A DNA stretch of 64,000 nucleotides from the IMG/VR virus record IMGVR_UViG_3300033153_007973, positions 170,009-234,008 of that record. The stretch is one strand, 5' to 3'. Under the pieces are notes generated by a model. The model saw nothing but the letters and a program-made list of their open reading frames with translations. It was not told the origin of the DNA and ran no database searches. Numbering within the stretch: the first letter of the stretch is position 1; each line of letters begins with the position of its first letter. The translations under genes and the position numbers were made by a program. Of the stretch, positions 1 through 64,000 are shown in pieces.

Positions 1-2
1 TT

Positions 3-398
3 GGGGATCAGGTGGTTGTCTTAAATCAATCGGACCTATCAGCCAATACGACATTCGGGTCGAGTAACTTAGATGGTCCACGAGGTCTTCATATTGCCAA
101 CGGGATTATATATGTTCTTGATAATGCTAACGCCCGTATAGCGTTTTTTGATTTGTCTGATTATTCCCTATTGCTGTCTTATGGTTCAAGTGGTTCAGGA
201 GTTGGGCAGTTTTCATCGTTGAGAGAAATTACCTCTATCCACAATCGAGTTTATGTATCAGACACACTCAACGCACGAACAGCCCTACTAAATTATAACG
301 GCAATAAATTGATAGATTTGGCAGGTAGTATTGATTTATTATATGTAGATTCACCAACTGCGGTGGGAACAGAACTAAAATTCAGGAGGAATGCGTAA
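3..398 (+). CDS. NHL-repeat beta-propeller protein, C-terminal part (probably a virion/tail protein; 5' end outside window)
   Basis: Frame is open from base 3. Repeats 'LDGPRGLHIANGIIYVLDNANARI' and 'GSSGSGVGQFSSLREIT...VYVSDTLNAR' are NHL-type. Confidence 0.7.
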   Translation, partial: GDQVVVLNQSDLSANTTFGSSNLDGPRGLHIANGIIYVLDNANARIAFFDLSDYSLLLSYGSSGSGVGQFSSLREITSIHNRVYVSDTLNARTALLNYNGNKLIDLAGSIDLLYVDSPTAVGTELKFRRNA

Positions 399-958
399 TG
401 GCCGATTATATTATATACGATCCAGATGATGCACTGGTCGCAGATCGCGTAACCGAATATAGGATGAGTGCGAATACCCCTACAGATACTGTCAACTGGC
501 TGAAGAACCCCAACTTGAGCGACGTATCTGGGGTATCTCAGAAGTACTGGAAAGAGGATTCGGGCTTGGTGGCAGAGATGTCCCAGGGTGAGAAAGATAT
601 CATGGACCATGGGGATCTCACCGCCCACAAACAGACAAGGTATGCTGAAATCGACGATAAGACTGTTTCTTTGATATCCGAAGGATTTACTTTTGACGGG
701 AATGTGTTCAGCCTATCGGTGCAGGCGCAGACAAATATCAACACGATCAAGAATAATTCTAGTGTATTTACATGGCCGCTTGCTGTCACAACGAATGACA
801 ATAATGTATATATGCTATCTGAGGCAAATCTTCCGGGATACTGGGGGGCGGCGATGGTGGCGACAAAGACAAATCTTGATACTGGACGATCGCTGAAGAA
901 GCTAATCTTTGATGCTACAGACAGAGCAGGCATAGATGCTGTGGTAGACACAAGATAG
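398..958 (+). CDS. DUF4376-like tail-fibre assembly/chaperone protein
   Basis: C-terminal 'KQTRYAEID...GFTFDGNVFSLS..AQTNI' ending 'GIDAVVDTR' resembles phage DUF4376. Start overlaps the upstream stop (TAATG). Confidence 0.55.
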   Translation: MADYIIYDPDDALVADRVTEYRMSANTPTDTVNWLKNPNLSDVSGVSQKYWKEDSGLVAEMSQGEKDIMDHGDLTAHKQTRYAEIDDKTVSLISEGFTFDGNVFSLSVQAQTNINTIKNNSSVFTWPLAVTTNDNNVYMLSEANLPGYWGAAMVATKTNLDTGRSLKKLIFDATDRAGIDAVVDTR

Positions 959-977
959 CGAATTATTCTTAAATGAC

Positions 978-1006
978 TTGACAAGATCTATACAAGACTA
1001 TACGCT
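978..1006 (+). promoter_or_regulatory. sigma70-like promoter for the glycan cluster
   Basis: TTGACA(978-983), 17 nt, TACGCT(1001-1006) in the only gap before 1037; SD GGAGAG follows. Confidence 0.5.
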
Positions 1007-1036
1007 GCCATAAAATAGAGAATAGGAGAGCTTTAG

Positions 1037-2170
1037 ATGAAAGTCGAATACCTCAGTGAAGCATTCAAGAACAGTGGGTATGGCGATGCCAGTCGCCGCA
1101 ATATCATCCTGCTAAAGAGAGCAGGTTTTGATGTCTCAGTCACACAAATAGATAGTGATGATACCAAGCTATCTGATGACTGGAAGTATCAGGAATGCAA
1201 GCGCCTCAAGAACAAGTTCAATGATCCTGACATAAGAATTTCTCATATCTTAGCCTGTGCTATGGACAAAGTCCATCGCGACGGCGTCAAGAATATCTGC
1301 TACACTACCTGGGAGACTGATCTTCTCCCAACAGACTGGGTCGCAAAGCTCAACAAGTATGCTGATGAGTGTTGGGTAACTGCGACTCGGATTAAGAAGG
1401 TCTTCGAAGAATCCGGAGTCAAGATCCCAGTCAAGGTCTTGCCACCTACCCTCTTCCCTGAAGACATCAAATCTGCAGATGAGCCCATCAATCAGACAAA
1501 CCTCGATCCAATCATCAACAACCTCAGACCCAAGAACTTTTGCTTTTATTCAATCTTCCAGTGGATCCCACGAAAGAACCCCGATGCACTGCTCGAGGCA
1601 TATGTCAGCGAGTTCGATGCCTCAGAACCAGTTACTCTACTTTTGAAGAGCTACAGAGTAGACCACTCTCCGGCAGAAACAAAGGCAATGATACAGACTA
1701 TTAATAACCTAACGATAGAAATGGGATGCGGCCGAGAGCTCCTACCAGATATACTTCTGATACATGAACAACTCAGCAATGAATCCATGAAAGCAATACA
1801 TAAGCTAGGAGACTGCTTTGTTCTCCCCCACCGCGGTGAGGGCACAGGCCTCCCCATTGTAGATGCTATCATGTTCAACAATCCAGTGATCACTACAGCA
1901 TATGGTGGTCCCGAAGACTTCCTTACTGAATACAATCAGAAGAAGCTCCCATATCGGATGAGACCTGTCAGAAATGCTTTCTGGGCATATAATTACTTTA
2001 ACTGCTACATGAACTGGGCAGATGTAGATGTCATGGACCTCAGAAACTGGATGCGTGATGCATATGAACGTAGAGATAGTCCTGCTATTATTGCAGAACA
2101 GAGGAAGAAGCTACTTGATAGCTATGGACAAGATACGACACTTAAAATGGTAAAGGAGATGTTAACATGA
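1037..2170 (+). CDS. GT4-family (GT-B) glycosyltransferase
   Basis: 'SGYGDASR' N-terminus; 'FYSIFQWIPRKNPDALLEAY'; 'VLPHRGEGTGLPIVDAI' (ExxG-type motif). Confidence 0.85.
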   Translation: MKVEYLSEAFKNSGYGDASRRNIILLKRAGFDVSVTQIDSDDTKLSDDWKYQECKRLKNKFNDPDIRISHILACAMDKVHRDGVKNICYTTWETDLLPTDWVAKLNKYADECWVTATRIKKVFEESGVKIPVKVLPPTLFPEDIKSADEPINQTNLDPIINNLRPKNFCFYSIFQWIPRKNPDALLEAYVSEFDASEPVTLLLKSYRVDHSPAETKAMIQTINNLTIEMGCGRELLPDILLIHEQLSNESMKAIHKLGDCFVLPHRGEGTGLPIVDAIMFNNPVITTAYGGPEDFLTEYNQKKLPYRMRPVRNAFWAYNYFNCYMNWADVDVMDLRNWMRDAYERRDSPAIIAEQRKKLLDSYGQDTTLKMVKEMLT

Positions 2171-2820
2171 GAGTGGTTCTACCATTTAAGAATCGGCCAA
2201 ACTACTTAAGATTGACTTTATCAACTATTAAGGAAGCTATGCGTAGCCGGACTGATATTAAGCTTCACCTCTTTGATGACATGTCTACGACAGCATATCC
2301 TTTAATTATAGAAGAGATGGACCTCATGATTACCAAAAACAGCACATTAGCAGGACCATATCAAGCCACTTCTAGAGCAATCAATGAAGAGTTTCTTATA
2401 TGTGAGGATGAATATCTATTCGCACTAGATGCAGACTGCATTGTCCATCCTAATATCTTTAATATTGTAGAAAATATGGTCAAAGATCTCCCAAAAATGG
2501 GATTTGGTACCCTGTTTAATACTGACACACATAAAGTTAAAGCTGGAAATAGGGACGCAAAAGGATATGTCAGAAAGGTATCTATAGGTGGGTTAGGTTG
2601 CATTATTAAAAGAGATGCTTGGGAGTGGTATCGAAAGCAGACAACACAGAAAGGCCCAAAACATAAAGGATGGGACTGGGACTTCTGTTACTGGCTCGCA
2701 ACAACAGATCAGTGGCATATCTGTAGTACAATCAATTCATATGTAGATCACATGGGCCAAACCGGTAGCCACAGTGGGCCTTCATGTGAAATCGATCGGG
2801 CAATTAGGTTCTTGGAGTAG
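2167..2820 (+). CDS. GT2-family (GT-A) glycosyltransferase
   Basis: 'VVLPFKNRPNYL', 'LFDDMS', DxD motif 'ALDADC', C-terminal 'YVDHMG'. Confidence 0.8.
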   Translation: MRVVLPFKNRPNYLRLTLSTIKEAMRSRTDIKLHLFDDMSTTAYPLIIEEMDLMITKNSTLAGPYQATSRAINEEFLICEDEYLFALDADCIVHPNIFNIVENMVKDLPKMGFGTLFNTDTHKVKAGNRDAKGYVRKVSIGGLGCIIKRDAWEWYRKQTTQKGPKHKGWDWDFCYWLATTDQWHICSTINSYVDHMGQTGSHSGPSCEIDRAIRFLE

Positions 2821-2823
2821 CTA

Positions 2824-3513
2824 ATGACTAAAGATGTAACAGTAACAATGACAACATGTAAGCGATTACATCTTTTCAAGAAGACTATCGCATCATTACT
2901 CGAGATGTGCGAAGACCAAGATAGAATAGCTGAATGGATAGTCTCAGATGATCATTCCCCCAAAGAACAAGTTGCAGCAATGAAGAAGCTGTATCCATTC
3001 ATGAATGTCCTTAGTTCTTCAGAGAAAGGACATGCAGCTAATCTGAACAATGTGTTTAAACATGTCAAGACACCATATGTGCTTCACTTAGAGGATGATT
3101 GGCGGTTCATCAAGAAAGGTAAGTTCATAAGCAAAGGAATCCATATCATTAAGAATACCACCAGGATAAAGATAGTCGTATTGAAACCTGGCATGGGTGA
3201 CATACCAAAGATAATCAAGGGCGAATCATGTCTCATACATCTATGGGATAAGGATGAGAATAAGGGAAAGTTTGATTACAAGAAGGCAAAATGTAAACAG
3301 TTCGGACACTACACATTAAACCCAAGTATACAATCTATGGATGCAGTTAGGAAAACTGGTCGATTCAAGAAGCCACCAAACACCGAGGGACAATTCACAG
3401 GAACATTTTCAAATCATGGATTTAAACTAGCAACACTACCACACCAATATGTAGAACATATCGGCACTGGAGCAAAGAATAGTGCTTACATTCTAAATAA
3501 GACACGGAGATAA
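2824..3513 (+). CDS. GT2-family glycosyltransferase
   Basis: 'MTTCKRLHLF', 'VSDDHS', 'LHLEDDW', 'YVEHIG'. Confidence 0.8.
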   Translation: MTKDVTVTMTTCKRLHLFKKTIASLLEMCEDQDRIAEWIVSDDHSPKEQVAAMKKLYPFMNVLSSSEKGHAANLNNVFKHVKTPYVLHLEDDWRFIKKGKFISKGIHIIKNTTRIKIVVLKPGMGDIPKIIKGESCLIHLWDKDENKGKFDYKKAKCKQFGHYTLNPSIQSMDAVRKTGRFKKPPNTEGQFTGTFSNHGFKLATLPHQYVEHIGTGAKNSAYILNKTRR

Positions 3514-3515
3514 TC

Positions 3516-4277
3516 ATGGATCAAATACCAATGCGTTGGTGCGCGGGTCTTGCAAATTGGGGAGACATACTCTCACCATATCTAACTTCACTAATCTCTG
3601 GTAAGAAAGCAGTTTTATGTACAGACATAAGTAAGCCAAAGTACTCAGTAATTGGAAGCCAGATGAATCTTGTGGATCGTAATACCATAGTATGGGGAAG
3701 TGGATTTATGCTCCCAGCTGACAACTTCCAAAAGGGCCCACCTAAGCAAGTTCTAGCAGTCAGGGGACCCATGACCAGGCAGAGACTGCTTCAGCTCAAG
3801 GTTCCTTGTCCAGAAGTATATGGTGATCCCGCCCTTCTGTATCCAAGATACTATCATCCGAAGGTCGAAAAGAAATATGTTTGGGGCATCATTCCACACT
3901 ACGTAGATGTAAAACATCCATGGCTTAAACGATTTGTAGGTAATCCAAAAGTCAAGGTTATTGATATCACACAATCAATAAATGGATTTGTAGATGATGT
4001 GTTGTCATGTGAACGAATCGTCTCAAGTGCACTACATGGAATAATAGCTGGCGACGCGTACGGTCTTCCATCATACTGGATCGAGCTTTCTAATAAAGTC
4101 TTTGGTCAGGGATTCAAATTCAGAGACTACTTTGCTTCAGTGAGTCGCCCATCAGTCAGACTTACCCCGGATATGGGCAGACTCAAAGACATGTCTGTTC
4201 ATATGAAAGAGTATAAAGTGAACATAGATCTCAATAAACTTATGGATGCGTGTCCATTCAAGTCAAAGGACATATAA
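3516..4277 (+). CDS. polysaccharide pyruvyl transferase family protein
   Basis: 'NWGDILSP', 'VWGSG', 'AVRGPMT', 'GDPALL', 'SSALHGIIAGDAYGLP'. Confidence 0.85.
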   Translation: MDQIPMRWCAGLANWGDILSPYLTSLISGKKAVLCTDISKPKYSVIGSQMNLVDRNTIVWGSGFMLPADNFQKGPPKQVLAVRGPMTRQRLLQLKVPCPEVYGDPALLYPRYYHPKVEKKYVWGIIPHYVDVKHPWLKRFVGNPKVKVIDITQSINGFVDDVLSCERIVSSALHGIIAGDAYGLPSYWIELSNKVFGQGFKFRDYFASVSRPSVRLTPDMGRLKDMSVHMKEYKVNIDLNKLMDACPFKSKDI

Positions 4278-4278
4278 C

Positions 4279-5565
4279 ATGCATGACATGATACTTATAT
4301 ATTTACCCCATCCATATCTCAATGAGCCCAACGCACAGGCACCCATGGGATTGCTAGCAGTAGGTGCTGTTCTTAAAGAGAACGATTATAATACTGTCGT
4401 GAAGAACTACTCCGCGTACTCTATAGATAATGCTATAAAGGATCTTCCAGAGTCTAGGGTCTATGGTATCACCGTGACAAGCCTCGAGCTACTTGCAGCT
4501 AACAGGTTTGCCAAGAGGATCAAGCAGAAGTATCCTACATGTAACGTGATCCTGGGTGGCCCAGGCACATATGCGGATGAGTTCGTTGATACTAATTATA
4601 TAGACAGTATCTTAAAAGGTGAGGGTGACATAACATGCCTGGAAATGATGCGAGATATGGAGATCAACATCCTTAAACCAGTATACCATGGGAAACTTGT
4701 GACAGATCTAGATACTCTGCCATTTCCTGCTAGAGAGATGCTTGATGGGAATATGGGTGGAAATATCTTCGCATTCAAGAAACAGTACACTAACGATGGT
4801 AAATCCACAATCCTGCTATCTTCCAGAGGCTGTCCCTTCAAGTGTGCATTCTGTTCTGCGCCTTCTTTCACTCACAACAGTAGGGTTCGACTCAGAAGTC
4901 CAAAGTCAATAGCGGATGAAGTCAAACAAGTCATAGATGAGTATGGTATACGACAGTTTAGGTTTTCTGATGACATGTTTACTGCTAATGCAAGACATGC
5001 TATAGAGGTTAGTAAGGAGCTCCAGAAGCTGGACATCTACTGGCGGGTATCGTGCCGAACCAAGCCACTATCAGAGGACATGCTTAAGGCCATGTATGAT
5101 GGCGGGTGTAAAGAGCTCTCATTTGGTGTAGAAAGTTTCGACGATGATGTCCTAAAGCTATTGGATAAGCGGGCAACATGTGCTGACAATGTCAGAGCGC
5201 TCGAACTCTCTCACAAGCTCAGGTTCACCACTCGAATCTTAATGATGATCAGGACACCTGGGCAAACACCCAAGACAATAGAGGATAACAAACACTGGCT
5301 AACTAGGGTCCCCTACTCTATCATAGCATGCACCACCTTCGTGCCCATCCCCGGCTCTGATATATGGGACAATCCTGACAAATACAATGTAGAGATCCTT
5401 AACAAGAATCTTGATGACTACAACTTCTACTTCTTTGGACCCGGTGGAGAGAATGAACTAAAGCCCATCCTTAAGATCAAGGATCGTACACTAGAAGAGT
5501 TCCATGCTGAAACAATCGAGTTTCGAGACTGGCTGAAAGAACATACGCAAGTAAATAGAGGATAA
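4279..5565 (+). CDS. B12-binding radical SAM enzyme (class B methyltransferase-like)
   Basis: N-terminal 'PMGLLAVGAVLK...ILGGPG' cobalamin domain; 'SRGCPFKCAFC' CxxxCxxC; 'FSDDMF', 'FGVES'. Start moved to ATG 4279, after the upstream stop. Confidence 0.9.
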   Translation: MHDMILIYLPHPYLNEPNAQAPMGLLAVGAVLKENDYNTVVKNYSAYSIDNAIKDLPESRVYGITVTSLELLAANRFAKRIKQKYPTCNVILGGPGTYADEFVDTNYIDSILKGEGDITCLEMMRDMEINILKPVYHGKLVTDLDTLPFPAREMLDGNMGGNIFAFKKQYTNDGKSTILLSSRGCPFKCAFCSAPSFTHNSRVRLRSPKSIADEVKQVIDEYGIRQFRFSDDMFTANARHAIEVSKELQKLDIYWRVSCRTKPLSEDMLKAMYDGGCKELSFGVESFDDDVLKLLDKRATCADNVRALELSHKLRFTTRILMMIRTPGQTPKTIEDNKHWLTRVPYSIIACTTFVPIPGSDIWDNPDKYNVEILNKNLDDYNFYFFGPGGENELKPILKIKDRTLEEFHAETIEFRDWLKEHTQVNRG

Positions 5566-5569
5566 GATA

Positions 5570-6262
5570 ATGAAAAGCGTACTTGAAGAGACACAGCTAG
5601 AAAGAGATGAGGAACTGGGACCACTGATAGATATCCCACTAAGGTATGTGCAGCAGCTAGGCATTTGCACGCCAGATTCTATAAGAATCTATGATGGTAG
5701 TGCTCCTATCCGTAATGAAGAGGACTATATAGATCTATATAAAGACTTCAAGAGTTTGGATTTTCATGCATACCTCAGGACTCTGATGTTTACAAGTGTT
5801 GTTCGTAGAGGACACTATTTTAAAGATACCAAACATAAAGATAAAACATGCTTAGATTATGGTAGTGGTGTGGGAACACACACCATAGTCCTTCTAGAAC
5901 GTGGTAACTATGTAGACATGATGGACATTAATGGACCTCTATTAAGATTTGCACATAGTCGTGTTCTAAAGCGTGGATATAAGACAAACATACTATATTC
6001 TGACGCGGTTCTACAGGATGATCACTATGATATTGTCGTGTGTCTAGATGTCTTAGAACATGTATATGATCCCTATTCTGAATTGGTACGATTGCACAAA
6101 GCTATGAAGAAGAATGCCATATTGATACTAGAAGTTAGTCTCAAGGTGAAAGAATCATCAGGACATTTCAAGAATAGCATTGATGTATGGGAGAGTAAAG
6201 GGTTAGCATTTCTACGTAAGCATTTCACTCGACAGAGCAATACCAGATGGGTGAAATCATGA
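5570..6262 (+). CDS. class I SAM-dependent methyltransferase
   Basis: 'CLDYGSGVG', 'YDIVVCLDVLEHV'. Confidence 0.85.
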   Translation: MKSVLEETQLERDEELGPLIDIPLRYVQQLGICTPDSIRIYDGSAPIRNEEDYIDLYKDFKSLDFHAYLRTLMFTSVVRRGHYFKDTKHKDKTCLDYGSGVGTHTIVLLERGNYVDMMDINGPLLRFAHSRVLKRGYKTNILYSDAVLQDDHYDIVVCLDVLEHVYDPYSELVRLHKAMKKNAILILEVSLKVKESSGHFKNSIDVWESKGLAFLRKHFTRQSNTRWVKS

Positions 6263-6759
6263 TAACAGCCAAACTCATCAAGGGTGCGCATTGTACTATC
6301 TCTCCAGAGTCACACATTGGATACAATGAACATGGTGGCGAGATTATTCTGGGCAATGGAACTAAGATCATGCATAACTGTATCATCCGTACGTGTACAG
6401 GAACCATCCGCATGGGAAAACTTGTCAGTGTAGGATATAATACTATTATGCACGGACAGGGCGGCATCACCATTGGAGATTATGTTCTGATCAGTCCTGG
6501 AGTTCAAATACATGCACAGAACCACGGTATAAAACGCAATACTCTGATAAGAAACCAGCCAAACACACATAAAGGTATCAATATAGCAAATGATGTATGG
6601 ATAGGAGCATCAGCTATTATTACTGATGGAGTAAGCATAGGACAAGGTGCAGTAATCGGCGCCGGCGCTATTGTCACAAAAGATGTTCCTCAATATGAAA
6701 TATGGGCCGGGAATCCCGCCAAGAAGATAGGAGAAAGACATGAAGATACTGTACTTTAG
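6259..6759 (+). CDS. hexapeptide-repeat (left-handed beta-helix) acyltransferase
   Basis: 'IANDVWIGASAIITDGVSIGQGAVIGAGAIVTKDV...GNPAK'. ATGA overlap at 6259. Confidence 0.9.
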   Translation: MITAKLIKGAHCTISPESHIGYNEHGGEIILGNGTKIMHNCIIRTCTGTIRMGKLVSVGYNTIMHGQGGITIGDYVLISPGVQIHAQNHGIKRNTLIRNQPNTHKGINIANDVWIGASAIITDGVSIGQGAVIGAGAIVTKDVPQYEIWAGNPAKKIGERHEDTVL

Positions 6760-7642
6760 CGACCGGTATACATACAACAACTACGGCACAAAGCGCTCGA
6801 TATTTGAAGAAGTTAAAAGCAGAGGAATAGATATAATCTGGATAGACACGTCACAAATGAACAAGATACTTCAGCTCATTAAGGAACACTCTCCAACAAT
6901 GATATGGCTAGCCAGTTCAGCGCTGTTGCTCAGTCCTGCAGTGAAAGCAAAGATAAAGATACCCATTGTTGGATTTGGTTTCTCGGATCCCTATTACTTC
7001 AAACCAGATCGGTTTAAGAGTTATGATCTATATGTCACCAACCATATAGGTACCTATGAGAAGTACAAGACTACCATTCCTATGCATTATAACCAGACAG
7101 CATGTGATTTCAGGTATCATAAGGTAATGGATACACCCAAGAATATAGATGTATCAGTCATCGGACTGGGTACCCATCCATGGTTTCACGACAAGCAAAC
7201 AAGGATCAAATTCGTTAACAAATTACGATCAGAGACATCCTATAGAATACTAGCATTTGGTGCCCAATGGAATTCTCATCCCGAGAACCATGGATTTATT
7301 ACTGGAGAGAAGTTTCTGCGCATTATCGGTAAGAGCCAGATAGGACTGGATGTGCAAGACGACTGGAGCCCACTGGCGCACCGCATGTTCGAGTATGCAG
7401 CATGTGGGGTACCTGTTATCACCAGAGCACGACCAGAAATTGCTATGGTGTTCAATGACAAGGAAATTATTACATATACCACATACAGCGACATCTTGTC
7501 CAAGTTAAACCACTATATGAAACATCCAGAGCAGCTAGCAGAGATTGGCAAGAGGGCACACGAACGATGTAAGAGACAACACAATATCAATTTCAGGGTG
7601 GACGGGATACTACAGTTTGTCAAGAAACACGAAGGAGACTAG
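6740..7642 (+). CDS. CgeB-like glycosyltransferase
   Basis: 'FSDPY', 'RMFEYAACG', 'EQLAEIGKRAHERC..QHNINFRV'. Confidence 0.8.
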   Translation: MKILYFSDRYTYNNYGTKRSIFEEVKSRGIDIIWIDTSQMNKILQLIKEHSPTMIWLASSALLLSPAVKAKIKIPIVGFGFSDPYYFKPDRFKSYDLYVTNHIGTYEKYKTTIPMHYNQTACDFRYHKVMDTPKNIDVSVIGLGTHPWFHDKQTRIKFVNKLRSETSYRILAFGAQWNSHPENHGFITGEKFLRIIGKSQIGLDVQDDWSPLAHRMFEYAACGVPVITRARPEIAMVFNDKEIITYTTYSDILSKLNHYMKHPEQLAEIGKRAHERCKRQHNINFRVDGILQFVKKHEGD

Positions 7643-8197
7643 GTGCATATCCCTGAAGTATCTAAAGTAATCCATAATGCTGTCGCTTCATATGTCAAGA
7701 AATATGATCCTTCTACTGTGTTGGATATTGGAGGATTCAGAAGACTGCAACAGTTTCTGACAGCCAAAGTAACTGATGCTAATATCAATAATGGAATCGA
7801 TGGCACGAACCTCCCATATAAAGATAACAGCTTCGATGTCACGACATCGATTGCTACGTTAGAACATGTGAACAACCAAGCGAAATTCATGTCGGAATCA
7901 ATCAGAACAGCAAGGATTGCTTCCGTACACTGGTTCCCATTTGGACCTGATGGTCAACGGATAGAAGATCTTCTTAAAGGATATAATCATAAACATGACT
8001 GTGTCGTTCCAAGTCTATCTATCTTCCTGGATCTCTTCAATCGATATGATTTCAGTGTCCATATGTATCCTAAATACAAAGACCACCTCAAGAATATGGC
8101 ACACATAAAACCACAGATTATGAATAGCGATACTATGAGGTTCATTGAGAGATTTAGTTCGAGATCATATGGAATCATACTGGAGATAATCAAATGA
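7643..8197 (+). CDS. class I SAM methyltransferase-like protein
   Basis: 'VLDIGG', 'LPYKDNSFDVTTSIATLEHV'; GTG start. Confidence 0.75.
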   Translation: MHIPEVSKVIHNAVASYVKKYDPSTVLDIGGFRRLQQFLTAKVTDANINNGIDGTNLPYKDNSFDVTTSIATLEHVNNQAKFMSESIRTARIASVHWFPFGPDGQRIEDLLKGYNHKHDCVVPSLSIFLDLFNRYDFSVHMYPKYKDHLKNMAHIKPQIMNSDTMRFIERFSSRSYGIILEIIK

Positions 8198-8922
8198 AGA
8201 TAAAGCTCTCCGGATATATGATCAGTTATAATGAGAAACCCATTATAAAGTTATCCATCATGAACTTACTACAGTTCGTTGATGAGTTAATCATTACCGA
8301 TGGAGAGAGTACCGACGGCACAGCAGAGCTTCTAGATAGAATGGCTAATAGATTTAGTAAGATCAAACTATATCCAATGCGACAGAGATATGGCAGAAAG
8401 AGAACTGTATCTGGTCGTGAAAGAACTGCCGATGGCTTTAATGAAATGGAACGTAGAACATATGCTATATCTAAGTGTTCGGGCACGCATATATTAATGA
8501 AAGATGTAGATGAATTGTATCACGAACACACGGATTTCCACAATCTGATAGAGAAGAATCCTGCATTTCTATCCTTTAGTCAGCTACAATATGAAGTAGT
8601 GCCAGGAAATAAGTTCTTGCCTCATATACGAATCAATGGCCATCATAGTGTACCAAGACTTATTAAAAACACTCCAGATATAGTCTTCAAAGATATACGT
8701 AACCTGAATGGAATTGATTGTTGTCTCTTTAGTAACAAGTATAACAAACGACTGGCAGATATCAAGGACATGGTTGGTGCATATAGTATGTGGCACTACA
8801 AAATGATGTTTGATAAGAAACAGCTATACAAGCACTACAAGAGCAAGGATCGGGCAACAAAGCCATTGTTAACATTTCCATCAGAACATAATAAATTCAT
8901 TGACATGGGCAGCTTAACGTGA
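8194..8922 (+). CDS. GT2-family glycosyltransferase
   Basis: 'MISYNE', 'DELIITDGESTDGT', 'KDVDE'. Confidence 0.8.
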   Translation: MKIKLSGYMISYNEKPIIKLSIMNLLQFVDELIITDGESTDGTAELLDRMANRFSKIKLYPMRQRYGRKRTVSGRERTADGFNEMERRTYAISKCSGTHILMKDVDELYHEHTDFHNLIEKNPAFLSFSQLQYEVVPGNKFLPHIRINGHHSVPRLIKNTPDIVFKDIRNLNGIDCCLFSNKYNKRLADIKDMVGAYSMWHYKMMFDKKQLYKHYKSKDRATKPLLTFPSEHNKFIDMGSLT

Positions 8923-9053
8923 TATTAGGGATAGTCATTGCATTCTGTGTTGGGCTGCTCGCTGGATGGGTACTGAGATTCTTTTGGATCAGGTGGCACT
9001 ACAACAACTGTCGATTTGCACCTATAAGAAGTCTATTTGGAACAGAAGATTAA
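8919..9053 (+). CDS. small single-TM protein (44 aa), missing from the ORF track
   Basis: GTG overlaps the upstream TGA; translates MILGIVIAFCVGLLAGWVLRFFWIRWHYNNCRFAPIRSLFGTED, with TAA at 9051-9053; fills the gap exactly. Confidence 0.55.
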   Translation: MILGIVIAFCVGLLAGWVLRFFWIRWHYNNCRFAPIRSLFGTED

Positions 9054-9064
9054 AGGAGAATAAT

Positions 9065-9856
9065 ATGAAGATTGTTGCATGCTGGATTTGTTACAACAAC
9101 ATTGTGACACTGCCCTACAGTATAGATGCTGTCTATGACCTAATAGATGAGCTAGTCATAGTAGATGGATCCTTTAAAGGAAAGAGGAGCACTGATGGTA
9201 CCTGGGAGTATCTACAGAAACTGAAGGCATCTTCCAAGAAGCCACTGCACATAGTGGCTTCTCAGATGGGGTCTCTCTTCAATAAGCACAATGAACATGT
9301 GGATGTAACTGGTAACCATGACTCCAACTTATGGACATGGCAGATAGACTCGGATGAGATATATTCTGAGGCTAATGCGAAGGCAGTCAGTGAAGCTATT
9401 CGATCTGATAAATACAATGGCATCATTGTAAAGCTAATGAACATCGAACGATTTATAGATGGAAAGTTCTTCATAGCAAACAATCTTGATAGGATAGACA
9501 CCAACCAAATGCGTGTATATCGCATGCATAAAGGTTTGAACTTCAAGACAAAAGACTCGATCTTTGAATGGATAGTATACGAGGATGGATCCGAGGTACA
9601 ACGTGGTAACAATAAGATACATGCAAATAGTAAGACTCTAAGAGTGGACCACTATCACTGCCTCGCTACCGTGGAACAGGCGATTGCACGATATAACCAC
9701 TATGGGAGCAATGATCCAGTTGGAACAGAAGCTAGGATCAGAAGCCCAGGAAACAGCACCGAAGAGATCAAAATGCATGCTCTTGCAACCAAATGGTTGC
9801 CCGATACCATGACAAATAAAGAATACTATAAGGCTCTCAAGCCTTTCAAAGGATAA
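9065..9856 (+). CDS. GT2-like glycosyltransferase
   Basis: SD AAGGAG before ATG 9065; 'DELVIVDGS...STDGT', 'QIDSDE'. Resembles 8194-8922. Confidence 0.75.
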   Translation: MKIVACWICYNNIVTLPYSIDAVYDLIDELVIVDGSFKGKRSTDGTWEYLQKLKASSKKPLHIVASQMGSLFNKHNEHVDVTGNHDSNLWTWQIDSDEIYSEANAKAVSEAIRSDKYNGIIVKLMNIERFIDGKFFIANNLDRIDTNQMRVYRMHKGLNFKTKDSIFEWIVYEDGSEVQRGNNKIHANSKTLRVDHYHCLATVEQAIARYNHYGSNDPVGTEARIRSPGNSTEEIKMHALATKWLPDTMTNKEYYKALKPFKG

Positions 9857-9859
9857 GCA

Positions 9860-10159
9860 ATGAAGAATACACTAGTGCCGTATTGGACTAACGTAGACAT
9901 GCAGGAACCTCACATAGCATTTGTGAGTAATTGGGAGCCATTTCCTACAGATGATATTGAGATCATCAACCAAAAACGTAAAGAAAATCCTGGGACGCCC
10001 ATTTTGATCCTTATTAGGGACACTCGGATCAGAAAGGAAAATGTGCTTAAGAGAGCCGAGCCGATCATACAATGGATGAAGGATAAGGACATCAAGGGAT
10101 CAGTTATGATCATACCAGATGTCTGTGAGGTCCATGACTTAGATGAGGAGAGTATATGA
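9860..10159 (+). CDS. hypothetical protein
   Basis: Tightly packed in the operon, with SD; no motif recognised. Confidence 0.5.
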   Translation: MKNTLVPYWTNVDMQEPHIAFVSNWEPFPTDDIEIINQKRKENPGTPILILIRDTRIRKENVLKRAEPIIQWMKDKDIKGSVMIIPDVCEVHDLDEESI

Positions 10160-11118
10160 TGAATCTGCACCTAGTTCCAACTCTTAAGAAGAAGTGCGGA
10201 ATAGCCGAGTTTGCCAAAGGACTGAACTCTTATCTTAACATGGAGATAAATGATTCAGTCATTATTTCTCCAGATGTTATCTTACTAGAACATGAGTACG
10301 CATATGATGGTGATTGTTGGGAACAAATAGAAGTGCTGCGTCCTAAAACCTTTATTTACATGCACTCTGTAAATCTTACCAATCCGAACAACCAGATCAC
10401 TCACAGAAAGATCAACGAGTTATGTGAGGGTGTGTTTGTCTCCACTGAGATCATGAAATCAAAACTCGCTCAGGTTATTACTATTCCTATCTATGTAATA
10501 CAGCACTACTCTGAACCTATCACAGACTCTCCAGACGAGACAAAAGCAGAGAACATTTTCACTATTGGGATGCATGGCTTTGCTGTCCCCAGAACATGTC
10601 TTATCAGAGGCATCATGGAGCTGGGATATAATCTAGATATGCATCTTCATATCGTAAGCACTATTAATGACGTAACTCTGAAACACTTCCAGATCTCTAA
10701 ATCATATCTGGATAGGTGCAGGAGTGTTTGCCGGCGTCAGGGTTTCGAAGATAGAGTTACATTCGATTTTAATTATTACAAAGACAAATCCGACATCATT
10801 AAAGCACTGAACAAGAAGTGTGACATGATCCTTCTCGTTCAGGCTGATGGTGGTGATACGTACAATGCAAGCGGCACTGCCCGCGTTGCATTAGCAAGCG
10901 GGCGGCCTGTTGTGGTGCCAAGCTATCCTCAATTTGATGGTCTTCCAGAAGGTGTTGTCTATCGTATGAAGGACAACTATAGAGACAGCATCAGAGAGGT
11001 CATAGAAGACCCTCAGAAGGTAATTAACTCAATTGACATACGAAAGGTTATAGAGTATACTGAAGAGACCAGCCCGGCCAACACCGCGGCAAAGATCAAG
11101 GAAATCATGGGGATATAA
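10156..11118 (+). CDS. GT4-like glycosyltransferase
   Basis: 'KCGIAEFAKGL', 'NASGTARVALASGRPVVV'. Resembles the C-terminal domain of 14087-16828. Confidence 0.7.
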   Translation: MMNLHLVPTLKKKCGIAEFAKGLNSYLNMEINDSVIISPDVILLEHEYAYDGDCWEQIEVLRPKTFIYMHSVNLTNPNNQITHRKINELCEGVFVSTEIMKSKLAQVITIPIYVIQHYSEPITDSPDETKAENIFTIGMHGFAVPRTCLIRGIMELGYNLDMHLHIVSTINDVTLKHFQISKSYLDRCRSVCRRQGFEDRVTFDFNYYKDKSDIIKALNKKCDMILLVQADGGDTYNASGTARVALASGRPVVVPSYPQFDGLPEGVVYRMKDNYRDSIREVIEDPQKVINSIDIRKVIEYTEETSPANTAAKIKEIMGI

Positions 11119-13064
11119 TGGCAATATCAACAATACGGGACTCATATCATCATCTCTTTAGTATCAAATCACTAAATCCTCGTAATGGAATATATCTGAA
11201 TGGCTCTCTATTCGGCATACCAACTTGGGCAAACTCTGAAATCGATCCAGGAGTGGTGAATGCTGAATATAGAAAACTGAAACCGAAGTCTGCTTCAGAA
11301 GCAGGAGAAACCACAGATAAAAACTCAACCGCGGGCAACTGGGTGCTAACAAACCTAGATAAACTAACTGGTACAGAAGCAGACAAATACGATTGGGTAT
11401 TTAAGTATGCAACACTAGCTCTATTTAAGAACCACTTTCATTCTGAGAACCCGGATAATTTTAGTATGTCGGTTGGTGGTGGAAGCTCCATTGGTTCTGA
11501 ACGGGAAATTCCAGACTGGAGATTTATTAAAGCATTCTTTGCTACCAGATCGTTACTAGATATGACGAAAGCATCTCGCGTTCCCTCAATCTCTACTATA
11601 AGTTCTAGATTTGGTATTTGTCAGCTCAGTTTCGATGATTTCTTTAATGGCCTTAGTATTTTAATTGATAGATATAACAAAAGGTTCTTTTCTGAAAATA
11701 GTAATAGTAGATTTGCACCTTATCTATATAGGCCAGGAGATAGCAGAAGACTAACCCTCGGAATAACAGGTAATCCTCTATTGTTCGAGATCAAAGGATT
11801 TGTTGCAAGAGCAATTGATTCTCAGAGTCCGCATTTATCATTTGGCCCACAATTCACTTATGGAGATTCAACATATCAATCAGCTAGAGAACATCTAATA
11901 AAGAGTCAGGTTACACGATGGGAAGACATATATAACAATGCAGTGAGTGATAGTACTACTTCGGATCCACCAGGACTAGGATTAGATAAGAATGATTCAA
12001 ACGAGAAAGAAGAAGCTATAGCTATAGCAAATGAAGCAAGCACACCAACAGTTGCAAATGCGTTTCTGGAGAAAGTTATACTTACTCAGCTTTCACAATT
12101 TGATCAAATCATGATTTCAGTAGCAGCACTAAAATATTACTATACGAAGTGCAACTCAGGAAATAATGATTTAAAAATGGTTCAAGCAATGGCAGCAATG
12201 ACTGCGCCAGATCGCGTTGATATGTTTAGAAATTGTCTCAATGTAAACTCTATCAATGAATTTCTGCAAGCTCTTAATATATTTGATTCGCATGTATTCG
12301 TATCAGCTGATCGTATACCAGGTAAGACAGTTGATTTCGGAGTAAGTGGTAGTAGCCGCAAACATATATTTAGTAGTGAACATTTCACTAAGAATAATCA
12401 CCAACTCCATCTACGATTTGCTAAAGCAAACGAAGATGTATCTATTCTAGAGAATGATGTATCCACAAGATACGGATCAAGTGGTAATGCAATTCTACAA
12501 AAGACAGGAGATAGACCCACAGTTCCTACTGTTCCTTCATTAAGTGAAGCCGATGATGGCGTTGAAACGCCTCATCGACGGCTCTATAAGATTGATGATG
12601 AATACTATTATCTAGATGAGAAATTCCGAGAGTGTCTTGAGACATTACTTAAGACCATTACTCTCACAGATTATTACTCACAACATAAGAGGTCAACAAC
12701 AAATCCAGCAGCAGCTGGTGTCACAATAGAAATAGGACAAAGAGGACACACACCAAGTGTCATGAATGTAACAGGTGTAACAGCTTTGCATACATTCATG
12801 ACAGAAGCTGAAGGTAACGGCCCTAACCAACCCTTAACTCGACAGCAGGTACAAACCGCTGTAGCCGGTGCAGCTGCTACTATAACAGGAGTAGCTGTTG
12901 ATACAGTAACGGATGCACCAAAAGCAATAGCTAATACAACAAGAGAGACAATTCATGTTGAAAGTAAAGGAAGAAATTGGTTTCGTGTTTGGTGGTTTAA
13001 CTGGTTTGGCAATCTAATATTTAAATCTAATGTGAGTTCAAAACCGAGAATCCGATGCGTCTAA
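11118..13064 (+). CDS. large hypothetical protein (648 aa), possibly virion-associated
   Basis: Long ORF; no family motif recognised. Confidence 0.6.
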   Translation: MAISTIRDSYHHLFSIKSLNPRNGIYLNGSLFGIPTWANSEIDPGVVNAEYRKLKPKSASEAGETTDKNSTAGNWVLTNLDKLTGTEADKYDWVFKYATLALFKNHFHSENPDNFSMSVGGGSSIGSEREIPDWRFIKAFFATRSLLDMTKASRVPSISTISSRFGICQLSFDDFFNGLSILIDRYNKRFFSENSNSRFAPYLYRPGDSRRLTLGITGNPLLFEIKGFVARAIDSQSPHLSFGPQFTYGDSTYQSAREHLIKSQVTRWEDIYNNAVSDSTTSDPPGLGLDKNDSNEKEEAIAIANEASTPTVANAFLEKVILTQLSQFDQIMISVAALKYYYTKCNSGNNDLKMVQAMAAMTAPDRVDMFRNCLNVNSINEFLQALNIFDSHVFVSADRIPGKTVDFGVSGSSRKHIFSSEHFTKNNHQLHLRFAKANEDVSILENDVSTRYGSSGNAILQKTGDRPTVPTVPSLSEADDGVETPHRRLYKIDDEYYYLDEKFRECLETLLKTITLTDYYSQHKRSTTNPAAAGVTIEIGQRGHTPSVMNVTGVTALHTFMTEAEGNGPNQPLTRQQVQTAVAGAAATITGVAVDTVTDAPKAIANTTRETIHVESKGRNWFRVWWFNWFGNLIFKSNVSSKPRIRCV

Positions 13065-13788
13065 GTCCTGCAGCATCTAAGTCCTTATATCCTAATAGCT
13101 TTCCGAATCCCACATAGCCAGAGTCTTTAACATTTCCAACATCCTTAAGATAATAATACATATTCTGGATGGTACTATTTGGCGCCTGTTCCATAGAAAC
13201 AAGGCGCTTAATAAGATCTAATCTGGTTAGTGCTTTCTTCTTATTATCTATATAATCATCGTTAAGCTCTATAACAGGATGAATAGATGAGCGAAGGTGT
13301 CTCTTATATGTCTTATGTATCTTAAGTAATGCTTTTGATGTATACAAAGGAAGCATCCTGAGGAAGTAAGGAAGATACTCTGTATATATTTTTGTTTTGT
13401 TAACTGGTCGAAAGCGTTGAGGCATAACATAGAATGAATCATACCAAAGATCTGACCACAAGGTATCCCACCCATAGATACTTAAGGGCTTATGGAACAT
13501 CTGTCGGAAGGCATCTTGTGCTGCGATGATAGGATAAGTCTTTGTACAGAGTCGCACCACCGTCCAGCATAGCTTCTCATGACGATGGATATACTCATGA
13601 AACCCACACCTCTTCGCGATACTACTACTTAGAACAAGATACCTACTCGACTTAAGGAAGTCGAGTAGGTACATGATCGCTGGTGCTACGTGGTTAATGT
13701 CTACTGTGTACGTAAGACTACGATTTCTTGTCTGGTGCCGGATCGTTATATTTCCGTTGGAACCAGTCTGGTACGACTTCTTTGCCAT
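13027..13788 (-). CDS. hypothetical protein
   Basis: Long ORF; start moved to ATG 13788 (GGAGG upstream). Overlaps the 3' ends of both neighbours. Confidence 0.55.
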   Translation of the reverse strand: MAKKSYQTGSNGNITIRHQTRNRSLTYTVDINHVAPAIMYLLDFLKSSRYLVLSSSIAKRCGFHEYIHRHEKLCWTVVRLCTKTYPIIAAQDAFRQMFHKPLSIYGWDTLWSDLWYDSFYVMPQRFRPVNKTKIYTEYLPYFLRMLPLYTSKALLKIHKTYKRHLRSSIHPVIELNDDYIDNKKKALTRLDLIKRLVSMEQAPNSTIQNMYYYLKDVGNVKDSGYVGFGKLLGYKDLDAAGLRRIGFSVLNSH

Positions 13789-14074
13789 TCTCTCTATGCC
13801 ACCTCCAGTTCTTGCCCTTCCAGAACTGTTCGAAAAGTCCAGCCGCATTAAAGAATGCGCTGACCTTCTTCCAGGTTTCTTCGTCTTGTATCTCTCGGAA
13901 GACCCCTGTAAACTTTTCCCTACTTGGCGAGAGTGATACTTCTTCTACGAAGTTCTTCTGACTATTGATGTCGACCATAGCCACATAATAGATGCTGGAA
14001 TCGATTGCCATCCCAATACTATATAGTGACTTAGACTTTGGAATCTTTTTCACATCTGTATTGATCAGTTTCAT
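13718..14074 (-). CDS. hypothetical protein
   Basis: SD GGAG upstream; protein-like composition. Confidence 0.55.
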   Translation of the reverse strand: MKLINTDVKKIPKSKSLYSIGMAIDSSIYYVAMVDINSQKNFVEEVSLSPSREKFTGVFREIQDEETWKKVSAFFNAAGLFEQFWKGKNWRWHRENGKEVVPDWFQRKYNDPAPDKKS

Positions 14075-14076
14075 TG

Positions 14077-14364
14077 TTATTTAGCTTTATCTCCCTGGCT
14101 GTCTAGGAGGCTGCTCCCCTCCACCATAGGCACGCTGACGTCTCCTTTCATGATTATTGTTGTTACCAGCTGTCTGCTGATGAGCACTGTTGCCATGAAT
14201 CCCATTGCTGAGTCGCTCGGATCTGGGATTTTGGTCTCCACTACCATGTCCTTCGCATCGAAGTCCAGGAGTTTCCCCTCCATTCCTGCTGCTCTCCCGC
14301 CCATCATTGGAAGTTCCAGCGATACTATCTTGCCCTTGAATCTTTCCATTACATCGTTGCTCAT
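14077..14364 (-). CDS. small Sm/LSm-fold-like protein (95 aa)
   Basis: Strong SD AGGAGG-ttgaca-ATG; 'FKGKIVSLEL...EGKLLDFDAKDMVVE...VLISRQLVTTI' resembles Sm1/Sm2 motifs. Confidence 0.5.
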   Translation of the reverse strand: MSNDVMERFKGKIVSLELPMMGGRAAGMEGKLLDFDAKDMVVETKIPDPSDSAMGFMATVLISRQLVTTIIMKGDVSVPMVEGSSLLDSQGDKAK

Positions 14365-16828
14365 TGTCAACCTCCTGTGTAGTGTATGTTGCGATCTGTA
14401 TCTGTGTAAACAGACGATCGTAAATCTGCGTCTTATGCATGGCAGCAAATGCTGTAAAGCTAAACCTAGCTGCTGCTTGGATACAATTTGTTCGCATTGA
14501 TTTGATGAGATCTGGTTGCCCATCAGCAAACTCTAATCCAGATTTGATAAACTCGACAGGGTCATTTGTGGTAGCAACACTTAGTGTACACCTAAGCTTA
14601 TAGAGTTCATGATGCATCTTGCCCTTACCAGCAACGATACATGGAACTCCACTACTAATAAGCATGCGTACGGAGCCCGAATTGGCTCCGACTGCCTGGT
14701 TATTAACAAACATCCAACCAATATCAAGACACTGCAGATATTCTACCAGCTTGGATTGTTCATGGAATCCAAGCTTGATCACGACACGGTCTCCTACCCC
14801 GTTCTCTTTAGCATATGACATGATCTCTTCGACAACATTATTAGCAAAGCCTGCGCTATCATTCCTATGTCGCGAGACCGGGAGAAGCAGAGCATACTTC
14901 GGCCGGTCTTTCATCATATCTATGATCTGTTTTGAGATCTGAAGGATCATCTTGTATGATAAGAGGAAACCAGTGGTTCCAATAACAAAGTCATCTTCTT
15001 TGAATCCCAGATCAGCACGTACTTTATCTCTAGCATCCTTTCTCATAATTTCAATCCCAGTATAGAATGGATGTTGCGCCTTGATAATATTAGTATACTT
15101 AAGGCTGTTTCCAATATTAAACATATCCGAATGAAGGATAATGCTATCGGCGATGCCATCCAGTCCTCTGATACTGCGCTCATTTTCCTGATGCATGGTG
15201 AGGACAGTCTTAATCTTGCCACCCGATAAGGACTTTAGCTTAGCCATAAACGGCATAAGCTTCTCTGGTGAGAATAGGTTGGGCTCATACTGAATGTGTA
15301 TGATCGTAGCCTTATCTGAATCGAGGATGAGGTCCAGATACTTCTCTGGATCTGAGGTATCGTCGAGAACTAAATAGTCTCTTCTTTTGTCGATGCGCTG
15401 AAGATTATTAATCAGGTTCTCTGTATATGTAGCAATCCCACACTCCACATTATAAGTGGAGAGAGCAATAACCCTCTGGTTCGAATATGTCTTGTCTTCT
15501 TCCTTCTCATAATCTTCCGCGGTAGATTTGATTGCATCCTTCCATTGTTTAATCATCGATGCACCATTCCAGTCCAACTCATTAGTGAACTTGATACCAG
15601 CTGGAACAGTAATGGTTGCAGCATCCTGTTTCTGAGCATACTTATACATCTCAGCCAACTCGAAGCCAATAGATTCGGGATTAGCTATTGCTGCCTGAAT
15701 CTCATAGTTCTCCTTGTATTCATATCCACCCACTTCAATTGGGATGCCTTTGCACTCACAGATCTCACCAAGATTTGCATGATCGATGTATGCTACAGGA
15801 ACACCCAAACTCATTGCCTCGATTACGGGGATACCAAACCCCTCACCTCTGCTCACATTGATATAAACATCCATGGCTTTATACAGAGAGACTAAGTCTT
15901 CTAGTGATGCACCCTTCTTCACTCCTGAATTGATTCTTCCGGTCCGGGGGTCCCTGGTTTTCTTGAACGAGTCTACTAGCATATCAGATATCAGTATATA
16001 CTTCTCAATGCCTAGCTTCCTAGCTAGTGAAGGTAGATCCCATCCTGCAACATCATGTCTGGGTGTATGAAGAAGTAAGACTGGTTCTGGTCCCTTCTTC
16101 TTGAGTGCTTCCCACTTCTTAATGAAATTGGCGAAGCCTATCAAAAGGACATCGAGAGCTTTACGCCAGCCGTTTCGGCAGACTGTACCAACAACGAACT
16201 TATCCTTAAGACGTCTAAACTCTCTGGGCTCTATGCTTCGCAACCTCTTGTTGTCGATACCATGATAGATGAATGAGTTACAGATGTCTTTACCGACTAG
16301 TTTCTGAACAACGTTCATACCATTCTTTGTATATCCAATGATCTTATCTGCATATGAATAGAGCCGGCCGATGTTACACTCAATATTCCTTCCAGGAAAG
16401 GAGAACTTCGCGACGTCCACTAGTTCAGTAGATTCTACTGGAAGGTAGCTGATCCATTTCATCTTAGGGAACATGAGCTTTGTTGTCTTCATGTACCAGA
16501 ATGTCCATGGATCACCGATGGTCAGGACTATGCATTTCTCATTGGTATTTCTAAGCATAGTGCGTAGGGTATGCATGCCACACTTACCATCTTCAGCCAT
16601 CATGGTCCCTTGCATGCTACCTACAATGGACGGTGTCGCTGCATTAATGAGCCTATATTTCGTAGGGAATTCCTCGTTGGTGCCCCTGCTGTACCCAATA
16701 GTTGTGACATCACTGATAGGACAACCATCGTATTTCATTTCGTTATCAATGATCTGACTGATATGATGTGTAAGTTGAGAGAATCCTGAATGATTAATTG
16801 GGTGTTCGCCGCAGATAAATAGTCTCAT
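14087..16828 (-). CDS. tandem two-domain GT4-like glycosyltransferase; last ~92 aa run through the next gene out of frame
   Basis: Domain 1 'NVSRGEGFGIPVIEAMSLGVPV'; domain 2 'ECGIATYTENL...GANSGSVRMLISSGVPCIV'. Confidence 0.85.
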   Translation of the reverse strand: MRLFICGEHPINHSGFSQLTHHISQIIDNEMKYDGCPISDVTTIGYSRGTNEEFPTKYRLINAATPSIVGSMQGTMMAEDGKCGMHTLRTMLRNTNEKCIVLTIGDPWTFWYMKTTKLMFPKMKWISYLPVESTELVDVAKFSFPGRNIECNIGRLYSYADKIIGYTKNGMNVVQKLVGKDICNSFIYHGIDNKRLRSIEPREFRRLKDKFVVGTVCRNGWRKALDVLLIGFANFIKKWEALKKKGPEPVLLLHTPRHDVAGWDLPSLARKLGIEKYILISDMLVDSFKKTRDPRTGRINSGVKKGASLEDLVSLYKAMDVYINVSRGEGFGIPVIEAMSLGVPVAYIDHANLGEICECKGIPIEVGGYEYKENYEIQAAIANPESIGFELAEMYKYAQKQDAATITVPAGIKFTNELDWNGASMIKQWKDAIKSTAEDYEKEEDKTYSNQRVIALSTYNVECGIATYTENLINNLQRIDKRRDYLVLDDTSDPEKYLDLILDSDKATIIHIQYEPNLFSPEKLMPFMAKLKSLSGGKIKTVLTMHQENERSIRGLDGIADSIILHSDMFNIGNSLKYTNIIKAQHPFYTGIEIMRKDARDKVRADLGFKEDDFVIGTTGFLLSYKMILQISKQIIDMMKDRPKYALLLPVSRHRNDSAGFANNVVEEIMSYAKENGVGDRVVIKLGFHEQSKLVEYLQCLDIGWMFVNNQAVGANSGSVRMLISSGVPCIVAGKGKMHHELYKLRCTLSVATTNDPVEFIKSGLEFADGQPDLIKSMRTNCIQAAARFSFTAFAAMHKTQIYDRLFTQIQIATYTTQEVDNEQRCNGKIQGQDSIAGTSNDGRESSRNGGETPGLRCEGHGSGDQNPRSERLSNGIHGNSAHQQTAGNNNNHERRRQRAYGGGEQPPRQPGR

Positions 16829-16839
16829 TTTATCTCCTT

Positions 16840-17343
16840 TTATTTTAGCAGTTGAGTGATATTACGACGCCCGTATTCTGCAAGAAGGAGGGCGTCAACT
16901 AAACCGCTATGAGGTACTTTTGATCTTGATGTTGCTAGAAGATCTATTTCTGGAAATAGATCAACAACTGCTTGTTTAGCTCTGATCTTTGGATCTTTAC
17001 CGGTGTATTTACGTGTCATTTCTCTGGTCCATCTCTGTGGTGGTACAAGAATATATGCAGCAGAGATCCCGGACAGAATACCTTCTATCATACCAAAGAT
17101 ACGACCAAATTTAAAGGAACTCGCGACCCCCTGCTTAGGCATGGATGCCACCTTCTCGAGCACAAAGTAACGATTCAGCCCCTGAACAGCACTTAGAATC
17201 TTACCCAGTTCATCGAGATCTAATTGTACTTTCTCCTTAATCTTACAGAGAGGCATTACATCTTTACTGTAGAGAGTACCATTGTCCGCAATAGTGACAA
17301 TACCACCTGTGAGTCCTGGGTCAATACCTGTTATAAGTCTCAT
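16840..17343 (-). CDS. RuvC-like Holliday junction resolvase (phage type)
   Basis: 'ITGIDPGLTGG', 'VLEKVASMPKQGVASSFKFG', 'VPPQRW', 'VDALLLAEY'. Confidence 0.85.
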   Translation of the reverse strand: MRLITGIDPGLTGGIVTIADNGTLYSKDVMPLCKIKEKVQLDLDELGKILSAVQGLNRYFVLEKVASMPKQGVASSFKFGRIFGMIEGILSGISAAYILVPPQRWTREMTRKYTGKDPKIRAKQAVVDLFPEIDLLATSRSKVPHSGLVDALLLAEYGRRNITQLLK

Positions 17344-17385
17344 CTATGTCTCCTGTATCATAAATCACCAAACGTGTCAAGCAAT

Positions 17386-17754
17386 TTATAATAGATTCTT
17401 TGCTAACGGCTCATCTACCTTTGGATGAATCTGAGAAGCCACTTCTCTCTGTTCCATTTCATGCATGATATTATGTATATTATGTTCTTCCCGGACTCTC
17501 TCATCAATGAGCTTCCAGACCTTACGTACCACCCCAAAGTGGATATACTGTCTGGATGCATATGTTGGCGCCGGAGTATCGAAGCCAACTACATACCTTC
17601 TAGCGAGGTCTTTCAGATTCATCCTTGTCATCATATAGGAATAGACAAAGAGGAAATCTATGTCACTAACTCGCCCTTCTTTATGAAGCTCCACCAATGC
17701 CTCTGAGAAGAGGTCCATCAACTCTTGTGGATATTTCTGATATCTTTCGAACAT
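17386..17754 (-). CDS. sigma70 region-4-like HTH protein
   Basis: 'MNLKDLARRY...SRQYIH...VRKVWKL' fits the LxELA..SRQxI HTH pattern; start uncertain. Confidence 0.45.
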   Translation of the reverse strand: MFERYQKYPQELMDLFSEALVELHKEGRVSDIDFLFVYSYMMTRMNLKDLARRYVVGFDTPAPTYASRQYIHFGVVRKVWKLIDERVREEHNIHNIMHEMEQREVASQIHPKVDEPLAKNLL

Positions 17755-18511
17755 CGTTCTTTCCCGTTGTTCCTCTTCGTTCACATTCTCCTCTGCAAGG
17801 ACAATTCCTGCAGCGTCTCGTTGCATTCTTCCCCAATATCCCATAGGTCATCTGCCTCCCTAATCTGTGGATGTTTTGTTTGCATTCGTCTATGTACTCT
17901 GGCGTGAGATCCAGCCTATATACAGTTTTCCTGAAAGCAGAAATAACGTCTACTAAGACTGGATTCGTCGACATGAGATCGGATGCGAGGCAGACTGTCC
18001 CCATTACTCGTGGGTTATACAGTAACCATACCTTGCTTGGTTCCCTGTCAGGATCTAAATGGTAAATTATTAAGCGAAGGCCAAACTTTGGACTGGAACT
18101 CGAGGTCTCACTAGTCTTAACCTCAGACAACATAAGGTCAATATTGAGATTGATTGGGTTCCCGTCACCTACGTATAGTACAGGGAGATTAAAACCAGCT
18201 ACTCTTTTTCTGGATATTCCACCAGTATGAATAGCTTTCCCTACACAAAATGAAAGGTTATCGACGGCACGGTAGGCCTTATTGATGAGTTGCTCATCAA
18301 AGCGCTTTAAGAGCGCTCTGAGAAGCTTTTTGAGGAGGGGTAAAGAGTATTCTCTACGTTTAACTTGGAGGGTCATGTACCTAGCCATAGCGAAAACGAC
18401 CGAACGTTCATACACTACTTCAGCAACTCTTGTATCACCGTTCTCAGCGATATCAGCGTAGGTAGGGCACAGCATAAACCACTGTGCATATCTTGTTGAC
18501 TGTATATCCAT
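17681..18511 (-). CDS. degenerate PD-(D/E)XK/Cas4-like nuclease homolog
   Basis: N-terminal 'FMLCP' and C-terminal 'CRNCPCRGEC' give the 1+3 Cys arrangement; catalytic motif not recognisable. Confidence 0.45.
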   Translation of the reverse strand: MDIQSTRYAQWFMLCPTYADIAENGDTRVAEVVYERSVVFAMARYMTLQVKRREYSLPLLKKLLRALLKRFDEQLINKAYRAVDNLSFCVGKAIHTGGISRKRVAGFNLPVLYVGDGNPINLNIDLMLSEVKTSETSSSSPKFGLRLIIYHLDPDREPSKVWLLYNPRVMGTVCLASDLMSTNPVLVDVISAFRKTVYRLDLTPEYIDECKQNIHRLGRQMTYGILGKNATRRCRNCPCRGECERRGTTGKNDVRKISEISTRVDGPLLRGIGGAS

Positions 18512-18514
18512 TAT

Positions 18515-18544
18515 AAAAAGCAGGTCAAGGGAGTGGCTACCTGC
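18515..18544 (-). terminator. intrinsic terminator-like hairpin closing the RNA region
   Basis: Minus strand GCAGGT-13 nt loop-ACCTGC followed by TTTTT. Confidence 0.55.
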
Positions 18545-18681
18545 GTCGCCCTAGTAGATATCATGCTCGAACCAGTTCCGCCCCTATTTACGGAGATCCG
18601 GGAATGCCAGTTGATTTACTTAATTATCGGAGGACAACTGACTCTATTACCGAGCTGCTTTTCCAGCATGGACCCTCCGCT

Positions 18682-18833
18682 AGGCACAACCAGGGATTCG
18701 AACCCTGGACATCGCATGACATGTAAAACATGTAACATGCATTCTGAAGCGCACTGACGCACCCCGTTATAGGGTACCGTGCTCACAAGTACGTCTACTT
18801 GTGTCCCGCATCTGCCCTTTCTGCTACCGTACC
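18682..18833 (-). ncRNA. tRNA-like RNA with a ~90-nt three-hairpin insert replacing the anticodon arm
   Basis: GGTACGG/TTGTGCC acceptor; U8A9; D arm GCA..TGC with GG; T arm CCAGGG-TTCGAAT-CCCTGG; no CCA encoded. Confidence 0.6.
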
Positions 18834-18853
18834 TAGAAAATCTATTTCTCCTT

Positions 18854-19381
18854 CTATCCTTCATCCTTCTTGTCTCTCTTTGGACCACATGCCTTAAAGA
18901 GCTTTAACTCTTCCTTGGAGAGATCTTCGAACCATGGGCTTTGTGGTCTCATGCCCCTCTTCCTGCAAGCCCAGAGTATAGTACCATAAGCCTTAGATAA
19001 TTCAACGCACTCTTGTAGACCTTTTATCTCTTCCGGCTTGATCTCTTCCGAGTCTGCACATGCCCACCAAAATACATCGTTGCAATTTACGTATAGCTTG
19101 ATGGTTTCATCTGCGTCAATGTGTATCCAATCCTTTAAAAGAGCGTCCTCGATTTCAGTTCGATATTGATGCTTCCTGATAAAGTCTGCTATCTGACTCG
19201 CCTTCTTCGCAATCCCCATTATTGCTTCGTTATGTCCTTCCATTCTTTCTGTCCGTTTTTCGTACGGATTCTTTCCGCCAGTTACAGCTGCTGCATATAT
19301 ACCAACATCATCTATCGCTAGGCGATATGGGAGATTTTCAATAGCTGCTTCTCTATAGTCTACTTCAATCTTCTTCATCAT
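18854..19381 (-). CDS. hypothetical phage protein
   Basis: SD AGGAAG before ATG ATG; protein-like composition. Confidence 0.55.
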   Translation of the reverse strand: MMKKIEVDYREAAIENLPYRLAIDDVGIYAAAVTGGKNPYEKRTERMEGHNEAIMGIAKKASQIADFIRKHQYRTEIEDALLKDWIHIDADETIKLYVNCNDVFWWACADSEEIKPEEIKGLQECVELSKAYGTILWACRKRGMRPQSPWFEDLSKEELKLFKACGPKRDKKDEG

Positions 19382-19477
19382 TCCACTTCCTAAGAGGACA
19401 GCCACGATGCAGACTGAGAGGGTATCCGCATCGTGTTGTCCAAATGCTCGGTCAGGAGCACCTCACAAGGAGGCTTA

Positions 19478-21973
19478 TTAAGACCAGTCTCCGTTACTCT
19501 GTTGTTCCCTGGTTCTGATCTCTTTCTGTTCATCCAGGGACAGTTCTGTCATCTGGTTCATCACAGGGTTGAACTTCTGGAGTATACTACCCTTGAAATA
19601 CCCCAGCTTGTTCTTCTGAATGTCTGCATCAAGGTAAGGATATGTCCTTCCTGATGAACCATCATTCCAGGAGTACTTAGTGCCCTTTTCTCCCTTGGCT
19701 TGTAGATCATTCCATATAACCACACCTAAGTCAAGCAAATATTCTATTCTTATTGTCTCTGAAATACTGTTCAGAGTGGGCTTCCGATTGCCAGTTCTCT
19801 CAGATTTGTTCATCTCTAGCACACTAAAGACGGGCATATCATACTTGGTAGCCAGTCTCTTCAGCTGTTGAGCAGTATCCATAACGTTAGCGCGTGCGTC
19901 TCCTCCGTACGATGTAACATCCATGAAGCTATGCAGACTATCTACGAACAGCACCATTTGCCTACCGGAGAGTTCCTTCTTGTTATGGAAGACTTCAACA
20001 AGCCTCTTGATATCTACGATAGAGACAACCTCACTAGAGTCTTTTACAATGACTCTTCCATACATCTTGTTCTTCCATTGAAGCTCACCAAGTGCCATCC
20101 TTCTCATGTTGTCGAAGCCTTGTGCAACCTTCTTCAGTGATTCCTCCCTGATTTCAGGTATGGTTATGCTTCCTGGATACTTTACGTTGTTAATCGGCAT
20201 GCTCATCATGTTAGCTATAATAGCAGGAATAGTTGCTGTACTTGGATCATCAAGACTACAGTATATAATGAACGTGTCTGGATTGTTGGCTGCGATTCCT
20301 ATTGCTAAATTCCTGGTGAATGCGCTCTTTCCATGATTTGGATATCCTGCCATACCTATCAGAGCGGCTCCCTTTGGAATTTGAATATACTTATCAAATC
20401 TAGCCATCCCTGTCTTCAACATCTGGAAGCGGGCATTAACAGTAGCCTTCTCCAGTTCCTCAAGCTGCTGTGTATAATCTCTGTCATCTCCAGTAATACT
20501 ATGCTTCGTGAATGTAAAGAGTTGACTTTGTGCTTTCTCTAGCAAAAGGATTCTGTCGTTGAGCTTCATTCGTTTGCCATCGGAGATCATTTGGCTCCAG
20601 CAACTGTCTGCCTTCCCTGCAATATTATCATCTTCGACTGTTCGGATCCATTCGAATTGATCCCACATCTCAGCAAAGGGTTTTTCCAGTACATCTGATA
20701 ATTGTTGGATAGCTCGACGTCTTAGCATAGGTTGCTTCGTGTAACCTGTGAGCCATCTCATGAAATTATTGATCTTTTCGTCTTCGTCACCCAGTGGATC
20801 TTTGTTGGCAACGAATGTATTATGAATAATATACTCTGGTAGAGAGTATCTATCCAGTTTCTTGAATGCTTCGATACCCTTTGTCCGAATCATGGAATCA
20901 GGATCATCTTCTCCTGGAGGGAGGATGATCAAGTCAAGGGATATAGCCCTGTTATTCTTGAAGATCTTTTCGACTGTACCTAGCATCTTGTTCTGTCCTG
21001 TCTCATCACTGTCCAGACATAAGATGATCTTTCTGACTTCATTAGAGATCATAACAGTTAGATGGTCATCACTGAATGATACACCACCTAGTGCTGCGGA
21101 GTTTTTCAGTCCGTGCTTGTGTGCAGTTATTGCATCTGTGTATCCTTCGAAGATGTATAGTTCTCCGTTAGTTCTAGTATATTCTAAGGCTCTGTCCAGT
21201 AGGTACATAGCTGCGGACTTCTTGTATGCTTTGGTGTTATTAGTATTCAGATACTTCGGAGCTATGTTTCCAGTAATGTTTTTGTTTGCTTTCTTCTCCT
21301 CGAATAACATATCTCGACCAGCAAATCCAATCGGAGCCCCGGCTTCATCACATACTCCGAACAGTAGTCTATCTTGATGAAAGAGCTGTTTAGCAAGGCT
21401 GGATCTCGCATCGTTGGGACCGTATCCGGCACCCGCGGCTTCAATCTGTTCTTCGCTATGTGTCTTCCTGAGATGAGTATATAGTTCTCCATAGTTAACG
21501 TTGCCTATCAGATATAGCTTGGAGTCTTCTAGAGTCATGTTCCTCTGTCCTAGATATCTCTCAAGTCTCTCTGTCTTCTTGATCATATACTGGACAATAG
21601 CTTCGTTGACTTTTACTGCAGCTATCTTCTTCTTGAAGCGATCATCCAACATTGTATCATCGAAGTGAATTCCCAGGTCCTTACATAGTATGGGAATCGT
21701 CTTAGTAACGAATGCGCTACCCCTAATTGGTAGTCCATCTACGACGTTAGCCATATTAAAGATGTCATATCCTAGTCCACAACCATGACATAGAAATCTA
21801 TACTCAGGTCCGTCTCTCCAAAACGATGCCGAAGCCGCTCTGTCACCATGTTTATGAGCATTACTATTTGGGCAGCGGAAATTTTGACCGGTTGATCTTT
21901 TGACCCCTTTAAGCTCCATGTATTCAAGGAGCTTAGATTTAAGTTCTGTTTTCAGTCTTTCTATCTCAGTCAT
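19478..21973 (-). CDS. DnaG-type primase / DnaB-like SF4 helicase fusion
   Basis: Zn-binding 'CPN...H...CHGC'; 'KYLNT'; Toprim 'IFEGYTD...CLDSDETG', 'DDPD'; Walker A 'GYPNHGKS'; 'LFVDSL'; 'LDLGVVI'. Confidence 0.9.
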   Translation of the reverse strand: MTEIERLKTELKSKLLEYMELKGVKRSTGQNFRCPNSNAHKHGDRAASASFWRDGPEYRFLCHGCGLGYDIFNMANVVDGLPIRGSAFVTKTIPILCKDLGIHFDDTMLDDRFKKKIAAVKVNEAIVQYMIKKTERLERYLGQRNMTLEDSKLYLIGNVNYGELYTHLRKTHSEEQIEAAGAGYGPNDARSSLAKQLFHQDRLLFGVCDEAGAPIGFAGRDMLFEEKKANKNITGNIAPKYLNTNNTKAYKKSAAMYLLDRALEYTRTNGELYIFEGYTDAITAHKHGLKNSAALGGVSFSDDHLTVMISNEVRKIILCLDSDETGQNKMLGTVEKIFKNNRAISLDLIILPPGEDDPDSMIRTKGIEAFKKLDRYSLPEYIIHNTFVANKDPLGDEDEKINNFMRWLTGYTKQPMLRRRAIQQLSDVLEKPFAEMWDQFEWIRTVEDDNIAGKADSCWSQMISDGKRMKLNDRILLLEKAQSQLFTFTKHSITGDDRDYTQQLEELEKATVNARFQMLKTGMARFDKYIQIPKGAALIGMAGYPNHGKSAFTRNLAIGIAANNPDTFIIYCSLDDPSTATIPAIIANMMSMPINNVKYPGSITIPEIREESLKKVAQGFDNMRRMALGELQWKNKMYGRVIVKDSSEVVSIVDIKRLVEVFHNKKELSGRQMVLFVDSLHSFMDVTSYGGDARANVMDTAQQLKRLATKYDMPVFSVLEMNKSERTGNRKPTLNSISETIRIEYLLDLGVVIWNDLQAKGEKGTKYSWNDGSSGRTYPYLDADIQKNKLGYFKGSILQKFNPVMNQMTELSLDEQKEIRTREQQSNGDWS

Positions 21974-23436
21974 CCTGCATATCCTCTTTCATAGTAATAT
22001 GGTGAGCGCCATTCTGATATCTCCATCCTCTTCTTGTGCCACTTATACTCCAGACTTCTGCACTTATCATAGATATGTCTGAGATATCCGGGAAGGAACT
22101 TCTTTCCGATTCTTAGCTTGTAAATTATGTTCATTTCTTGTTTTATCTTGTCGATATTATTAACTGTATTATTTGTTTCACATCCTACCACCTTGGTTTC
22201 TCTTAACATCACAGCTGATTCTATAATCGAACCGATTAAAGCCATCATGTATACATTGTCTGCATAGTTAAAGTATCTGGTATCTGGACATATGAAACCA
22301 ACACAATGGCTGCACTTCGCCTGTTTTTTGGCTTCCTTTGAGTCATGGAGAAATGATACATCATTACTCGCATATTCTTTAACTAATCTTTCCATTGATG
22401 GTAAAGCAGCACCAAATATCCCAGTTGGTAGGATAACAATTGGAAAGAATGGTCTTGGTAAAATTGAACCCATTGCTAACATTCTGCGTGAGAACATCTC
22501 TGCCTCATCTGATGATCTATACCCACTGTCAGGCTTTGGAGGTCTATCGATTATCTGTCTTGTGTCTCTAGCAATATGCTTACAGTATGGAACTTTATAT
22601 ATCCATGATGGTATGGTTTGATGGTCTATCTCCTTGTTTGAGAGTGTGTGTTGCAATGTGTCCAGATTTGATAGAAGAATCGAGTTCCGACTGCTGTTAG
22701 GTTGACATACAAAATCGACCTTGGGAAAGAATCCTTTGTTTACTGCAGTTACAATTGCTTGACCTGCACTAGTGACCATTGCTTCACATACTGTGCTAAT
22801 CTTTCTATTATATCGTGTTGGATCTAGCAGTGATGTTATTAAAGCTTCTTGCATATGTTTCTTTTCGTGTGCAATGAAGAATCCAGAAAGACATTTCTTA
22901 AAGTTAGGCCTCCAGTCGCTTTGTAACCTGCTTGGTAAGTATGAAGATGCAATATTCTCCTCGTGTGTATCGATAAAGCTGCTATCTCCTGTAGTAAATC
23001 GTCTGTATCTTATGCCTCGATTACCTTGTCTCACGGGGTACTGGATTGACAAAGACTGAGATGACATCATTATTCCATGTAGGTGATCTTGTGTGTATTG
23101 TGATGATACTTGGTGAACACTATCTGATACATGAGTTCTCATTGGTCTCATAATGGGTATGATTCTGGAGCTATCTGCCAAGTTATTCATTTCTTCTGTA
23201 TTATTTGCAGCGAATTCACAGAGTCTTTGTCGATCTACAGTGCCGAAATCATTTGCTTCTATGGGAGCGATAGATCGAAATGTATTATATCCATGATATA
23301 GATATGATCGAAGTGTAGATTCTATATTACATCTTGATTGATTATACGTTGCTAACTCAAGAACTCGTACATCCTCCGTCGTGTGTTCTTCTCTTGGAGT
23401 AGCAAGAAGTGGTATAGAAACTGTTTTTATCTTCAT
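21970..23436 (-). CDS. hypothetical protein (488 aa)
   Basis: Long ORF coupled by ATGA overlaps on both sides; no motif recognised. Confidence 0.6.
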   Translation of the reverse strand: MKIKTVSIPLLATPREEHTTEDVRVLELATYNQSRCNIESTLRSYLYHGYNTFRSIAPIEANDFGTVDRQRLCEFAANNTEEMNNLADSSRIIPIMRPMRTHVSDSVHQVSSQYTQDHLHGIMMSSQSLSIQYPVRQGNRGIRYRRFTTGDSSFIDTHEENIASSYLPSRLQSDWRPNFKKCLSGFFIAHEKKHMQEALITSLLDPTRYNRKISTVCEAMVTSAGQAIVTAVNKGFFPKVDFVCQPNSSRNSILLSNLDTLQHTLSNKEIDHQTIPSWIYKVPYCKHIARDTRQIIDRPPKPDSGYRSSDEAEMFSRRMLAMGSILPRPFFPIVILPTGIFGAALPSMERLVKEYASNDVSFLHDSKEAKKQAKCSHCVGFICPDTRYFNYADNVYMMALIGSIIESAVMLRETKVVGCETNNTVNNIDKIKQEMNIIYKLRIGKKFLPGYLRHIYDKCRSLEYKWHKKRMEISEWRSPYYYERGYAG

Positions 23437-26400
23437 GTAGAACCTCTCTCATCTGCCTTCCTGATAACCAACTGTAGGAAGTCTCTGTATGATATGTGTT
23501 TTGTCTCCTCGACTGATACGTCTTTGTCTTTCAGATATTTGTCGATCGTCTTTCTCTTTGAGGAGATAACTTCGAATTTATATTGATCAATCATAAACCT
23601 GTTGAATATTACATAGACCTCTGGGTTACCTGTCTGATCGGGCCTCAGGATTCTTCCGATAGCTTGTTCATAGAACGCTGGTGACCATGGAATATCTGAC
23701 ATGATAACAACATCAGCTTGTTCCAAATTGAAGCTCTTTCCAAGGATTCCTATGTTACCAACAGCTACACTATTTGGAGTCTTTCTGAAGTTCTCGATGA
23801 CTTTATATCTTGCTGAAGGTGTCATCTTATTTGAAAGCAAGAAAGTACTCGCTCCACTGTTCTTGAATAGATTACTAAGATCTATACTGGCTTCTGTGAA
23901 TCCTGTAAAGACTAGTACACTTCTTCCCTCACTGAGTTTGTCAATGACCAGGTCTCTTGTTACTAATTGCTTAGCTGTTGGTGTGTTCTGCCATGTTGGA
24001 TCAAGAAGTTTTGGACACTCAGAGATTTTCATCATGGCGATTAGTCGTGCTAAGCTTTTGCTTTCATCTCTGACGAATTCTCTTGAGCCATCTAGAATAG
24101 ACAGATATTGTTCGAACTGTGTATTGTTTGGTTCCGCGACAACTTTCATCTCTTTCACATTGAAACGAAACATATCGTTCTTTACCAATCCTTCATTCTC
24201 TCTGGCGACCTTGACAACCAAGTTTCGGACATAGTCCTTTGTGAATTCAGGATCTGAGCTCATCTTATCATTGATTTTTGCAAGCCTCATATTTGTTGTT
24301 GATATATTATGAACAATCTTGTATGTTGGTTCTCCCTTTTTGTCCTCTCCGAGCCTGGCTACTACCTTCTTATTTTTCCGTCTGATCTCTGTTCCTATGT
24401 GGGATATCGGAGTGGCATCGACCTTGGATACACAGCTCTTGCTACCATATCCGATCACTGCATATGTAGCTAGCTCAGCCATCTTATTAGTAATGACTGT
24501 ACCACTCATGAACATGGAGCGAGCTGGTCTTAGTCTGATCGCTGACTTTGACTTCAAAGATGTAGGAGATTTAACGTTTTGACAATTTTTGACGAGTAAT
24601 CCGTTAGCTACATAGTTGTGATTATCTCCTACGTCGATGTTGAACACTCTTTGATCTTGCTGAGGACTGTATCCAGATTTTCCATTACTTCTTTGTTCCA
24701 GAATCGTAACATTTTCCACCCTAGCATAAGCAATACGGATTCTTTCCTTTTGTCGAGATACTTCCATTTCTTTGTCTTGTGAGATTCTCCGTCTACTTCG
24801 ATTGCTATCTTCTTGTCGGGAATTGCTAGGTCGACTGCATACTTTGTCGGAAGACAGAGATCTGGTCTCTTCCTTCTGAGATTCTTTAGACCGATCTGAA
24901 ATTCCATTGGGTATCCTGTTGCTTTGTGAAGCTTCAGTTGTGGCACAGTTAACTTCCCGTTTCCTCCTCTGGAGAGAAACGTGGGGTTCTTTTTCCATCT
25001 CTTCTTTGTGCCAGCAATAGCTTTCCTCTGAAATTCTGGGTCTGCGTTCATTCGTTTCATTCGTTCTGATTGTGCTTTGAATCCAGTCTTTCGTAGAGCA
25101 GCAGTTGCTTTCTTCTTGTATTTCTTTTGTATAATGTGGAATCTCTTTTGTTGTTTTGGTTGACTGCATCGCCATTTTGCAGAACATTGCTTTCCGCAGA
25201 ATCGTGTGTTCTTGCTCTTTCTCGTTAGTCCGGTACCTAGGCTGAAGTCTTTCCCACACCACTTGCAGGTTTTTGTTATCATCTTTACACGGCGAAGAAT
25301 TCCTGCACACTTCGTACTGCAGCATTTTTGTTGTCTTGTTGATTTTGGTCTGTAATATGTGAACGTTGTTCCACATGAAGCACACTGTCTCGTTTCGTAG
25401 TTCCTTTGCCTTGACATAGCCTTTCTCCTTTGTCCAGATTTTATGGTCTGGAGTACATATGATGCTATGTCCATTATTATATTCTACTTTGACGAGGTTG
25501 TCAACATATGGCTTATGAAAATAATGTACTACGGGTTTGTATTCCCAGTTGTTAGTTTCTAAGTTCTTTGATAATGCGAGTACATCTTCTCTGTTCGTGA
25601 CAATGTCTCCAATCTTTCTTAGCCCTTTGTTTGTCATAATTTCAGTGTCATATGTGAAACACTCATCAAAGATTACCAGATCAAATAGTCCTCGTAGATC
25701 ATCACCTGTAGTATGTATCTTGTATAGGCTCTTCTGTTTCTTATCTTCATTGGACCGTCGACTCTTTATCTTTGTCTCAGCACCTAAGATCGAGTACCCG
25801 ATTAAGGTTATGGGTGTGGCATTTTCCTTGGCGAGTGGGATGTCTGTCAGCTTCTTGATGATGAAAGGTTTCTCCATCTTCAGTTTATCCATCTCTCTTA
25901 TGAATTCATTGAGAGCACCGGGTTCTACGCATACTAGTGTCCTCTTCACACCGAGTGCAAGATGGAGTCCGATTGCGATCCGAGTTTTGCCTAGGCCTAC
26001 ATCACATTGTAGTACTGAAGCCTTCTTTCTCATGGCCATAGCAATTGAATACTTCTGATGCCACTGCAGCTCTAGCTTGTGTATCTTGTTGATCTTTTCG
26101 ATCTGTCCCATGTGTGTTCTGAACAAGTCATCTTTCTCTACTTGAGCAGGTGGAGGGGACATCCATTTCTTGATGTTCCTTACTGCTTTAATAATAGTAG
26201 TCTTAGTGCTATCGTCAACGTCGAAGCCTTCTTTTTCCAAGATTCCTAGTAATAGCTCAATTCTCAGAACGGAGCCCTCAAACTTTGCTAGCTCTATTTC
26301 GAATTCATATGCAACAATGTTCACATCACATGCATCTAGTCTTTTGCGAGTGTTTCGAGCACTATTAGATTCAGGATCATCTTCCTCTGTTGTACCTTGA

Positions 26401-27185
26401 ATATTTACTGGATCAATATCTGATAGGATATGATCATTTACGACCGCAGGAAGACCATAATTGGTGGATCCGTCTAGTGCTTGACTCAATCCCTCGTTTC
26501 TTTGTTGGAATTGGTATCTATATACGTTTCCAATATATCTTCCTTGTCGACCCTCAATTGGAAAGATTCTGTTCTGAACCAAGAGAACAATTGATGATAT
26601 AAGATCCATTGGCAGAGATGTTATCTGTGCATGTTCTCTGGGTAGCCCAGGATGTAGATGTAGATTAAATGGGAATCTGATACGAAGTGTTCGTCCAGAG
26701 ACGATAGAGACTATCTTAGATTCAGCATCTATAGCAGGTTTCTTTGTGAAATATAAATAGTCGATAATCTTTCTGTTCTTGACCAGGACAACTACGCTAT
26801 TAAAAAGCTGCGGACACTTAGTCTTCGTCTTTATGCCCTTCTTAGCAGCTTTGAAATCATCTTCGTTATCGATAATGATGATAGCGTTATTGACCCGTAT
26901 CTTCTGGTCAAGTAGGTTAATCGCATTGACTCTCTCGAAATTAATATGCTTACTGAGAATCATGTCGATTCCATCTGCCGATTTTCCCACAAGGACTAGA
27001 TGATATTTTCTTGATGCGGGACCCTTAGCTTTTCGTGTAAATCCAAGATCAGTTAGATAGCTTGTAAGAGTATCCTCTTCTCGTTTAGCTTTGAGATGTT
27101 CAAGGTTATCATCAAACTCTTTAATGTCACTATCTACAGACGCTAACAGATCGTCTACAGATATAAGATCTAGATCATCTGGCAT
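23433..27185 (-). CDS. SNF2-family helicase containing one intein
   Basis: Motif I 'DVGLGKT'; motif II 'VIFDE|CQ' split by the intein; 'MSGTVITN'; C-terminal 'KSFNLEQADVVI...QAIGRILRPDQ'. Confidence 0.9.
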   Translation of the reverse strand: MPDDLDLISVDDLLASVDSDIKEFDDNLEHLKAKREEDTLTSYLTDLGFTRKAKGPASRKYHLVLVGKSADGIDMILSKHINFERVNAINLLDQKIRVNNAIIIIDNEDDFKAAKKGIKTKTKCPQLFNSVVVLVKNRKIIDYLYFTKKPAIDAESKIVSIVSGRTLRIRFPFNLHLHPGLPREHAQITSLPMDLISSIVLLVQNRIFPIEGRQGRYIGNVYRYQFQQRNEGLSQALDGSTNYGLPAVVNDHILSDIDPVNIQGTTEEDDPESNSARNTRKRLDACDVNIVAYEFEIELAKFEGSVLRIELLLGILEKEGFDVDDSTKTTIIKAVRNIKKWMSPPPAQVEKDDLFRTHMGQIEKINKIHKLELQWHQKYSIAMAMRKKASVLQCDVGLGKTRIAIGLHLALGVKRTLVCVEPGALNEFIREMDKLKMEKPFIIKKLTDIPLAKENATPITLIGYSILGAETKIKSRRSNEDKKQKSLYKIHTTGDDLRGLFDLVIFDECFTYDTEIMTNKGLRKIGDIVTNREDVLALSKNLETNNWEYKPVVHYFHKPYVDNLVKVEYNNGHSIICTPDHKIWTKEKGYVKAKELRNETVCFMWNNVHILQTKINKTTKMLQYEVCRNSSPCKDDNKNLQVVWERLQPRYRTNEKEQEHTILRKAMFCKMAMQSTKTTKEIPHYTKEIQEESNCCSTKDWIQSTIRTNETNERRPRISEESYCWHKEEMEKEPHVSLQRRKREVNCATTEASQSNRIPNGISDRSKESQKEETRSLSSDKVCSRPSNSRQEDSNRSRRRISQDKEMEVSRQKERIRIAYARVENVTILEQRSNGKSGYSPQQDQRVFNIDVGDNHNYVANGLLVKNCQNVKSPTSLKSKSAIRLRPARSMFMSGTVITNKMAELATYAVIGYGSKSCVSKVDATPISHIGTEIRRKNKKVVARLGEDKKGEPTYKIVHNISTTNMRLAKINDKMSSDPEFTKDYVRNLVVKVARENEGLVKNDMFRFNVKEMKVVAEPNNTQFEQYLSILDGSREFVRDESKSLARLIAMMKISECPKLLDPTWQNTPTAKQLVTRDLVIDKLSEGRSVLVFTGFTEASIDLSNLFKNSGASTFLLSNKMTPSARYKVIENFRKTPNSVAVGNIGILGKSFNLEQADVVIMSDIPWSPAFYEQAIGRILRPDQTGNPEVYVIFNRFMIDQYKFEVISSKRKTIDKYLKDKDVSVEETKHISYRDFLQLVIRKADERGST
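24585..25661 (-). mobile_element. intein (359 aa) inserted at DE^CQ of helicase motif II
   Basis: Block A 'CFTYDTEIMT..G..KIGDI'; block B 'ICTPDHKI'; block F 'VFNIDV..NHNYVANG'; block G 'LVKN' followed by Cys+1. Confidence 0.92.
24629..25417 (-). CDS. Vsr/DUF559-like (EDxHD-type) endonuclease with Zn-finger repeats, nested in the +1 frame of the intein
   Basis: SD AAGGAG 7 nt before ATG 25417; 'CASC..CCSTKC', 'CKWC..FCGKQC'; 'YAVDLAI...IAIEVDGESH...DKRKESVLLMLGWKMLRFWN'. Confidence 0.85.
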   Translation of the reverse strand: MSRQRNYETRQCASCGTTFTYYRPKSTRQQKCCSTKCAGILRRVKMITKTCKWCGKDFSLGTGLTRKSKNTRFCGKQCSAKWRCSQPKQQKRFHIIQKKYKKKATAALRKTGFKAQSERMKRMNADPEFQRKAIAGTKKRWKKNPTFLSRGGNGKLTVPQLKLHKATGYPMEFQIGLKNLRRKRPDLCLPTKYAVDLAIPDKKIAIEVDGESHKTKKWKYLDKRKESVLLMLGWKMLRFWNKEVMENLDTVLSKIKECSTST

Positions 27186-27217
27186 TTTATCTCCTCTTGT
27201 GGTATCCTGACCGAATA

Positions 27218-28057
27218 CTACTGTTTCTTTCTTGCAACGGAATCATTGATGAACTTAGCGAACTTCGTTACTTTTTCATCTTGTGTTCCATTTTCATCAT
27301 CAACTTTCATGAATGCATATTGACCTTTGGAAGCAGGGAAACAGGTTTTTAGGTAATCACTTAAGTCATCCTTACCAAGACCATGCTTCTCTCTTAAAAG
27401 CTTGATTTTCTCAGAGTTGATTTCAGACATGGATGGACCTGTCTTTGCTGGTGCTGATTCATCAATAGGTTCGGGATCATTTTGAGGCAAAGTATCATCT
27501 GGACCATGCCATAGATAAATACCAAAGCCATAATTGTTCGATGCTTTCCGTATGGCATTAGCAAGAGCTGTCTTGGTCATCTTATCAGAGTCCAAATTCC
27601 TTTGACCGCTATTTGTTCCGCTACCAGTACCTGGGCGTCGGCAAATCTCAGTACCTTCATTGTCTCTAAGAACTAAGTCAAGAGATACAAATGCTGCACT
27701 TTCTGTGACATGAATTCTTTCCTTCCTCGGAAAGTTCTTTACTTTGCCATTCTGCTGCTCAAGTTTCATCCAGTCCAGCTTTCCATTCTCAAGTCTAACT
27801 TCCTGCATGTATGAGAAGGATACGTCTTTCATGGTCTGTTCTAAGTTTTCGACAGACCAATGAGTGCCGAAACGTTTATCGAATTCTTCAATCGTGACCC
27901 AGATTGGGATATATGTGAGCTCTATATCTTCCATCTTCCTGGTGTCTTTGTTGTATTGCTTAACCTTCCTGGATTGCGTTCTCTCCTTTGGAAGCGGATC
28001 TGACAGTCCAGCAACTGCATCCATGATTTGTTCTCGATTCATTGATTTATTCTCCAT
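27218..28057 (-). CDS. Rad52/Sak-like single-strand annealing protein
   Basis: 'FDKRFGTHWSVE', 'GTGSG', 'KTALANAIRKASNNYGFGIYLW'; SD GGAGG before 28057. Confidence 0.8.
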   Translation of the reverse strand: MENKSMNREQIMDAVAGLSDPLPKERTQSRKVKQYNKDTRKMEDIELTYIPIWVTIEEFDKRFGTHWSVENLEQTMKDVSFSYMQEVRLENGKLDWMKLEQQNGKVKNFPRKERIHVTESAAFVSLDLVLRDNEGTEICRRPGTGSGTNSGQRNLDSDKMTKTALANAIRKASNNYGFGIYLWHGPDDTLPQNDPEPIDESAPAKTGPSMSEINSEKIKLLREKHGLGKDDLSDYLKTCFPASKGQYAFMKVDDENGTQDEKVTKFAKFINDSVARKKQ

Positions 28058-28058
28058 C

Positions 28059-28772
28059 TTATCCTCCTCTAATATGAGTGTCCGCATGAACACTACTTGC
28101 TATCTCCAGAAATGGGAGCAGTGCACCCTCTGGTGTTGATTGAATATTATCGCCCTCTACTTGCTGATATGGCTGTAGATAGTAAGGGACTTCGTCTGGT
28201 ATTAGTCTTGCAATTGCTCTGATGATCCTCTCGTTCACATAAAGAGGATGACATGTTGTTCTGATCTCGTACTGGAAATCTAACGATGTACGATAGTTTT
28301 CCATTACATCTAAGCTAGATATGATTTGCTTCCAGTGTTTGGCTTCATATCCTTTTCGATTTTGTCCTGCTTGTGGATATGTCTTGATATCCATTGCGAC
28401 ATAATCGATGTGAAGTCTGGTTATCACATATGATAATCTGTCAGCATATGTACCATTTGTATCTAGCTTAACCATTAAGCCAAGTTTGTGTGCCTCCAAT
28501 GCAATGGTTTGAATCTCATTGAATGATGAGCATGGGGGTTCACCGTGTAATGGTTCACCCCCGGTTATCACAACTGCATCGATAAGATCTTTGCTCTTTC
28601 TCATCCGGTGTATTACTCTTCTCATTTCTATTGATTCCACAACTTGTGGCATTCTTGCGAGTGCCATGTTGTGACAGTATGTACATTTTAGGTTGCATCC
28701 CTTCATGAAGATCACCATAGCTGGTAAGCTAGGGTAATCAACAAGAGAGAGGTTTGTTATTGCTCCTACCAT
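28059..28772 (-). CDS. nrdG: anaerobic ribonucleotide reductase activating radical SAM protein
   Basis: 'GCNLKCTYCHN', 'VVITGGEP', 'KLDTNG', 'DYVAMDIK'; adjacent to nrdD. Confidence 0.9.
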   Translation of the reverse strand: MVGAITNLSLVDYPSLPAMVIFMKGCNLKCTYCHNMALARMPQVVESIEMRRVIHRMRKSKDLIDAVVITGGEPLHGEPPCSSFNEIQTIALEAHKLGLMVKLDTNGTYADRLSYVITRLHIDYVAMDIKTYPQAGQNRKGYEAKHWKQIISSLDVMENYRTSLDFQYEIRTTCHPLYVNERIIRAIARLIPDEVPYYLQPYQQVEGDNIQSTPEGALLPFLEIASSVHADTHIRGG

Positions 28773-28787
28773 GGATTACTCCTTCAA

Positions 28788-30908
28788 TTATGCTGGTAGG
28801 CAGTATGTTCTTCTGTCTCCATACTCGCTTTTCTTTCCGTCATTCCAGCTACTGACCGGTCTGTAATAACCAACCACTCTTGAATAGACATTCACTATAG
28901 CGATACATCCTTCGTGTGGACATTTATGATGTTCGCCTTTTAGATATCCATGTTCTTCGCAGATCGTAAACGTTGGTGTGATTGAAATATATGGTAACTT
29001 GTACTTCGAAGTGATCTTCTTGATGAGACCTGCTAATGCTTCTGGGTCTGGCGCACTTTCACCTAGGAATGAATGAAGCACAGTACCACCGGTGTAAAGA
29101 CACTGTAACTCATCTTGATGATCTAGTGCCTTAAACAGATCATCTGTGTGTCCTACAGGTAGATGTGTTGAATTAGTATAATATACAATCTTGTCTCCTG
29201 CATGAGCAGCTTCGGCACCAAACGATTTCTGATCTGCTTTTGCTAGTCTGTAACATGCGCCTTCTGCTGGTGTTGCTTCTAGATTATATAGATTTCCGGT
29301 AGTGACTTGGAATTCTTGTGTGATTTTCTTCATGAACGTGAGTGTCTCTATAGCTAATGCCTTTCCGGCTTTGGTTTGTATCCCATCTCCCAGGAGATTG
29401 AGACATGCTTCATGCATACCTACTAGACCAACTGTTGAGAAATGGTTTGTATAATATGCACCACTCCGTTGTTTAATTGATCTGAGATAGAACTTAGAAT
29501 ATGGATAGAGTTCTCTATCCATTAGATCTTCTAAGATCTTGCGTTTAATCTCTAGACTATCTCTTGCAACTTCCATATATGCTTCAACGTTTTCAAAGAA
29601 CTCTTCTTTATCACTTGATATATAAGCGAGTCTTGGTAGGTTAAGTGTGCATACTCCGACACTTCCTGTTAATGGAGCAGATGCAAAGATACCACCAAGT
29701 CTCTTCCTGAGTTCACGATTATCGATAGAAATTCGACAACACATGCTGCGAATATCTTCAGGTTTTATACCTGAGTTTACCATATTAGCAAAGTATGGTA
29801 CGCCTAGTTTTGCTGTCATTTCCCATACCTTTTTTGCCGCGGGAGAATCCCAGATGAATTCATCTGTAATATTATAAGTTGGGATCGGGAAGGAGTGAAT
29901 AGCACCCCTTGAGTCACCCTCCATCATTGTTTCTGCGAAAGCGATATTGATCATCTCCATCTCTTTCGCACATTCTTTATATGTGAAATCCATCTGTTTG
30001 CCACCAATGATACATGGTCGATCGGCATACAGTGATGATGGCACCATGTCCATCGTGATGTTCGAGAACGTTTGTTGAAACCCAGTTCTCAGTGGCGAGT
30101 TCATATTGTATACGAACTCTTGAATGCCTTGCTTTACTTGCTTCTGGTTTAGTCCATCCTTCTTGATGAATGGAGCTAATAGTGTATCAAAGTTCGAAAG
30201 CGCAACAGCTCCTGCAATTTCTCCTTGGAGCATGTATAGGAAATTCATTATTTGACCAAGGATAGATGAGAAATGAGTTGCTGGTCCAGAAATTGTCTTC
30301 TGTGGAACACCTGTGATACCAGTCATTAGAAGATCTTCCAAGTCCCAACCGCAACAATAACACGCAAGTGATCCAAGATCATGAATATGTATATACCCAA
30401 ACTTATGTGCATCTGCTATCTCAGAAGGATAAATTCTATCCAACCAGTATTTAGCAGTAGTGCTGCTCGATAGATGGTTGTTTAATCCTTGAAGTGAATA
30501 CGTCATGTTTGAATTCTCTTTGACGCGCCAGTCCTTTGCGCCTAGATAATCATCCATGACTTGCATAGTTTCAGAGAACAGATTGTCGATCTTCTTCAGT
30601 CTCTTCTCTTCTGCTCTCTCGAGAATGAATTTCTTTGCTACGTTCTTGTGTTCTGAATTTAACAGAACTTCTTCAATGGTATCGCTTATCTGATTACCAC
30701 TGGGTGTTTCCTTCTTGTCTTTTGTGAGTGTTTGTGTTACTAAACCAGCTATATTTTTCGAGAATGTCTTTGGTCCCTTTACCTTGCAGGATGCAGCAAG
30801 TTTTAGAATCTTGTTTCTGATATGGTCTTCTTTATACTTGGCGATCTTACCGCTATGTAGTCTCACTCGTCTTGGGGCATAGTCCTTCTTAGTTTGCTGT
30901 GCGCTCAT
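28788..30908 (-). CDS. nrdD: class III anaerobic ribonucleoside-triphosphate reductase with ATP-cone-like N-terminus
   Basis: 'IHIHDL', 'YCCGW', 'SMCCR', 'NLEATPAEG', 'YTNST', glycyl-radical motif 'VYSRVVGYYRP'. Confidence 0.95.
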   Translation of the reverse strand: MSAQQTKKDYAPRRVRLHSGKIAKYKEDHIRNKILKLAASCKVKGPKTFSKNIAGLVTQTLTKDKKETPSGNQISDTIEEVLLNSEHKNVAKKFILERAEEKRLKKIDNLFSETMQVMDDYLGAKDWRVKENSNMTYSLQGLNNHLSSSTTAKYWLDRIYPSEIADAHKFGYIHIHDLGSLACYCCGWDLEDLLMTGITGVPQKTISGPATHFSSILGQIMNFLYMLQGEIAGAVALSNFDTLLAPFIKKDGLNQKQVKQGIQEFVYNMNSPLRTGFQQTFSNITMDMVPSSLYADRPCIIGGKQMDFTYKECAKEMEMINIAFAETMMEGDSRGAIHSFPIPTYNITDEFIWDSPAAKKVWEMTAKLGVPYFANMVNSGIKPEDIRSMCCRISIDNRELRKRLGGIFASAPLTGSVGVCTLNLPRLAYISSDKEEFFENVEAYMEVARDSLEIKRKILEDLMDRELYPYSKFYLRSIKQRSGAYYTNHFSTVGLVGMHEACLNLLGDGIQTKAGKALAIETLTFMKKITQEFQVTTGNLYNLEATPAEGACYRLAKADQKSFGAEAAHAGDKIVYYTNSTHLPVGHTDDLFKALDHQDELQCLYTGGTVLHSFLGESAPDPEALAGLIKKITSKYKLPYISITPTFTICEEHGYLKGEHHKCPHEGCIAIVNVYSRVVGYYRPVSSWNDGKKSEYGDRRTYCLPA

Positions 30909-30928
30909 ATCAGTTCCTCCAGAGTAGG

Positions 30929-32011
30929 TTAGTTGAGTTTGGTTTCGTCTTGCCTATGTAGGCTTCGCCATTTGAACTTGGCGAGTTCTCTTGGGTCTCT
31001 TATCTTGAAGTAGATGCTTTCTACATCTGCATCTTGGAAAAGCATCTTCTCTGTTTGTGCCCTTTCACTTTCGAGCAATGTAATATCTTCTTCAAGTTTT
31101 ATATATTCTGCTTTTTCTGTTTCATGAAGACCTGATTTCTTCATGAATTCTTTTGCGAGTGAGAACTCTCTTCCCCATCGTGATATTTCTTCAAGATCTT
31201 TTGGTGCCATTACTACGTCTACGTTCTTGTCCATACATGCGAGAATCTTGCGGATCTCTATTCCGGAATGTTTCTTGTATTCTGTGAATAAATGTTTTCC
31301 ATATGGTACAGTAAGTGTTCGAGTGGCTACATTGGCTTTGTACGATGCATAATGTTCCCAGAAGATTTGGTTGCCATTTGATGGTATCATCTCCAATGCT
31401 AGTACTTCTGTGTCGGTAATCCTGGATATTCTCATAGCGATTGCATCAAGAAGTTCAAATGATATGACTGGAATAAGTGGGTTCAAGCATAGATTGATAA
31501 TCCATGATTTGTCATGGATGACTTGTTGTTTCATGTCATGATCAAGACGCTTAACTTCTTCACTATGATCTTCTATTCTTTCTAGAAACGGTTTCTTTCT
31601 GGATGTGTCTTTACCAGATTGATCATATGTGATATCGATTTTATGAATGTCTAGTATGCCATATCTCTTGTCAGCTTTGGATGGATCCTCATCTGGACGA
31701 CCTAGTTTTGGCATCTCAATGCTTGTAATCTTTCCATCGTTAAGATTTTGTTGGAATGCAGGTGTCTTTCCTTGTTCTAGATCTTTTTTCATGTCTTTAA
31801 GATACTGGCGGAACTCAGTTCTAATAGCCATAATGTATCTTTTAACATTGTCTTGAGTGGTTCTTCCTCTGAACTCATCATATGAAACTCGTTTAATATG
31901 TACTTCAGCATTTATCGCACTGATTACAGCTTCTTTTACAGTGTCAATATTAATGTGTTTCTCTGGAATTCTAATAAGCTTGAATTCTGTTGGGCCCTTA
32001 CGTCGTCTCAA
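30929..32011 (-). CDS. hypothetical protein (360 aa)
   Basis: Long ORF in the operon; no motif recognised. Confidence 0.6.
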   Translation of the reverse strand: MRRRKGPTEFKLIRIPEKHINIDTVKEAVISAINAEVHIKRVSYDEFRGRTTQDNVKRYIMAIRTEFRQYLKDMKKDLEQGKTPAFQQNLNDGKITSIEMPKLGRPDEDPSKADKRYGILDIHKIDITYDQSGKDTSRKKPFLERIEDHSEEVKRLDHDMKQQVIHDKSWIINLCLNPLIPVISFELLDAIAMRISRITDTEVLALEMIPSNGNQIFWEHYASYKANVATRTLTVPYGKHLFTEYKKHSGIEIRKILACMDKNVDVVMAPKDLEEISRWGREFSLAKEFMKKSGLHETEKAEYIKLEEDITLLESERAQTEKMLFQDADVESIYFKIRDPRELAKFKWRSLHRQDETKLN

Positions 32012-32447
32012 TATCTTCCCCCACTACCATTGATTTTAAAACTTCAAATGCATCCTCAAGATCATTATGTTCAAAGTCATTATCGATCATATTTTGAGGT
32101 ATACCAACATTCTTATTGATCATATCTAGGAAATGGAGTAAGCCCTTCATTGCCACTGTGAGCTTTACCTTACATGGTAAGATGCTTCCCTTGAGACTCC
32201 ATTCTGCTTGTAGAATCATCTCTGATGTTTCTTTAGGTGTACCAAGTATGCACGTAGCAACTCCGAAGACACTAGCACCATATAACCAAGCGATTTCTCT
32301 AATCTTCTTGGCTATCTCTATATCTGAGCAGTTCTTTTCTACTTGTGAGATTACCTGTTTTGCTTGCTTCTTCGAGAGAAGTCGTATCTTTTCTTTGCCA
32401 ATAATCGTTGCATATGTTGTATCAAGCAGCGGGTTCTTCTTGTCCAT
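31998..32447 (-). CDS. hypothetical protein
   Basis: SD AAGGA before ATG 32447. Confidence 0.5.
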   Translation of the reverse strand: MDKKNPLLDTTYATIIGKEKIRLLSKKQAKQVISQVEKNCSDIEIAKKIREIAWLYGASVFGVATCILGTPKETSEMILQAEWSLKGSILPCKVKLTVAMKGLLHFLDMINKNVGIPQNMIDNDFEHNDLEDAFEVLKSMVVGEDIETT

Positions 32448-32661
32448 TGCTTTCCTTTCTTTCATGGTATATGTCTTCATCGATGTCGTCGAATTCTCTG
32501 TTCCTACATGTTGGTACACGAATGAATCTGAATCTCTTGCTTTCCATATACTTTATGTCTAGATGTCCACCAAACTTGGAACAATCATATCGTGGTATCT
32601 TATGTGAGCTAAGTATATCTTGCTTGATATACTGACAACTTTTTGGGCAATATGCACTCAT
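32422..32661 (-). CDS. small Cys-containing hypothetical protein
   Basis: Fills the gap after recA with an ATGA overlap; pattern C..C...C...C. Confidence 0.45.
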   Translation of the reverse strand: MSAYCPKSCQYIKQDILSSHKIPRYDCSKFGGHLDIKYMESKRFRFIRVPTCRNREFDDIDEDIYHERKESNGQEEPAA

Positions 32662-33851
32662 TTCTTAGCTGGTTTCTCCTCGGTCTTTTTGTCCTCTGGT
32701 TTTGATTCCATTCTTGCTTTCTCATCTTGGATGGCTTCTTGTTCGTACTCCGTATCCACATCAGAAGGTGGGTTCGTGAAGTTACCTGGTTTACATCTTG
32801 TCTTGATTGATTCTATCATTTGATTGTATAATCCATCATTGGTTCTGATGTCACGAAGAACATTCTCTGATCCATGTTGATCATATGTGCTACCATCGTT
32901 CGCCATGAACTTATATCCTCCTGGACCATTCTTCTCCAGAATGCCATGTCCAAGTGCTAGTTCGAATACAGTACTCTTATTATCAAATCCGCTTCCAAAG
33001 AAGAAGTCGAGGAGGACACCTGTATTCTCAGTAACATCAACCTTGGATTTTATTGCTTTCCACATACTGGCAAAGCCAATTTTGTGTCTGTCTTGTATGA
33101 ACTTGGCTCCGCCGTCTCTTTGAGCGGACTTTCCAGACCTTCGTACATTGATAGCCATTGCCAATTGATGTTTGAGAGCGTTGCCTCCAGGATATTGTTC
33201 CAGACCACCAGAGAATAGATCTAATGAATCTCTTTTCTGGGTAACAAATACAATAGCAGTATTTGATTTCTTAATGGTCTCAGGAGCAATCTGGAAGAAT
33301 CGACCGAGTCTTCTAGCTACGATTGCCATGTCATCTTCATCGACTCCCTTCTTTCTCATCTCTTTAGGACTTAGAGTAGCGAGAGAGTCAACGTAGATGA
33401 CATCACATTTGCCAGTCGCTGCGATCCTGACGACAGCATCTAGGACACTACCAAGATCTGTGCTTTGTGTCATAACTAGGTTCTCGAGGTCAACTCCGTG
33501 TGTTACTGCCCATTTCTTTGAGAAGCTTTGTTCAGATTCAGCTAAGAATATTCCCATGTTCAAACTTTGTTCATGTGCAATAGCCTGCATAATAAGACTT
33601 GTCTTTCCACATCCGGGTCCGCCATAGATACATGAGAACATACCACGTGGCCAGCCTCCGAATACTAAATCAAATGCTGGGTTACCTGTTGGTATATACT
33701 CCTGACTTCTTAGCTCGGATGCTTTTATGATCTCAATGTTTAATCGTTTGTCTTTTGCTTTGGCTGTCATTGCTCTCGTTGTTACTTCGAGTAATTCTTG
33801 CGCCTTGTTCTTCTTTCCTTTTGGCATTTTTCTCTCCTTTTGTTCTGCCAT
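32658..33851 (-). CDS. recA: RecA recombinase
   Basis: 'IPTGNPAFDLVFGGWPRG', Walker A 'GGPGCGKT', 'IYVDSLA', 'PGGNALKH'. Confidence 0.92.
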   Translation of the reverse strand: MAEQKERKMPKGKKNKAQELLEVTTRAMTAKAKDKRLNIEIIKASELRSQEYIPTGNPAFDLVFGGWPRGMFSCIYGGPGCGKTSLIMQAIAHEQSLNMGIFLAESEQSFSKKWAVTHGVDLENLVMTQSTDLGSVLDAVVRIAATGKCDVIYVDSLATLSPKEMRKKGVDEDDMAIVARRLGRFFQIAPETIKKSNTAIVFVTQKRDSLDLFSGGLEQYPGGNALKHQLAMAINVRRSGKSAQRDGGAKFIQDRHKIGFASMWKAIKSKVDVTENTGVLLDFFFGSGFDNKSTVFELALGHGILEKNGPGGYKFMANDGSTYDQHGSENVLRDIRTNDGLYNQMIESIKTRCKPGNFTNPPSDVDTEYEQEAIQDEKARMESKPEDKKTEEKPAKK

Positions 33852-34209
33852 TCCCTCCAAAGGGGAACGGACAAGATCTCATCTTATATGATACACAAGC
33901 TTTACACATTTCTTCTGATTCAGGATAATTTAGATAGATGGCTTCATTACAGTCTCGTCTTGGGCATTTAGCGGCTGGACAGTCAACGTTCATGCGTGTA
34001 CCACAGTCAGGACATCTAGGTGCATCAGTACTATGAAGTTTTAAGAAGAACTTGAATGATGGAGGAGCCCAGTCTAGCTTGATCAGTTCTTCCAGTGTCT
34101 TTTTGTTGGAACGAATATGCTCATCAAAGTATCGTGAGCCCTCTGCTTCAGACAATCCAAACTTGATTATCTGACGCAATACGTTTACTAAATGATCGCT
34201 TACCTTCAT
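33733..34209 (-). CDS. Zn-ribbon hypothetical protein
   Basis: 'CPDCG', 'CPAAKCPRRDC', 'CKAC...C'; C-terminal tail overlaps recA by 119 nt. Confidence 0.5.
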   Translation of the reverse strand: MKVSDHLVNVLRQIIKFGLSEAEGSRYFDEHIRSNKKTLEELIKLDWAPPSFKFFLKLHSTDAPRCPDCGTRMNVDCPAAKCPRRDCNEAIYLNYPESEEMCKACVSYKMRSCPFPFGGNGRTKGEKNAKRKEEQGARITRSNNESNDSQSKRQTIKH

Positions 34210-34275
34210 TGTTCTCCCTTGGTTGTTATGCGATACGAAATATGTAACTCATTATCTTAATCTTGTCAAGTACTT

Positions 34276-35274
34276 TTATTGAATTGCTGCACAAATTCTT
34301 GCAATGTCCAGCATTCTTGCAATAAAGTCAGCTTTCTGGTTTGTCATCTCCAGAGGAGCCCTCATGCACATTAGAAGCTCGTGACATCTCTGAAGCTTAG
34401 TCTTTCGCTCTCTCATGGCAATTGCAGCGAAGTAGTTCACCATATGGATTCTAACTGCTTCGTGATCAGTTTTGACTCCCTTAATAAGGTCAACCATTTC
34501 TCGCCATCTGCAGCTACCTAGAATCACCCTGGCAAAGTCTCTCATTAGAATCTCTCGTTCCTCATGCATTTCGGAAACGGCACCAGTTCTCTGAAAGATA
34601 TAAGTTAGGACAGTAAGCTGTCTAGCAGATCCCCGAGCCATGCCTATAATGGTATCTCTAGTGGGTTCCATCATCGTACGGACCTCATCAATATAACCAC
34701 CATCGAGCATTCTCTTGGTGATATATTCCATGAACTCTTTAGACTGTGAGTATGCTAGACTATCGAATCCGATTTGGTAACATCTGTTTCGGATGGTTGG
34801 AAGTACCTTCATGGGTTCAGTCGTACACATGATCATACAGAGGTGGTCTGGACACTCCTCTAGCACTTTCAGAATTACATTTTGGGCGTCCTTAGATAAT
34901 TGGTGACATTCGTCTAGGATAACTGTCTTGATTTCTGAGTTCAGGGGTGGGACTGCCACCTCATCTATTAATGATCTCATATCGTCAATGCCACGTTGGT
35001 CCGCGGCGTTGGTCTCTATGATAGACCACATATCAGCATTCGTACATTGTGCACAGACACCACATGGTTTCTCATCTTTAGATTCACAGTTCAGGAACCT
35101 AGCAATAATCCTGGCGAGAGTGGTCTTGCCGCAGCCAGACTCACCATATAGAAAGACGCTTCTGCCCATCTTCCCTGTCTCCATGAGTTCCTTCACGTGC
35201 TTTAGGGAATTAGATGTCGGAAACATCTCGCTGAGACGCTTGGGTCTTATTGCGTTGTATATATTTTGGTCCAT
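34276..35274 (-). CDS. dnaX: DNA polymerase III gamma/tau-like clamp loader
   Basis: 'IRPKRLSEM', 'GESGCGKTTLARIIA..LNC..PCGVCAQC', 'ILDECHQLS', 'TIRNRC'. Confidence 0.88.
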   Translation of the reverse strand: MDQNIYNAIRPKRLSEMFPTSNSLKHVKELMETGKMGRSVFLYGESGCGKTTLARIIARFLNCESKDEKPCGVCAQCTNADMWSIIETNAADQRGIDDMRSLIDEVAVPPLNSEIKTVILDECHQLSKDAQNVILKVLEECPDHLCMIMCTTEPMKVLPTIRNRCYQIGFDSLAYSQSKEFMEYITKRMLDGGYIDEVRTMMEPTRDTIIGMARGSARQLTVLTYIFQRTGAVSEMHEEREILMRDFARVILGSCRWREMVDLIKGVKTDHEAVRIHMVNYFAAIAMRERKTKLQRCHELLMCMRAPLEMTNQKADFIARMLDIARICAAIQ

Positions 35275-35690
35275 TATGGGTTCTCCTTGGCATCTTTTAT
35301 GATTGCCTCATGATCTTCTTTTCCTTGACGATGCGCTATCTCGAATTTCTCAATCGGATCTCCGTAGCCAATCCGAAGTGCCTTGCAGAATGCTTTGTAC
35401 TTTCGTGATCTCCACCCAGAATGGCAGTATACCCTCGCCTTATCTGAATAGTTATAACGAGTAGCCTCTAGGAAGTCTTCCGCATCTTTTCTAGAGAAGA
35501 AGATTCCAGATATACAGTGTGCAACTCTGTAAATATCTGGATCTTCTGCTTCATCATCGTCTCTATTTCTCTCTAATGTGCAGGGATCAATGATCAACCA
35601 GTATGGACTGTCAGTGGCTTCGTTACTGCCCTCAACAAGAGTTTCCATGAGAACTTGGATGGCTGCTTGTATTTCTTTATTAGTATGCAT
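35274..35690 (-). CDS. hypothetical phage protein
   Basis: 'SPYWLIIDP', 'GIFFSRKDAEDFL'; coupled to dnaX. Confidence 0.55.
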   Translation of the reverse strand: MHTNKEIQAAIQVLMETLVEGSNEATDSPYWLIIDPCTLERNRDDDEAEDPDIYRVAHCISGIFFSRKDAEDFLEATRYNYSDKARVYCHSGWRSRKYKAFCKALRIGYGDPIEKFEIAHRQGKEDHEAIIKDAKENP

Positions 35691-35703
35691 CTCACCATTC
35701 CTG

Positions 35704-36207
35704 CTAATACTCTGCTTCATTGGCTTCCAGTACCTCCGCGTTGTATTGCTCGATCTTAGCTAGTACATATTCACCTAGTTTCCTGTAGCTTTCGTTTGTG
35801 TGGAGGGACAGGACTCTGACCTGATCCTTCGTGAGTCGGTAGCTCACGACTTTTCCTTTGCTAGCGTCCGCAGCGTTGATCCCAACGTTATCACACCAAT
35901 GAATCTTTCTTCCGTCTCTAGCAGTTACCTTACTGACGTAGAAGTTGATTCCAGGATTGAAGTCATTGGATGCTGTAAGCTCTTTGGCTACATTCATGAG
36001 GTTTGTTTCCTTCTTCTCATGCTTAGTCTCTGATCCTTCTCGATCTTTTAGCATCTTCATTCTGTCTTCTTGTCTTGCTGTGTAAACTGCTTCACGTATC
36101 TGGGCATTATCATTGCATCCTCCAATGATTCCTCCGAATATTATAGATAATGTTACAGTAATAATCATTAATGTAAGGTCCATTCCATCAAAGTTCTTCC
36201 AGTTCAT
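35704..36207 (-). CDS. membrane-anchored or lipoprotein-like hypothetical protein
   Basis: SD AGGAG; N-terminal TM 'LTLMIITVTLSIIFGGIIGGC'. Confidence 0.55.
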   Translation of the reverse strand: MNWKNFDGMDLTLMIITVTLSIIFGGIIGGCNDNAQIREAVYTARQEDRMKMLKDREGSETKHEKKETNLMNVAKELTASNDFNPGINFYVSKVTARDGRKIHWCDNVGINAADASKGKVVSYRLTKDQVRVLSLHTNESYRKLGEYVLAKIEQYNAEVLEANEAEY

Positions 36208-36514
36208 TTTGTTTCTCCTCTTTGTGTGGATCGAATATGTCATCCATTGATGGTCCAAGAACTCCTATCCGAAACTTCTTGAACTCCTTCTCTCCAAGAT
36301 GTTCTAACAGTACTTTATCGGAGCAGCCTTCACAATAGAATTTATCACTAAACTGAAACTTAACACCGAGAACCATAGATGCATTATATATAGTGCGACA
36401 TTTGCCACACTCGAACCATCCCTCTGGAAGAGTTGTAGAAGGCCTCTCAGATGCACGTACGGACTCCTCAAAGCTATTTATCCTTATTGAAGATAGATCA
36501 TGTGTGTCAGCCAT
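36188..36514 (-). CDS. Zn-finger hypothetical protein
   Basis: 'CGKC' and 'CEGC' pairs. Confidence 0.5.
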   Translation of the reverse strand: MADTHDLSSIRINSFEESVRASERPSTTLPEGWFECGKCRTIYNASMVLGVKFQFSDKFYCEGCSDKVLLEHLGEKEFKKFRIGVLGPSMDDIFDPHKEEKQNELEEL

Positions 36515-36562
36515 TTAGATACCCCTTAGAATGCTCCTATGAGCGCGTTTTTGGCTTCGATA

Positions 36563-38077
36563 CTATAACCCCGCGTCCTGTAAGGACTTAGCTATTAATC
36601 CAGATTTGTTGTTGATCATGCCTCTTCCTGTACCTTGGAGAGGATACACTGCTTCCTTTACTACAGTATAACCAAGAGCGTTGCAATGTTTCTGAACCGC
36701 CCTCGCTCTTCTCATTGCTCCTGTCGTTTCGCTATCGTATATATAATATGCTTCCGGCTTTGGCTTCCCGGGGTACTGTCTGAGTACCCGGCCGATAGCC
36801 TGTTGCACATCATTCTTAGCAGCGAATGGGGTAGTGAAGACGATGAGATCCAGTCTCGGTATGTCCAATGCTTGTCTAACGTATTGGAAGGTAGCGAATG
36901 TGATGTGTGGCTCATTTTTCTCCTCGCATCCTGGGTGGTCTTTGAATCCCTTACCCCCGACCATAATCAGCTTTTCTTTGTCTGGGATCTTATCGCACAG
37001 TTCGTACAGAACCTTAGTGTGGTCTCTTCGATGTGTTAAGATAATTACATTTCGTCCGCCAGCATACTTCTTCATTATGAGCTCGGCGATACGTTTATTT
37101 CTCTCCTTGTCTGATACAAGAATGTTTATTAATTTAGGCATGTTATCACCTTTGTTAATCCATTGTCCATTCTCTCTGCGCCACATGGCGTACTTGTTGT
37201 CGGGGACAGCCATCCTGGTATCCAGGAATCGGATGTCGGGAATAAGCATGTTTGTTTCCATCCTATGGATTCTGTTACCGATGACCCACATGAATACTCG
37301 AAGCTTATCTGTCCTCTGGATGGTGGCAGTAACGCCCTTCCTGGCGCAGGGAAATTTCTCGATGGCTTCTCTGAACTTGAAAGATCCTACTGAAGTATGG
37401 ACTTCATCTGCTATGACTAAGCTGTGTGCATCATAGAACTCCTGGTTGTCTTCATAGTCACGACGAATTAGAGTTTGGACTAGGCAGATATTTACTTTGC
37501 CTGAGTGATCCAGTTTTCCACCAGCATTGATCTTAATGTCATCCTCTGTGAGGTTAGTGAACTTCAGGAGAGAGTCCTTCCATTGATTAGCGAGGAATTC
37601 CTGGTTAACCAATACCGCGGTTCTGACCTTGAGTTTGTTGATGAGTCCGACACAGACTACAGTCTTTCCTGATCCACAATCTGCATGTAAGAGATCACAT
37701 GATGTAGCTAATGCTTCGACCGCGGCTTGTTGGTCTCTTCTTAGCTGGCAGGTCTTCTTCTTGGTCCAACTGATCTTGATTGGCTTATCAGGTAGATCAT
37801 CAGTTGAATACAGCTGCTCCATGTTTTCTGTAATTATGGACCAGTAGGCGTTCTTGTTGTCAGCTAGGAAGTGTCTCGGAATAAGGATGCTTCCTAGTTC
37901 GTCTTCCGAGTAGAGGAAGATTGTTTCTGGTACATCAGTCTTTCCTGCAAATTTGGACTGGCTTTTATGAAGTGGGTTTGCGATCGTCAATGATTTCCTT
38001 AATGCATCTCGTTCGATAGTATCGTTTGGTTCGATGATACAATATCTATTTATCTTCATGCTTCTTAACCTTATCAT
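36563..38077 (-). CDS. superfamily II DExH helicase
   Basis: 'ADCGSGKT', 'IADEVH', 'GVTAT', 'ALDIPRLD', 'QAIGRVLR'. Confidence 0.9.
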   Translation of the reverse strand: MIRLRSMKINRYCIIEPNDTIERDALRKSLTIANPLHKSQSKFAGKTDVPETIFLYSEDELGSILIPRHFLADNKNAYWSIITENMEQLYSTDDLPDKPIKISWTKKKTCQLRRDQQAAVEALATSCDLLHADCGSGKTVVCVGLINKLKVRTAVLVNQEFLANQWKDSLLKFTNLTEDDIKINAGGKLDHSGKVNICLVQTLIRRDYEDNQEFYDAHSLVIADEVHTSVGSFKFREAIEKFPCARKGVTATIQRTDKLRVFMWVIGNRIHRMETNMLIPDIRFLDTRMAVPDNKYAMWRRENGQWINKGDNMPKLINILVSDKERNKRIAELIMKKYAGGRNVIILTHRRDHTKVLYELCDKIPDKEKLIMVGGKGFKDHPGCEEKNEPHITFATFQYVRQALDIPRLDLIVFTTPFAAKNDVQQAIGRVLRQYPGKPKPEAYYIYDSETTGAMRRARAVQKHCNALGYTVVKEAVYPLQGTGRGMINNKSGLIAKSLQDAGL

Positions 38078-38591
38078 GTCTGCAACACTTCGGGCATGTA
38101 ATCAAAGATACTTCATGTTCGTAAGGCAGAGAGAGAATTTTATAGAATGCATTAAGATCATATTGGTCACTAGTTGTACGTTTATATTCAACAGATTCTC
38201 CCCCTCTCAGTTCTTCCGTCCATGTCTGATTGCACCGAGTGCATTGCATTCTTTGTGCTTCAGGATACTTTACCTTCTTGCATTTGCCACATTTTTTGTC
38301 AATAGTATGAGTCATGCAAAAGCAGTGCGGACAGATGGTTATAGTACTTAGCCTTTCGTCTATCTCTTTGAGCTCTTCCTCGTCCTTTTTCTTCATCTTG
38401 ATAATCTCTTTGATCATATTGATTGCGCGAATGTTCTTTGGTGCGATCTTCTTACACTCATCTTCGGAGAGTACTTGGAGGTGCGGATGGTGTTGACCCA
38501 TTCCTGCATCTGCAATTGCGACTTTCTCGAAGGTGTCTAAGAAAGTCTGGAGATCATCCGCTGAGCATTCTGTATCTATAGTGTGCGTCAT
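38046..38591 (-). CDS. Cys-rich Zn-finger hypothetical protein
   Basis: 'CPHCFC...CGKC', 'CTRC', 'CPKC'. Confidence 0.55.
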   Translation of the reverse strand: MTHTIDTECSADDLQTFLDTFEKVAIADAGMGQHHPHLQVLSEDECKKIAPKNIRAINMIKEIIKMKKKDEEELKEIDERLSTITICPHCFCMTHTIDKKCGKCKKVKYPEAQRMQCTRCNQTWTEELRGGESVEYKRTTSDQYDLNAFYKILSLPYEHEVSLITCPKCCRHDKVKKHEDK

Positions 38592-38881
38592 GGTCTGTTA
38601 CGTACCTCTCTTTCTTTTCTCTCGATTGAGCCAATATTCAATGGCTTAGAGGTATAAGAAATCATACCAGTGCAGAAATCATAATCTATATCCTGTCTGC
38701 ATCTAGCTAGTTTTCTTGCGTATACTTTTGCTTTAGGAGTACTCTCGAAGAAGAGCACAGATGTTCTGGACTGGTGAGTCTTCGTATCGTATTCTTTCAT
38801 GATGAGAACAACTTTTTGAGCTAGTCTGTCTGATATTACCCATTGGACATCTGCTTTCAGCTTTGCGGTGCTCTTTTTCAT
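38588..38881 (-). CDS. hypothetical protein
   Basis: ATGA-coupled to neighbours. Confidence 0.5.
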   Translation of the reverse strand: MKKSTAKLKADVQWVISDRLAQKVVLIMKEYDTKTHQSRTSVLFFESTPKAKVYARKLARCRQDIDYDFCTGMISYTSKPLNIGSIERKEREVRNRP

Positions 38882-39300
38882 TGTTCTTTCCTTGCTAGTG
38901 CCATCATGATGCACTTATAGTTTCTGAGAATACGAGCAGACTTATCTGCTTCATCTAATGAGTTTGTAATATTTGGATTATTAATGCGTGCAGATGTAAG
39001 TAGATTCTTGAAGTCATTTGCAGTAGATGATTTGGCGGAGTGTCCATGATTTTCTAGTGTTCTTATGATATAATCATCTGGTGAATAGTTCTCAGGTGGA
39101 GTTATTTTATCTGGGAGTATGACATACGTAGTACTCTCTCCTTCAGAGTAGAGATATACTCTGGGAACTTCATCAGTTCCCGTTGGTAAGAGAGTTTCAT
39201 GTGGTATGGGACTACCAACTGCCCAGCCGTTACTTATTAAAGCTCGGCGAAGGGATGCAGTAGTCCTGCCGAGCTGTGTATTTACATGAAAGCCATTCAT
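38878..39300 (-). CDS. hypothetical protein
   Basis: ATGA-coupled to neighbours. Confidence 0.5.
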   Translation of the reverse strand: MNGFHVNTQLGRTTASLRRALISNGWAVGSPIPHETLLPTGTDEVPRVYLYSEGESTTYVILPDKITPPENYSPDDYIIRTLENHGHSAKSSTANDFKNLLTSARINNPNITNSLDEADKSARILRNYKCIMMALARKEQ

Positions 39301-40466
39301 TTATTCTTTACCATCTTGAAGGCGTATGAGATCCTGGAGTCTTCTCCCTTTACTCCACCAGCCATGTTAACATAGAAGTTCTTCTGGTTTACTTGGTAGA
39401 CTCGGATACCGACCTTGTCTTCTTCGGCTGCATCACCGACACATTTTAGCATCCTCGAGAACATTCCTGCTACACACTTAACATCTGTCTCTTTACCCGT
39501 AAGTTTATATGAAGAACCGTTCACTGTTGTACTGAAGCTACCAGATGATGTTTGAACTCCAAGGTGCACGCCCGAAGATTTAAATGCCATTGGGAGTTGT
39601 AGTCCAGGACCAGCCATCATGGTAGCTGTAGAGAGTGCATCTCTGAGTTTCTTGACTGGAACCTCCATGGTACTAGCGACAGTTTTCATAAGACCATGTA
39701 GCTTACGGATCTGCGCAATACCAGTGCCGCCCTCTGTCTTTGAGTATGACATGATTATTTTACATGAGTCGTTCTCGAGTCTGACGATCTTGTCTCCGAT
39801 GCTGATCTTAAGTGGTGCTTTCTTCGTGCTTTGTCCTATGGCTCTGACTGCTTGCATTAGAGATTTAGAGTTTGTCTCTACATCCATAGTACTTGTTATG
39901 CCCTTGTTCTTGATATCAAGGGTTGCGATCACAGAGTTACAACCAATAGCAATATTGGCTTGCCCAGGTTCTGTATGAATAATCACTTTGAAGGTAGCAC
40001 CCTTGACGTCTCCGATAGATAAGCTGGAGATTATCTCTGTGAATACAGAGAGCGTGTTAGGACTCATAACCAAGATATCTTCATAGGTGTCCTTCGCTGC
40101 GTCAACTAACATGGGTTTCATTTGTTCCATGTCTAACTCATTTGCTGACAGGCTGAACCGTCCACCTGGTCCTCTAATCTGTATGTTTTTGCCAATTCGC
40201 ATTTCAACATTGCCTTCCCTACATGTCATAAGGACATTCAGGAATCTTTGGAAGTCAATAGCAATAGGACCAAATGTATCTGGATCCTTTCCCTCTTCGA
40301 CTGGCATTTGCATCACTGTAATCGCGCGTGCGGATGCTGATGAGACAACAGATACCAGGCTTGCTCCTTTAGAAAACAACACCACCCGTTTTGAATCAAT
40401 GGATGGTGCTGTAAGAGATCTTAGCCTGGAGAAATGCTCAACAAGTTCTCCTCCGTTAATCTTCAT
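39297..40466 (-). CDS. divergent beta sliding clamp (DnaN-like)
   Basis: 389 aa, clamp-like size with a repeating alpha/beta pattern ('GPIAIDFQRFLNVL', 'MEVPVKKLRDALSTA'); lies near dnaX and polB. Confidence 0.55.
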   Translation of the reverse strand: MKINGGELVEHFSRLRSLTAPSIDSKRVVLFSKGASLVSVVSSASARAITVMQMPVEEGKDPDTFGPIAIDFQRFLNVLMTCREGNVEMRIGKNIQIRGPGGRFSLSANELDMEQMKPMLVDAAKDTYEDILVMSPNTLSVFTEIISSLSIGDVKGATFKVIIHTEPGQANIAIGCNSVIATLDIKNKGITSTMDVETNSKSLMQAVRAIGQSTKKAPLKISIGDKIVRLENDSCKIIMSYSKTEGGTGIAQIRKLHGLMKTVASTMEVPVKKLRDALSTATMMAGPGLQLPMAFKSSGVHLGVQTSSGSFSTTVNGSSYKLTGKETDVKCVAGMFSRMLKCVGDAAEEDKVGIRVYQVNQKNFYVNMAGGVKGEDSRISYAFKMVKNK

Positions 40467-40494
40467 ATTTATCTCCTTATTAGGGTTTGTTTTA

Positions 40495-40846
40495 GGTGGA
40501 GTAGGTGGGACTCGAACCCACGGCGACTTTTCGCTGGTTCCCGCAAGGGTACTCTAAGCGTACTCACCCTGAGTGGCGCCTAACCCAATAGCTACCCCTG
40601 AGACCCCATAGAGAGCGCCGTCCGACTGTAAGCCAGACAGTCCTCTAATCCTTCTCAGAATCGCTTGGATCTAGGACGATCACGGAGATCCCTCGGCTTT
40701 CGCCATCTTCCTTATACGGGCGCAGGTCATAGACCAAACACGGGCCGAAGCCACTATAATTCCGTGGAAGTGGGATATTCCTGACCTTCCTTGTCATACA
40801 CCATCGAGGCGGGAGGAAAAGTTCTCTTCCGCTGAGATACTACTCC
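40495..40846 (-). ncRNA. tRNA-shelled, tmRNA-like RNA (352 nt)
   Basis: Acceptor GGAGTAG/CTACTCC, A73, CC; D arm TCTC-AGCGGAA-GAGA; stems CTTTTC/GAAAAG and TCCCGC/GCGGGA; T arm GTGGG-TTCGAGT-CCCAC; two H-type pseudoknots inside. Confidence 0.75.
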
Positions 40847-40862
40847 ATATTTTGTGCAGCAG

Positions 40863-41591
40863 TTACTTTCTACTGCGTCTTTTGCTGATTCTTTTCTTCT
40901 TGTATTGGTTCTTACAGTACTTGTTGAATCCTTCATCGGTACCATATGAATCATAGAATGCTTTCCTATGTCTCTTATAGATACGCATAACATCACGAAC
41001 ATACTTAGCGTTTCTTACATTATAATAGTGGTAGTTTCCCCATCCTACATTGTATAGTTCGATGACTACCTTAAGGTTGTCTTCGTCCATTGTACCATCT
41101 TCGTAGTACATGGGATACTTTTTAGCTAGCCATTCAAGAAGGCCAACCCCACCATGAATGTTATTCTCTATGTTATATACTTTCCATTTGTTGAGCTCCC
41201 AGCCAATGATTTTACCATTGGTATTCTTTACTGGGTCAAAGTAGCTTCTTCCAGTTTCCCATTCAGCCTGCTTGGCTCCGAGTCTTACGAGCTGCATCAG
41301 TCCCCTGGCTTTCTTTGGACTGTATGCATATTGCTTGTAAGCACTTTCATTTGACATGATAGCAGTGACTAGTGGAGGCTCAATGATTTGCTTCCTTGTA
41401 GCACTTGCTATCGATTTCATGATTCTTCCCTCGAGCTTAAGTGTCTTGGGAGAATACATCTTCATCTCATTTCTGATCATACTCATAAAACTGTCGCTAC
41501 CGCTATGGAGGTTGCTCTCGGTAATGAGCACGAAGGTCAGGGCGACAAGAGCAATCAGAGTATACTTGATTCGCTTACGCATAGTGTACAC
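40863..41591 (-). CDS. lytic transglycosylase (SLT domain) with N-terminal signal/anchor
   Basis: 'AIMSNESAY', 'SPKKARGLMQL', 'NIHGGVGLL', 'YNVG', 'YVRDV'. Confidence 0.85.
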   Translation of the reverse strand: MYTMRKRIKYTLIALVALTFVLITESNLHSGSDSFMSMIRNEMKMYSPKTLKLEGRIMKSIASATRKQIIEPPLVTAIMSNESAYKQYAYSPKKARGLMQLVRLGAKQAEWETGRSYFDPVKNTNGKIIGWELNKWKVYNIENNIHGGVGLLEWLAKKYPMYYEDGTMDEDNLKVVIELYNVGWGNYHYYNVRNAKYVRDVMRIYKRHRKAFYDSYGTDEGFNKYCKNQYKKKRISKRRSRK

Positions 41592-41612
41592 CTCACTTGT
41601 GGGATGTTATTG

Positions 41613-42236
41613 CTATCCCTTATTTGATCGAGCTCTAATCGCCCAACCTATGGCGAATGACTCGAATCGTTCGTTCTTTTCTCCGAGCTCTACATATCTG
41701 GCTCCTTGCAGGCAGTTCAGATATAACTCAAGAGCTTCTTCGATGTCTTGTCTCTTAGTAGCTATGTTACATGCTGATATTGTCTTGGGACCGACCTTGC
41801 CATCTACGACAAGATCGTCCCATCTCTTTTCTTTCAGGTTCAGGAAGTTTAAGGTTCTCTGAAGGAACTTCTTTGATGTTCCATGTCCGCAGTTAACTGC
41901 GGTATCGAAGTACTCCATGGCGATGAGCTTGGACTCAATCTTGTCTGCCTTGAGTGGCTTCCAGAACTCAGTCAGGTAGAAGTCTTTGACCTCTACTTGA
42001 AGTTGTATATCCTCATGCAGATGAGTTTCTAGCCGTTTCTTTCCGGCCTTTGATTTCAGATCGATTTCAAGCATATCTACTTTGTAGTTATCGATAATTA
42101 TCCAGCCTTTCCAGTTCGGAAAGATCCGGCGAGCACACCCGCGGTATGTCTCTCCGCCTGGATCATCTGGATGATTTACATAGTCACCTTCGAGCTTAAG
42201 TGTATGCTCATATGCAGTATTAAAGTTATCGCTCAT
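41613..42236 (-). CDS. GH108 muramidase with peptidoglycan-binding domain
   Basis: 'LEGDYVNHPDDPGGETYRG', 'FDTAVNCG', 'LQRTLN..VDGKVGPKT'; SD AGGAGG before 42236. Confidence 0.88.
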   Translation of the reverse strand: MSDNFNTAYEHTLKLEGDYVNHPDDPGGETYRGCARRIFPNWKGWIIIDNYKVDMLEIDLKSKAGKKRLETHLHEDIQLQVEVKDFYLTEFWKPLKADKIESKLIAMEYFDTAVNCGHGTSKKFLQRTLNFLNLKEKRWDDLVVDGKVGPKTISACNIATKRQDIEEALELYLNCLQGARYVELGEKNERFESFAIGWAIRARSNKG

Positions 42237-42289
42237 CTTTTTCCTCCTGAGACGGTATTTTATTCCCGCCCATATTTTCTCGATTGACA

Positions 42290-43039
42290 CTATTTGTCCT
42301 CGATGTCCTCTTCTTTTGTAGTACTAATGATATGGTTATGATCGTTACTGTCTACCATAGCTGTACGATCTTGAGTCGAGAATGACATAATCTGTGCATT
42401 GTTTATGTCTGTATTAGTGTTAGAACGCATCATAGATACGTTACGAGATGTGATACCATATGACTTATGTACTCCAGCGGAGTCATGTGAATAGTGTGCA
42501 GCCATGTTTGCATTAAAGCCCATGGATGTTGCCTGTTGGATGGCATCCTGTCCGGCGCCAAGGAATACAAATTGCCAGTGTTCCTTAAGCTTGTTAATGG
42601 TATCTTGAACCTGGTTGTGTTTGTATTCCATACTCATGTTCTCTTCACCGTCAGTGATGACAACTATAACAACATTGGTTGGTTTCTCCTCGATATTTAT
42701 GATGGATTCCTTCTTGCTGGCTACGGCCATCCCGATAGCATCTAGAAGAGCAGTTCCACCACGTGGTATGAACGTTTTTGCAGTCAGTTCGGGGACGTCC
42801 TGAATGTCCTTGTCTTTATAGACAACTTCATACTGGTTGTCGAATTGAACCAGAGTCATTCTGGCCTTACCTTTCACTGCCTTCTGTTCATCAATGAACT
42901 TGTTGAAACCAGTGATAGTAGGCTCGAGTACTGTATTCATCGAACCTGATCTATCTAGAATTACTGTGATATCAGTAACACCATCCTTCTTGTCATTACT
43001 CATATTAGCCTGCGGGTCGAACAGTTCTGCGTCGCTCAT
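42290..43039 (-). CDS. vWA-domain protein
   Basis: MIDAS 'VILDRSGSM', 'GGTALLDAIG', 'ITDGEEN', 'WQFVFLGA'. Confidence 0.88.
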   Translation of the reverse strand: MSDAELFDPQANMSNDKKDGVTDITVILDRSGSMNTVLEPTITGFNKFIDEQKAVKGKARMTLVQFDNQYEVVYKDKDIQDVPELTAKTFIPRGGTALLDAIGMAVASKKESIINIEEKPTNVVIVVITDGEENMSMEYKHNQVQDTINKLKEHWQFVFLGAGQDAIQQATSMGFNANMAAHYSHDSAGVHKSYGITSRNVSMMRSNTNTDINNAQIMSFSTQDRTAMVDSNDHNHIISTTKEEDIEDK

Positions 43040-43050
43040 TTTGATCTCCT

Positions 43051-45501
43051 TTATAGTATGTTGCCGGAGACATCAAAGATATCTACCAGCTCTATTGCTT
43101 CTTGATCCTCATTTGTCATGTGGATCAAGTCTCCAAGTATACGCTCTACCATCTCGAAGTAATATTCGTTATCGATTCTACCTAACTGAGTAGAATCGTG
43201 GACATTAAGTGGTTCATATTCTTTCTTCCCAGTAAGTGGGCTCTTCACGACGATGTACTCTAGTACATCGCCTCCACTGGGAGTGAATCCGAATAATGTT
43301 TGGTACTGGTTTACCAAGCTTACTACTAAACTTGATGATGATGTTGCTACTCTATCAGCAAATGTTGATGTAGCATGCATATTGAAGTTATCATCATCCG
43401 AGAGTGCCTTGATCTTTCCTCCTGTCATACCATAATCTTCGACGTTCTTTGACATTCTCATCGAAAGCATATAGTCTTCAACTGGTAGGTTAGCAAAGTC
43501 TAGAGACTGAGTTTTGCATTGTTCAGCTGTAAGAGTTTCATTAATAGCATAATCTGTTAAGAAATTTACTGCTCGTCTGTGTACAGCAGCTGCCTTTGAT
43601 GATTTAAATGCTGCACCATGCTTAATGATCTTACCACCTTTTTCTCTGACAATGTAGTTCTTCATCTTGTAGAAGTATCCAGCATCAAACTCTTCTTCTT
43701 CGAGCTCAAGTTTGTTATCTGTGATACCAAACTTTGTTTTAACTATCTCTTGTATATATGTGTTGATTTCCTTAACCGGCAAATCTGCTGTCGTGATAAC
43801 ACCATCAGTATCTACTTCTATTACACATTCTGGTCCGGATTTATCTCGGAGGAATTGCATAACCTCCTTAAGAAAGTATCTACCCATGCCAGTAATTGTA
43901 ATACCTATAGGAAGGTATCCAATGGTGTATCTGTTTGCAAGAATACCATATGCTGAATTGGCACACACCTTTATATACCACTGCTGTGAATCTAGCTTCT
44001 GGAACTTGATGTCACCTTTCTCAAGTCCCTTGATCTCTTCCTTAAGCTTGCTTCTTTCATCAAGTAAGCTATCAAGCATCTTTGGAACCATGCCTCTCTC
44101 TGATAGATCAATGTGAACTACGATGGTTCTCTTTAGGATTTCATCTGGAATACCTAGGATTAACTCATTATTCTGTTCGTCTTTGTTTATTATAAAGTCT
44201 TCTTGATAAGAAAGAATATCATTGATGGAATCGAACCTTACTGTTTCGTAGCTAAGGTTAAACGTTTGGATCAAGGAGGGATACAGTGATCTAAAATCAT
44301 ACTTCTTCATGTTCTTGATCTTACCTGTTCGATAAATACCTACGAGAGCTCCTTGGAAGTCTTTACTGAATCCGTTTTCTAGTGAGAGTTTATAGAACTC
44401 ATCATAATATCTGGAGTAATTATTATCAACCGCAATGATATCGCTCTTTAGCATCTCTTTCATCATATGAAGTGTCGCAATACCACCACTAGTGCGGCTC
44501 ATAATTTGTCCCAAGGGAACATTTAGTTTCTCAGCGAACTCTATGTTCTGTCCTATGTAGACTTGTTCAAGTCGTTCTGTGATGTTAACATCTGATGTGA
44601 GATACTCTCTGAGTTCGCTTCTGCCGGATTCAGTCTTCATCATATCCATGATGTTTTTGATACCTGTCTCAAGTTCAATGATGGAGTCACTCTCTTTGTC
44701 AGTAAGAAAGTACTTGGCTAGTGTCTTCATCTTCTTGTTTTCGAGACCCATCAGCTTCTGGTCTTTCATAACATCAACTGCATATATATCATAGCTTAGT
44801 CGGCCAGCCATATTAGATCGAGCGTTCTTTCCCTCAGTCATAGCTAGTATCTTAGTGAGGTGATCTCCTGGTATTGTAATTCCTTCATCAGGTTTGAATC
44901 CCTTTCGGATGAAAAGTTCATTATGTGGAACCTTGCAGATTTCCATTCTTGTTCTAAGATATGGAATATCAAACTTCCATCCGTTATATGTGACAATAAT
45001 GTCTGGGTCTAGTTCATTGATCTTACTCATGAAGTCTCGTAGTAACTGAGTATCCTCCATGCCTTTGGCTCTCATATCAAAGCTGTCAAGAATAGTAACA
45101 TCCTTGTCTCCAGACATCTTGTATCCTATCATGGCTGCAGCATTGCGCTCTGCCCGCGGGAACATACCAGAGCCGTCGGATGCTACCTCAATATCTAAGC
45201 GCATGATCCTGGGTTCTCTCTCCCATGTAGCTTTCTTTACAAAGTCAGGATTTGTGACATATAGGTGAGCCATATATCCAAATGGATAGGATGCACATTG
45301 TTTAGACCAATCTCTTAGTGAGAGCATTCGTTCATTGACTTGTTTCCATCCGCGACCAACGACAAACGCACTCTTGTCTCCTACTTCTACGATGTCATAC
45401 TTTGGTACTTTGGGGGGATGAGTGATAGCAATAGTACCATCTTCTTGGACAATATGTAAGAGATCTTGGAATGGAAAGATGTTAAGAGGTACTTTCATCA
45501 T
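43051..45501 (-). CDS. polB: family B DNA polymerase
   Basis: ExoI 'LDIEV', ExoII 'YNGWKFDIPY', ExoIII 'YLTSDV', motif A 'YDFRSLYPS', B 'KVCANSAYG', C 'VDTDG'; SD GGAGAAGG before 45501. Confidence 0.95.
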   Translation of the reverse strand: MMKVPLNIFPFQDLLHIVQEDGTIAITHPPKVPKYDIVEVGDKSAFVVGRGWKQVNERMLSLRDWSKQCASYPFGYMAHLYVTNPDFVKKATWEREPRIMRLDIEVASDGSGMFPRAERNAAAMIGYKMSGDKDVTILDSFDMRAKGMEDTQLLRDFMSKINELDPDIIVTYNGWKFDIPYLRTRMEICKVPHNELFIRKGFKPDEGITIPGDHLTKILAMTEGKNARSNMAGRLSYDIYAVDVMKDQKLMGLENKKMKTLAKYFLTDKESDSIIELETGIKNIMDMMKTESGRSELREYLTSDVNITERLEQVYIGQNIEFAEKLNVPLGQIMSRTSGGIATLHMMKEMLKSDIIAVDNNYSRYYDEFYKLSLENGFSKDFQGALVGIYRTGKIKNMKKYDFRSLYPSLIQTFNLSYETVRFDSINDILSYQEDFIINKDEQNNELILGIPDEILKRTIVVHIDLSERGMVPKMLDSLLDERSKLKEEIKGLEKGDIKFQKLDSQQWYIKVCANSAYGILANRYTIGYLPIGITITGMGRYFLKEVMQFLRDKSGPECVIEVDTDGVITTADLPVKEINTYIQEIVKTKFGITDNKLELEEEEFDAGYFYKMKNYIVREKGGKIIKHGAAFKSSKAAAVHRRAVNFLTDYAINETLTAEQCKTQSLDFANLPVEDYMLSMRMSKNVEDYGMTGGKIKALSDDDNFNMHATSTFADRVATSSSSLVVSLVNQYQTLFGFTPSGGDVLEYIVVKSPLTGKKEYEPLNVHDSTQLGRIDNEYYFEMVERILGDLIHMTNEDQEAIELVDIFDVSGNIL

Positions 45502-45955
45502 CCTTCTCCAGTATAATTGTATCTGTAGTCTGTATGATATACTCTGGATCCATGATGATATCCCGAACATTAATAATACCATCATCTGGAGAAATATTAC
45601 ATGCTGTACCAAGAATATTCTTAAGATTCCTAAGAGTAACAGATTTGAATGGAATAACTTTGTCTCCCATCTTCATCATCATTCTGAGTGTTTCCTTATC
45701 CTTCCTGAAGTACACAGACACTGTATCATTGTTTTCATTCATCTGTACAGGAAGGAAGTTTATACTAATGTCATTTCCTTCTGGAGATTTCCTATAGTAT
45801 AAGAGGACTTGAGTTCCATCACTTACTACCATTAAGCGAGCATACTCTTCTCCACCATAAAGACGAACCTTCATAAAGCTCGTTACATCTGAGCCAGTCA
45901 TATCTCCATCAAGAATATCATAACAGGTGCTAGCTATTTTCTCCGTTATTCGCAT
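45482..45955 (-). CDS. hypothetical protein
   Basis: SD AGGAG before ATG 45955. Confidence 0.5.
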   Translation of the reverse strand: MRITEKIASTCYDILDGDMTGSDVTSFMKVRLYGGEEYARLMVVSDGTQVLLYYRKSPEGNDISINFLPVQMNENNDTVSVYFRKDKETLRMMMKMGDKVIPFKSVTLRNLKNILGTACNISPDDGIINVRDIIMDPEYIIQTTDTIILEKDDESTS

Positions 45956-46238
45956 TTGGATCTCCTGGTGTCGGATCAACTGCTTCATCGTTTGTTGATT
46001 CTTTCTTCTCTGCTTTTTGAGCTGCTTGTTTCTGAAATGCTTCGGTGAAGCTCTTTAACATGTTTGCAGACTCTGTCGAGATTTCATCTTTAGTTAGAAC
46101 ACCTTTCTTTTCCAAGACTCGGATCGTTGCTTCTTGTACAGTAACGATCGCTGAAAGCATGGCTTTCAGTTGAGCTATTGTTGGTTCTTTTCCGGCTGGA
46201 ATATCAAATGGATTTGTACTTACTGGCTGATCTGGCAT
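45930..46238 (-). CDS. hypothetical protein
   Basis: SD GGAG; acidic tail. Confidence 0.5.
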   Translation of the reverse strand: MPDQPVSTNPFDIPAGKEPTIAQLKAMLSAIVTVQEATIRVLEKKGVLTKDEISTESANMLKSFTEAFQKQAAQKAEKKESTNDEAVDPTPGDPNANNGENS

Positions 46239-46247
46239 CTTAGTCTC

Positions 46248-46466
46248 CTAGTATCCTCTTCGTGTTTCCCAGCCCTTCAAGTCTGGGTGTTTAATGTCTT
46301 TCATTAATTCATACATAAGATTGTCAGCTTCGAGGATAGATGCTCGGAGTGCTTTCCATAAGACCTCTTTCCCCTTAGCTTCTTCCACTTCTTTGTGTTC
46401 AATAATGATAGCATGCGTTCTGACTAACGCTGTATCTAGCTTGTTTATTATTTCGTATGTATTCAT
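46248..46466 (-). CDS. hypothetical protein
   Basis: First ORF downstream of the promoter at 46589-46617; no SD. Confidence 0.45.
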   Translation of the reverse strand: MNTYEIINKLDTALVRTHAIIIEHKEVEEAKGKEVLWKALRASILEADNLMYELMKDIKHPDLKGWETRRGY

Positions 46467-46588
46467 ATGTTAAAGGTTAATAGTAGCGCTCTTTTTAAAG
46501 CTGCTTCGGCAGGGAGAAAGAGCGCCAGAAACCCAAGGGAGGAAGCAGTGCATCGTACATATGCTATTATGTTTAACACGTTGAAGCA

Positions 46589-46617
46589 ATTGTAAATGAT
46601 CATCTGTAATATGTCAA
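46589..46617 (-). promoter_or_regulatory. near-consensus sigma70 promoter
   Basis: Minus strand TTGACA(46617-46612), 17 nt, TACAAT(46594-46589). Confidence 0.75.
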
Positions 46618-47634
46618 CTACTTTTTTCGAGGAAATGTCTTCATAATTTCCTCATCAGAGGGATATGGTTCTTTGCCAGATCTGCCTAGACAGAGAGCTT
46701 TATGATCACAATATCCACATTGCCAGTCTTTGGGAGATAGCTTATTGTTTTGCCAGTCTGTAAATGCTTTCTTGGTCATGAATTCGGCGTTTCTCATTGC
46801 TTGAATCTTAGCTTCACTCCAACATGGATCTGCATCTCGAGGTGGAATAGTCTTATTGACCATATGTTCACCTAGCTCAAGATATCTTGAGTAGATATCT
46901 CTTAACGAGACATCTTTATAGGTTTGTCCGTCGATGATAGGATAACCATTAATTACTTTGCCGTCGTCATCCTTTACTTCTTCGAGCTCAATGATAAATG
47001 TTCCCTCTTCAGCGTCACTCCTATCTATGTAATGGAGCAATGCATATTTTATAGTGGTATCTTTCTCTCTGAGAACTTGGAGATATATTAGTGCCTGCAT
47101 GAGATGCCCGATCTTTGGTCGACCACCTGGATTTGTCTTTGTTCCAAAGACTTGTTTCTTTGCCCAGTATCCATAGAAACTCTTGATTTCGTTGATGTAT
47201 TTATCATCTCCGTCCTTAAGAACTGAGTCGACTTCCATCTTGAGAATACATGTGGGAGTAAGCATATGTGTTAACCGTACGTTTTTGTTCACTAGAATAC
47301 CAGCATGATGAGAATATTCGTGCTCTTGTGCTTCAATAGCTTTTCCCATTGCCATCTTTCTTCTCCCTGCGGCATTAGGTGGGTCGGTAACTTCGAAGCC
47401 CATTTTCTTTAACCAGACAGATCTTCGACATGATCCTTCTAGTCTGGAGAATTCACCAGGACCGGGAATCATGACACTAGCACTGCTCGGTGATACATAA
47501 GCAACACCTTCACGTTTCTCTCCCTCTTCCTCGAGAACTCTCTTCCTGAATTCTCCATATTCAAATTTATCCCAGATGATTATGCCATCGTGTATTGCTT
47601 TAATGTGTTTGCTCTTAGTTTCAGTGTGATTCAT
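46618..47634 (-). CDS. Cas4-like PD-(D/E)XK exonuclease
   Basis: 'SPSSA..GSCRRSVW', 'MEVDSVL...INEIKS', 'QALIY', 'CGYCDHKALC'. Confidence 0.85.
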   Translation of the reverse strand: MNHTETKSKHIKAIHDGIIIWDKFEYGEFRKRVLEEEGEKREGVAYVSPSSASVMIPGPGEFSRLEGSCRRSVWLKKMGFEVTDPPNAAGRRKMAMGKAIEAQEHEYSHHAGILVNKNVRLTHMLTPTCILKMEVDSVLKDGDDKYINEIKSFYGYWAKKQVFGTKTNPGGRPKIGHLMQALIYLQVLREKDTTIKYALLHYIDRSDAEEGTFIIELEEVKDDDGKVINGYPIIDGQTYKDVSLRDIYSRYLELGEHMVNKTIPPRDADPCWSEAKIQAMRNAEFMTKKAFTDWQNNKLSPKDWQCGYCDHKALCLGRSGKEPYPSDEEIMKTFPRKK

Positions 47635-47863
47635 TATTTCTCCTTGCTTCTTTATTAATCTGGATCATTCGAAATGCTAAAGTAATGGTTTGCTTAATCT
47701 TCTCATCTGTGAGTTCTTCCCCGTCAATATGACTGGGGAATTCTACACGCTCAATACATACGTACTTTTTATGCATCGAATTGTTTTTAGTAGTAATGCC
47801 AGCAAAGAAACCGACAGCTACGATCATCAATGTTAGTATAATGTTCTTGATAGTATTGCTCAT
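47621..47863 (-). CDS. small membrane protein
   Basis: N-terminal TM 'IILTLMIVAVGFFAGI'. Confidence 0.45.
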   Translation of the reverse strand: MSNTIKNIILTLMIVAVGFFAGITTKNNSMHKKYVCIERVEFPSHIDGEELTDEKIKQTITLAFRMIQINKEARRNNESH

Positions 47864-47876
47864 ACCCTCTGCCTCC

Positions 47877-48188
47877 TTAATCTTTCTTGCCATAGAGCCA
47901 TGCCTCCGGGACTTCGAAGTCTACTGCCATGACACCTGAATCTGACAGTGTGATTGATCCGTGACCCGTCATTGGAATCAACTCTTTTGGGACTGTACCA
48001 TTGAGTGTAATGTGACCGTCTCCTGCACTCAGTGAGAATACGAATCCGTTATAGCTAGCGTTGATCTTTATGATCTCATGTTTGCGCATACGTGCACTTG
48101 CTTCTGCAAATGCATGTTCGAATGGTGCTGCACGAATGAATCTGTCAACTTTTTCATGTCCTTCTTTGTCTGTGATCTTTATCTCCAT
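47877..48188 (-). CDS. hypothetical protein
   Basis: SD AAGGAG. Confidence 0.5.
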   Translation of the reverse strand: MEIKITDKEGHEKVDRFIRAAPFEHAFAEASARMRKHEIIKINASYNGFVFSLSAGDGHITLNGTVPKELIPMTGHGSITLSDSGVMAVDFEVPEAWLYGKKD

Positions 48189-48226
48189 GTCAAGCTCCTT
48201 CGGAAAAATTATTGCGGGGAACGGTT

Positions 48227-48529
48227 TTAGTCCCCTTTAAGGGACACTTCCTTCTCCAGCTTGGATCTGGTGCGTTTTAGCTTATCTTCTAGATGTTGAA
48301 GGATAAGAACGATACTCCAATCATCATCAGTATGTCTGATTCTCTGGACTAGAGGATCTAGAACATAATTCATTTGGCTGATATAATCTTCACCATGATA
48401 ATCATCTCCCTCTTTATAGAGGGATTTTGCATGCGTGATGATGTCTTCTTCCTCACATCCAATTTCATTAAGAGTTTTCTTGTATCTGTTTAGAATTTCC
48501 TGAAGATCATCAATTCTCCCCTTCAGCAT
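48227..48529 (-). CDS. hypothetical protein
   Basis: Coiled-coil-like, acidic. Confidence 0.45.
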   Translation of the reverse strand: MLKGRIDDLQEILNRYKKTLNEIGCEEEDIITHAKSLYKEGDDYHGEDYISQMNYVLDPLVQRIRHTDDDWSIVLILQHLEDKLKRTRSKLEKEVSLKGD

Positions 48530-50378
48530 TGCTTTTAGTGTTGATGTCAGTTCCATTTCCTACCTTCCCTTCTTTGATGTTGATTTTCTCGAAGCCTTCG
48601 ATATCGAGATCCTCTGGAGAGATTACGATAATGGTGCACTCTGTATCCTTTGCGATTTCTTTAGCCATAGATGTAATTGGACTAATATCTATGACTCTTC
48701 TGATGTCATCGATAATTACGATGCCCGCTTTAGATACTTTAGAGATAGCTTGTTGTACTGCAACACATATTTTGTAGCGTTCGCTCTCAGATAGATAATC
48801 AAATGGTAGATCATGAACAACTAGGTCAACCTCATCAGGAGATAGTGTAATATCATCTGTATTAGCAAGATGTTTTCCCCATACTTTGATTTCATTAGCG
48901 AGAGGCTTCATTCTGGACATGACCATTCTTCTCCATGCTGCCGTAGGTCTAAGCTCCTTCTGTAGCATCTCCCAGAGAGTTAACTCTTTCGATCCCTTAT
49001 TGATTACTCTGTCCGCATCTGTTATCTGTTTCTCAATACTAGCAGGAGACGTAGTCTCACTGACTTGTTGAATACTAGAGAAGTCCTTTCCCTTAACTGC
49101 TTCCTCAAGGCTAGTAACAGATGCTTCGATACTTTCGATTGTCTTCTCTGTTCTTTCCTGTGATGATTTCAGAAGGGCTAATGTCTTCTCCAAGGCTTGT
49201 GATGCTTCCTCTTCTTTTTTGATTTCGAGCAAGGCTTCAGTTGCGATGTCACATTTCCCCTGGAATGTATCATATGCTTCAAGAGCAATTTCGCTAGCTG
49301 CATTTGCTTTCTTTAGTTCTTCTTGTGTCTTCTCCAAGTTATCAGAGATTAATGCGGAGAGTTTGGTTTCTGATAGTTGGCATCCTCCGAAGTGCGGACA
49401 AGGCACTTTAGAAGGATCAGCTTTCTTCAGACTTTCAACAAGAGAGAAGAGTCTTGTCCATTCTTTGTCAAGTTCATCCGAATTGAGAGCTTCCTGTCTC
49501 ATATGTGCTTCAGTTATAGCTTTCGTGTGCGGTTCCTTCTTCTTATCGAACTCTTCTTTGGATGTAATACTATTTGTTATGGTCTCGATGCGTTTCTTTA
49601 TTTCTATAAGATTCTCTTTCTTTCCTTCAAGATCAGGTTTTATGACGTTGAGATTTGCATTGTCCTCCCACCATTGTGCGATCTCGTCAGTATTATTTGT
49701 AGGTTCCTTGTGTTCTTTCTTTGCCTCTTCGAGGTTGACAGTAAGTTTGTCTCTCGCTTCTTGCTGGAGTTCTAGACTAACGTCAAGCTTGGATCTCTTT
49801 GTCCTCACCGCGGCGCCGAGCTGTTTGTATATAGCAAGAGCATCGTTTCCACCAGCATCCATGTCATCAGCATTGAGCAATGCTTTGGTTGCTTCCTTAT
49901 GTTCTTCACGAATACCGGCGATGACTTCATCCTTAATGGTCTTAAGTGTGATCTGACCAAGGACTAGCTTGGAGAACATTCGTACACGTTCGTCCTTGGT
50001 CATGTTCTCGAAGCGGTGGGTACTACAAAGGACCTGGGCAACATCTTTGTCGACGCCCACGAAATCGAGAAGTGCTTGATGATTCATGAGGTTGGTACGT
50101 TGTGGTTTGGAGGGATCCACTGGGATGATCTTCTCAATGATACGCGTAGATTCACCCATAGCAAACTCGGCCTTGACTCTGGCTTCCTTCTGTCCTCTTC
50201 TTACGAGGGGTCTAGAGTCTGGGAAGCTGGCGTTGCCCCTAAGTGCTACCTCAAGAGCGTACCTGATAGTGCTCTTCCCGGACCCTTCTGGTCCGGTAAT
50301 GATGAGCGCGTGTGGAATCTTTATGTCAGTGTTCTCGTGGTTTCTGAAGTCCTTAATTGTTAGTCGTTTTAGTTTCAC
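48510..50378 (-). CDS. Rad50/SbcC-like SMC ATPase
   Basis: 'IKDFRNH', Walker A 'GPEGSGKST', long coiled coil with hook-like 'CPHFGGC', signature 'LSESE', Walker B 'IIIDD'-type 'VIIDDI'. Confidence 0.85.
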   Translation of the reverse strand: MKLKRLTIKDFRNHENTDIKIPHALIITGPEGSGKSTIRYALEVALRGNASFPDSRPLVRRGQKEARVKAEFAMGESTRIIEKIIPVDPSKPQRTNLMNHQALLDFVGVDKDVAQVLCSTHRFENMTKDERVRMFSKLVLGQITLKTIKDEVIAGIREEHKEATKALLNADDMDAGGNDALAIYKQLGAAVRTKRSKLDVSLELQQEARDKLTVNLEEAKKEHKEPTNNTDEIAQWWEDNANLNVIKPDLEGKKENLIEIKKRIETITNSITSKEEFDKKKEPHTKAITEAHMRQEALNSDELDKEWTRLFSLVESLKKADPSKVPCPHFGGCQLSETKLSALISDNLEKTQEELKKANAASEIALEAYDTFQGKCDIATEALLEIKKEEEASQALEKTLALLKSSQERTEKTIESIEASVTSLEEAVKGKDFSSIQQVSETTSPASIEKQITDADRVINKGSKELTLWEMLQKELRPTAAWRRMVMSRMKPLANEIKVWGKHLANTDDITLSPDEVDLVVHDLPFDYLSESERYKICVAVQQAISKVSKAGIVIIDDIRRVIDISPITSMAKEIAKDTECTIIVISPEDLDIEGFEKINIKEGKVGNGTDINTKSNAEGEN

Positions 50379-50408
50379 CGATTCTCTCCTGCCTGCTTAA
50401 GTCCATCT

Positions 50409-51065
50409 TTAATCGTCATCCTCTTCCTCCTCATCCCCATATGTTTTGGGGAATCTCTTTTTGATGCTCTCTGGTATTGAGCGGCGTAGTTTCCTAAGTA
50501 TGAATCCTGCAGCTCTTAGGTCATTCCTGTTAGTACTGGATGAGAGTTCCATAGCATCTTTCTCACTAAATATGAACGTGTTTTGTTTCTTCGTAACAGG
50601 ATCCCAGATTCGGATCTGAATGCCGTCGATGAGTGACCTCCCGCGGACCCGATCGGCACTATCGCCCCAGTTTTCATCTGGATCTTTAACCCATATGCTC
50701 TCATGGCTTGAGTTAAAGTATCCCTTCCCGCTGATGTCGTCACGATCGTTGATTGCCAACATTTTCTCAACCTTCCAGTGAAGATCATCATTTTCAAACT
50801 TTGGATGTTCTACTTGTGGTGGCACGACTAAAGTCTTAGGATCTAGCTTAGGCTCATGTGTGAGATTAGTATTACATGTTATAGTTGTAACCGATGCAAT
50901 AAGAAAGAGAAAGATTAGTCCCCCAGCGACAACATATGTTCCATTTACCGTGTTTAATAGTAACTGTACGATCTTCTTTAGTATGTCCCAGATATCTTTG
51001 AACTTCTCTCCTATTGAGTTGAGTAGGTTGAAGATCTCTTGTTCTTTACTTTTCTTCTTTTGCAT
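50409..51065 (-). CDS. membrane-anchored hypothetical protein
   Basis: TM 'VVAGGLIFLFLIASV'. Confidence 0.5.
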   Translation of the reverse strand: MQKKKSKEQEIFNLLNSIGEKFKDIWDILKKIVQLLLNTVNGTYVVAGGLIFLFLIASVTTITCNTNLTHEPKLDPKTLVVPPQVEHPKFENDDLHWKVEKMLAINDRDDISGKGYFNSSHESIWVKDPDENWGDSADRVRGRSLIDGIQIRIWDPVTKKQNTFIFSEKDAMELSSSTNRNDLRAAGFILRKLRRSIPESIKKRFPKTYGDEEEEDDD

Positions 51066-52023
51066 TATTAATCTCCCTTCTGTAGATATCAGTGACAAAC
51101 TTCTGCGCTAGTGTTGACATCGGTTTGTCAGGAAGATTTGATGTCTTCATAAGTCCTTCGATCTGACTAATAGTTGTCGTAATGATCGTATCAATTACAT
51201 AGAACTTGATCTTACCTGTCTTAATTTGCAATAGGAAGTCTGCATTCGGCCGCGGGAATGTGATTTTCTTATCCCTAAGGAGCTCACGTGCTTCTTCAGC
51301 TACACGTACGGCGTGCATCAATGCTTTCCAGTCGTTGTACTCCATGTTGGCTGCTTTCTTTACGCGTTTACCATACTTGCTGAGAATGTTTTTGATGATC
51401 TTGACTGCTTGTTCTATAGAATCATTCTCAGAGATCATTTTGCCACATACCTTAAGGTATTTTTCCTTTCTGCCTGTGCCATCTTTATGTATAATCTCTT
51501 CGAAAGATATATGCTCTTTAGGAGATTTGGTGATGTCAATTTCGCAGTCCTTGATCTTTAGGGGAGGAGATCCTTTGCAATCGGGGTCTCTTTTGGAATA
51601 TGGAAGTAGGATATCATGTATAGTCTGTGCTACTTTCATTCTCTCAGCTTTGACACAATACATATAGGCTTGTGCTTTGCAGAATCCCACCATTTTTGTG
51701 ACATTCTTGCTGATGAAATGCTTCCTGCCTACTTCAACCAGTTTATGCCAGTCATCTGTAGCATCATGAACCATATTATCAGGAGCAAATAGCATATCAT
51801 GCGCGGAAGTCTGTCCTTCCATGAGTAACTGTATATATCTGTGCAAGGGAAGGCGTTCGATGTCTAGATCATCGACGTTATTGTTACGAGTGATTTTGTC
51901 TGCATTCTGAAGAAGAATGTCATCGATATCAGGGATGTATACTTCCTTAAGGTCTGTATCTGATGTGGGCAAAGCGGTACCGTACAGATGCGACCCAACG
52001 GTCACTTTAGCAATGACTTTCAT
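51046..52023 (-). CDS. Pol-beta superfamily nucleotidyltransferase (RlaP / T4 NrdC.11-like)
   Basis: 'GSHLYGTALPTSDTDLKEVY', 'WKALMHAVR...FPRPNADFLLQIKTG'. Confidence 0.85.
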   Translation of the reverse strand: MKVIAKVTVGSHLYGTALPTSDTDLKEVYIPDIDDILLQNADKITRNNNVDDLDIERLPLHRYIQLLMEGQTSAHDMLFAPDNMVHDATDDWHKLVEVGRKHFISKNVTKMVGFCKAQAYMYCVKAERMKVAQTIHDILLPYSKRDPDCKGSPPLKIKDCEIDITKSPKEHISFEEIIHKDGTGRKEKYLKVCGKMISENDSIEQAVKIIKNILSKYGKRVKKAANMEYNDWKALMHAVRVAEEARELLRDKKITFPRPNADFLLQIKTGKIKFYVIDTIITTTISQIEGLMKTSNLPDKPMSTLAQKFVTDIYRREINNAKEEK

Positions 52024-52032
52024 GATTCCTCC

Positions 52033-52326
52033 CTATTTTTCCTTGAGTGTTGGATCGAAGATGAAGTTAGGATCTGTTGGTAACTTCTCTCGTCTTATGT
52101 TTTCCTCTTTGATGGCACGCACTGAAGCTAGAACCCTTGCTTCGCCCTTTCCATCTACGAGTTCAGTAATTAGATTTTGCTGGTCTGATGATACATATAT
52201 CATCAGTCCCTTACCTGCGCCATAGCAGTCTTGAACTAAACTGAGTGGTACTTCTATTCTTCCGCCTGCTTGGTATACTATGGCAGCTAGTGCTGCTAAG
52301 TTTCTTTCATCCTGAACTGGCAACAT
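52033..52326 (-). CDS. hypothetical protein
   Basis: TAATG-coupled to the upstream gene. Confidence 0.5.
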   Translation of the reverse strand: MLPVQDERNLAALAAIVYQAGGRIEVPLSLVQDCYGAGKGLMIYVSSDQQNLITELVDGKGEARVLASVRAIKEENIRREKLPTDPNFIFDPTLKEK

Positions 52327-52871
52327 TATACGTTTCGGTCGCTCGCAAGTTGCTTACTCATCTTGTTTTCAATACCGAATGCAACCAGCTCGTCTCCGAT
52401 CCTCTTGCCGATACGAATCTGTCCTTCCCACATCTCGGAAAGGAAAGTTAGCTTTCTTAGTTGTTTTCTGCTCTCTGCAGTGAGCTTGTATGCTTCCCTC
52501 TCTGCAATAGCTTTCATCATATTCTCTGTGAGACCAGCAGGATCCACGTTAGTAATACCAGCTAGGTCGGGATCAGCATTACCTATCTCATCAGAGTTTC
52601 TGTTCTTTGATCTGATCTTTGCTTCAGCCAGTTTGGCTAGTGTATTAGCTTTAGCTTCTTTGAATTCCTTCTCGGCTACAGCAGCATCAGATCTAGCTTT
52701 TACCACCATATGATGAAGCTCGATCATCGTATGTGTCAAACGTTCGTTGAACTTTCTGGTATCTGCTGCAGTTTCTGCATGTGGCTTACCTGTAATGATT
52801 AGTTCTTGGTACTCATTGTACGGAATACGTAGTACTCTTTCGCACTCCTCTTCGGTTAGGATTTTTGGCAT
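52326..52871 (-). CDS. coiled-coil hypothetical protein
   Basis: Helical, Ala/Glu/Lys-rich; start at ATG 52871 after AGGAA. Confidence 0.5.
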   Translation of the reverse strand: MPKILTEEECERVLRIPYNEYQELIITGKPHAETAADTRKFNERLTHTMIELHHMVVKARSDAAVAEKEFKEAKANTLAKLAEAKIRSKNRNSDEIGNADPDLAGITNVDPAGLTENMMKAIAEREAYKLTAESRKQLRKLTFLSEMWEGQIRIGKRIGDELVAFGIENKMSKQLASDRNV

Positions 52872-53151
52872 CTTTTCCTTCCTCCACGTTTCTGGCTTCT
52901 TGTTCAGCCATAGTTGCTTCTTCTTTAAGTTCCCTTGCAATAATCTTATTGCAGGTAACAGTTGTTGCTCGTTTGACTTCTTTACGTATGCTTTTGCTTT
53001 TCAGGATACGTGCATGTGGTCCGAAATCTCCGATATTAGCACCAACTCTACGTGATCGTCCTACAAACCAACCACCAATGAAAGCACCAATTAGTAGAGA
53101 TATTGCGATTATTGATGATATTCTAAGCGCACGTTCATCAAGTGTGTCCAT
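52813..53151 (-). CDS. small membrane protein
   Basis: TM 'ISSIIAISLLIGAFIGGWFVG'. Confidence 0.45.
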   Translation of the reverse strand: MDTLDERALRISSIIAISLLIGAFIGGWFVGRSRRVGANIGDFGPHARILKSKSIRKEVKRATTVTCNKIIARELKEEATMAEQEARNVEEGKDAKNPNRRGVRKSTTYSVQ

Positions 53152-54016
53152 TTTTCGCCTCCTCTTTTTCATCTTCTGTTGATACCTCCAGAGGAATTCC
53201 TAATGCAGCTAACTTCTCTGTTTCATTTAGTGGAGTTAGCTTTTCGATAGTTCTATTCACTAGCTGCGGAAGAGGCATGAATATCTTCTTGGTTTCATCA
53301 TTCCTGGTTTCTAGGTCTGCCGCGCCGCGCAACACTCTGGTAGCCATAGTATGTATGACTAATCCTTTGGATAATCTGATGTTCTCCTTACATGTGGCTG
53401 CACCAGAGGTATTCTTACCAAGTCCTTTAGTCTGTCTAATTGCTAACCTGGCAAAACAACAGATGGGTCTATTGCTGTACGTAGTACAGAGCTTCGTGCT
53501 CTTATCTAAGAAAGGGCACGCCATCTTCAATTCGAATGCTTTTTGTGCTGCCTCCTTGAGTTTCCCCTTGTCCCAAAGTTCATAGACACCTGCTTCTTCG
53601 TATGCAGCATCAAGCATATCAACCATAGATACTGTGGCAGCATAGTCTCCTTGTTGTATAGATTGTGCAATTAGTAAAGCTTCTTCGCCATAAGTGATAG
53701 GAACTAATGTATAACAACAAAGACAGCACTTTTCTTTGCATGCTGTCTTGTATGCCTTCTTTTTGCCGTTAACTTTAAGTTTCTTAAGCCCTTCAAGATC
53801 TTCTTGAACAGCGAGGTATGCTTTAGCTCTTGCAGCATCTATATTAGCGATGAATTCTTGTGGATCACGAGGTCTTATCTTCAGGACATCACTTCCCCCC
53901 TTTTCCTTGAAGACACTCTTCTGCATCTTTTGCACAGCATCTTCGGGTGGTTTCTCTGTCTGTCCCATCATGAGTCCTGTATTCATGTCTTCTGGCTTAT
54001 CCATTCTTTCCTCCAT
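53138..54016 (-). CDS. YkgJ-family cysteine-cluster (Fe-S/Zn) protein
   Basis: 'CKEKCCLCC', 'CPFLD...CTTYSNRPICC'. Confidence 0.8.
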   Translation of the reverse strand: MEERMDKPEDMNTGLMMGQTEKPPEDAVQKMQKSVFKEKGGSDVLKIRPRDPQEFIANIDAARAKAYLAVQEDLEGLKKLKVNGKKKAYKTACKEKCCLCCYTLVPITYGEEALLIAQSIQQGDYAATVSMVDMLDAAYEEAGVYELWDKGKLKEAAQKAFELKMACPFLDKSTKLCTTYSNRPICCFARLAIRQTKGLGKNTSGAATCKENIRLSKGLVIHTMATRVLRGAADLETRNDETKKIFMPLPQLVNRTIEKLTPLNETEKLAALGIPLEVSTEDEKEEAKNGHT

Positions 54017-54371
54017 AGATGAGCTCGAGTAGTGCTGTTAGTGGTAGCATTGCTACCATCTTGTTAGTTTTTGATGGTGTAATGATAATTCCTTTTCTTC
54101 CTCTCATTGCTGCTTGTAGTGCTATCTTTTCTAGTTCATTATCAGTCGCGATAGCACTTTTTGCGTTGCCCTTCCATTTGGCATCGATAGCAATCTGTGG
54201 TCTGTCAGGATGATGCTGAGAAACTATGTCTCCATCGTTATGTACAGCACCAGATCCTTTTGTCTTAATGAATCCTTCATCGTATTTGTGAATGAGTTCA
54301 AGGATCTCATCCTCATACTCATCACCAATGTCTCGTGTGTCTAGTCCTTTTGCCACTGTTTCTTTATCCAT
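53997..54371 (-). CDS. Hjc-like PD-(D/E)XK resolvase/endonuclease
   Basis: 'TKGSGA..DGDIV...IAIDAKW'. Confidence 0.65.
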   Translation of the reverse strand: MDKETVAKGLDTRDIGDEYEDEILELIHKYDEGFIKTKGSGAVHNDGDIVSQHHPDRPQIAIDAKWKGNAKSAIATDNELEKIALQAAMRGRKGIIITPSKTNKMVAMLPLTALLELIYGGKNG

Positions 54372-55180
54372 TTCTCTACGATTTCTATATCTTTTGTGTT
54401 TGTTGCTGGATTATCCATCATTGCTAAGGGAAGTAGTGTTTCTACTATCTTGTTGTTCAGGATATTACCATCATAGTCCATAGGAAGCGTTGCAATCCTG
54501 CCTTCCTTAGTTCCCTTACCGCGATATCTTTCCAGCTTAAGTTGGCTGATGGAATACTTCTCTCGTTTCTCTACGCGCTTCATATAGATAGACATAGTCA
54601 TCATGCCTTGAAGGCCAGGTCGTCGAGCATAGTATCCACCCTTCATGTTAGCTCTGATTTGGTTGCATACTATTAGGATGGTTTCTGTGATGCCACATGA
54701 TGACATAAGTTGTATAACAGAGCCAGGATCGGTAACACAAGCAAAGTCGTCTAGAATTATGATGTTGTATTCTCCGACCGCGGGGATGACTGGAGCAATC
54801 TCTGCAGTTTGGACAATGCTGAAGTCTCCGCTCAGTTTAGTTATATAGTTTTTGTTTGCTGCAAAAGTAGTGTCAATGAGAAGGATTTTCCCGCCACAAC
54901 ATGCAGTTTGACTAGCAATATTAAGAGCGAGTGCGGTTTTACCTGATGAGGGAGGGCCCCAAATGTGTACTCTACTTGAGGGATTGAGTGGTCCTGCTAC
55001 ATAATCGTATGGAAGAACACCACTCCATACATCACCTCCGATGGAGATCTTCCTTTTCTCTGTGGAAGATGCTAGATGGATCATGTTCAGGAGTTTGTGC
55101 CTGACTCGGTGATTATCAATACCTATATCGGTAATGAGTTTATCGATATCGATAAGCTTTTGTTCTCTTGGGTCTTCCAT
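54341..55180 (-). CDS. divergent RecA/RadA-like ATPase (second paralog)
   Basis: Walker A 'WGPPSSGKT', 'ILLIDT', Walker B 'IIILDD', 'IVCNQIR'. Confidence 0.7.
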   Translation of the reverse strand: MEDPREQKLIDIDKLITDIGIDNHRVRHKLLNMIHLASSTEKRKISIGGDVWSGVLPYDYVAGPLNPSSRVHIWGPPSSGKTALALNIASQTACCGGKILLIDTTFAANKNYITKLSGDFSIVQTAEIAPVIPAVGEYNIIILDDFACVTDPGSVIQLMSSCGITETILIVCNQIRANMKGGYYARRPGLQGMMTMSIYMKRVEKREKYSISQLKLERYRGKGTKEGRIATLPMDYDGNILNNKIVETLLPLAMMDNPATNTKDIEIVEKWIKKQWQKD

Positions 55181-55215
55181 ATTCTCTATGCTCAGAAAGT
55201 AGGGCCAAGGGGCGC

Positions 55216-55629
55216 CTACTCCTTCTCAGTCTCTTGCTTTATAGCTTGATCAAAGCTAGACTCTTCCGGAGTTGGTACCCCTTCGTCCTGGTGTGCACCA
55301 GCTGCTCTCTCCATGGCTTTACTTACATCTTCATATCCAGCCTTGATGAGAGAATTGAGTTTCCTGTTTTCTTTGCCATCCATTGTATCTCGGGCGAGAA
55401 CCTCTGCCATTACCGCTTGCATAGCAGTAGAGATAATGACTCGGATTATCTCGTCTCTAGGCTGTCGATGATTCTTTGCAGCTACTAAGACTTCCTTGGA
55501 TCCATCTGTGGCTTTCTTCATGAGCCAGTTCCAAAACTCTGGTTCTCTCTCACAGATGTACTCCTGTGCCTTAGTTCCAATGGCATCAGCAGATTCTAGG
55601 ATACGTGAAGTAATGATGGATTCACCCAT
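55216..55629 (-). CDS. hypothetical protein
   Basis: ORF in the operon; no motif recognised. Confidence 0.5.
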   Translation of the reverse strand: MGESIITSRILESADAIGTKAQEYICEREPEFWNWLMKKATDGSKEVLVAAKNHRQPRDEIIRVIISTAMQAVMAEVLARDTMDGKENRKLNSLIKAGYEDVSKAMERAAGAHQDEGVPTPEESSFDQAIKQETEKE

Positions 55630-55641
55630 CTTCTTACTCCG

Positions 55642-55845
55642 TTACGACTGGCTGTTCTGGGCAACAACTTTGGAGTCCTTGTCTCTGGACTCCTCTCTGA
55701 ATGTTAAGTCTTTATGTTCGCTGATATGCGAAAGACTTTCGGCAATCTCACTCAGATGTTTTGTACAGCTGCCCTTTACTCCATGGACATCGACTTCAAT
55801 CTTTCCGTCGATATCAATGGTTGCGGTTACACCTTTCTGTGACAT
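55642..55845 (-). CDS. DUF2997-like small protein
   Basis: 'IDIDGKIEVDVHGVKGSCTK..EIAESL'. Confidence 0.7.
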   Translation of the reverse strand: MSQKGVTATIDIDGKIEVDVHGVKGSCTKHLSEIAESLSHISEHKDLTFREESRDKDSKVVAQNSQS

Positions 55846-55880
55846 ATTCCTCTCCTTTGTTAACGTATCGGGAACGTTTC

Positions 55881-56222
55881 TTAGACGTTCGCCTGGATTA
55901 CGTACTTGCTGTTCTTTTCCAGGTTACGCAGGCCTGGTTCCTGAATGTTCTTGTAGCCACGTTCCATGAACAGTTCACGGACTGCAACGACGTTGCAAGC
56001 CTGGAGAAAACGATTGACATGCTGCTTGTTCATGGTGTCACCTTTGGCATCAAACGTTCCATTCGTGTTCTTTTTGAACGTGACGGAACCGTAGTAGCCT
56101 TCGTTGACGTGAACCTTCAGAGTGTCCTTGATTTTCTCCACCTTGTGACCACGTTCTTTAGCAGCTTGCTCAATATGACTCTCACAAGATACTTTGGTCT
56201 TAACTGTTAGAATCCCACTCAA
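55881..56222 (-). CDS. DUF1257 (Ycf35-like) protein
   Basis: GAGGAGG then TTG start at 56222; 'TVKTKV...AAKERG...VTFKKNTNGTFDAKGD...FLQ...ERGY'. Confidence 0.65.
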   Translation of the reverse strand: MSGILTVKTKVSCESHIEQAAKERGHKVEKIKDTLKVHVNEGYYGSVTFKKNTNGTFDAKGDTMNKQHVNRFLQACNVVAVRELFMERGYKNIQEPGLRNLEKNSKYVIQANV

Positions 56223-56342
56223 TGTATTATACCTCCTCTTTAGTTTTATCATTCCATCTGGGATGATATCTTTCTCTCTTTTCCTCAATCGTTTGTATGT
56301 GTACCAACATATACTATTGATCGATTTTGTCAAGCATTTTAT

Positions 56343-58022
56343 TTAACTTTTCTGTCGCGTGATTGATGCGAATTCAGCATGTTTCTTCGCCCAGTTTCGT
56401 AGGTCAACGATCTCTTTCTTGTCGTAGTCAATCCCTTTACACTCACGAATTTGTGCCATAATCATGCTGGTATTCAGTTCTTCGTCCTCAATTACGCTGG
56501 TTGCGACTGCTTCATTCACAATAGATTCGATTTCCGCGCCGGTAAAGTCCTCCATTTCGCTGATGATCTTTTCCTTGTCTTCCTTGGGAAGCTTAAGCGC
56601 ATCTTCACCTCGTTTCTTCATGTGGATTGCGAAGATTTCTGCTCTCTCAGTTGGACCTGGAACATCCATGAAGAACATCTTATCGAATCTTCCTTTCCTC
56701 ATGAACTCTCCGGGTAAAGATTTCACGCGGTTCGCACTGACACCAAAGATGATGTCATTGCTCTCGTTCATTGCGCGTAGGAGCATTCCAAAGATCCTCA
56801 GTGGAACATCGCTTCCTGCGGTCTGCCCCTCACCGACCCCGGCAAGAACCTTGTCTACCTCATCAATGAGACAGAAACAAGGTGCTAGTTTCCTCAAGGT
56901 GTCAAACCCAGCCTGTAACCTGCTCTCACTCTCGCCGACATATCGACCGAGTGCCAGGTTCAGGTTCAGTTCATATGAAGGCAAACCCCATTCTTTACCC
57001 ATTGCTTCTAGTAAGATAGTCTTACCAGATCCTGGGATACCAACCAAGAATATTCCTTTCATCTGAACATTCTTTGCTTTGGCTTTCTCCCATTTCTCAA
57101 CGATGGATTTGCGTCTGTTGATGAACTTCTTTACTACTTCGTATCCACCAACATCTTCCATGCGAATGGTCTCGCTGAGTTCTTTCACAACTGCATTGCT
57201 TCTAAAGATACCGCTTCTGATCCACGTTGCTGCCTGGACCATTGCGTCAATCCGTTTCTTTCCTGCTAGATCATCAGCACCTTTGTGAGCAGCAGCTGCT
57301 ACCATGGTACACTCATTCTGGATTAGACCACCAAGGTGTTCCCATAGTTGTTTCGGATAGATTAGGTTACCCTTCTTGTCCTTCTTCTCCGATGTAATCC
57401 ACGATGGAAGTTCGGTCTTCATGGCTCCAAAGACAAAGCAATGTGAAGCTATCTGCGGAGGTGGTTCTAGTGTTTCACCAAGCAGAATTATTGTACTGCT
57501 CGTCGGTACCTGTGATTTCGGTTTGTACTCCTGCATTGCTTCGGAGTGCTGTGTCGAAGTTCCTTGTTTCTTCTTTCCACCTAGAGGCGGTGCTAGCTTG
57601 AACAGCTTATCGGCACCAACATACAGTGACTTACACATACTTACCAATGGAGGTGATCTATCAAATGAATCTCTTTCCATTAGGCACAGGAATACATTGC
57701 TTCCTGGTCTTAGTATCTGTGCATGAGGTGATACTCCAATCACCAAAGATAGCAGAGTTTCTGCATCTGTGATTGGTTGATTTCCCATGGATAACTTAAT
57801 CGTTACCTGTGATACTGTAGGTGCTCCACCACTTAGAGGAAGATCGTACAGGAATAATCCTGCTCCGTTCACAAAGAAATAAGTTCCTCCGGAGTTACCT
57901 CCCCTTGCTTTATGCCCCGCCACTACTGCTAGCAGGGTTGGAACATCCCTGTCTGAGATATGTATTAGCGGTGCTCCTACGTCAAGTAACCGTAGGAATT
58001 CGTCGACTTTCTTTAGAGCCAT
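56343..58022 (-). CDS. Ycf46-like AAA+ ATPase
   Basis: Degenerate N-terminal AAA-like region; 'EDVGG', 'GIPGSGKT', 'LIDEVDK', 'MRKGRFD', 'FTGAEIE'. Confidence 0.88.
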   Translation of the reverse strand: MALKKVDEFLRLLDVGAPLIHISDRDVPTLLAVVAGHKARGGNSGGTYFFVNGAGLFLYDLPLSGGAPTVSQVTIKLSMGNQPITDAETLLSLVIGVSPHAQILRPGSNVFLCLMERDSFDRSPPLVSMCKSLYVGADKLFKLAPPLGGKKKQGTSTQHSEAMQEYKPKSQVPTSSTIILLGETLEPPPQIASHCFVFGAMKTELPSWITSEKKDKKGNLIYPKQLWEHLGGLIQNECTMVAAAAHKGADDLAGKKRIDAMVQAATWIRSGIFRSNAVVKELSETIRMEDVGGYEVVKKFINRRKSIVEKWEKAKAKNVQMKGIFLVGIPGSGKTILLEAMGKEWGLPSYELNLNLALGRYVGESESRLQAGFDTLRKLAPCFCLIDEVDKVLAGVGEGQTAGSDVPLRIFGMLLRAMNESNDIIFGVSANRVKSLPGEFMRKGRFDKMFFMDVPGPTERAEIFAIHMKKRGEDALKLPKEDKEKIISEMEDFTGAEIESIVNEAVATSVIEDEELNTSMIMAQIRECKGIDYDKKEIVDLRNWAKKHAEFASITRQKS

Positions 58023-58049
58023 CGTGTCCTCCTAGTAGGAGAACTGGGA

Positions 58050-58472
58050 CTATCCGTCCCAGTCACTCCCACCTTTTTCGTCACTTGCAGGTGCAGCCTG
58101 CTCTGTCTTCGCGCCATCGGATGCTGGTTTGGCTTCGCCACTGCCCTTTGCAGGACCATCGCCCAACAGGGTGATGTCATTAGCATTGACACGAACTTTC
58201 CAGTATCGAGTAGATTTTCCTTCCTTCTCGACGTCGTCATAGTACAGCCCACCATTTACAAACATGATGCGCTTCCCACCTTTGATGTAGTCGGCGAGCT
58301 TTCCATCTTTGCGAACGAAGATCTCGACATTAATAAACTGTCGATCCTTCCGTTCTGCTTTGGGCTTCTGGCTCCGCACGGACAAACCAAAGTTCACGAA
58401 GCGACCAGTATCACCGGCTTCGTTGATCCTCACGTTGTCAGTAACGTAACCTTCAGCTGTTACCTTAATCAT
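58050..58472 (-). CDS. ssb: single-stranded DNA-binding protein
   Basis: OB fold 'VNFGLSV...FINVEIF...YIKGGK'; acidic tail 'GGSDWDG'. Confidence 0.8.
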   Translation of the reverse strand: MIKVTAEGYVTDNVRINEAGDTGRFVNFGLSVRSQKPKAERKDRQFINVEIFVRKDGKLADYIKGGKRIMFVNGGLYYDDVEKEGKSTRYWKVRVNANDITLLGDGPAKGSGEAKPASDGAKTEQAAPASDEKGGSDWDG

Positions 58473-58482
58473 TGTAATCCTC

Positions 58483-59082
58483 CTAACGTATAAATAGCGG
58501 CCGTTCGACCGCTTTACTTATCAATTCTAGATTTCTCACAAATGCTGATGCTATTGCCTTCTTGTATTCCTTCTTGCGATCAGCATCACCTCTTAGTATT
58601 GCTGCTGGATGATAAATGGGCATGATATCAATATTAAATCCATCAGAAACTGTTAGTGTTGAAATTTTACCATTGACTTCTCCGATTCTGACCTGGGCTA
58701 GTCCAATCTTTTCCTTTTGGGTTAGTGCCCAGTAAGCAGTAGCACCAACAGATATAATCATCTTTGGTCTGATCTTCTGAATCTCTTGGATGAGGATTTC
58801 TGCATCCTCACTGATTTCTTTCTCAGTGGGACGTCTTGTTCTTCCTCTGTCATCAGTGGGAAAGAACTTCACGACATTTGTCATGATATAATCGCCTTCC
58901 TCTATGCCAGCCCATTGTAGTATCTGCTGGAGTAACTGTCCTGATTTGCCAGCAAATGGTATTGGTACTGATACTGATTCCATGCCAGGACTCTTTAGGA
59001 CATGACCTATCTCATCTTTCCCAGGGCCTTCGCCGACTATCATAATTGGTGCTAGGATCGAGCCTCTTGAATAACAGTTCAT
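58483..59082 (-). CDS. uracil-DNA glycosylase, family 4-like
   Basis: 'IMIVGEGPG..E', 'PFAGKSG', 'MTNVVK', 'RPT', 'PIYHPAAILR'. Confidence 0.88.
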   Translation of the reverse strand: MNCYSRGSILAPIMIVGEGPGKDEIGHVLKSPGMESVSVPIPFAGKSGQLLQQILQWAGIEEGDYIMTNVVKFFPTDDRGRTRRPTEKEISEDAEILIQEIQKIRPKMIISVGATAYWALTQKEKIGLAQVRIGEVNGKISTLTVSDGFNIDIMPIYHPAAILRGDADRKKEYKKAIASAFVRNLELISKAVERPLFIR

Positions 59083-59128
59083 TGTCTCTCCTCGAATCTT
59101 TTTTAGCGGGGACAGGTTTTGACCCCCT

Positions 59129-59344
59129 TTAAGCATCGAATATGATCTCTTTGAGCTTACATGTATGATCGAGTGTCTTAAGTTTACGTATTAATACATT
59201 GATTTTGAGTGCTAGTGCTGCAAGCGTACCTGACACATGATGCAAGAGTTTGTTTCCGCAGTCATATTCATCTTGAAGATCTACATAGTTTAAGTATGCG
59301 ATCTTGAGTCTCCACTTCCAGAATGCTATGCGCATTTTTCGCAT
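59129..59344 (-). CDS. hypothetical protein
   Basis: Small ORF coupled to the UDG gene. Confidence 0.4.
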   Translation of the reverse strand: MRKMRIAFWKWRLKIAYLNYVDLQDEYDCGNKLLHHVSGTLAALALKINVLIRKLKTLDHTCKLKEIIFDA

Positions 59345-59523
59345 ACTCTGATCTCCTTCACGATCTCCCATCCTTTAGTGGTAATAGAAGCACCATTTCT
59401 ATCGGTGATGAGATTGCCATGCCTGTCTTTAGGCTGATATTCCTTATCTCGTTTCTCGGTGACGATCAGAGAACCTTTCTCTCCTAAATCAGTTGTTCGT
59501 CCACATCTTCCACAGTTAAACAT
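59326..59523 (-). CDS. small Zn-finger protein
   Basis: 'CGRC' and 'CEKC'; SD AGGAGG. Confidence 0.55.
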   Translation of the reverse strand: MFNCGRCGRTTDLGEKGSLIVTEKRDKEYQPKDRHGNLITDRNGASITTKGWEIVKEIRVCEKCA

Positions 59524-59537
59524 ATTTCCTCCTAGTA

Positions 59538-59987
59538 TTATGTATAATTGCTATTCTCTTTACAGATATGGTCTGCCGTACCTGCATTTATATTATATGT
59601 TTCATAGCAGAATTGACATGTTCTCCATCCACATGAGTATGCCCATTCTTCGACAGCATCTTTTGCTTCTTTCAGACCAGTATTATAGAATTCTCTATGT
59701 TTTTTGATGGCCTGGATTTTTTTGCCCTGGATAAACAATTCATGCCATTCTTTGTCTGCTTCATCTCTTTCTAGTTCACCTTTGAGGAGGCCTCCAACAT
59801 GTGCTATCGATGGTAAGGCTGTTAGTCTACTTGTTAGTGATACAATACAACAGTTGTGTCCATCCCACCATTGGCATTGTTCCTCGTGACAGGTTGTAAA
59901 TACGGGAGTATCATACGATGGATCATTTGGAGTTGGTCTAGACTTTACGAATGATAATGGACAGATCTTATATTTTGGATCTTTCAT
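59538..59987 (-). CDS. Cys-rich protein with a ribosomal L7/L12 C-terminal-like motif
   Basis: 'GKKIQAIKKHREFYNTGLKEAKDAVE' matches the bL12 KI.VIK.VR....GLKEAK..VE consensus. Confidence 0.7.
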   Translation of the reverse strand: MKDPKYKICPLSFVKSRPTPNDPSYDTPVFTTCHEEQCQWWDGHNCCIVSLTSRLTALPSIAHVGGLLKGELERDEADKEWHELFIQGKKIQAIKKHREFYNTGLKEAKDAVEEWAYSCGWRTCQFCYETYNINAGTADHICKENSNYT

Positions 59988-59988
59988 G

Positions 59989-60189
59989 TTAGTCCTTTGA
60001 CATTAGTTTCTTTTCGATCTGTCGTGCGAACTCCTTTGTGATTCTTAGCTTGGGACTACCCTGTTGTCCTTTCAGTGTACGCTTAATCTTTCCGTTGTGG
60101 ATCTCGAGTGACATTCTGATTCCAACACCGGCAAGTATTTTAACTTTGTTTCCTTCGACGATCGCTTTTCTTATTCCTAACATTATCAT
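59989..60189 (-). CDS. hypothetical protein
   Basis: SD GGAGG; basic small protein. Confidence 0.45.
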   Translation of the reverse strand: MIMLGIRKAIVEGNKVKILAGVGIRMSLEIHNGKIKRTLKGQQGSPKLRITKEFARQIEKKLMSKD

Positions 60190-60421
60190 CCTCCCAGCAG
60201 CAGCTTGTGGATCCTACCTTCCTAGAGAGGATCCTCCTAGTTTCTGATGCTTTCCTTGCTTTCTCCTTGTCGTTATCGTTCTTCCTAGGTATGAGTTTTC
60301 GCAATGGGAATGCAAGTCGGAATATTTCATACAAGCTTCTCATTATTGGATATACAATAATGATAAGTACAGCAAATGCTGATATAATAATCGCAATGGT
60401 CTTGACCATTATTGTGAACAC
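60140..60421 (-). CDS. small membrane protein
   Basis: N-terminal TM helix. Confidence 0.4.
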   Translation of the reverse strand: MFTIMVKTIAIIISAFAVLIIIVYPIMRSLYEIFRLAFPLRKLIPRKNDNDKEKARKASETRRILSRKVGSTSCCWEDDNVRNKKSDRRRKQS

Positions 60422-61212
60422 TCCAGTTCAATGTCGTATGGACATTCTCTATGTACTTTTGTGCGCGTTATTTCTGCATACTTACAGAGCTTTGCGTAAC
60501 AAGGAATGTTTCTCTCTCTTGCTTTGGGAGCGAGTACTCTTTTTATGCAGGGTGATGCGTATGTATGTAAATTCTTCACTCTCCATAGTGTATCGAGTGA
60601 TGATCCAAGCAGACCCATTGATGCTTCAAGTGTGTCTGGATTTGTTATTCCCTTAGCTATTGGAATAGTCACATTAATCTCTGATAGTTGAATGCCTGAG
60701 CTTTCTAGTGTTTTCTGCATTTCTGTTATCATATCTAGTGTAACTAGTTCATCCAGAATTAGATTAATAGTTATAGTAACAGTAGGCGAGATCTTGCCCA
60801 GTGTTATCTTTGGGAGTCTTATCATTTCGCTAGACTGTACTGATAGAAATAGGTCGCCAAAGTTCACACAGTTCTTAATCAGTGTAGCTAATGTGTTTCC
60901 ATATTCTGCTGCTGTATTGTATAGTGCAATTACTCCGAGTTTTATAAGCTTATCTGCGACCTGTTTGTCTAGGATTTGTAGCTGATGATCGAGTAGGTCT
61001 ATTGCTTGTCTGTTATGTGGAATAGATAAGAGTAATGTTCCATGTTCTTTTACGTACATTCGGATTATGTTTGCTGTATAAGATAGTTCATCTTCCATAC
61101 TTATATTCTTGTCCCAGTCTGCGCCGAATCTGCGTTTAAGGTAACAGAAACTACAGTTTGCTTCACACTTGCCTGGAACATTTAGGACTAGGCAATCGAT
61201 TTCTTTGTTCAT
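60409..61212 (-). CDS. divergent radical SAM-like protein
   Basis: 'GKCEANCSFCY' CxxxCxxC near the N-terminus; 'LFLSVQ'. Confidence 0.55.
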   Translation of the reverse strand: MNKEIDCLVLNVPGKCEANCSFCYLKRRFGADWDKNISMEDELSYTANIIRMYVKEHGTLLLSIPHNRQAIDLLDHQLQILDKQVADKLIKLGVIALYNTAAEYGNTLATLIKNCVNFGDLFLSVQSSEMIRLPKITLGKISPTVTITINLILDELVTLDMITEMQKTLESSGIQLSEINVTIPIAKGITNPDTLEASMGLLGSSLDTLWRVKNLHTYASPCIKRVLAPKARERNIPCYAKLCKYAEITRTKVHRECPYDIELECSQ

Positions 61213-61466
61213 GGTACTATCCTTGTTTGTTGATATCCAACAACGAATGTGCTTGCTGCTGATGTTATTGCTCCTAGGATATCAAACATAATGTTATCCT
61301 CGTTGCCATCTTGTGATCCATATTTTCTTCTGCAGATTGCATTTACAAGTATTCCACCTTCTAGAACTACATTGACCTTTCTTGGAAGGATTTCGAACTT
61401 TGCCTTCGGGAAGACATATAATAGTCCTGCAGTAATACCTGTTAAGACCAGGGATACACTAATCAT
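61209..61466 (-). CDS. hypothetical protein
   Basis: ATGA-coupled on both sides. Confidence 0.4.
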   Translation of the reverse strand: MISVSLVLTGITAGLLYVFPKAKFEILPRKVNVVLEGGILVNAICRRKYGSQDGNEDNIMFDILGAITSAASTFVVGYQQTRIVP

Positions 61467-62233
61467 TCTTTTCTGTCCCCTGGAAGATGAGCAGGCATGT
61501 CCTTAGATATCTTAGGTGCTGTTTCTTTACAGCACTCAGGAGTTGGGTCGAACAGGGAATCGAGGCCAACTTTCCTTCTTTCTTCATCAACACCTTTTGG
61601 ATCAAACATTTCTCCTTCTAGTCTGGATTCCATATCTTTCTTAATAACTAAGCCGAAGTAGTTTCTTAGAGCGAAGAGGAACGATAATTGATATGGATTA
61701 ATCACACAAACCAACTTCCAGAATTGATTCTGTATCGTCTCAGATCGTGATGGTGATGGTGATTTTGATTCATCATCATCATTATCGGTTGTTTCTTGTG
61801 TTGTTGACAGATACGATAGAAGCGTCATGTTTGCAAGACACATGTCTGCTCTTCCCTCTCTTAATAGTCCACTGCGGGGAAAGCGGGAAGTGTGGTTTCC
61901 CATAGTTGCAATTTTCTTTGTGTCTTTATTTGCGAGGAATCCTCTGAGAAACAATGGACAAAACCTGCATTCCATCTCTTCCTCATTAATAACCTTACCT
62001 ACCATCTTACAGAAGATACCATTATCGATATCATCTTCATTGTTACTTGATTTCCGCTTGGAATCTTTCTTTATTCCATCAGAAACAATAGCAGTCATAC
62101 TCTTCTCATCTGCGACCCATTGTGAAACAGTGTTAGCAATCCATTCTGCTAGTGCATGTGCTTCCTCTACTACATTGTCAACAAGCGTTTTGTCCAATGA
62201 ATGTCTATCGTTTTTCTTTGTTTCGTCTGGCAT
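61463..62233 (-). CDS. hypothetical protein with Cys motifs
   Basis: 'FC...CRFCP', 'CLAN', 'CVINP'. Confidence 0.5.
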   Translation of the reverse strand: MPDETKKNDRHSLDKTLVDNVVEEAHALAEWIANTVSQWVADEKSMTAIVSDGIKKDSKRKSSNNEDDIDNGIFCKMVGKVINEEEMECRFCPLFLRGFLANKDTKKIATMGNHTSRFPRSGLLREGRADMCLANMTLLSYLSTTQETTDNDDDESKSPSPSRSETIQNQFWKLVCVINPYQLSFLFALRNYFGLVIKKDMESRLEGEMFDPKGVDEERRKVGLDSLFDPTPECCKETAPKISKDMPAHLPGDRKE

Positions 62234-64000
62234 CTACTTCTCCTTTTTAGCTACTAGCTTGTCATTCTCTATCTTGAGGAATACTGTTGTTCCCGTTGGT
62301 AGTCCTTCTTTTATGATCTCATTCGCGATTTGGTCTGTAACCTCAGTTTCGATAATCCTCTTGACCTCTCGAGCACCATAGAGTTCGACCTTTTCGTTAT
62401 CCTTAACTCTTTTCATCATATGATCAATAACTCCATCCTTGATGCTGATCTTATATGAGGAAAACTCTCCGAGATGGTTTAGTTGATATTGTAGGATTCT
62501 CTTGAGAGGTTTATCAGATAGAGATTTGAAGTATACGATCATATTAAGTCTGTTAATAAACTCTGGGCTCATAAACCCCTTGATTTCATCACTGACCTTT
62601 TCTTTGGATGATTCGTCCTTGCTTTTACCAAAACCCATTCCATATTTAATGCTTCGCTTTGTGCCTAGATTACTGGTCATAATAATGATACAGTGTCTGA
62701 ATGTTACCTCTCTATCTCTGCTATCGGTTAGTCTTCCATCTTCAAGTACTTGAAGTAAAGCGTTCAGGATATCTGGATGTGCCTTCTCGATCTCATCAAG
62801 TAGTAAGACACAATGAGGTCTATTATATACCTTATTAGTGAGCTGTCCTCCCTTATCGAAGCCAATATATCCGGGAGGTGCTCCAATCAGTTTGCTTACA
62901 CTGTGTCTTTCCATGTATTCAGACATATCGAATCTGACCAGTGACTTATCGCTGCCAAACATTAGCTCTGCAATCTGAGTGGCAAGCCATGTTTTTCCAA
63001 CACCAGTTGGTCCCACAAATAGGAAACTTGCAGGTCTTTGGGGATCACTTAAGCCAAGACTCTTTCTTTTGATGGCTTTACAGATCGATGATATAGCATC
63101 ATCTTGACCATAAACTTTCTCTTTCACATAAGGTTCCAACATTTGCAGTAATTTAACAGAGTCTGCAGTAATTGCTGCAAGTGGGACATTCGGAGAGATA
63201 TCAGCAACAATTCTTAATGTATCACTGACTTCCTCTCTATTAATGTCAGCAGTATCAGCAACTAGCATTGCTTTTGCTAGGCTCTCGTTTCCACTTGCTT
63301 CAATCAGCTTCTTCAGAAGGGGAATATTTCCGTCCCGGATTTCCTTCTCGATATCAGTCTCAAGAAAGCTTGAGTCCTTTGTAATCTTTACTCTCTTGGT
63401 TGCACATGTGATTTCCATCAGAGTTAATGTTTTTGTTGGTTGGCTTGCTTCACTATGGAACTTAGTTGATACGTCAACTGCATAATCGAGTACATCATCA
63501 GCGATCTTACAGTTAAAATCATACTCAAACTTCTTAGCCTTGATATGCATGATTTTCTTTGTCTCTTCATCAGAAGGTTCAGACACACGGATCACCACCG
63601 CACTCTTCTTTAGCTCTTTGGATGTATCCACAATAGCCGAATATTCACTTTCGTCACATGTAACAAGGACTCTGTTGTGCTTACGCATTGTATTAATCTG
63701 TTGAGCATGTTGCTTACCAGCACCATCAAACACACCTATTGCTCTGGACTGTTCTGCAGATCCAGGCAGTTGTAGGCCTTGAATTGTGTTAGTCGGTATG
63801 TTAGGTTGGATCATTTGCATTTGTCCCTGAGCTAACTCAACTGGTGGTTGAAGATACTTACTTGTATCAAGGAGTACCATTCCGTTTAATTGAGGAATAG
63901 CATTGAATGCAAGTAGTCGTGCGAGTCCTTTTACAACAGAGGTCTTACCGACACCAGTTTTACCAATAACAAATGGAACTCTGTTCTTTCTAGCTATGCA
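62234..64000 (-). CDS. ClpA/B/C-family AAA+ chaperone (5' end outside window)
   Basis: Frame is open to the window edge, with 'IGKTGVGKTS'. AAA2: 'FLFVGPTGVGKT', 'FDMSEY', 'IGAPPGYIG', 'LDEIEKAHP', 'GARE'. Confidence 0.9.
   Translation of the reverse strand, partial: CIARKNRVPFVIGKTGVGKTSVVKGLARLLAFNAIPQLNGMVLLDTSKYLQPPVELAQGQMQMIQPNIPTNTIQGLQLPGSAEQSRAIGVFDGAGKQHAQQINTMRKHNRVLVTCDESEYSAIVDTSKELKKSAVVIRVSEPSDEETKKIMHIKAKKFEYDFNCKIADDVLDYAVDVSTKFHSEASQPTKTLTLMEITCATKRVKITKDSSFLETDIEKEIRDGNIPLLKKLIEASGNESLAKAMLVADTADINREEVSDTLRIVADISPNVPLAAITADSVKLLQMLEPYVKEKVYGQDDAISSICKAIKRKSLGLSDPQRPASFLFVGPTGVGKTWLATQIAELMFGSDKSLVRFDMSEYMERHSVSKLIGAPPGYIGFDKGGQLTNKVYNRPHCVLLLDEIEKAHPDILNALLQVLEDGRLTDSRDREVTFRHCIIIMTSNLGTKRSIKYGMGFGKSKDESSKEKVSDEIKGFMSPEFINRLNMIVYFKSLSDKPLKRILQYQLNHLGEFSSYKISIKDGVIDHMMKRVKDNEKVELYGAREVKRIIETEVTDQIANEIIKEGLPTGTTVFLKIENDKLVAKKEK

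Follow-up and report, generated by a model that had tools for sequence, protein, structure and literature searches.

Large phages carry many tRNA genes, and the odd ones among these are both missed and mislabelled by standard tools. Ponchon and Dardel are reported to have developed 'tRNA scaffolds' as a laboratory means of expressing structured RNAs in bacteria, and no natural phage counterpart is known. mascRNA is a eukaryotic 3'-end processing product, and the ends of the bacterial Y RNA YrlA lie at the anticodon side. YrlA goes together with a Ro/Rsr gene (PMC4201824). Comparable to the locus treated here are the tRNA genes with 'enigmatic introns' of Lak megaphages and other huge phages, whose inserts are unclassified and which are missed by bacterial tRNA finders; the oversized Lak tRNAs were identified and named with a predictor run in eukaryote mode, and the same inserts are kept from cohort to cohort (bioRxiv 10.1101/356790).

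The 234-kb genome of a marine phage with terminal repeats holds a tRNA-shaped gene of ~150 bases on the minus strand (18836..18680), called the shell element below. Positions are those of the window, the stretch of 64,000 nucleotides that was analysed, unless given as genome positions, and RNA position n equals window coordinate 18834 - n. The gene has kept the shell of a tRNA: the acceptor helix, a consensus T arm and a Leu-type D arm that includes the GG for docking on the T loop. Our preferred reading, held tentatively at a probability of roughly 0.4, is that the shell element specifies a non-decoding, tRNA-shaped RNA.

The tRNA shell

An acceptor GGTACGG/TTGTGCC extendable to 10 bp, a type II-like D arm and a T arm had been described by an earlier note made from the sequence alone, and all of them were found again. 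In RNA order, the parts of the shell are:

18834..18836, minus strand: 5' leader CUA, lengthening the acceptor helix to 10 bp by pairing with UAG at 18680-18682; seen in the minimum-energy fold
18827..18833, minus strand: 5' strand of the acceptor, GGUACGG, RNA positions 1-7; 7/7 paired with 18683-18689
18808..18826, minus strand: U8, A9 and a class-II Leu-type D arm, GCA-GAAAGGGCAGA-UGC, with a 3-bp stem (18824-18808) and an 11-nt loop
18690..18708, minus strand: T arm CCAGGG-UUCGAAU-CCCUGG, with a 6-bp stem and a consensus T loop
18683..18689, minus strand: 3' strand of the acceptor, UUGUGCC, which pairs with GGUACGG
18680..18682, minus strand: discriminator U73, then AG, without CCA; read from the sequence

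The acceptor pairs are, in order, G-C, G-C, U·G, A-U, C-G, G·U and G·U, three of the seven being G·U and none being any other non-Watson-Crick pair. All 13 pairs of the shell (seven in the acceptor, six in the T stem) are intact, as are the three of the extension, and U8, A14, the G18G19 of the D loop and the UUCRANY of the T loop can all be read from the sequence. Acceptor and T stem make a stack of 13 bp (7+6 or 8+5), as against the canonical 12 (7+5), with 8 nt between a 5-bp T stem and the discriminator. The whole element folds at z = -2.6, the D arm being missing from the unconstrained minimum-energy fold. That CCA is lacking had been noted correctly, yet this is uninformative, because none of the 31 canonical tRNA genes of the phage encodes CCA (0/31); a gene for a CCA-adding enzyme was looked for in the phage and none was found.

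An insert with competing folds

Between the D arm and the T arm lies an insert of ~95 nt, with the following features:

18802..18806, minus strand: 5' strand of a closing helix, GGACA, with its partner at 18707-18711; forms when the insert is folded alone
18784..18803, minus strand: hairpin 1, CACAAGUA-GACG-UACUUGUG, 8 bp with a 4-nt loop; in all predicted folds
18751..18782, minus strand: hairpin 2, closed by GCAC/GUGC, with an inner 7-bp stem GUACCCU/GGGGUGC; from the predicted fold
18737..18754, minus strand: alternative anticodon-like hairpin GUGCG-CUUCAGAA-UGCAU, 5 bp with an 8-nt loop
18714..18740, minus strand: hairpin 3, GCAUG-UU-ACAUGU-UUU-ACAUGU-CAUGC; from the predicted fold and the sequence
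18707..18711, minus strand: 3' strand of the closing helix, UGUCC, which adjoins the T stem and overlaps with it, so that a variable region is lacking

Folded alone, the insert reaches -35.3 kcal/mol (z = -3.0), a value matched by 1 of 200 shuffles, and a closing helix GGAC/GUCC encloses hairpins 1, 2 and 3; the ~90-nt insert with three hairpins proposed earlier is exactly recovered in this way. Closure of the insert by GGACA/TGTCC, proposed at the same time, holds for the isolated insert, but within the whole element this helix and the 6-bp T stem share two C's of the T stem and compete with each other. The core of hairpin 3 is UUACAUGU, tandemly repeated around the palindrome ACAUGU. A search of the phage genome for repeat copies of the insert found none besides T loops.

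No canonical anticodon arm (stem of 5 bp, 7-nt loop with U33 and purine 37) with a variable region after it is present, the best approximation being the 8-nt loop CUUCAGAA. The hairpin bearing this loop competes with the outer GCAC/GUGC pairs of hairpin 2, and the alternative, cloverleaf-like fold has the same energy as the three-hairpin fold (-47.9 kcal/mol against -48.6 and -47.5). The variable region is absent or ~28 nt long, depending on the fold. It is true, as the earlier note had it, that there is no standard 7-nt anticodon loop, but an anticodon-like 8-nt hairpin is available at equal energy; likewise, the description of the gene as an anticodon-less tRNA mimic stands as regards the tRNA-shaped shell and the structured insert, and has to be qualified for the Leu-type loop motif in that isoenergetic hairpin.

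Relationship to tRNA-Leu genes

The shell element has in common with the class-II tRNA-Leu genes of the phage, Leu(UAG), Leu(CAG) and Leu(GAG), an acceptor of 7 bp with U8 after it, a D stem of 3 bp whose 11-nt loop has the form GAA..GG.AGA, a consensus T loop and an unencoded CCA, and its loop motif UUCAGA resembles their anticodon loops. Its D loop is identical at 9/11 positions to that of the phage's own tRNA-Leu(UAG), GAACUGGCAGA, and its 8-nt loop agrees at 6/7 positions with the anticodon loops of Leu(CAG) and Leu(GAG), a degree of agreement that 273 of 3000 insert shuffles (9%) attain with one or another phage tRNA loop. The D-arm motif occurs twice in 234 kb, with 0.025 occurrences expected from shuffles, the motif having been defined post hoc and the excess thus not being independent evidence. 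The same type of D arm is found in a further genome element at 64289-64572 and at 293-477 of the relative L010. On the side of the differences, the shell element adds ~52 nt of hairpins past position 26 and has an 8-nt loop, a 6-bp T stem (and with it the 13-bp stack), three acceptor G·U pairs and U73 in place of A73. The A73 discriminator is an identity element for LeuRS and is present in the phage Leu tRNAs as well as in the shells at genome 64289 and L010 293.

Judged by these sequence comparisons, the shell element is best read as a diverged paralogue of the class-II tRNA-Leu genes of the phage. It is almost certainly unable to read codons, because its loop of at most 8 nt, its abnormal variable region, the 13-bp acceptor/T stack and U73 would not permit normal decoding. 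ARAGORN at default settings made no tRNA call in the window or at the locus, and Rfam gave no match at the gathering threshold; at E<=10 the T arm alone is matched and the tRNA model (RF00005) is not. A covariance model made from the three class-II phage Leu tRNAs gives the outer shell 2.8 bits and prefers an internal 70-nt alignment of 19 bits that is borne by the T arm.

This likeness might also have arisen without any tRNA ancestry, by chance or from palindromes that act at the DNA level, for example as protein-binding sites. When G·U pairs are allowed, the odds that a T arm has a 7-nt partner no more than 450 nt away are, by estimate, about even, and palindromic hexamers are abundant around the shell element. 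Such an origin is nonetheless extremely improbable, as order and spacing are right throughout, from the acceptor through U8/A9, the D loop with its 9/11 match and the T arm to the acceptor partner directly after it, and as the D-arm type recurs in the two further shells, of which one occupies the corresponding genomic position in a relative.

Relatives and the case for decay

Apart from a second assembly of this phage, no sequence searched contained exact 20-25-mers of shell and insert. Searches for element homologues among relatives of the primase, the nuclease and the upstream gene and among cultured phages, searches of metagenome contigs with the conserved 3' flank, and searches of viral contigs with the D-arm motif and with the T arm of a marine variant were mostly without result. 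The upstream 183-codon gene has 29 relatives, and a tRNA-like element lies downstream in none of the four places where DNA was read (0/4). In the nearest longer relative, L003, the element is absent altogether.

Where the shell element lies in the phage, upstream of the Cas4-like nuclease gene, L010 carries three shells with T arms. The D arm of the first is the same as in the shell element, and T stems of 6 bp with the pattern CC..GG are present in the first and the third (CCGAGG/CCUCGG and CCGGGG/CCCCGG), with compensatory changes at stem pairs 3 and 4. A homologue search with covariation had been suggested as a check; no homologue spanning the whole element, with acceptor helix, closing helix and the three hairpins, was found. 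In a marine relative, the X3-run contig, the T arm CCAGGG-UUCAACU-CCUUGG is fully paired, with one C-to-U change that gives a G·U pair and with the T-loop consensus kept, and the acceptor 3' strand, UCACUAC, differs at 5/7 positions though the adjoining 3' flank is ~91% identical. The element body of this relative has <80% identity or has been replaced, which beside so similar a flank would fit weak constraint or cassette swapping. The site of the closing-helix partner reads CCUCC in the same relative; at the 5' site, both L010_1 and the 64289 element of the genome have GGAGG, which is complementary to it. Marine runs X1-X3 contain relatives of about 90% identity, and T arms and flanks differ between marine relatives within one sample.

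The main rival to the preferred reading, and in our judgement a serious one of only somewhat lower probability, is that the shell element is a decaying relic, a duplicated tRNA-Leu gene with insertions and slippage duplications whose stems survive by recency only. The three acceptor G·U pairs, the U73 where phage Leu tRNAs have A73, the 8-nt loop and the origin of hairpin 3 as a palindrome in a tandem repeat all fit decay, as do the absence of the element from L003, the variability of the region (T arms, flanks) among marine relatives, a stem-less T-loop remnant 110 nt off and the near-zero scores from standard tRNA models. Several of these observations also count against reading the element as a non-decoding RNA, namely the G·U pairs, the tandem repeat, the element-free L003, the diverged or replaced body in the marine relative, and the 2.8 bits of the outer shell together with the missing match to the Rfam tRNA model at E<=10. 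Neutral change would, however, give mismatches besides G·U, and the 13 shell pairs and three extension pairs have none; the T loop follows the consensus perfectly, the T-arm changes in the marine relative preserve pairing, the unusual 6-bp T stem recurs in L010, and the insert folds better than 199/200 shuffles. If the shells are relics, they would be a record of rapid tRNA gene birth and death in jumbo phages.

Splicing and the other tRNA-like genes

Run at 80% of its usual threshold, ARAGORN reports the shell element as a tRNA-Val(UAC) in which 75 nt are inserted between positions 31 and 32, and with introns allowed it takes L010 293-477 for a Leu(CAG) that bears an insert of 89 nt. Read at face value, these calls would make the element an intron-bearing tRNA gene, the insert of which splices itself out, or is removed by an unknown endonuclease with joining by the phage RtcB, to yield a working tRNA. 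The phage does encode RtcB, the Lak 'enigmatic introns' are a precedent in huge phages (bioRxiv 10.1101/356790), and the other tRNA-like element of the window (40495-40846, minus strand) consists of the clean, canonical exons of a tRNA-Gly(CCC), whose anticodon stem and loop are intact and are interrupted by 276 nt between positions 37 and 38. These split exons also contradict the earlier note's statement that both tRNA-like genes of the window share one design. As a side observation, the tRNA-Gly(CCC) element yields a sub-threshold tmRNA match.

We consider splicing of the shell element very unlikely all the same. An insert of 75-95 nt is far under the size of a group I intron (~200 nt or more), and no Rfam intron or ribozyme matches at E<=10. 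Bulge-helix-bulge motifs number 7, against 5.3 expected from shuffles, and none is compatible with the tRNA fold; the splicing-endonuclease domain PF01974 is absent from the phage, and RtcB is not specific to splicing. Among 1551 single excisions, six left a sequence that ARAGORN calls a tRNA (anticodons UUU, UUA or 4-base), whereas shuffled-insert controls gave such tRNAs in 89 of 100 cases, averaging 26 each. The excision calls are no evidence for an intron, because those 89/100 shuffled inserts match or exceed them, and the shuffle control carries a general warning that 'a removable intron gives a tRNA' proves nothing once a good shell exists. Any spliced product would moreover keep the 13-bp stack and U73.

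At least four further tRNA-like genes, oversized or missing an arm, are present in the phage genome together with a full set of 31 canonical tRNAs; the further shells were found through a search for intact T arms, which biases them toward 'shell kept'. Five of the canonical tRNAs have C33 in place of U33 in the frame assigned by ARAGORN, and the tRNA-Tyr is 88 nt long with a long variable arm of bacterial type. RtcB, the C33 tRNAs and the odd tRNA-like genes were counted for the preferred reading as the context of a conflict over tRNAs. For the putative function suggested in the earlier note, a decoy for anticodon nucleases or T-box/RelA sensing, RtcB and the C33 tRNAs would be indirect context.

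Genomic setting and possible function

The shell element sits between two DNA-replication genes, its neighbours being a primase-helicase and a Cas4-like PD-(D/E)XK nuclease of replication or recombination. A functional tie to these neighbours was considered and rejected, given that they are DNA replication/recombination genes. Two features follow the element:

18583..18679, minus strand: 3' flank with GGAGGG, AUG and a putative 17-codon open frame; ~91% identity to the X3-run marine contig
18515..18544, minus strand: terminator-like hairpin GCAGGU..ACCUGC, then U5, a short way ahead of the Cas4-like nuclease gene, which starts at 18511; read from the sequence

The terminator-like hairpin was not called in a consensus terminator scan because its loop is 13 nt long. 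A T-loop-like remnant, GGUUCGAGC, with its stem gone, is found at 18565-18573, 110 nt from the shell element, and contrasts with the intact T stem of the shell. A gene caller would report at the shell element a spurious 90-codon frame (18616-18888), the translation of which is Arg-rich and unlike a protein.

The upstream 183-codon gene has its stop codon 17 nt ahead of the element, and the element and its neighbours all lie on one strand, a placement that would suit mRNA punctuation or stability, the shell being a site for RNase P or 3'-end processing, or a 3' protection of the upstream transcript, with the excised RNA having no role. RNase P recognises the acceptor/T helix and the elbow, and a small tRNA-like element at genome positions 59938-59999 gives a weak, sub-threshold match to the mascRNA model (25.9 bits). 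A minihelix would suffice for such a purpose, however, leaving the Leu-type D arm and the structured 95-nt insert unexplained, and the pairing of leader with trailer into a 10-bp helix is atypical of good RNase P substrates; we give this account little probability.

The middle of the tRNA-Leu copy has been enlarged by ~75 nt into three stable hairpins. On the preferred reading of a non-decoding, tRNA-shaped RNA, the element may be transcribed together with the minus-strand replication genes and would probably be excised by host RNase P and 3' trimming, as for the 31 scattered true tRNA genes, after which a host enzyme would add CCA to leave a stable tRNA-shaped RNA of ~150 nt. Selection seemingly retains the shell, which would be recognised by tRNA-binding proteins; the insert differs from lineage to lineage. 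The likeliest role would be that of a putative non-decoding tRNA mimic, serving as decoy or sponge against some tRNA-binding or tRNA-attacking factor of the host; a putative processing point within the operon transcript may be an alternative, added role.

A broader reading, which we hold to be unlikely, is that this phage lineage uses tRNA shells as scaffolds in which lineage-specific RNA modules replace the anticodon arm, giving regulatory or decoy RNAs against host defences that target tRNAs. The acceptor, D and T arms on the outside would then ensure processing, CCA addition and stability, and the acceptor-strand swap in the close relative would reflect selection on the recogniser of the shell. 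In all, the phage holds at least five tRNA-shaped genes without normal decoding, beside 31 tRNAs, RtcB and tRNAs with altered anticodon loops.

Comparison with known RNA classes

tmRNA resembles the shell element in that the acceptor and T arm are retained and a large insert replaces the anticodon arm. As an identification tmRNA was rejected: the element has U3·G70 instead of G3·U70, has no tag frame or pseudoknots, is only ~150 nt long and has a true D stem, and it is matched neither by the tmRNA mode of ARAGORN at 70% of threshold nor by Rfam. The 13-bp branch is otherwise known from tRNA-Sec only, allo-tRNAs having 12-bp branches (8/4 or 9/3) (PMC5389517), and UCA lies inside the loop; tRNA-Sec was nevertheless set aside, as the element lacks both a D stem of 6 bp closed by a 4-nt loop and a 7-nt loop of the CUUCAAA type, has U73 rather than G73 and gives no match to tRNA-Sec in Rfam. 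YrlA (PMC4201824) and mascRNA-type RNAs are, like the shell element, non-decoding copies of the tRNA elbow and acceptor. A YrlA or other bacterial Y RNA was rejected as well, with no TROVE (Ro) domain in the phage genome and no Rfam match.

With the oversized tRNA genes of Lak phages, the shell element shares its size, a phage genome of >200 kb and the blindness of default tools to it; it differs from them in giving no credible mature tRNA and in having an insert without a detectable relative. Its layout is that of the engineered tRNA scaffold, in which a helix-closed RNA takes the place of the anticodon stem-loop and the tRNA is otherwise intact. Should the shells prove functional, that scaffold would have an equivalent in nature, and the contest between phages and tRNA-cutting defences a new kind of player. 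The tRNA scaffold is a laboratory design, whereas the shell element is a natural phage gene, for whose insert any function would be putative.

Locus and gene neighbourhood

The phage genome comprises 234,008 bp with direct terminal repeats, the window being its bases 170009-234008, and the runs holding relatives of this phage are marine metagenomes. The element is encoded on the minus strand (window coordinate = 18834 - n for RNA position n) in a 342-nt gap inside a long minus-strand gene block, with the following neighbours in window coordinates:

Upstream of the element, minus-strand block: primase-helicase, 831 residues
End at 18854, minus strand: 183-codon gene, function unassigned, between the primase-helicase and the element
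18680-18836, minus strand: the tRNA-like element
17681-18511, minus strand: Cas4/RecB-type PD-(D/E)XK nuclease-like protein, 276 residues, downstream of the element
Next after the nuclease-like gene: Holliday-junction resolvase

As it is flanked by the primase-helicase, the nuclease-like protein and the resolvase, the element has DNA replication and recombination genes, rather than RNA genes, for its surroundings. The likeness of the 276-residue protein to Cas4/RecB nucleases comes from sequence features and its predicted fold; it carries a C-terminal cysteine cluster, had no match in a Pfam search, and only two relatives of it were found, one among 1.8 billion cluster representatives. Elsewhere in the window, a 1250-residue helicase (23433-27185, minus strand) carries an intein between its two helicase halves (Intein_splicing and Hint matches, residues 516-867).

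The 3' flank has several features of its own. Directly after the element, the stretch 18616-18679 (minus) contains GGAGGG, 3 nt, AUG and a 17-codon frame; a marine relative has it with ~91% identity and a frame one codon shorter, and it could encode a small leader peptide or simply be conserved RNA. A 90-codon frame with a GTG start (18616-18888, minus) spans the element and enters this flank; its translation is Arg-rich and unprotein-like, and gene callers would likely annotate it as a hypothetical protein, thus hiding the RNA gene. The T-loop-like sequence GGUUCGAGC (18565-18573, minus), 110 nt from the element, has no paired stem and may be what is left of another tRNA-like gene. A terminator-like hairpin with U5 behind it (18515-18544, minus) directly precedes the nuclease start codon. 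The element could be pure mRNA punctuation, a reading considered improbable; a role as a processing point may also be part of the reading preferred below.

Architecture and folding

The shell with a three-hairpin insert described in the earlier note proved to be real. All seven pairs of the acceptor GGUACGG/UUGUGCC can form, three of them as G·U, and CUA/UAG lengthens this helix to 10 bp; U8 and A9 precede a D arm GCA-GAAAGGGCAGA-UGC, and the T arm reads CCAGGG-UUCGAAU-CCCUGG. The insert between the D and T arms (~100 nt), folded alone, forms three hairpins within a closing helix (-35.3 kcal/mol, z = -3.0), a stability reached by one of 200 insert shuffles, and folding of the whole element gives z = -2.6. 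In hairpin 3 (18714..18740), UUACAUGU is tandemly repeated about the palindrome ACAUGU. Pairs five and six of the T stem are contested by the closing helix, the unconstrained minimum-energy fold has no D arm, and an alternative hairpin GUGCG-CUUCAGAA-UGCAU can form at RNA positions 80-97, its fold reaching -47.9 kcal/mol against -48.6 and -47.5 kcal/mol for the fold first proposed. The reported lack of a standard 7-nt anticodon loop was likewise borne out, and neither ARAGORN nor Rfam calls the element. CCA is indeed absent, as had been pointed out, but this is uninformative since none of the 31 canonical tRNA genes of the phage encodes it.

The 5' acceptor strand recurs as a near-copy inside the element (GCACGGUA, RNA 52-59, compared with GUACGGUA, RNA 2-9), located in window 18751-18782, with the original in 18825-18833 (minus). 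This near-copy, which may be due to chance, could equally pair with the acceptor 3' strand, and its distance ahead of the T arm, 75 nt, is close to the 77 nt of the Gly element described below.

Probable origin from tRNA-Leu

The canonical tRNAs of the phage (n = 31) cover all 20 amino acids, and the simplest history for the element is a duplicated tRNA-Leu gene with an expanded middle. Its 11-nt D loop matches that of the phage tRNA-Leu(UAG), GAACUGGCAGA, at 9 of 11 positions, and the 3-bp D stem with the preceding U8 is consistent with class-II Leu tRNAs. The D-arm motif occurs twice in the 234-kb genome compared with 0.025 copies expected from shuffles, a count that is illustrative only, the motif having been written to cover this arm after the sequences were seen; the second copy belongs to an oversized tRNA-like gene at genome 64289-64572. 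The loop of the alternative hairpin resembles the anticodon loops of the phage Leu(CAG) and Leu(GAG) at 6/7 positions, and because 9% of insert shuffles match any of 30 distinct ARAGORN-framed loops as well, this sign of Leu ancestry is suggestive rather than strong.

The element departs from a working tRNA-Leu in several respects. Between the 5-bp T stem and the discriminator there are eight nucleotides instead of seven, so the acceptor/T stack amounts to 13 bp (7+6 or 8+5), as is otherwise known from tRNA-Sec alone. The discriminator is U, against A in the phage Leu tRNAs, and the variable region is absent, the closing helix abutting the T stem. With a covariance model of the three class-II phage Leu tRNAs, the outer shell scores only 2.8 bits; the 19-bit match of this model is internal and owes its alignment to the T arm. 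A tRNA-Leu copy in decay is the main rival reading of the element, somewhat less likely than the one preferred below.

Relatives and conservation

Sampling of this phage lineage is sparse. One relative (L003, primase 61% identical) lacks the element, the nuclease gene following directly after two small genes. Another (L010, JGI 3300042086; nuclease 59% identical) has three consecutive T-arm shells at 293-752, directly upstream of the nuclease gene, none of which default ARAGORN calls. The shell at 293-477 shares the D arm of the element and its 6-bp CC..GG T stem (CCGAGG/CCUCGG), has A73 and a variable-arm hairpin, and closes its 90-nt insert by a perfect 6-bp helix, GGAGGA/UCCUCC; the middle shell, of 73 nt, has an 8-nt loop, and its variable region is a single nucleotide.

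A 151-nt contig from the marine run X3 matches the 3' flank (18583-18683) at ~91% and continues into the element, the comparison covering the 3' part of the element only, as the 5' half is in no close relative's sequence. In its T arm CCAGGG-UUCAACU-CCUUGG the sole stem change yields G·U and the loop consensus is retained; the acceptor 3' strand UCACUAC differs at 5/7 positions, and the closing-helix site reads CCUCC in place of UGUCC, complementary to the GGAGG behind the D arm both in L010 and in the element at genome 64289. When the four T stems are compared, pair 3 is A-U, A-U, G-C and G-C and pair 4 is G-C, G·U, A-U and G-C, changes which are compensatory. From L010 and X3, slot, shell type and pairing are conserved and acceptor sequence and insert are not; the middle of the element is structured, yet specific to each lineage.

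In the same X3 sample, the region matching window 18512-18549 exists in at least two spacer variants. In one, the T arm differs (GUAGG-UUCGAUU-CCUAC) and is followed by CGGGGCC, right up against the nuclease start; the other retains the terminator hairpin with different flanks on both sides. The spacer upstream of the nuclease looks like a hot spot at which tRNA-like cassettes are exchanged.

The intron question

A spliced, intron-bearing tRNA is another reading, and ARAGORN at 80% of its threshold proposes Val(UAC) with a 75-nt insert. The insert is far too short for a group I intron and has no Rfam match at E<=10, while bulge-helix-bulge motifs occur at chance rate and the phage lacks the splicing endonuclease; the 88-nt phage tRNA-Tyr has a long variable arm, which points to a bacterial host. 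At the default threshold, 6 of 1551 single excisions are called (anticodons UUU, UUA or 4-base). With the shell kept and the insert shuffled, however, at least one call arises in 89 of 100 controls (average 26), so that excision calls are weightless given a good shell. The Leu(CAG) that ARAGORN, with introns allowed, assigns to L010 293-477 has to be viewed with equal caution. Splicing is therefore a poor explanation of the element.

Other tRNA-like genes in the genome

Scanning for intact T arms outside annotated tRNAs, together with ARAGORN with introns allowed, gave:

Genome 64289-64572, plus strand: shell with the same Leu-type D arm, 284 nt
Genome 59938-59999, minus strand: tRNA-like RNA without D arm, 62 nt, 8-bp acceptor, loop GUGGUAU, weak mascRNA-model match
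Genome 70303-70418, plus strand: oversized tRNA-like gene, 116 nt, passing the Rfam tRNA cut-off (34 bits), 49 nt in place of the expected 9 (anticodon loop region)
Genome about 30990-31030, minus strand: minihelix-like T arm with 5-bp acceptor
Window 40495-40846, minus strand: split tRNA-Gly(CCC), ARAGORN with introns allowed

The last of these had been thought to share the design of the element, but differs in a key respect, having canonical Gly exons that form a clean cloverleaf with intact anticodon stem and loop, 276 nt being inserted between positions 37 and 38. It has A73, compared with U73 in the other Gly tRNAs of the phage. Its insert also contains GGGGUAG, a second 5' partner for the 3' strand, and this pairing makes G3·U70; the inner 105-nt unit scores 33 bits with the Rfam tmRNA model, below the cut-off of 47, and the 3' 35 nt share 91% identity with tRNA-Ala of phiCbK-like Caulobacter phages.

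Interpretation and comparison with known systems

The preferred reading, tentatively held at a probability of roughly 0.4, is that of a non-decoding, tRNA-shaped RNA kept for its shell as a mimic or decoy. The shell looks maintained because 13/13 shell pairs are intact, the non-Watson-Crick ones all being G·U, because the T loop is a perfect consensus, because changes in relatives preserve pairing, and because the T-loop-like remnant 110 nt away has lost its stem; a chance look-alike is highly improbable. A decoy function would rest on context. U33 is near-universal in tRNAs, and five canonical phage tRNAs have C at position 33 in the ARAGORN frame: Cys, Thr(UGU), Thr(CGU), Lys(UUU) and Lys(CUU). 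An RtcB RNA ligase gene lies beside tRNA-Gln (genome 12881-13909), and RtcB-type ligases in jumbo phages have been interpreted in the literature as tRNA repair enzymes. RtcB and the C33 tRNAs are signs that tRNAs are a point of conflict for the phage, and both fit with pressure from host nucleases cutting tRNA anticodon loops.

Among known systems, the element does not have the defining features of tmRNA, tRNA-Sec, YrlA or intron-bearing tRNAs, and resembles tmRNA and the laboratory tRNA scaffold in layout only. The closest precedent is provided by the oversized tRNA genes with 'enigmatic introns' of Lak megaphages and other huge phages (bioRxiv 10.1101/356790), although those are assigned to named tRNAs whereas the 18680-18836 element cannot be. 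It is classed as a jumbo-phage tRNA-like gene, derived from tRNA-Leu and defective in the anticodon.

What the first reader, a model, noticed from the sequence alone, without database searches (positions are those of the whole stretch)
40495..40846. tRNA/tmRNA hybrid: full D arm, A3-U70 acceptor and a 283-nt pseudoknotted body
Seen (minus strand): canonical acceptor, D and T arms; the anticodon stem CTTTTC/GAAAAG continues as TCCCGC/GCGGGA, like tmRNA helix P2. At RNA nt 51-81 there is an H-type pseudoknot (TGAC/GTCA plus GGAAG/CTTCC). It is followed by 'AUUAUAGUG GCU', which matches the E. coli resume context 'AAUAGUC GCA' at a similar position (nt 96 vs 90). A second pseudoknot lies at 40659-40691 (GGATCT/AGATCC plus GATCGT/GCGATT), and UUCG and GAAA tetraloops are present. 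The 352-nt length is tmRNA-like. Known: tmRNAs lack a D stem and need G3-U70 for AlaRS; this RNA has a D stem and A3-U70. The putative tag ASARVWSMTCARIRKMAKAEGSP* (40751-40680) has no AA-type degron. Inference: a non-alanine or non-degradative ribosome-rescue RNA, or a tRNA with an unknown insert type.
Basis: partly seen in the sequence, partly recalled or inferred. Interest (0 to 1): 0.85.

Follow-up and report, generated by a model that had tools for sequence, protein, structure and literature searches.

The report
tRNA-framed structured RNA in phage
A rare group of large uncultivated phages carries a conserved ~350-base RNA built as a complete tRNA body whose anticodon loop is replaced by a long rod and a ~230-base folded domain; it is neither a tmRNA nor a recognisable group I intron, so it is a new RNA family of unknown function.

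Summary
The RNA is real. The minus strand at 40846-40495 has a full tRNA frame around a ~280-nt insert. I found three homologues in related uncultivated phages (L215, L216 partial, L217), all in the same gene order: GH108, SLT, RNA, sliding clamp. Covariation supports the acceptor, T and anticodon stems. It also supports a rod that continues the anticodon stem (H2, H3, H4): 68 of 69 cells paired and 7 compensatory pairs.

The tmRNA reading fails. No copy has G3:U70, the proposed tag ORF and pseudoknots are not conserved, ARAGORN and Rfam are negative, and similarity to E. coli ssrA is at chance level.

A canonical group I intron also fails. RF00028 finds nothing here, yet it finds control phage introns at 51-85 bits. 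The group-I-like string in the window is absent from the homologues. No U(-1)/omega-G pair restores a 7-nt loop.

A decoding tRNA product is unlikely:
- No splice rule gives one anticodon in all copies.
- The 3' junction and the acceptor/discriminator vary.
- The stem is 7 Watson-Crick pairs.

Best reading, at about 0.45 confidence: an unspliced, stable non-coding RNA on a tRNA chassis, cut out by tRNA-processing enzymes. It may dimerise through a palindromic loop. A new kind of tRNA intron remains possible.

The parts
40495..40846 (-). Whole RNA gene. It has a tRNA-like frame, a rod and a folded insert. It starts 16 nt after the SLT stop codon and ends 28 nt before the sliding-clamp start codon.
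   Evidence: homologues
40840..40846 (-). Acceptor stem, 5' strand (GGAGUAG). It pairs with 40498-40504 (CUACUCC). The discriminator A is at 40497, followed by CC.
   Evidence: 7 of 7 pairs kept in 3 sequences, 6 of them with compensatory changes
40823..40837 (-). D arm (UCUC AGCGGAA GAGA) with A14, G15, G18, G19 and A21. Only the CUC/GAG core pairs in every copy.
40816..40822 (-). Anticodon-stem 5' strand, 7 Watson-Crick pairs (positions 26:44 to 32:38). It pairs with 40526-40532.
   Evidence: 21 of 21 cells paired, 4 compensatory pairs
40815..40815 (-). Single bulged C, invariant in all four copies. It faces the variable 6-7-nt 3' junction at 40533-40538.
40796..40814 (-). Rod, 5' strand: H2 UCCCGC (40809-40814), H3 CUC (40806-40808) and H4 GGUGUAU (40796-40802).
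40539..40563 (-). Rod, 3' strand: H4 GUACGCU (40557-40563), H3 GAG (40552-40554), a conserved 7-nt bulge UACCCUU (40545-40551) and H2 GCGGGA (40539-40544).
   Evidence: H2 shows C-G to U-A covariation and H4 has two compensatory pairs. This stretch can also form a local hairpin.
40673..40791 (-). Domain PX, a long irregular hairpin. Its base helix is AGGA/UCCU.
   Evidence: MFE. The base helix is AGGG/UCCU in L215 and an unrelated but still paired sequence in L217.
40585..40668 (-). Helix HJ (40663-40668 with 40585-40592), enclosing helix HM (40653-40660 with 40596-40603) and its inner hairpin. This stretch includes the chance group-I-like string.
   Evidence: Equivalent helices with different sequences occur in L215 and L216.
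40570..40587 (-). Hairpin with an 8-nt loop UAGGCGCC. The loop carries the 6-nt palindrome GGCGCC (GGUACC in L215, GGCGCC in L217).
   Evidence: The stem covaries, 2 compensatory pairs. The palindrome is kept through a double substitution.
40505..40521 (-). T arm GUGGG UUCGAGU CCCAC. It is preceded by the variable-loop nucleotides with G46 and C48.
   Evidence: 15 of 15 cells paired, 2 compensatory pairs

Best explanation
This is a stable non-coding RNA built on a tRNA chassis. It is probably not a decoding tRNA and not a tmRNA.

Shown:
- The tRNA frame is complete: acceptor, D and T arms, and the nucleotides of the standard tertiary contacts (U8-A14, A9, G15-C48, G18/G19, G46, U54-A58, G53-C61).
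- The anticodon stem is lengthened to 7 Watson-Crick pairs. It runs on through three conserved helices (H2, H3, H4), about 23 bp in all.
- The rod ends in a four-way junction that carries two variable domains and a hairpin with a palindromic loop.
- The gene sits between the SLT and sliding-clamp genes on the same strand. The consensus scan found no promoter-like or terminator-like site flanking it on that strand.

Inferred:
- The RNA is cut out of the operon transcript by RNase P at the 5' end and by tRNA 3'-end enzymes.
- The tRNA frame gives it defined ends and stability. Engineered tRNA scaffolds work this way, and T4 species 1 RNA and YrlA are natural RNAs with tRNA-like modules.
- The insert is the working part. 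It may pair with a second copy through the GGYRCC loop, and it binds a partner that is still unknown.
- With its anticodon loop replaced by a rod it cannot decode in the ribosomal A site.
- One use that would fit a phage carrying an RlaP RNA-repair gene is to occupy a host factor that recognises tRNA shape. This last step is speculation.
For: - Homologues lie in the same gene order in three other uncultivated phages.
- The rod and all tRNA stems covary: rod 68 of 69 cells paired and 7 compensatory pairs, against 29-63% and 0-1 in slid controls.
- The rod is better conserved than the acceptor stem (identity window vs L215 0.88 against 0.29). The discriminator also changes: A, C, A.
- No splice rule yields one anticodon across copies. 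The options give CCC/CUC/CUC, CCA/CUA/CUA, CCA/CUA/CGA or CCA/AUA/CGA. ARAGORN with introns calls Gly, Thr and Ser at three different insertion sites.
- The 3' junction is the least conserved part (ACCAGC, UAUAGA, GACGAAA).
- The consensus scan found no promoter-like or terminator-like site flanking the RNA on its strand.
- The loop palindrome survives a double substitution.
- Precedents: engineered tRNA scaffolds (PMC3753655); YrlA, a Y RNA with a tRNA-like module, whose M. smegmatis form is cut by RNase P and given CCA (PMC4201824); T4 rnaC, a stable RNA with a T-arm-like hairpin next to tRNA genes.
Against: - There are no expression data, so processing, stability and dimerisation are all inferred.
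- Only three full sequences and one partial one are known.
- An insert at the anticodon loop of a phage tRNA gene is, by precedent, most often an intron.
- Every tRNA tertiary nucleotide is preserved, which would also fit a tRNA that is eventually matured.
- GNRA loops, a receptor-like motif in L217 and two near-isoenergetic alternative folds are features common in ribozymes.
- Palindromy is supported by one double substitution only (about 0.2 chance given a change).
Confidence: 0.45

Rival explanations
1. A tRNA gene interrupted by a new, non-group-I kind of intervening sequence. The rod brings the two splice sites together in the 1 x 6-7 internal loop next to the anticodon stem. The insert is then removed either by its own catalysis or by an endonuclease plus an RNA ligase. 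This phage carries an RlaP RNA-repair gene, a family named for its linkage to RNA ligase genes. The product would be a working tRNA.
For: - The position is exactly at the anticodon loop of an otherwise complete tRNA.
- Phage tRNA genes with self-splicing introns are common.
- The insert has a conserved core, GNRA loops and alternative pairings.
- RlaP is present.
- After a 6-bp stem, the first two loop nucleotides are always C-U, which suits C32-U33.
Against: - No anticodon is consistent under any junction rule.
- The 3' junction is not conserved.
- The product would have a 6-7-bp anticodon stem.
- The acceptor and discriminator are not conserved between close relatives.
- The reading that gives CUA (amber) clashes with TAG being an ordinary stop codon: 19 of 64 genes, and the SLT gene of L217.
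- No RNA ligase or splicing endonuclease was found in the 64 kb.
- There is no bulge-helix-bulge motif.
Confidence: 0.22
2. A very divergent group I intron in a tRNA gene, self-splicing with guanosine.
For: - The window copy contains CCAAGC...GAAGGAUUAGAG(G)ACU...GACGGCGC. This resembles the Q/P6/R core shared by more than 120 viral group I introns.
- The size and the location are typical.
Against: - RF00028 gives no hit at E<=10 in the window, nor at E<=5 in the three homologue loci. It scores control phage introns at 51-85 bits.
- The core-like string is missing from L215, L216 and L217.
- The variant with the extra G finds only random coding hits in IMG/VR.
- nhmmer finds no extended similarity.
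- The intron's 5' and 3' ends pair with each other over 16 bp, which is not the group I topology.
- No U(-1) with omega-G gives a 7-nt loop.
Confidence: 0.05
3. A tmRNA-like ribosome-rescue RNA charged with an amino acid other than alanine.
For: - The architecture resembles tmRNA: a tRNA-like end, a long 5'/3' rod like tmRNA helix 2 and a length of ~350 nt.
- Rfam tmRNA gives a sub-threshold hit (33 bits).
Against: - That hit aligns only the acceptor and T arm.
- ARAGORN's tmRNA mode is negative in all copies.
- No open frame is conserved.
- There is no G3:U70, and the discriminator varies.
- A full D stem and anticodon stem occupy the place SmpB takes in tmRNA (established tmRNA-SmpB structure, from my own knowledge).
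- Similarity to ssrA is at chance level.
- No smpB gene was found in the window.
Confidence: 0.04
4. A cis-acting processing or regulatory element of the operon. The tRNA-like fold recruits RNase P to separate the SLT and sliding-clamp cistrons. The insert tunes the stability or translation of the clamp mRNA, whose start codon lies 28 nt downstream.
For: - The spacing to both genes is tight and the gene order is conserved.
- The consensus scan found no promoter-like or terminator-like site flanking the RNA on its strand.
Against: A plain tRNA-like fold would be enough for punctuation. That role does not explain a conserved 23-bp rod, a four-way junction or a palindromic loop.
Confidence: 0.12
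5. A decaying tRNA pseudogene with junk inserted, of no function.
For: The family is rare (four loci) and there is no working anticodon loop.
Against: Compensatory changes keep every helix intact across phages whose neighbouring SLT protein is only 45% identical. The rod sequences are 75-88% identical.
Confidence: 0.02

Closest known systems
tmRNA (ssrA)
   Same: It has a tRNA-like acceptor/T-arm module. A long irregular rod is made from the 5' and 3' segments and leads to a large folded body. The length is about 350 nt, and phages are known to encode tmRNAs.
   Different: This RNA has a full D stem and anticodon stem. It lacks G3:U70 and has no conserved tag frame or resume context. ARAGORN and Rfam do not recognise it. 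Sequence similarity is no better than shuffles, and no SmpB gene is nearby.
Group I introns in bacterial and phage tRNA anticodon loops (for example the IC3 type)
   Same: The location in the anticodon loop of a tRNA gene, the size of 230-280 nt, GNRA loops, and presence in phages.
   Different: There is no RF00028 match. No conserved P/Q/R/S core is present. The ends of the insert pair with each other. No U(-1)/omega-G junction restores a 7-nt loop.
YrlA / bacterial Y RNAs
   Same: A non-coding RNA that joins a tRNA-like module (D and T arms, tertiary pairs) to a rod. It is found in phages as well, and M. smegmatis YrlA is cut by RNase P and given CCA.
   Different: The topology is the reverse. 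In YrlA the free ends are in the rod and the acceptor is closed; here the acceptor is open and the rod is closed. The GNCGAAN0-1G motif is present only in L217. No TROVE/Ro60 gene was seen. This RNA is also much larger.
Engineered tRNA scaffolds for recombinant RNA (Ponchon and Dardel)
   Same: The layout is the same: acceptor, D and T arms are kept, and the anticodon stem-loop is replaced by a hairpin-closed insert. The cell then processes and stabilises the RNA.
   Different: Those scaffolds are man-made. This would be a natural counterpart, and its processing has not been tested.
Phage T4 species 1 and 2 RNAs (rnaC, rnaD)
   Same: Small stable phage RNAs of unknown function next to tRNA genes. 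rnaC ends in a T-arm-like hairpin CCGGGUUCGAAUCCCGG.
   Different: They are 119-139 nt long. There is no complete cloverleaf around a conserved rod, and no sequence relation to this RNA.

Membership tests
tmRNA | G3:U70 wobble pair in the acceptor stem (alanine identity) | tested here: not met
   A3-U70 in the window; G3-C70 in L215 and L217
tmRNA | Conserved tag reading frame with a resume codon and an in-frame stop | tested here: not met
   The window frame is not kept. The homologues have stops and non-triplet indels at the equivalent place.
tmRNA | tRNA-like domain without a D stem or anticodon stem (the SmpB site) | tested here: not met
   The CUC/GAG D stem is invariant and a covarying 7-bp anticodon stem is present
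tmRNA | Recognition by the tmRNA models | tested here: not met
   ARAGORN -m finds nothing. RF00023 scores 33.3 bits against a gathering score of 47, with only the ends aligned. No hit in the homologues. Similarity to ssrA is at chance level.
tmRNA | Works with SmpB and is charged by AlaRS | not testable with these tools
   No SmpB domain in the 66 ORFs scanned. The rest of the 120-234-kb genome was not seen.
Group I intron | Match to the covariance model of the P3-P9 core | tested here: not met
   No RF00028 hit at E<=10 in the window, nor at E<=5 in the homologue loci. Control phage introns score 51-85 bits.
Group I intron | 5' exon ends in U (U.G in P1), the intron ends in G, and ligation restores a 7-nt anticodon loop | tested here: not met
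   I listed all junctions by hand. None fits in all copies.
Group I intron | Conserved Q/R core sequences shared by family members | tested here: not met
   The window-only string is absent from L215-L217. The pattern with the extra G returned only random hits.
Group I intron | Guanosine-dependent self-splicing | not testable with these tools
   Needs an in-vitro assay
Elongator tRNA | Cloverleaf arms and the tertiary-contact nucleotides | tested here: met
   U8, A9, A14, G15-C48, G18G19, A21, G46, G53-C61 and U54-A58 are present in all copies
Elongator tRNA | 5-bp anticodon stem and a 7-nt loop with U33 and an anticodon conserved among orthologues | tested here: not met
   The stem is 7 Watson-Crick pairs. 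ARAGORN -i gives Gly(CCC), Thr(AGU) and Ser(CGA) at different sites.
Elongator tRNA | Aminoacylation | not testable with these tools
   The acceptor stem is 29% identical between close relatives and the discriminator is A/C/A. This argues against one fixed identity.
Archaeal/eukaryal protein-spliced tRNA intron | Bulge-helix-bulge motif (two 3-nt bulges 4 bp apart) | tested here: not met
   The junction is a 1-nt bulge directly opposite a 6-7-nt loop
YrlA / Y RNA | Ro-binding motif GNCGAAN0-1G in a terminal stem, a TROVE gene nearby, and a model match | tested here: not met
   The motif occurs only in L217. No Rfam hit. No TROVE domain in the window.

The most novel reading that the evidence does not exclude
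The insert is a new class of tRNA intron. Its conserved rod aligns both splice sites in one internal loop. It is then removed either by its own catalysis or by a phage/host RNA-repair style endonuclease-ligase pathway. That would be the first non-group-I way of splicing tRNA in a bacterial virus.
Probability: 0.2. Interest if true: 0.9.

Novelty: new variant of a known kind. Interest (0 to 1): 0.66.

Why it matters
Natural RNAs that reuse the tRNA shape are few: tmRNA, Y RNAs and viral tRNA-like ends. Each of these has revealed a distinct mechanism.

This family keeps every tRNA contact but swaps the decoding loop for a conserved rod and junction domain. If it is unspliced, it is a natural version of the laboratory 'tRNA scaffold'. 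It may also be a tRNA-shaped decoy or adaptor made by large phages. If it is spliced, it is a new intron type.

Either outcome can be tested with a single Northern blot or RNA-seq experiment. The family is absent from Rfam 15 and from GenBank phage records.

Tried and rejected
1. ARAGORN default and Rfam at gathering and E-value thresholds on the window and homologues found no family.
2. BLAST of the RNA and its neighbourhood against GenBank phages found nothing.
3. The group I idea. From memory of IC3 cores I picked out CCAAGC..GAAGG..AGAG(G)ACU..GACGGCGC.
   - The loose pattern pulled more than 120 real viral group I introns.
   - Our RNA shares nothing more with them.
   - The exact variant gave only random hits.
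   - The homologues lack the string, so I rejected it as chance.
4. Apparent similarity of L215 to the PK1 region of E. coli ssrA is no better than shuffles.
5. The amber-suppressor reading (CUA in L215 and L217) is rejected because TAG is a normal stop codon there.
6. Searching for more relatives:
   - Flanking proteins in IMG/VR returned only the two identical contigs.
   - The clamp protein had no hits.
   - The SLT profile gave no further close relatives.
   - Three RNA patterns across viral, metagenome and genome collections found nothing new.
7. Downstream gene X as an RNA enzyme: it has a beta-clamp fold.
8. I could not settle the inner pairing of the variable domains with four sequences.
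9. I did not run the count of structure pairs and computed the same counts in a script instead.

Full report
**What is there**

The 396-nt gap lies between the SLT transglycosylase gene (40863-41591, minus strand) and the next gene (39297-40466, minus strand). It holds an RNA gene on the minus strand at 40846-40495. Its ends form a textbook class-I tRNA frame:
- acceptor GGAGUAG/CUACUCC with discriminator A;
- U8 and A9;
- D arm UCUC-AGCGGAA-GAGA;
- variable loop with G46 and C48;
- T arm GUGGG-UUCGAGU-CCCAC.

Between the two strands of the anticodon stem lie about 280 nt. Default ARAGORN finds no tRNA or tmRNA in the window. Rfam 15 finds nothing at gathering thresholds. At E<=10 the only relevant hit is tmRNA at 33 bits (threshold 47). 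That hit aligns just a pseudo-acceptor and the T arm and skips the body. The insert alone gives no hit at all.

**Setting**

The window is the replication and nucleotide-metabolism region of a large phage using the standard genetic code. It encodes:
- PolB, primase-helicase, clamp loader and RecA;
- NrdD/NrdG, UDG and SSB;
- an intein-bearing helicase;
- an RlaP nucleotidyltransferase.

A glycosyltransferase cluster lies on the plus strand. The phage is far from anything cultured: PolB is 24% identical to Salinibacter phages. The same DNA occurs in two IMG/VR contigs of 120 and 234 kb. The gene just downstream of the RNA has a beta sliding-clamp fold (TM 0.80). The consensus scan found no promoter-like or terminator-like site flanking the RNA on its strand. 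It is therefore probably made as part of the operon transcript and must be cut out.

**Homologues**

The RNA itself had no match in GenBank phages. The upstream SLT protein has three relatives at 84, 68 and 45% identity. Their contigs show the same gene order:
- L215 has a full RNA of 304 nt.
- L216 has the 5' 205 nt, up to the contig end.
- L217 has a full RNA of 338 nt.

Further searches found no other member. These were an SLT profile against 1.8 billion representatives, and three RNA patterns over viral, metagenome and genome collections. The family is rare.

**Structure from comparison**

RNAalifold on the three full sequences and my own pair counts give these helices:

| Helix | Cells paired | Compensatory pairs |
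|---|---|---|
| Acceptor | 21/21 | 6 |
| T stem | 15/15 | 2 |
| Anticodon stem (7 Watson-Crick pairs, 26:44 to 32:38) | 21/21 | 4 |
| H2 UCYCGC/GYGRGA | 17/18 | 1 |
| H3 CUC/GAG | 9/9 | 0 (invariant) |
| H4 GGUGUAU/GUACGCU | 21/21 | 2 |

For the whole rod, 68 of 69 cells pair and 7 pairs are compensatory. Partners slid by 1-3 columns give 29-63% pairing and 0-1 compensatory pairs.

H4 closes a four-way junction with three other arms:
- A long domain PX. Its base helix is AGGA/UCCU in the window and AGGG/UCCU in L215. In L217 the sequence is unrelated but still paired.
- A helix HJ, stacked on a variable domain HM.
- A 5-bp hairpin whose stem covaries.

The 8-nt loop of that hairpin carries a 6-nt palindrome. 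It is GGCGCC in the window and L217 and GGUACC in L215. Palindromy survives a double substitution, and no conserved partner exists within the RNA. This suggests a loop-loop contact between two copies, but the support is thin.

The 3' strand of H3/H4 can also fold on itself (GGG..CCC plus GUAC/GUAC). Positions 49, 286 and 296 change together. The two folds are within 1-4 kcal/mol in the window and L215. I leave this unexplained.

The following are not conserved, or conflict with conserved helices:
- pseudoknot 1;
- pseudoknot 2;
- the 'resume context';
- the 23-residue tag.

The tag and pseudoknot 2 lie in a part of PX that is expanded only in the window copy.

**Not a tmRNA**

- No copy has G3:U70.
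- The D and anticodon stems are present.
- No reading frame is shared.
- ARAGORN's tmRNA mode is negative in all copies.
- The homologues give no tmRNA hit.
- Local similarity to E. coli ssrA is no better than shuffles.
- No SmpB domain was found in the 66 ORFs scanned.

**Not a recognisable group I intron**

From memory of IC3 cores I noticed CCAAGC..GAAGGAUUAGAG(G)ACU..GACGGCGC in the window. A loose pattern for it recovered more than 120 viral loci, nearly all true group I introns. Rfam scores those at 51-85 bits, and several sit in tRNA clusters. This positive control shows that the model works on phage introns.

Our RNA differs from them in several ways:
- It shares no further similarity with them.
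- The exact variant with the extra G finds only random coding hits.
- The three homologues lack the string, because that stretch is part of the variable helices HJ and HM.
- The ends of the insert pair with each other over 16 bp, which is not group I topology.
- No combination of a 5' exon ending in U and an intron ending in G restores a 7-nt loop.
- There is no bulge-helix-bulge motif.

**Is a working tRNA made at all?**

ARAGORN with introns allowed gives inconsistent calls:

| Copy | Call | Insertion site |
|---|---|---|
| Window | Gly(CCC) | 37/38 |
| L215 | a distorted Thr(AGU) | 34/35 |
| L217 | Ser(CGA) | 35/36 |

I listed every way of joining k nucleotides from the 5' side to 7-k from the 3' side. 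None gives one anticodon in all copies.
- The readings with C-Y-C place the middle base in helix H2, where it covaries with its partner.
- The reading that gives CUA in L215 and L217 clashes with TAG being an ordinary stop codon.

The 3' junction is the least conserved part of the RNA. The acceptor stem is 29% identical between the window and L215, while the rod is 88% identical. The discriminator changes. Any product would also have a 6-7-bp anticodon stem. Selection therefore acts on the tRNA shape and on the rod, not on decoding or charging identity.

**Most likely mechanism (about 0.45)**

I read this as an unspliced, stable RNA on a tRNA chassis. The shape would recruit RNase P and the 3'-end enzymes to release it from the operon transcript, and would protect it. 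Precedents are:
- engineered tRNA scaffolds (PMC3753655);
- M. smegmatis YrlA, which is cut by RNase P and given CCA (PMC4201824);
- T4 rnaC, a stable RNA with a T-arm-like hairpin beside tRNA genes.

The insert would be the active part, possibly as a dimer. The partner and purpose are unknown. Jumbo phages carry RNA-repair genes such as RlaP to counter host attacks on tRNA (PMC7824862). A tRNA-shaped decoy or adaptor is one possibility, but it is speculation.

**Rivals**

| Rival | Probability |
|---|---|
| New non-group-I intron | 0.22 |
| Cis-acting processing or regulatory element | 0.12 |
| Very divergent group I intron | 0.05 |
| tmRNA-like rescue RNA | 0.04 |
| Pseudogene | 0.02 |

**Verdict**

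This is a genuine, conserved RNA family that is not in Rfam 15 and that I did not find described in my limited literature searches. The tmRNA reading is not supported, but the alternative 'tRNA with an unknown insert type' is. I file it as a new variant of the known kind 'tRNA-like chimeric RNA'. There is roughly a one-in-five chance that it is a new intron class.

Noticed in passing
window 23433-27185 (-): A 1250-aa helicase ORF carries an intein (PF14890 Intein_splicing, residues 516-867) ahead of the Helicase_C domain.
   Followed up: no
window 51046-52023 (-): An RlaP-family nucleotidyltransferase (PF10127; phrog_388, E 5e-66). This family is linked to RNA ligases in tRNA repair. No RNA ligase, polynucleotide kinase, CCA enzyme, SmpB or TROVE gene was seen in the 64 kb.
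   Followed up: partly
window 39297-40466 (-): The gene just downstream of the RNA has no sequence-family hit, but its predicted fold matches the bacterial beta sliding clamp (TM 0.80).
   Followed up: partly
window 398-8922 (+): A run of glycosyltransferases, a B12/radical-SAM enzyme, methyltransferases, a hexapeptide acyltransferase and a polysaccharide pyruvyl transferase. This is a sugar-modification cluster, unusual in size for a phage.
   Followed up: no
window 40639-40668 (-), RNA nt 179-208: The string CCAAGC..GAAGGAUUAGAGGACU mimics the Q/P6/R core of group I introns. It is absent from the homologues, so it is a chance look-alike that could mislead motif-based scans.
   Followed up: yes
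L010-L128 (IMG/VR); e.g. L043:4932-5448, L117:4959-5150, L073:7322-7511, L091:2365-2549: More than 120 viral contigs carry canonical group I introns with the core aAUCagcagCCAAGC-P6-GAAGGUUCAGAGACUA. L043 has two of them 80 nt apart, and several lie in or beside tRNA clusters.
   Followed up: partly
L217:1848-1869 (+); L215 and L216 hairpins: In L217 the stem of the palindromic-loop hairpin reads UAUGG...CCUAAG, the canonical 11-nt GNRA-tetraloop receptor. L215 and L216 hairpins end in GUAA, GCAA and GUGA loops, and the window has GAAA. This hints at tertiary docking.
   Followed up: no
window 40545-40569 (-), RNA nt 278-302: An alternative local hairpin (GGG..CCC plus GUAC/GUAC) competes with rod helices H3/H4. 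Positions 49, 286 and 296 change together in L217. The two folds differ by 1-4 kcal/mol. It may be a switch.
   Followed up: partly
window 28059-30908 (-): Anaerobic ribonucleotide reductase NrdD (E 3e-182) with its radical-SAM activase. This points to a host living without oxygen.
   Followed up: no
L217:1479-1603 (+): L217 has an extra 125 nt between the SLT stop codon and the RNA that the other copies lack. I did not examine it.
   Followed up: no
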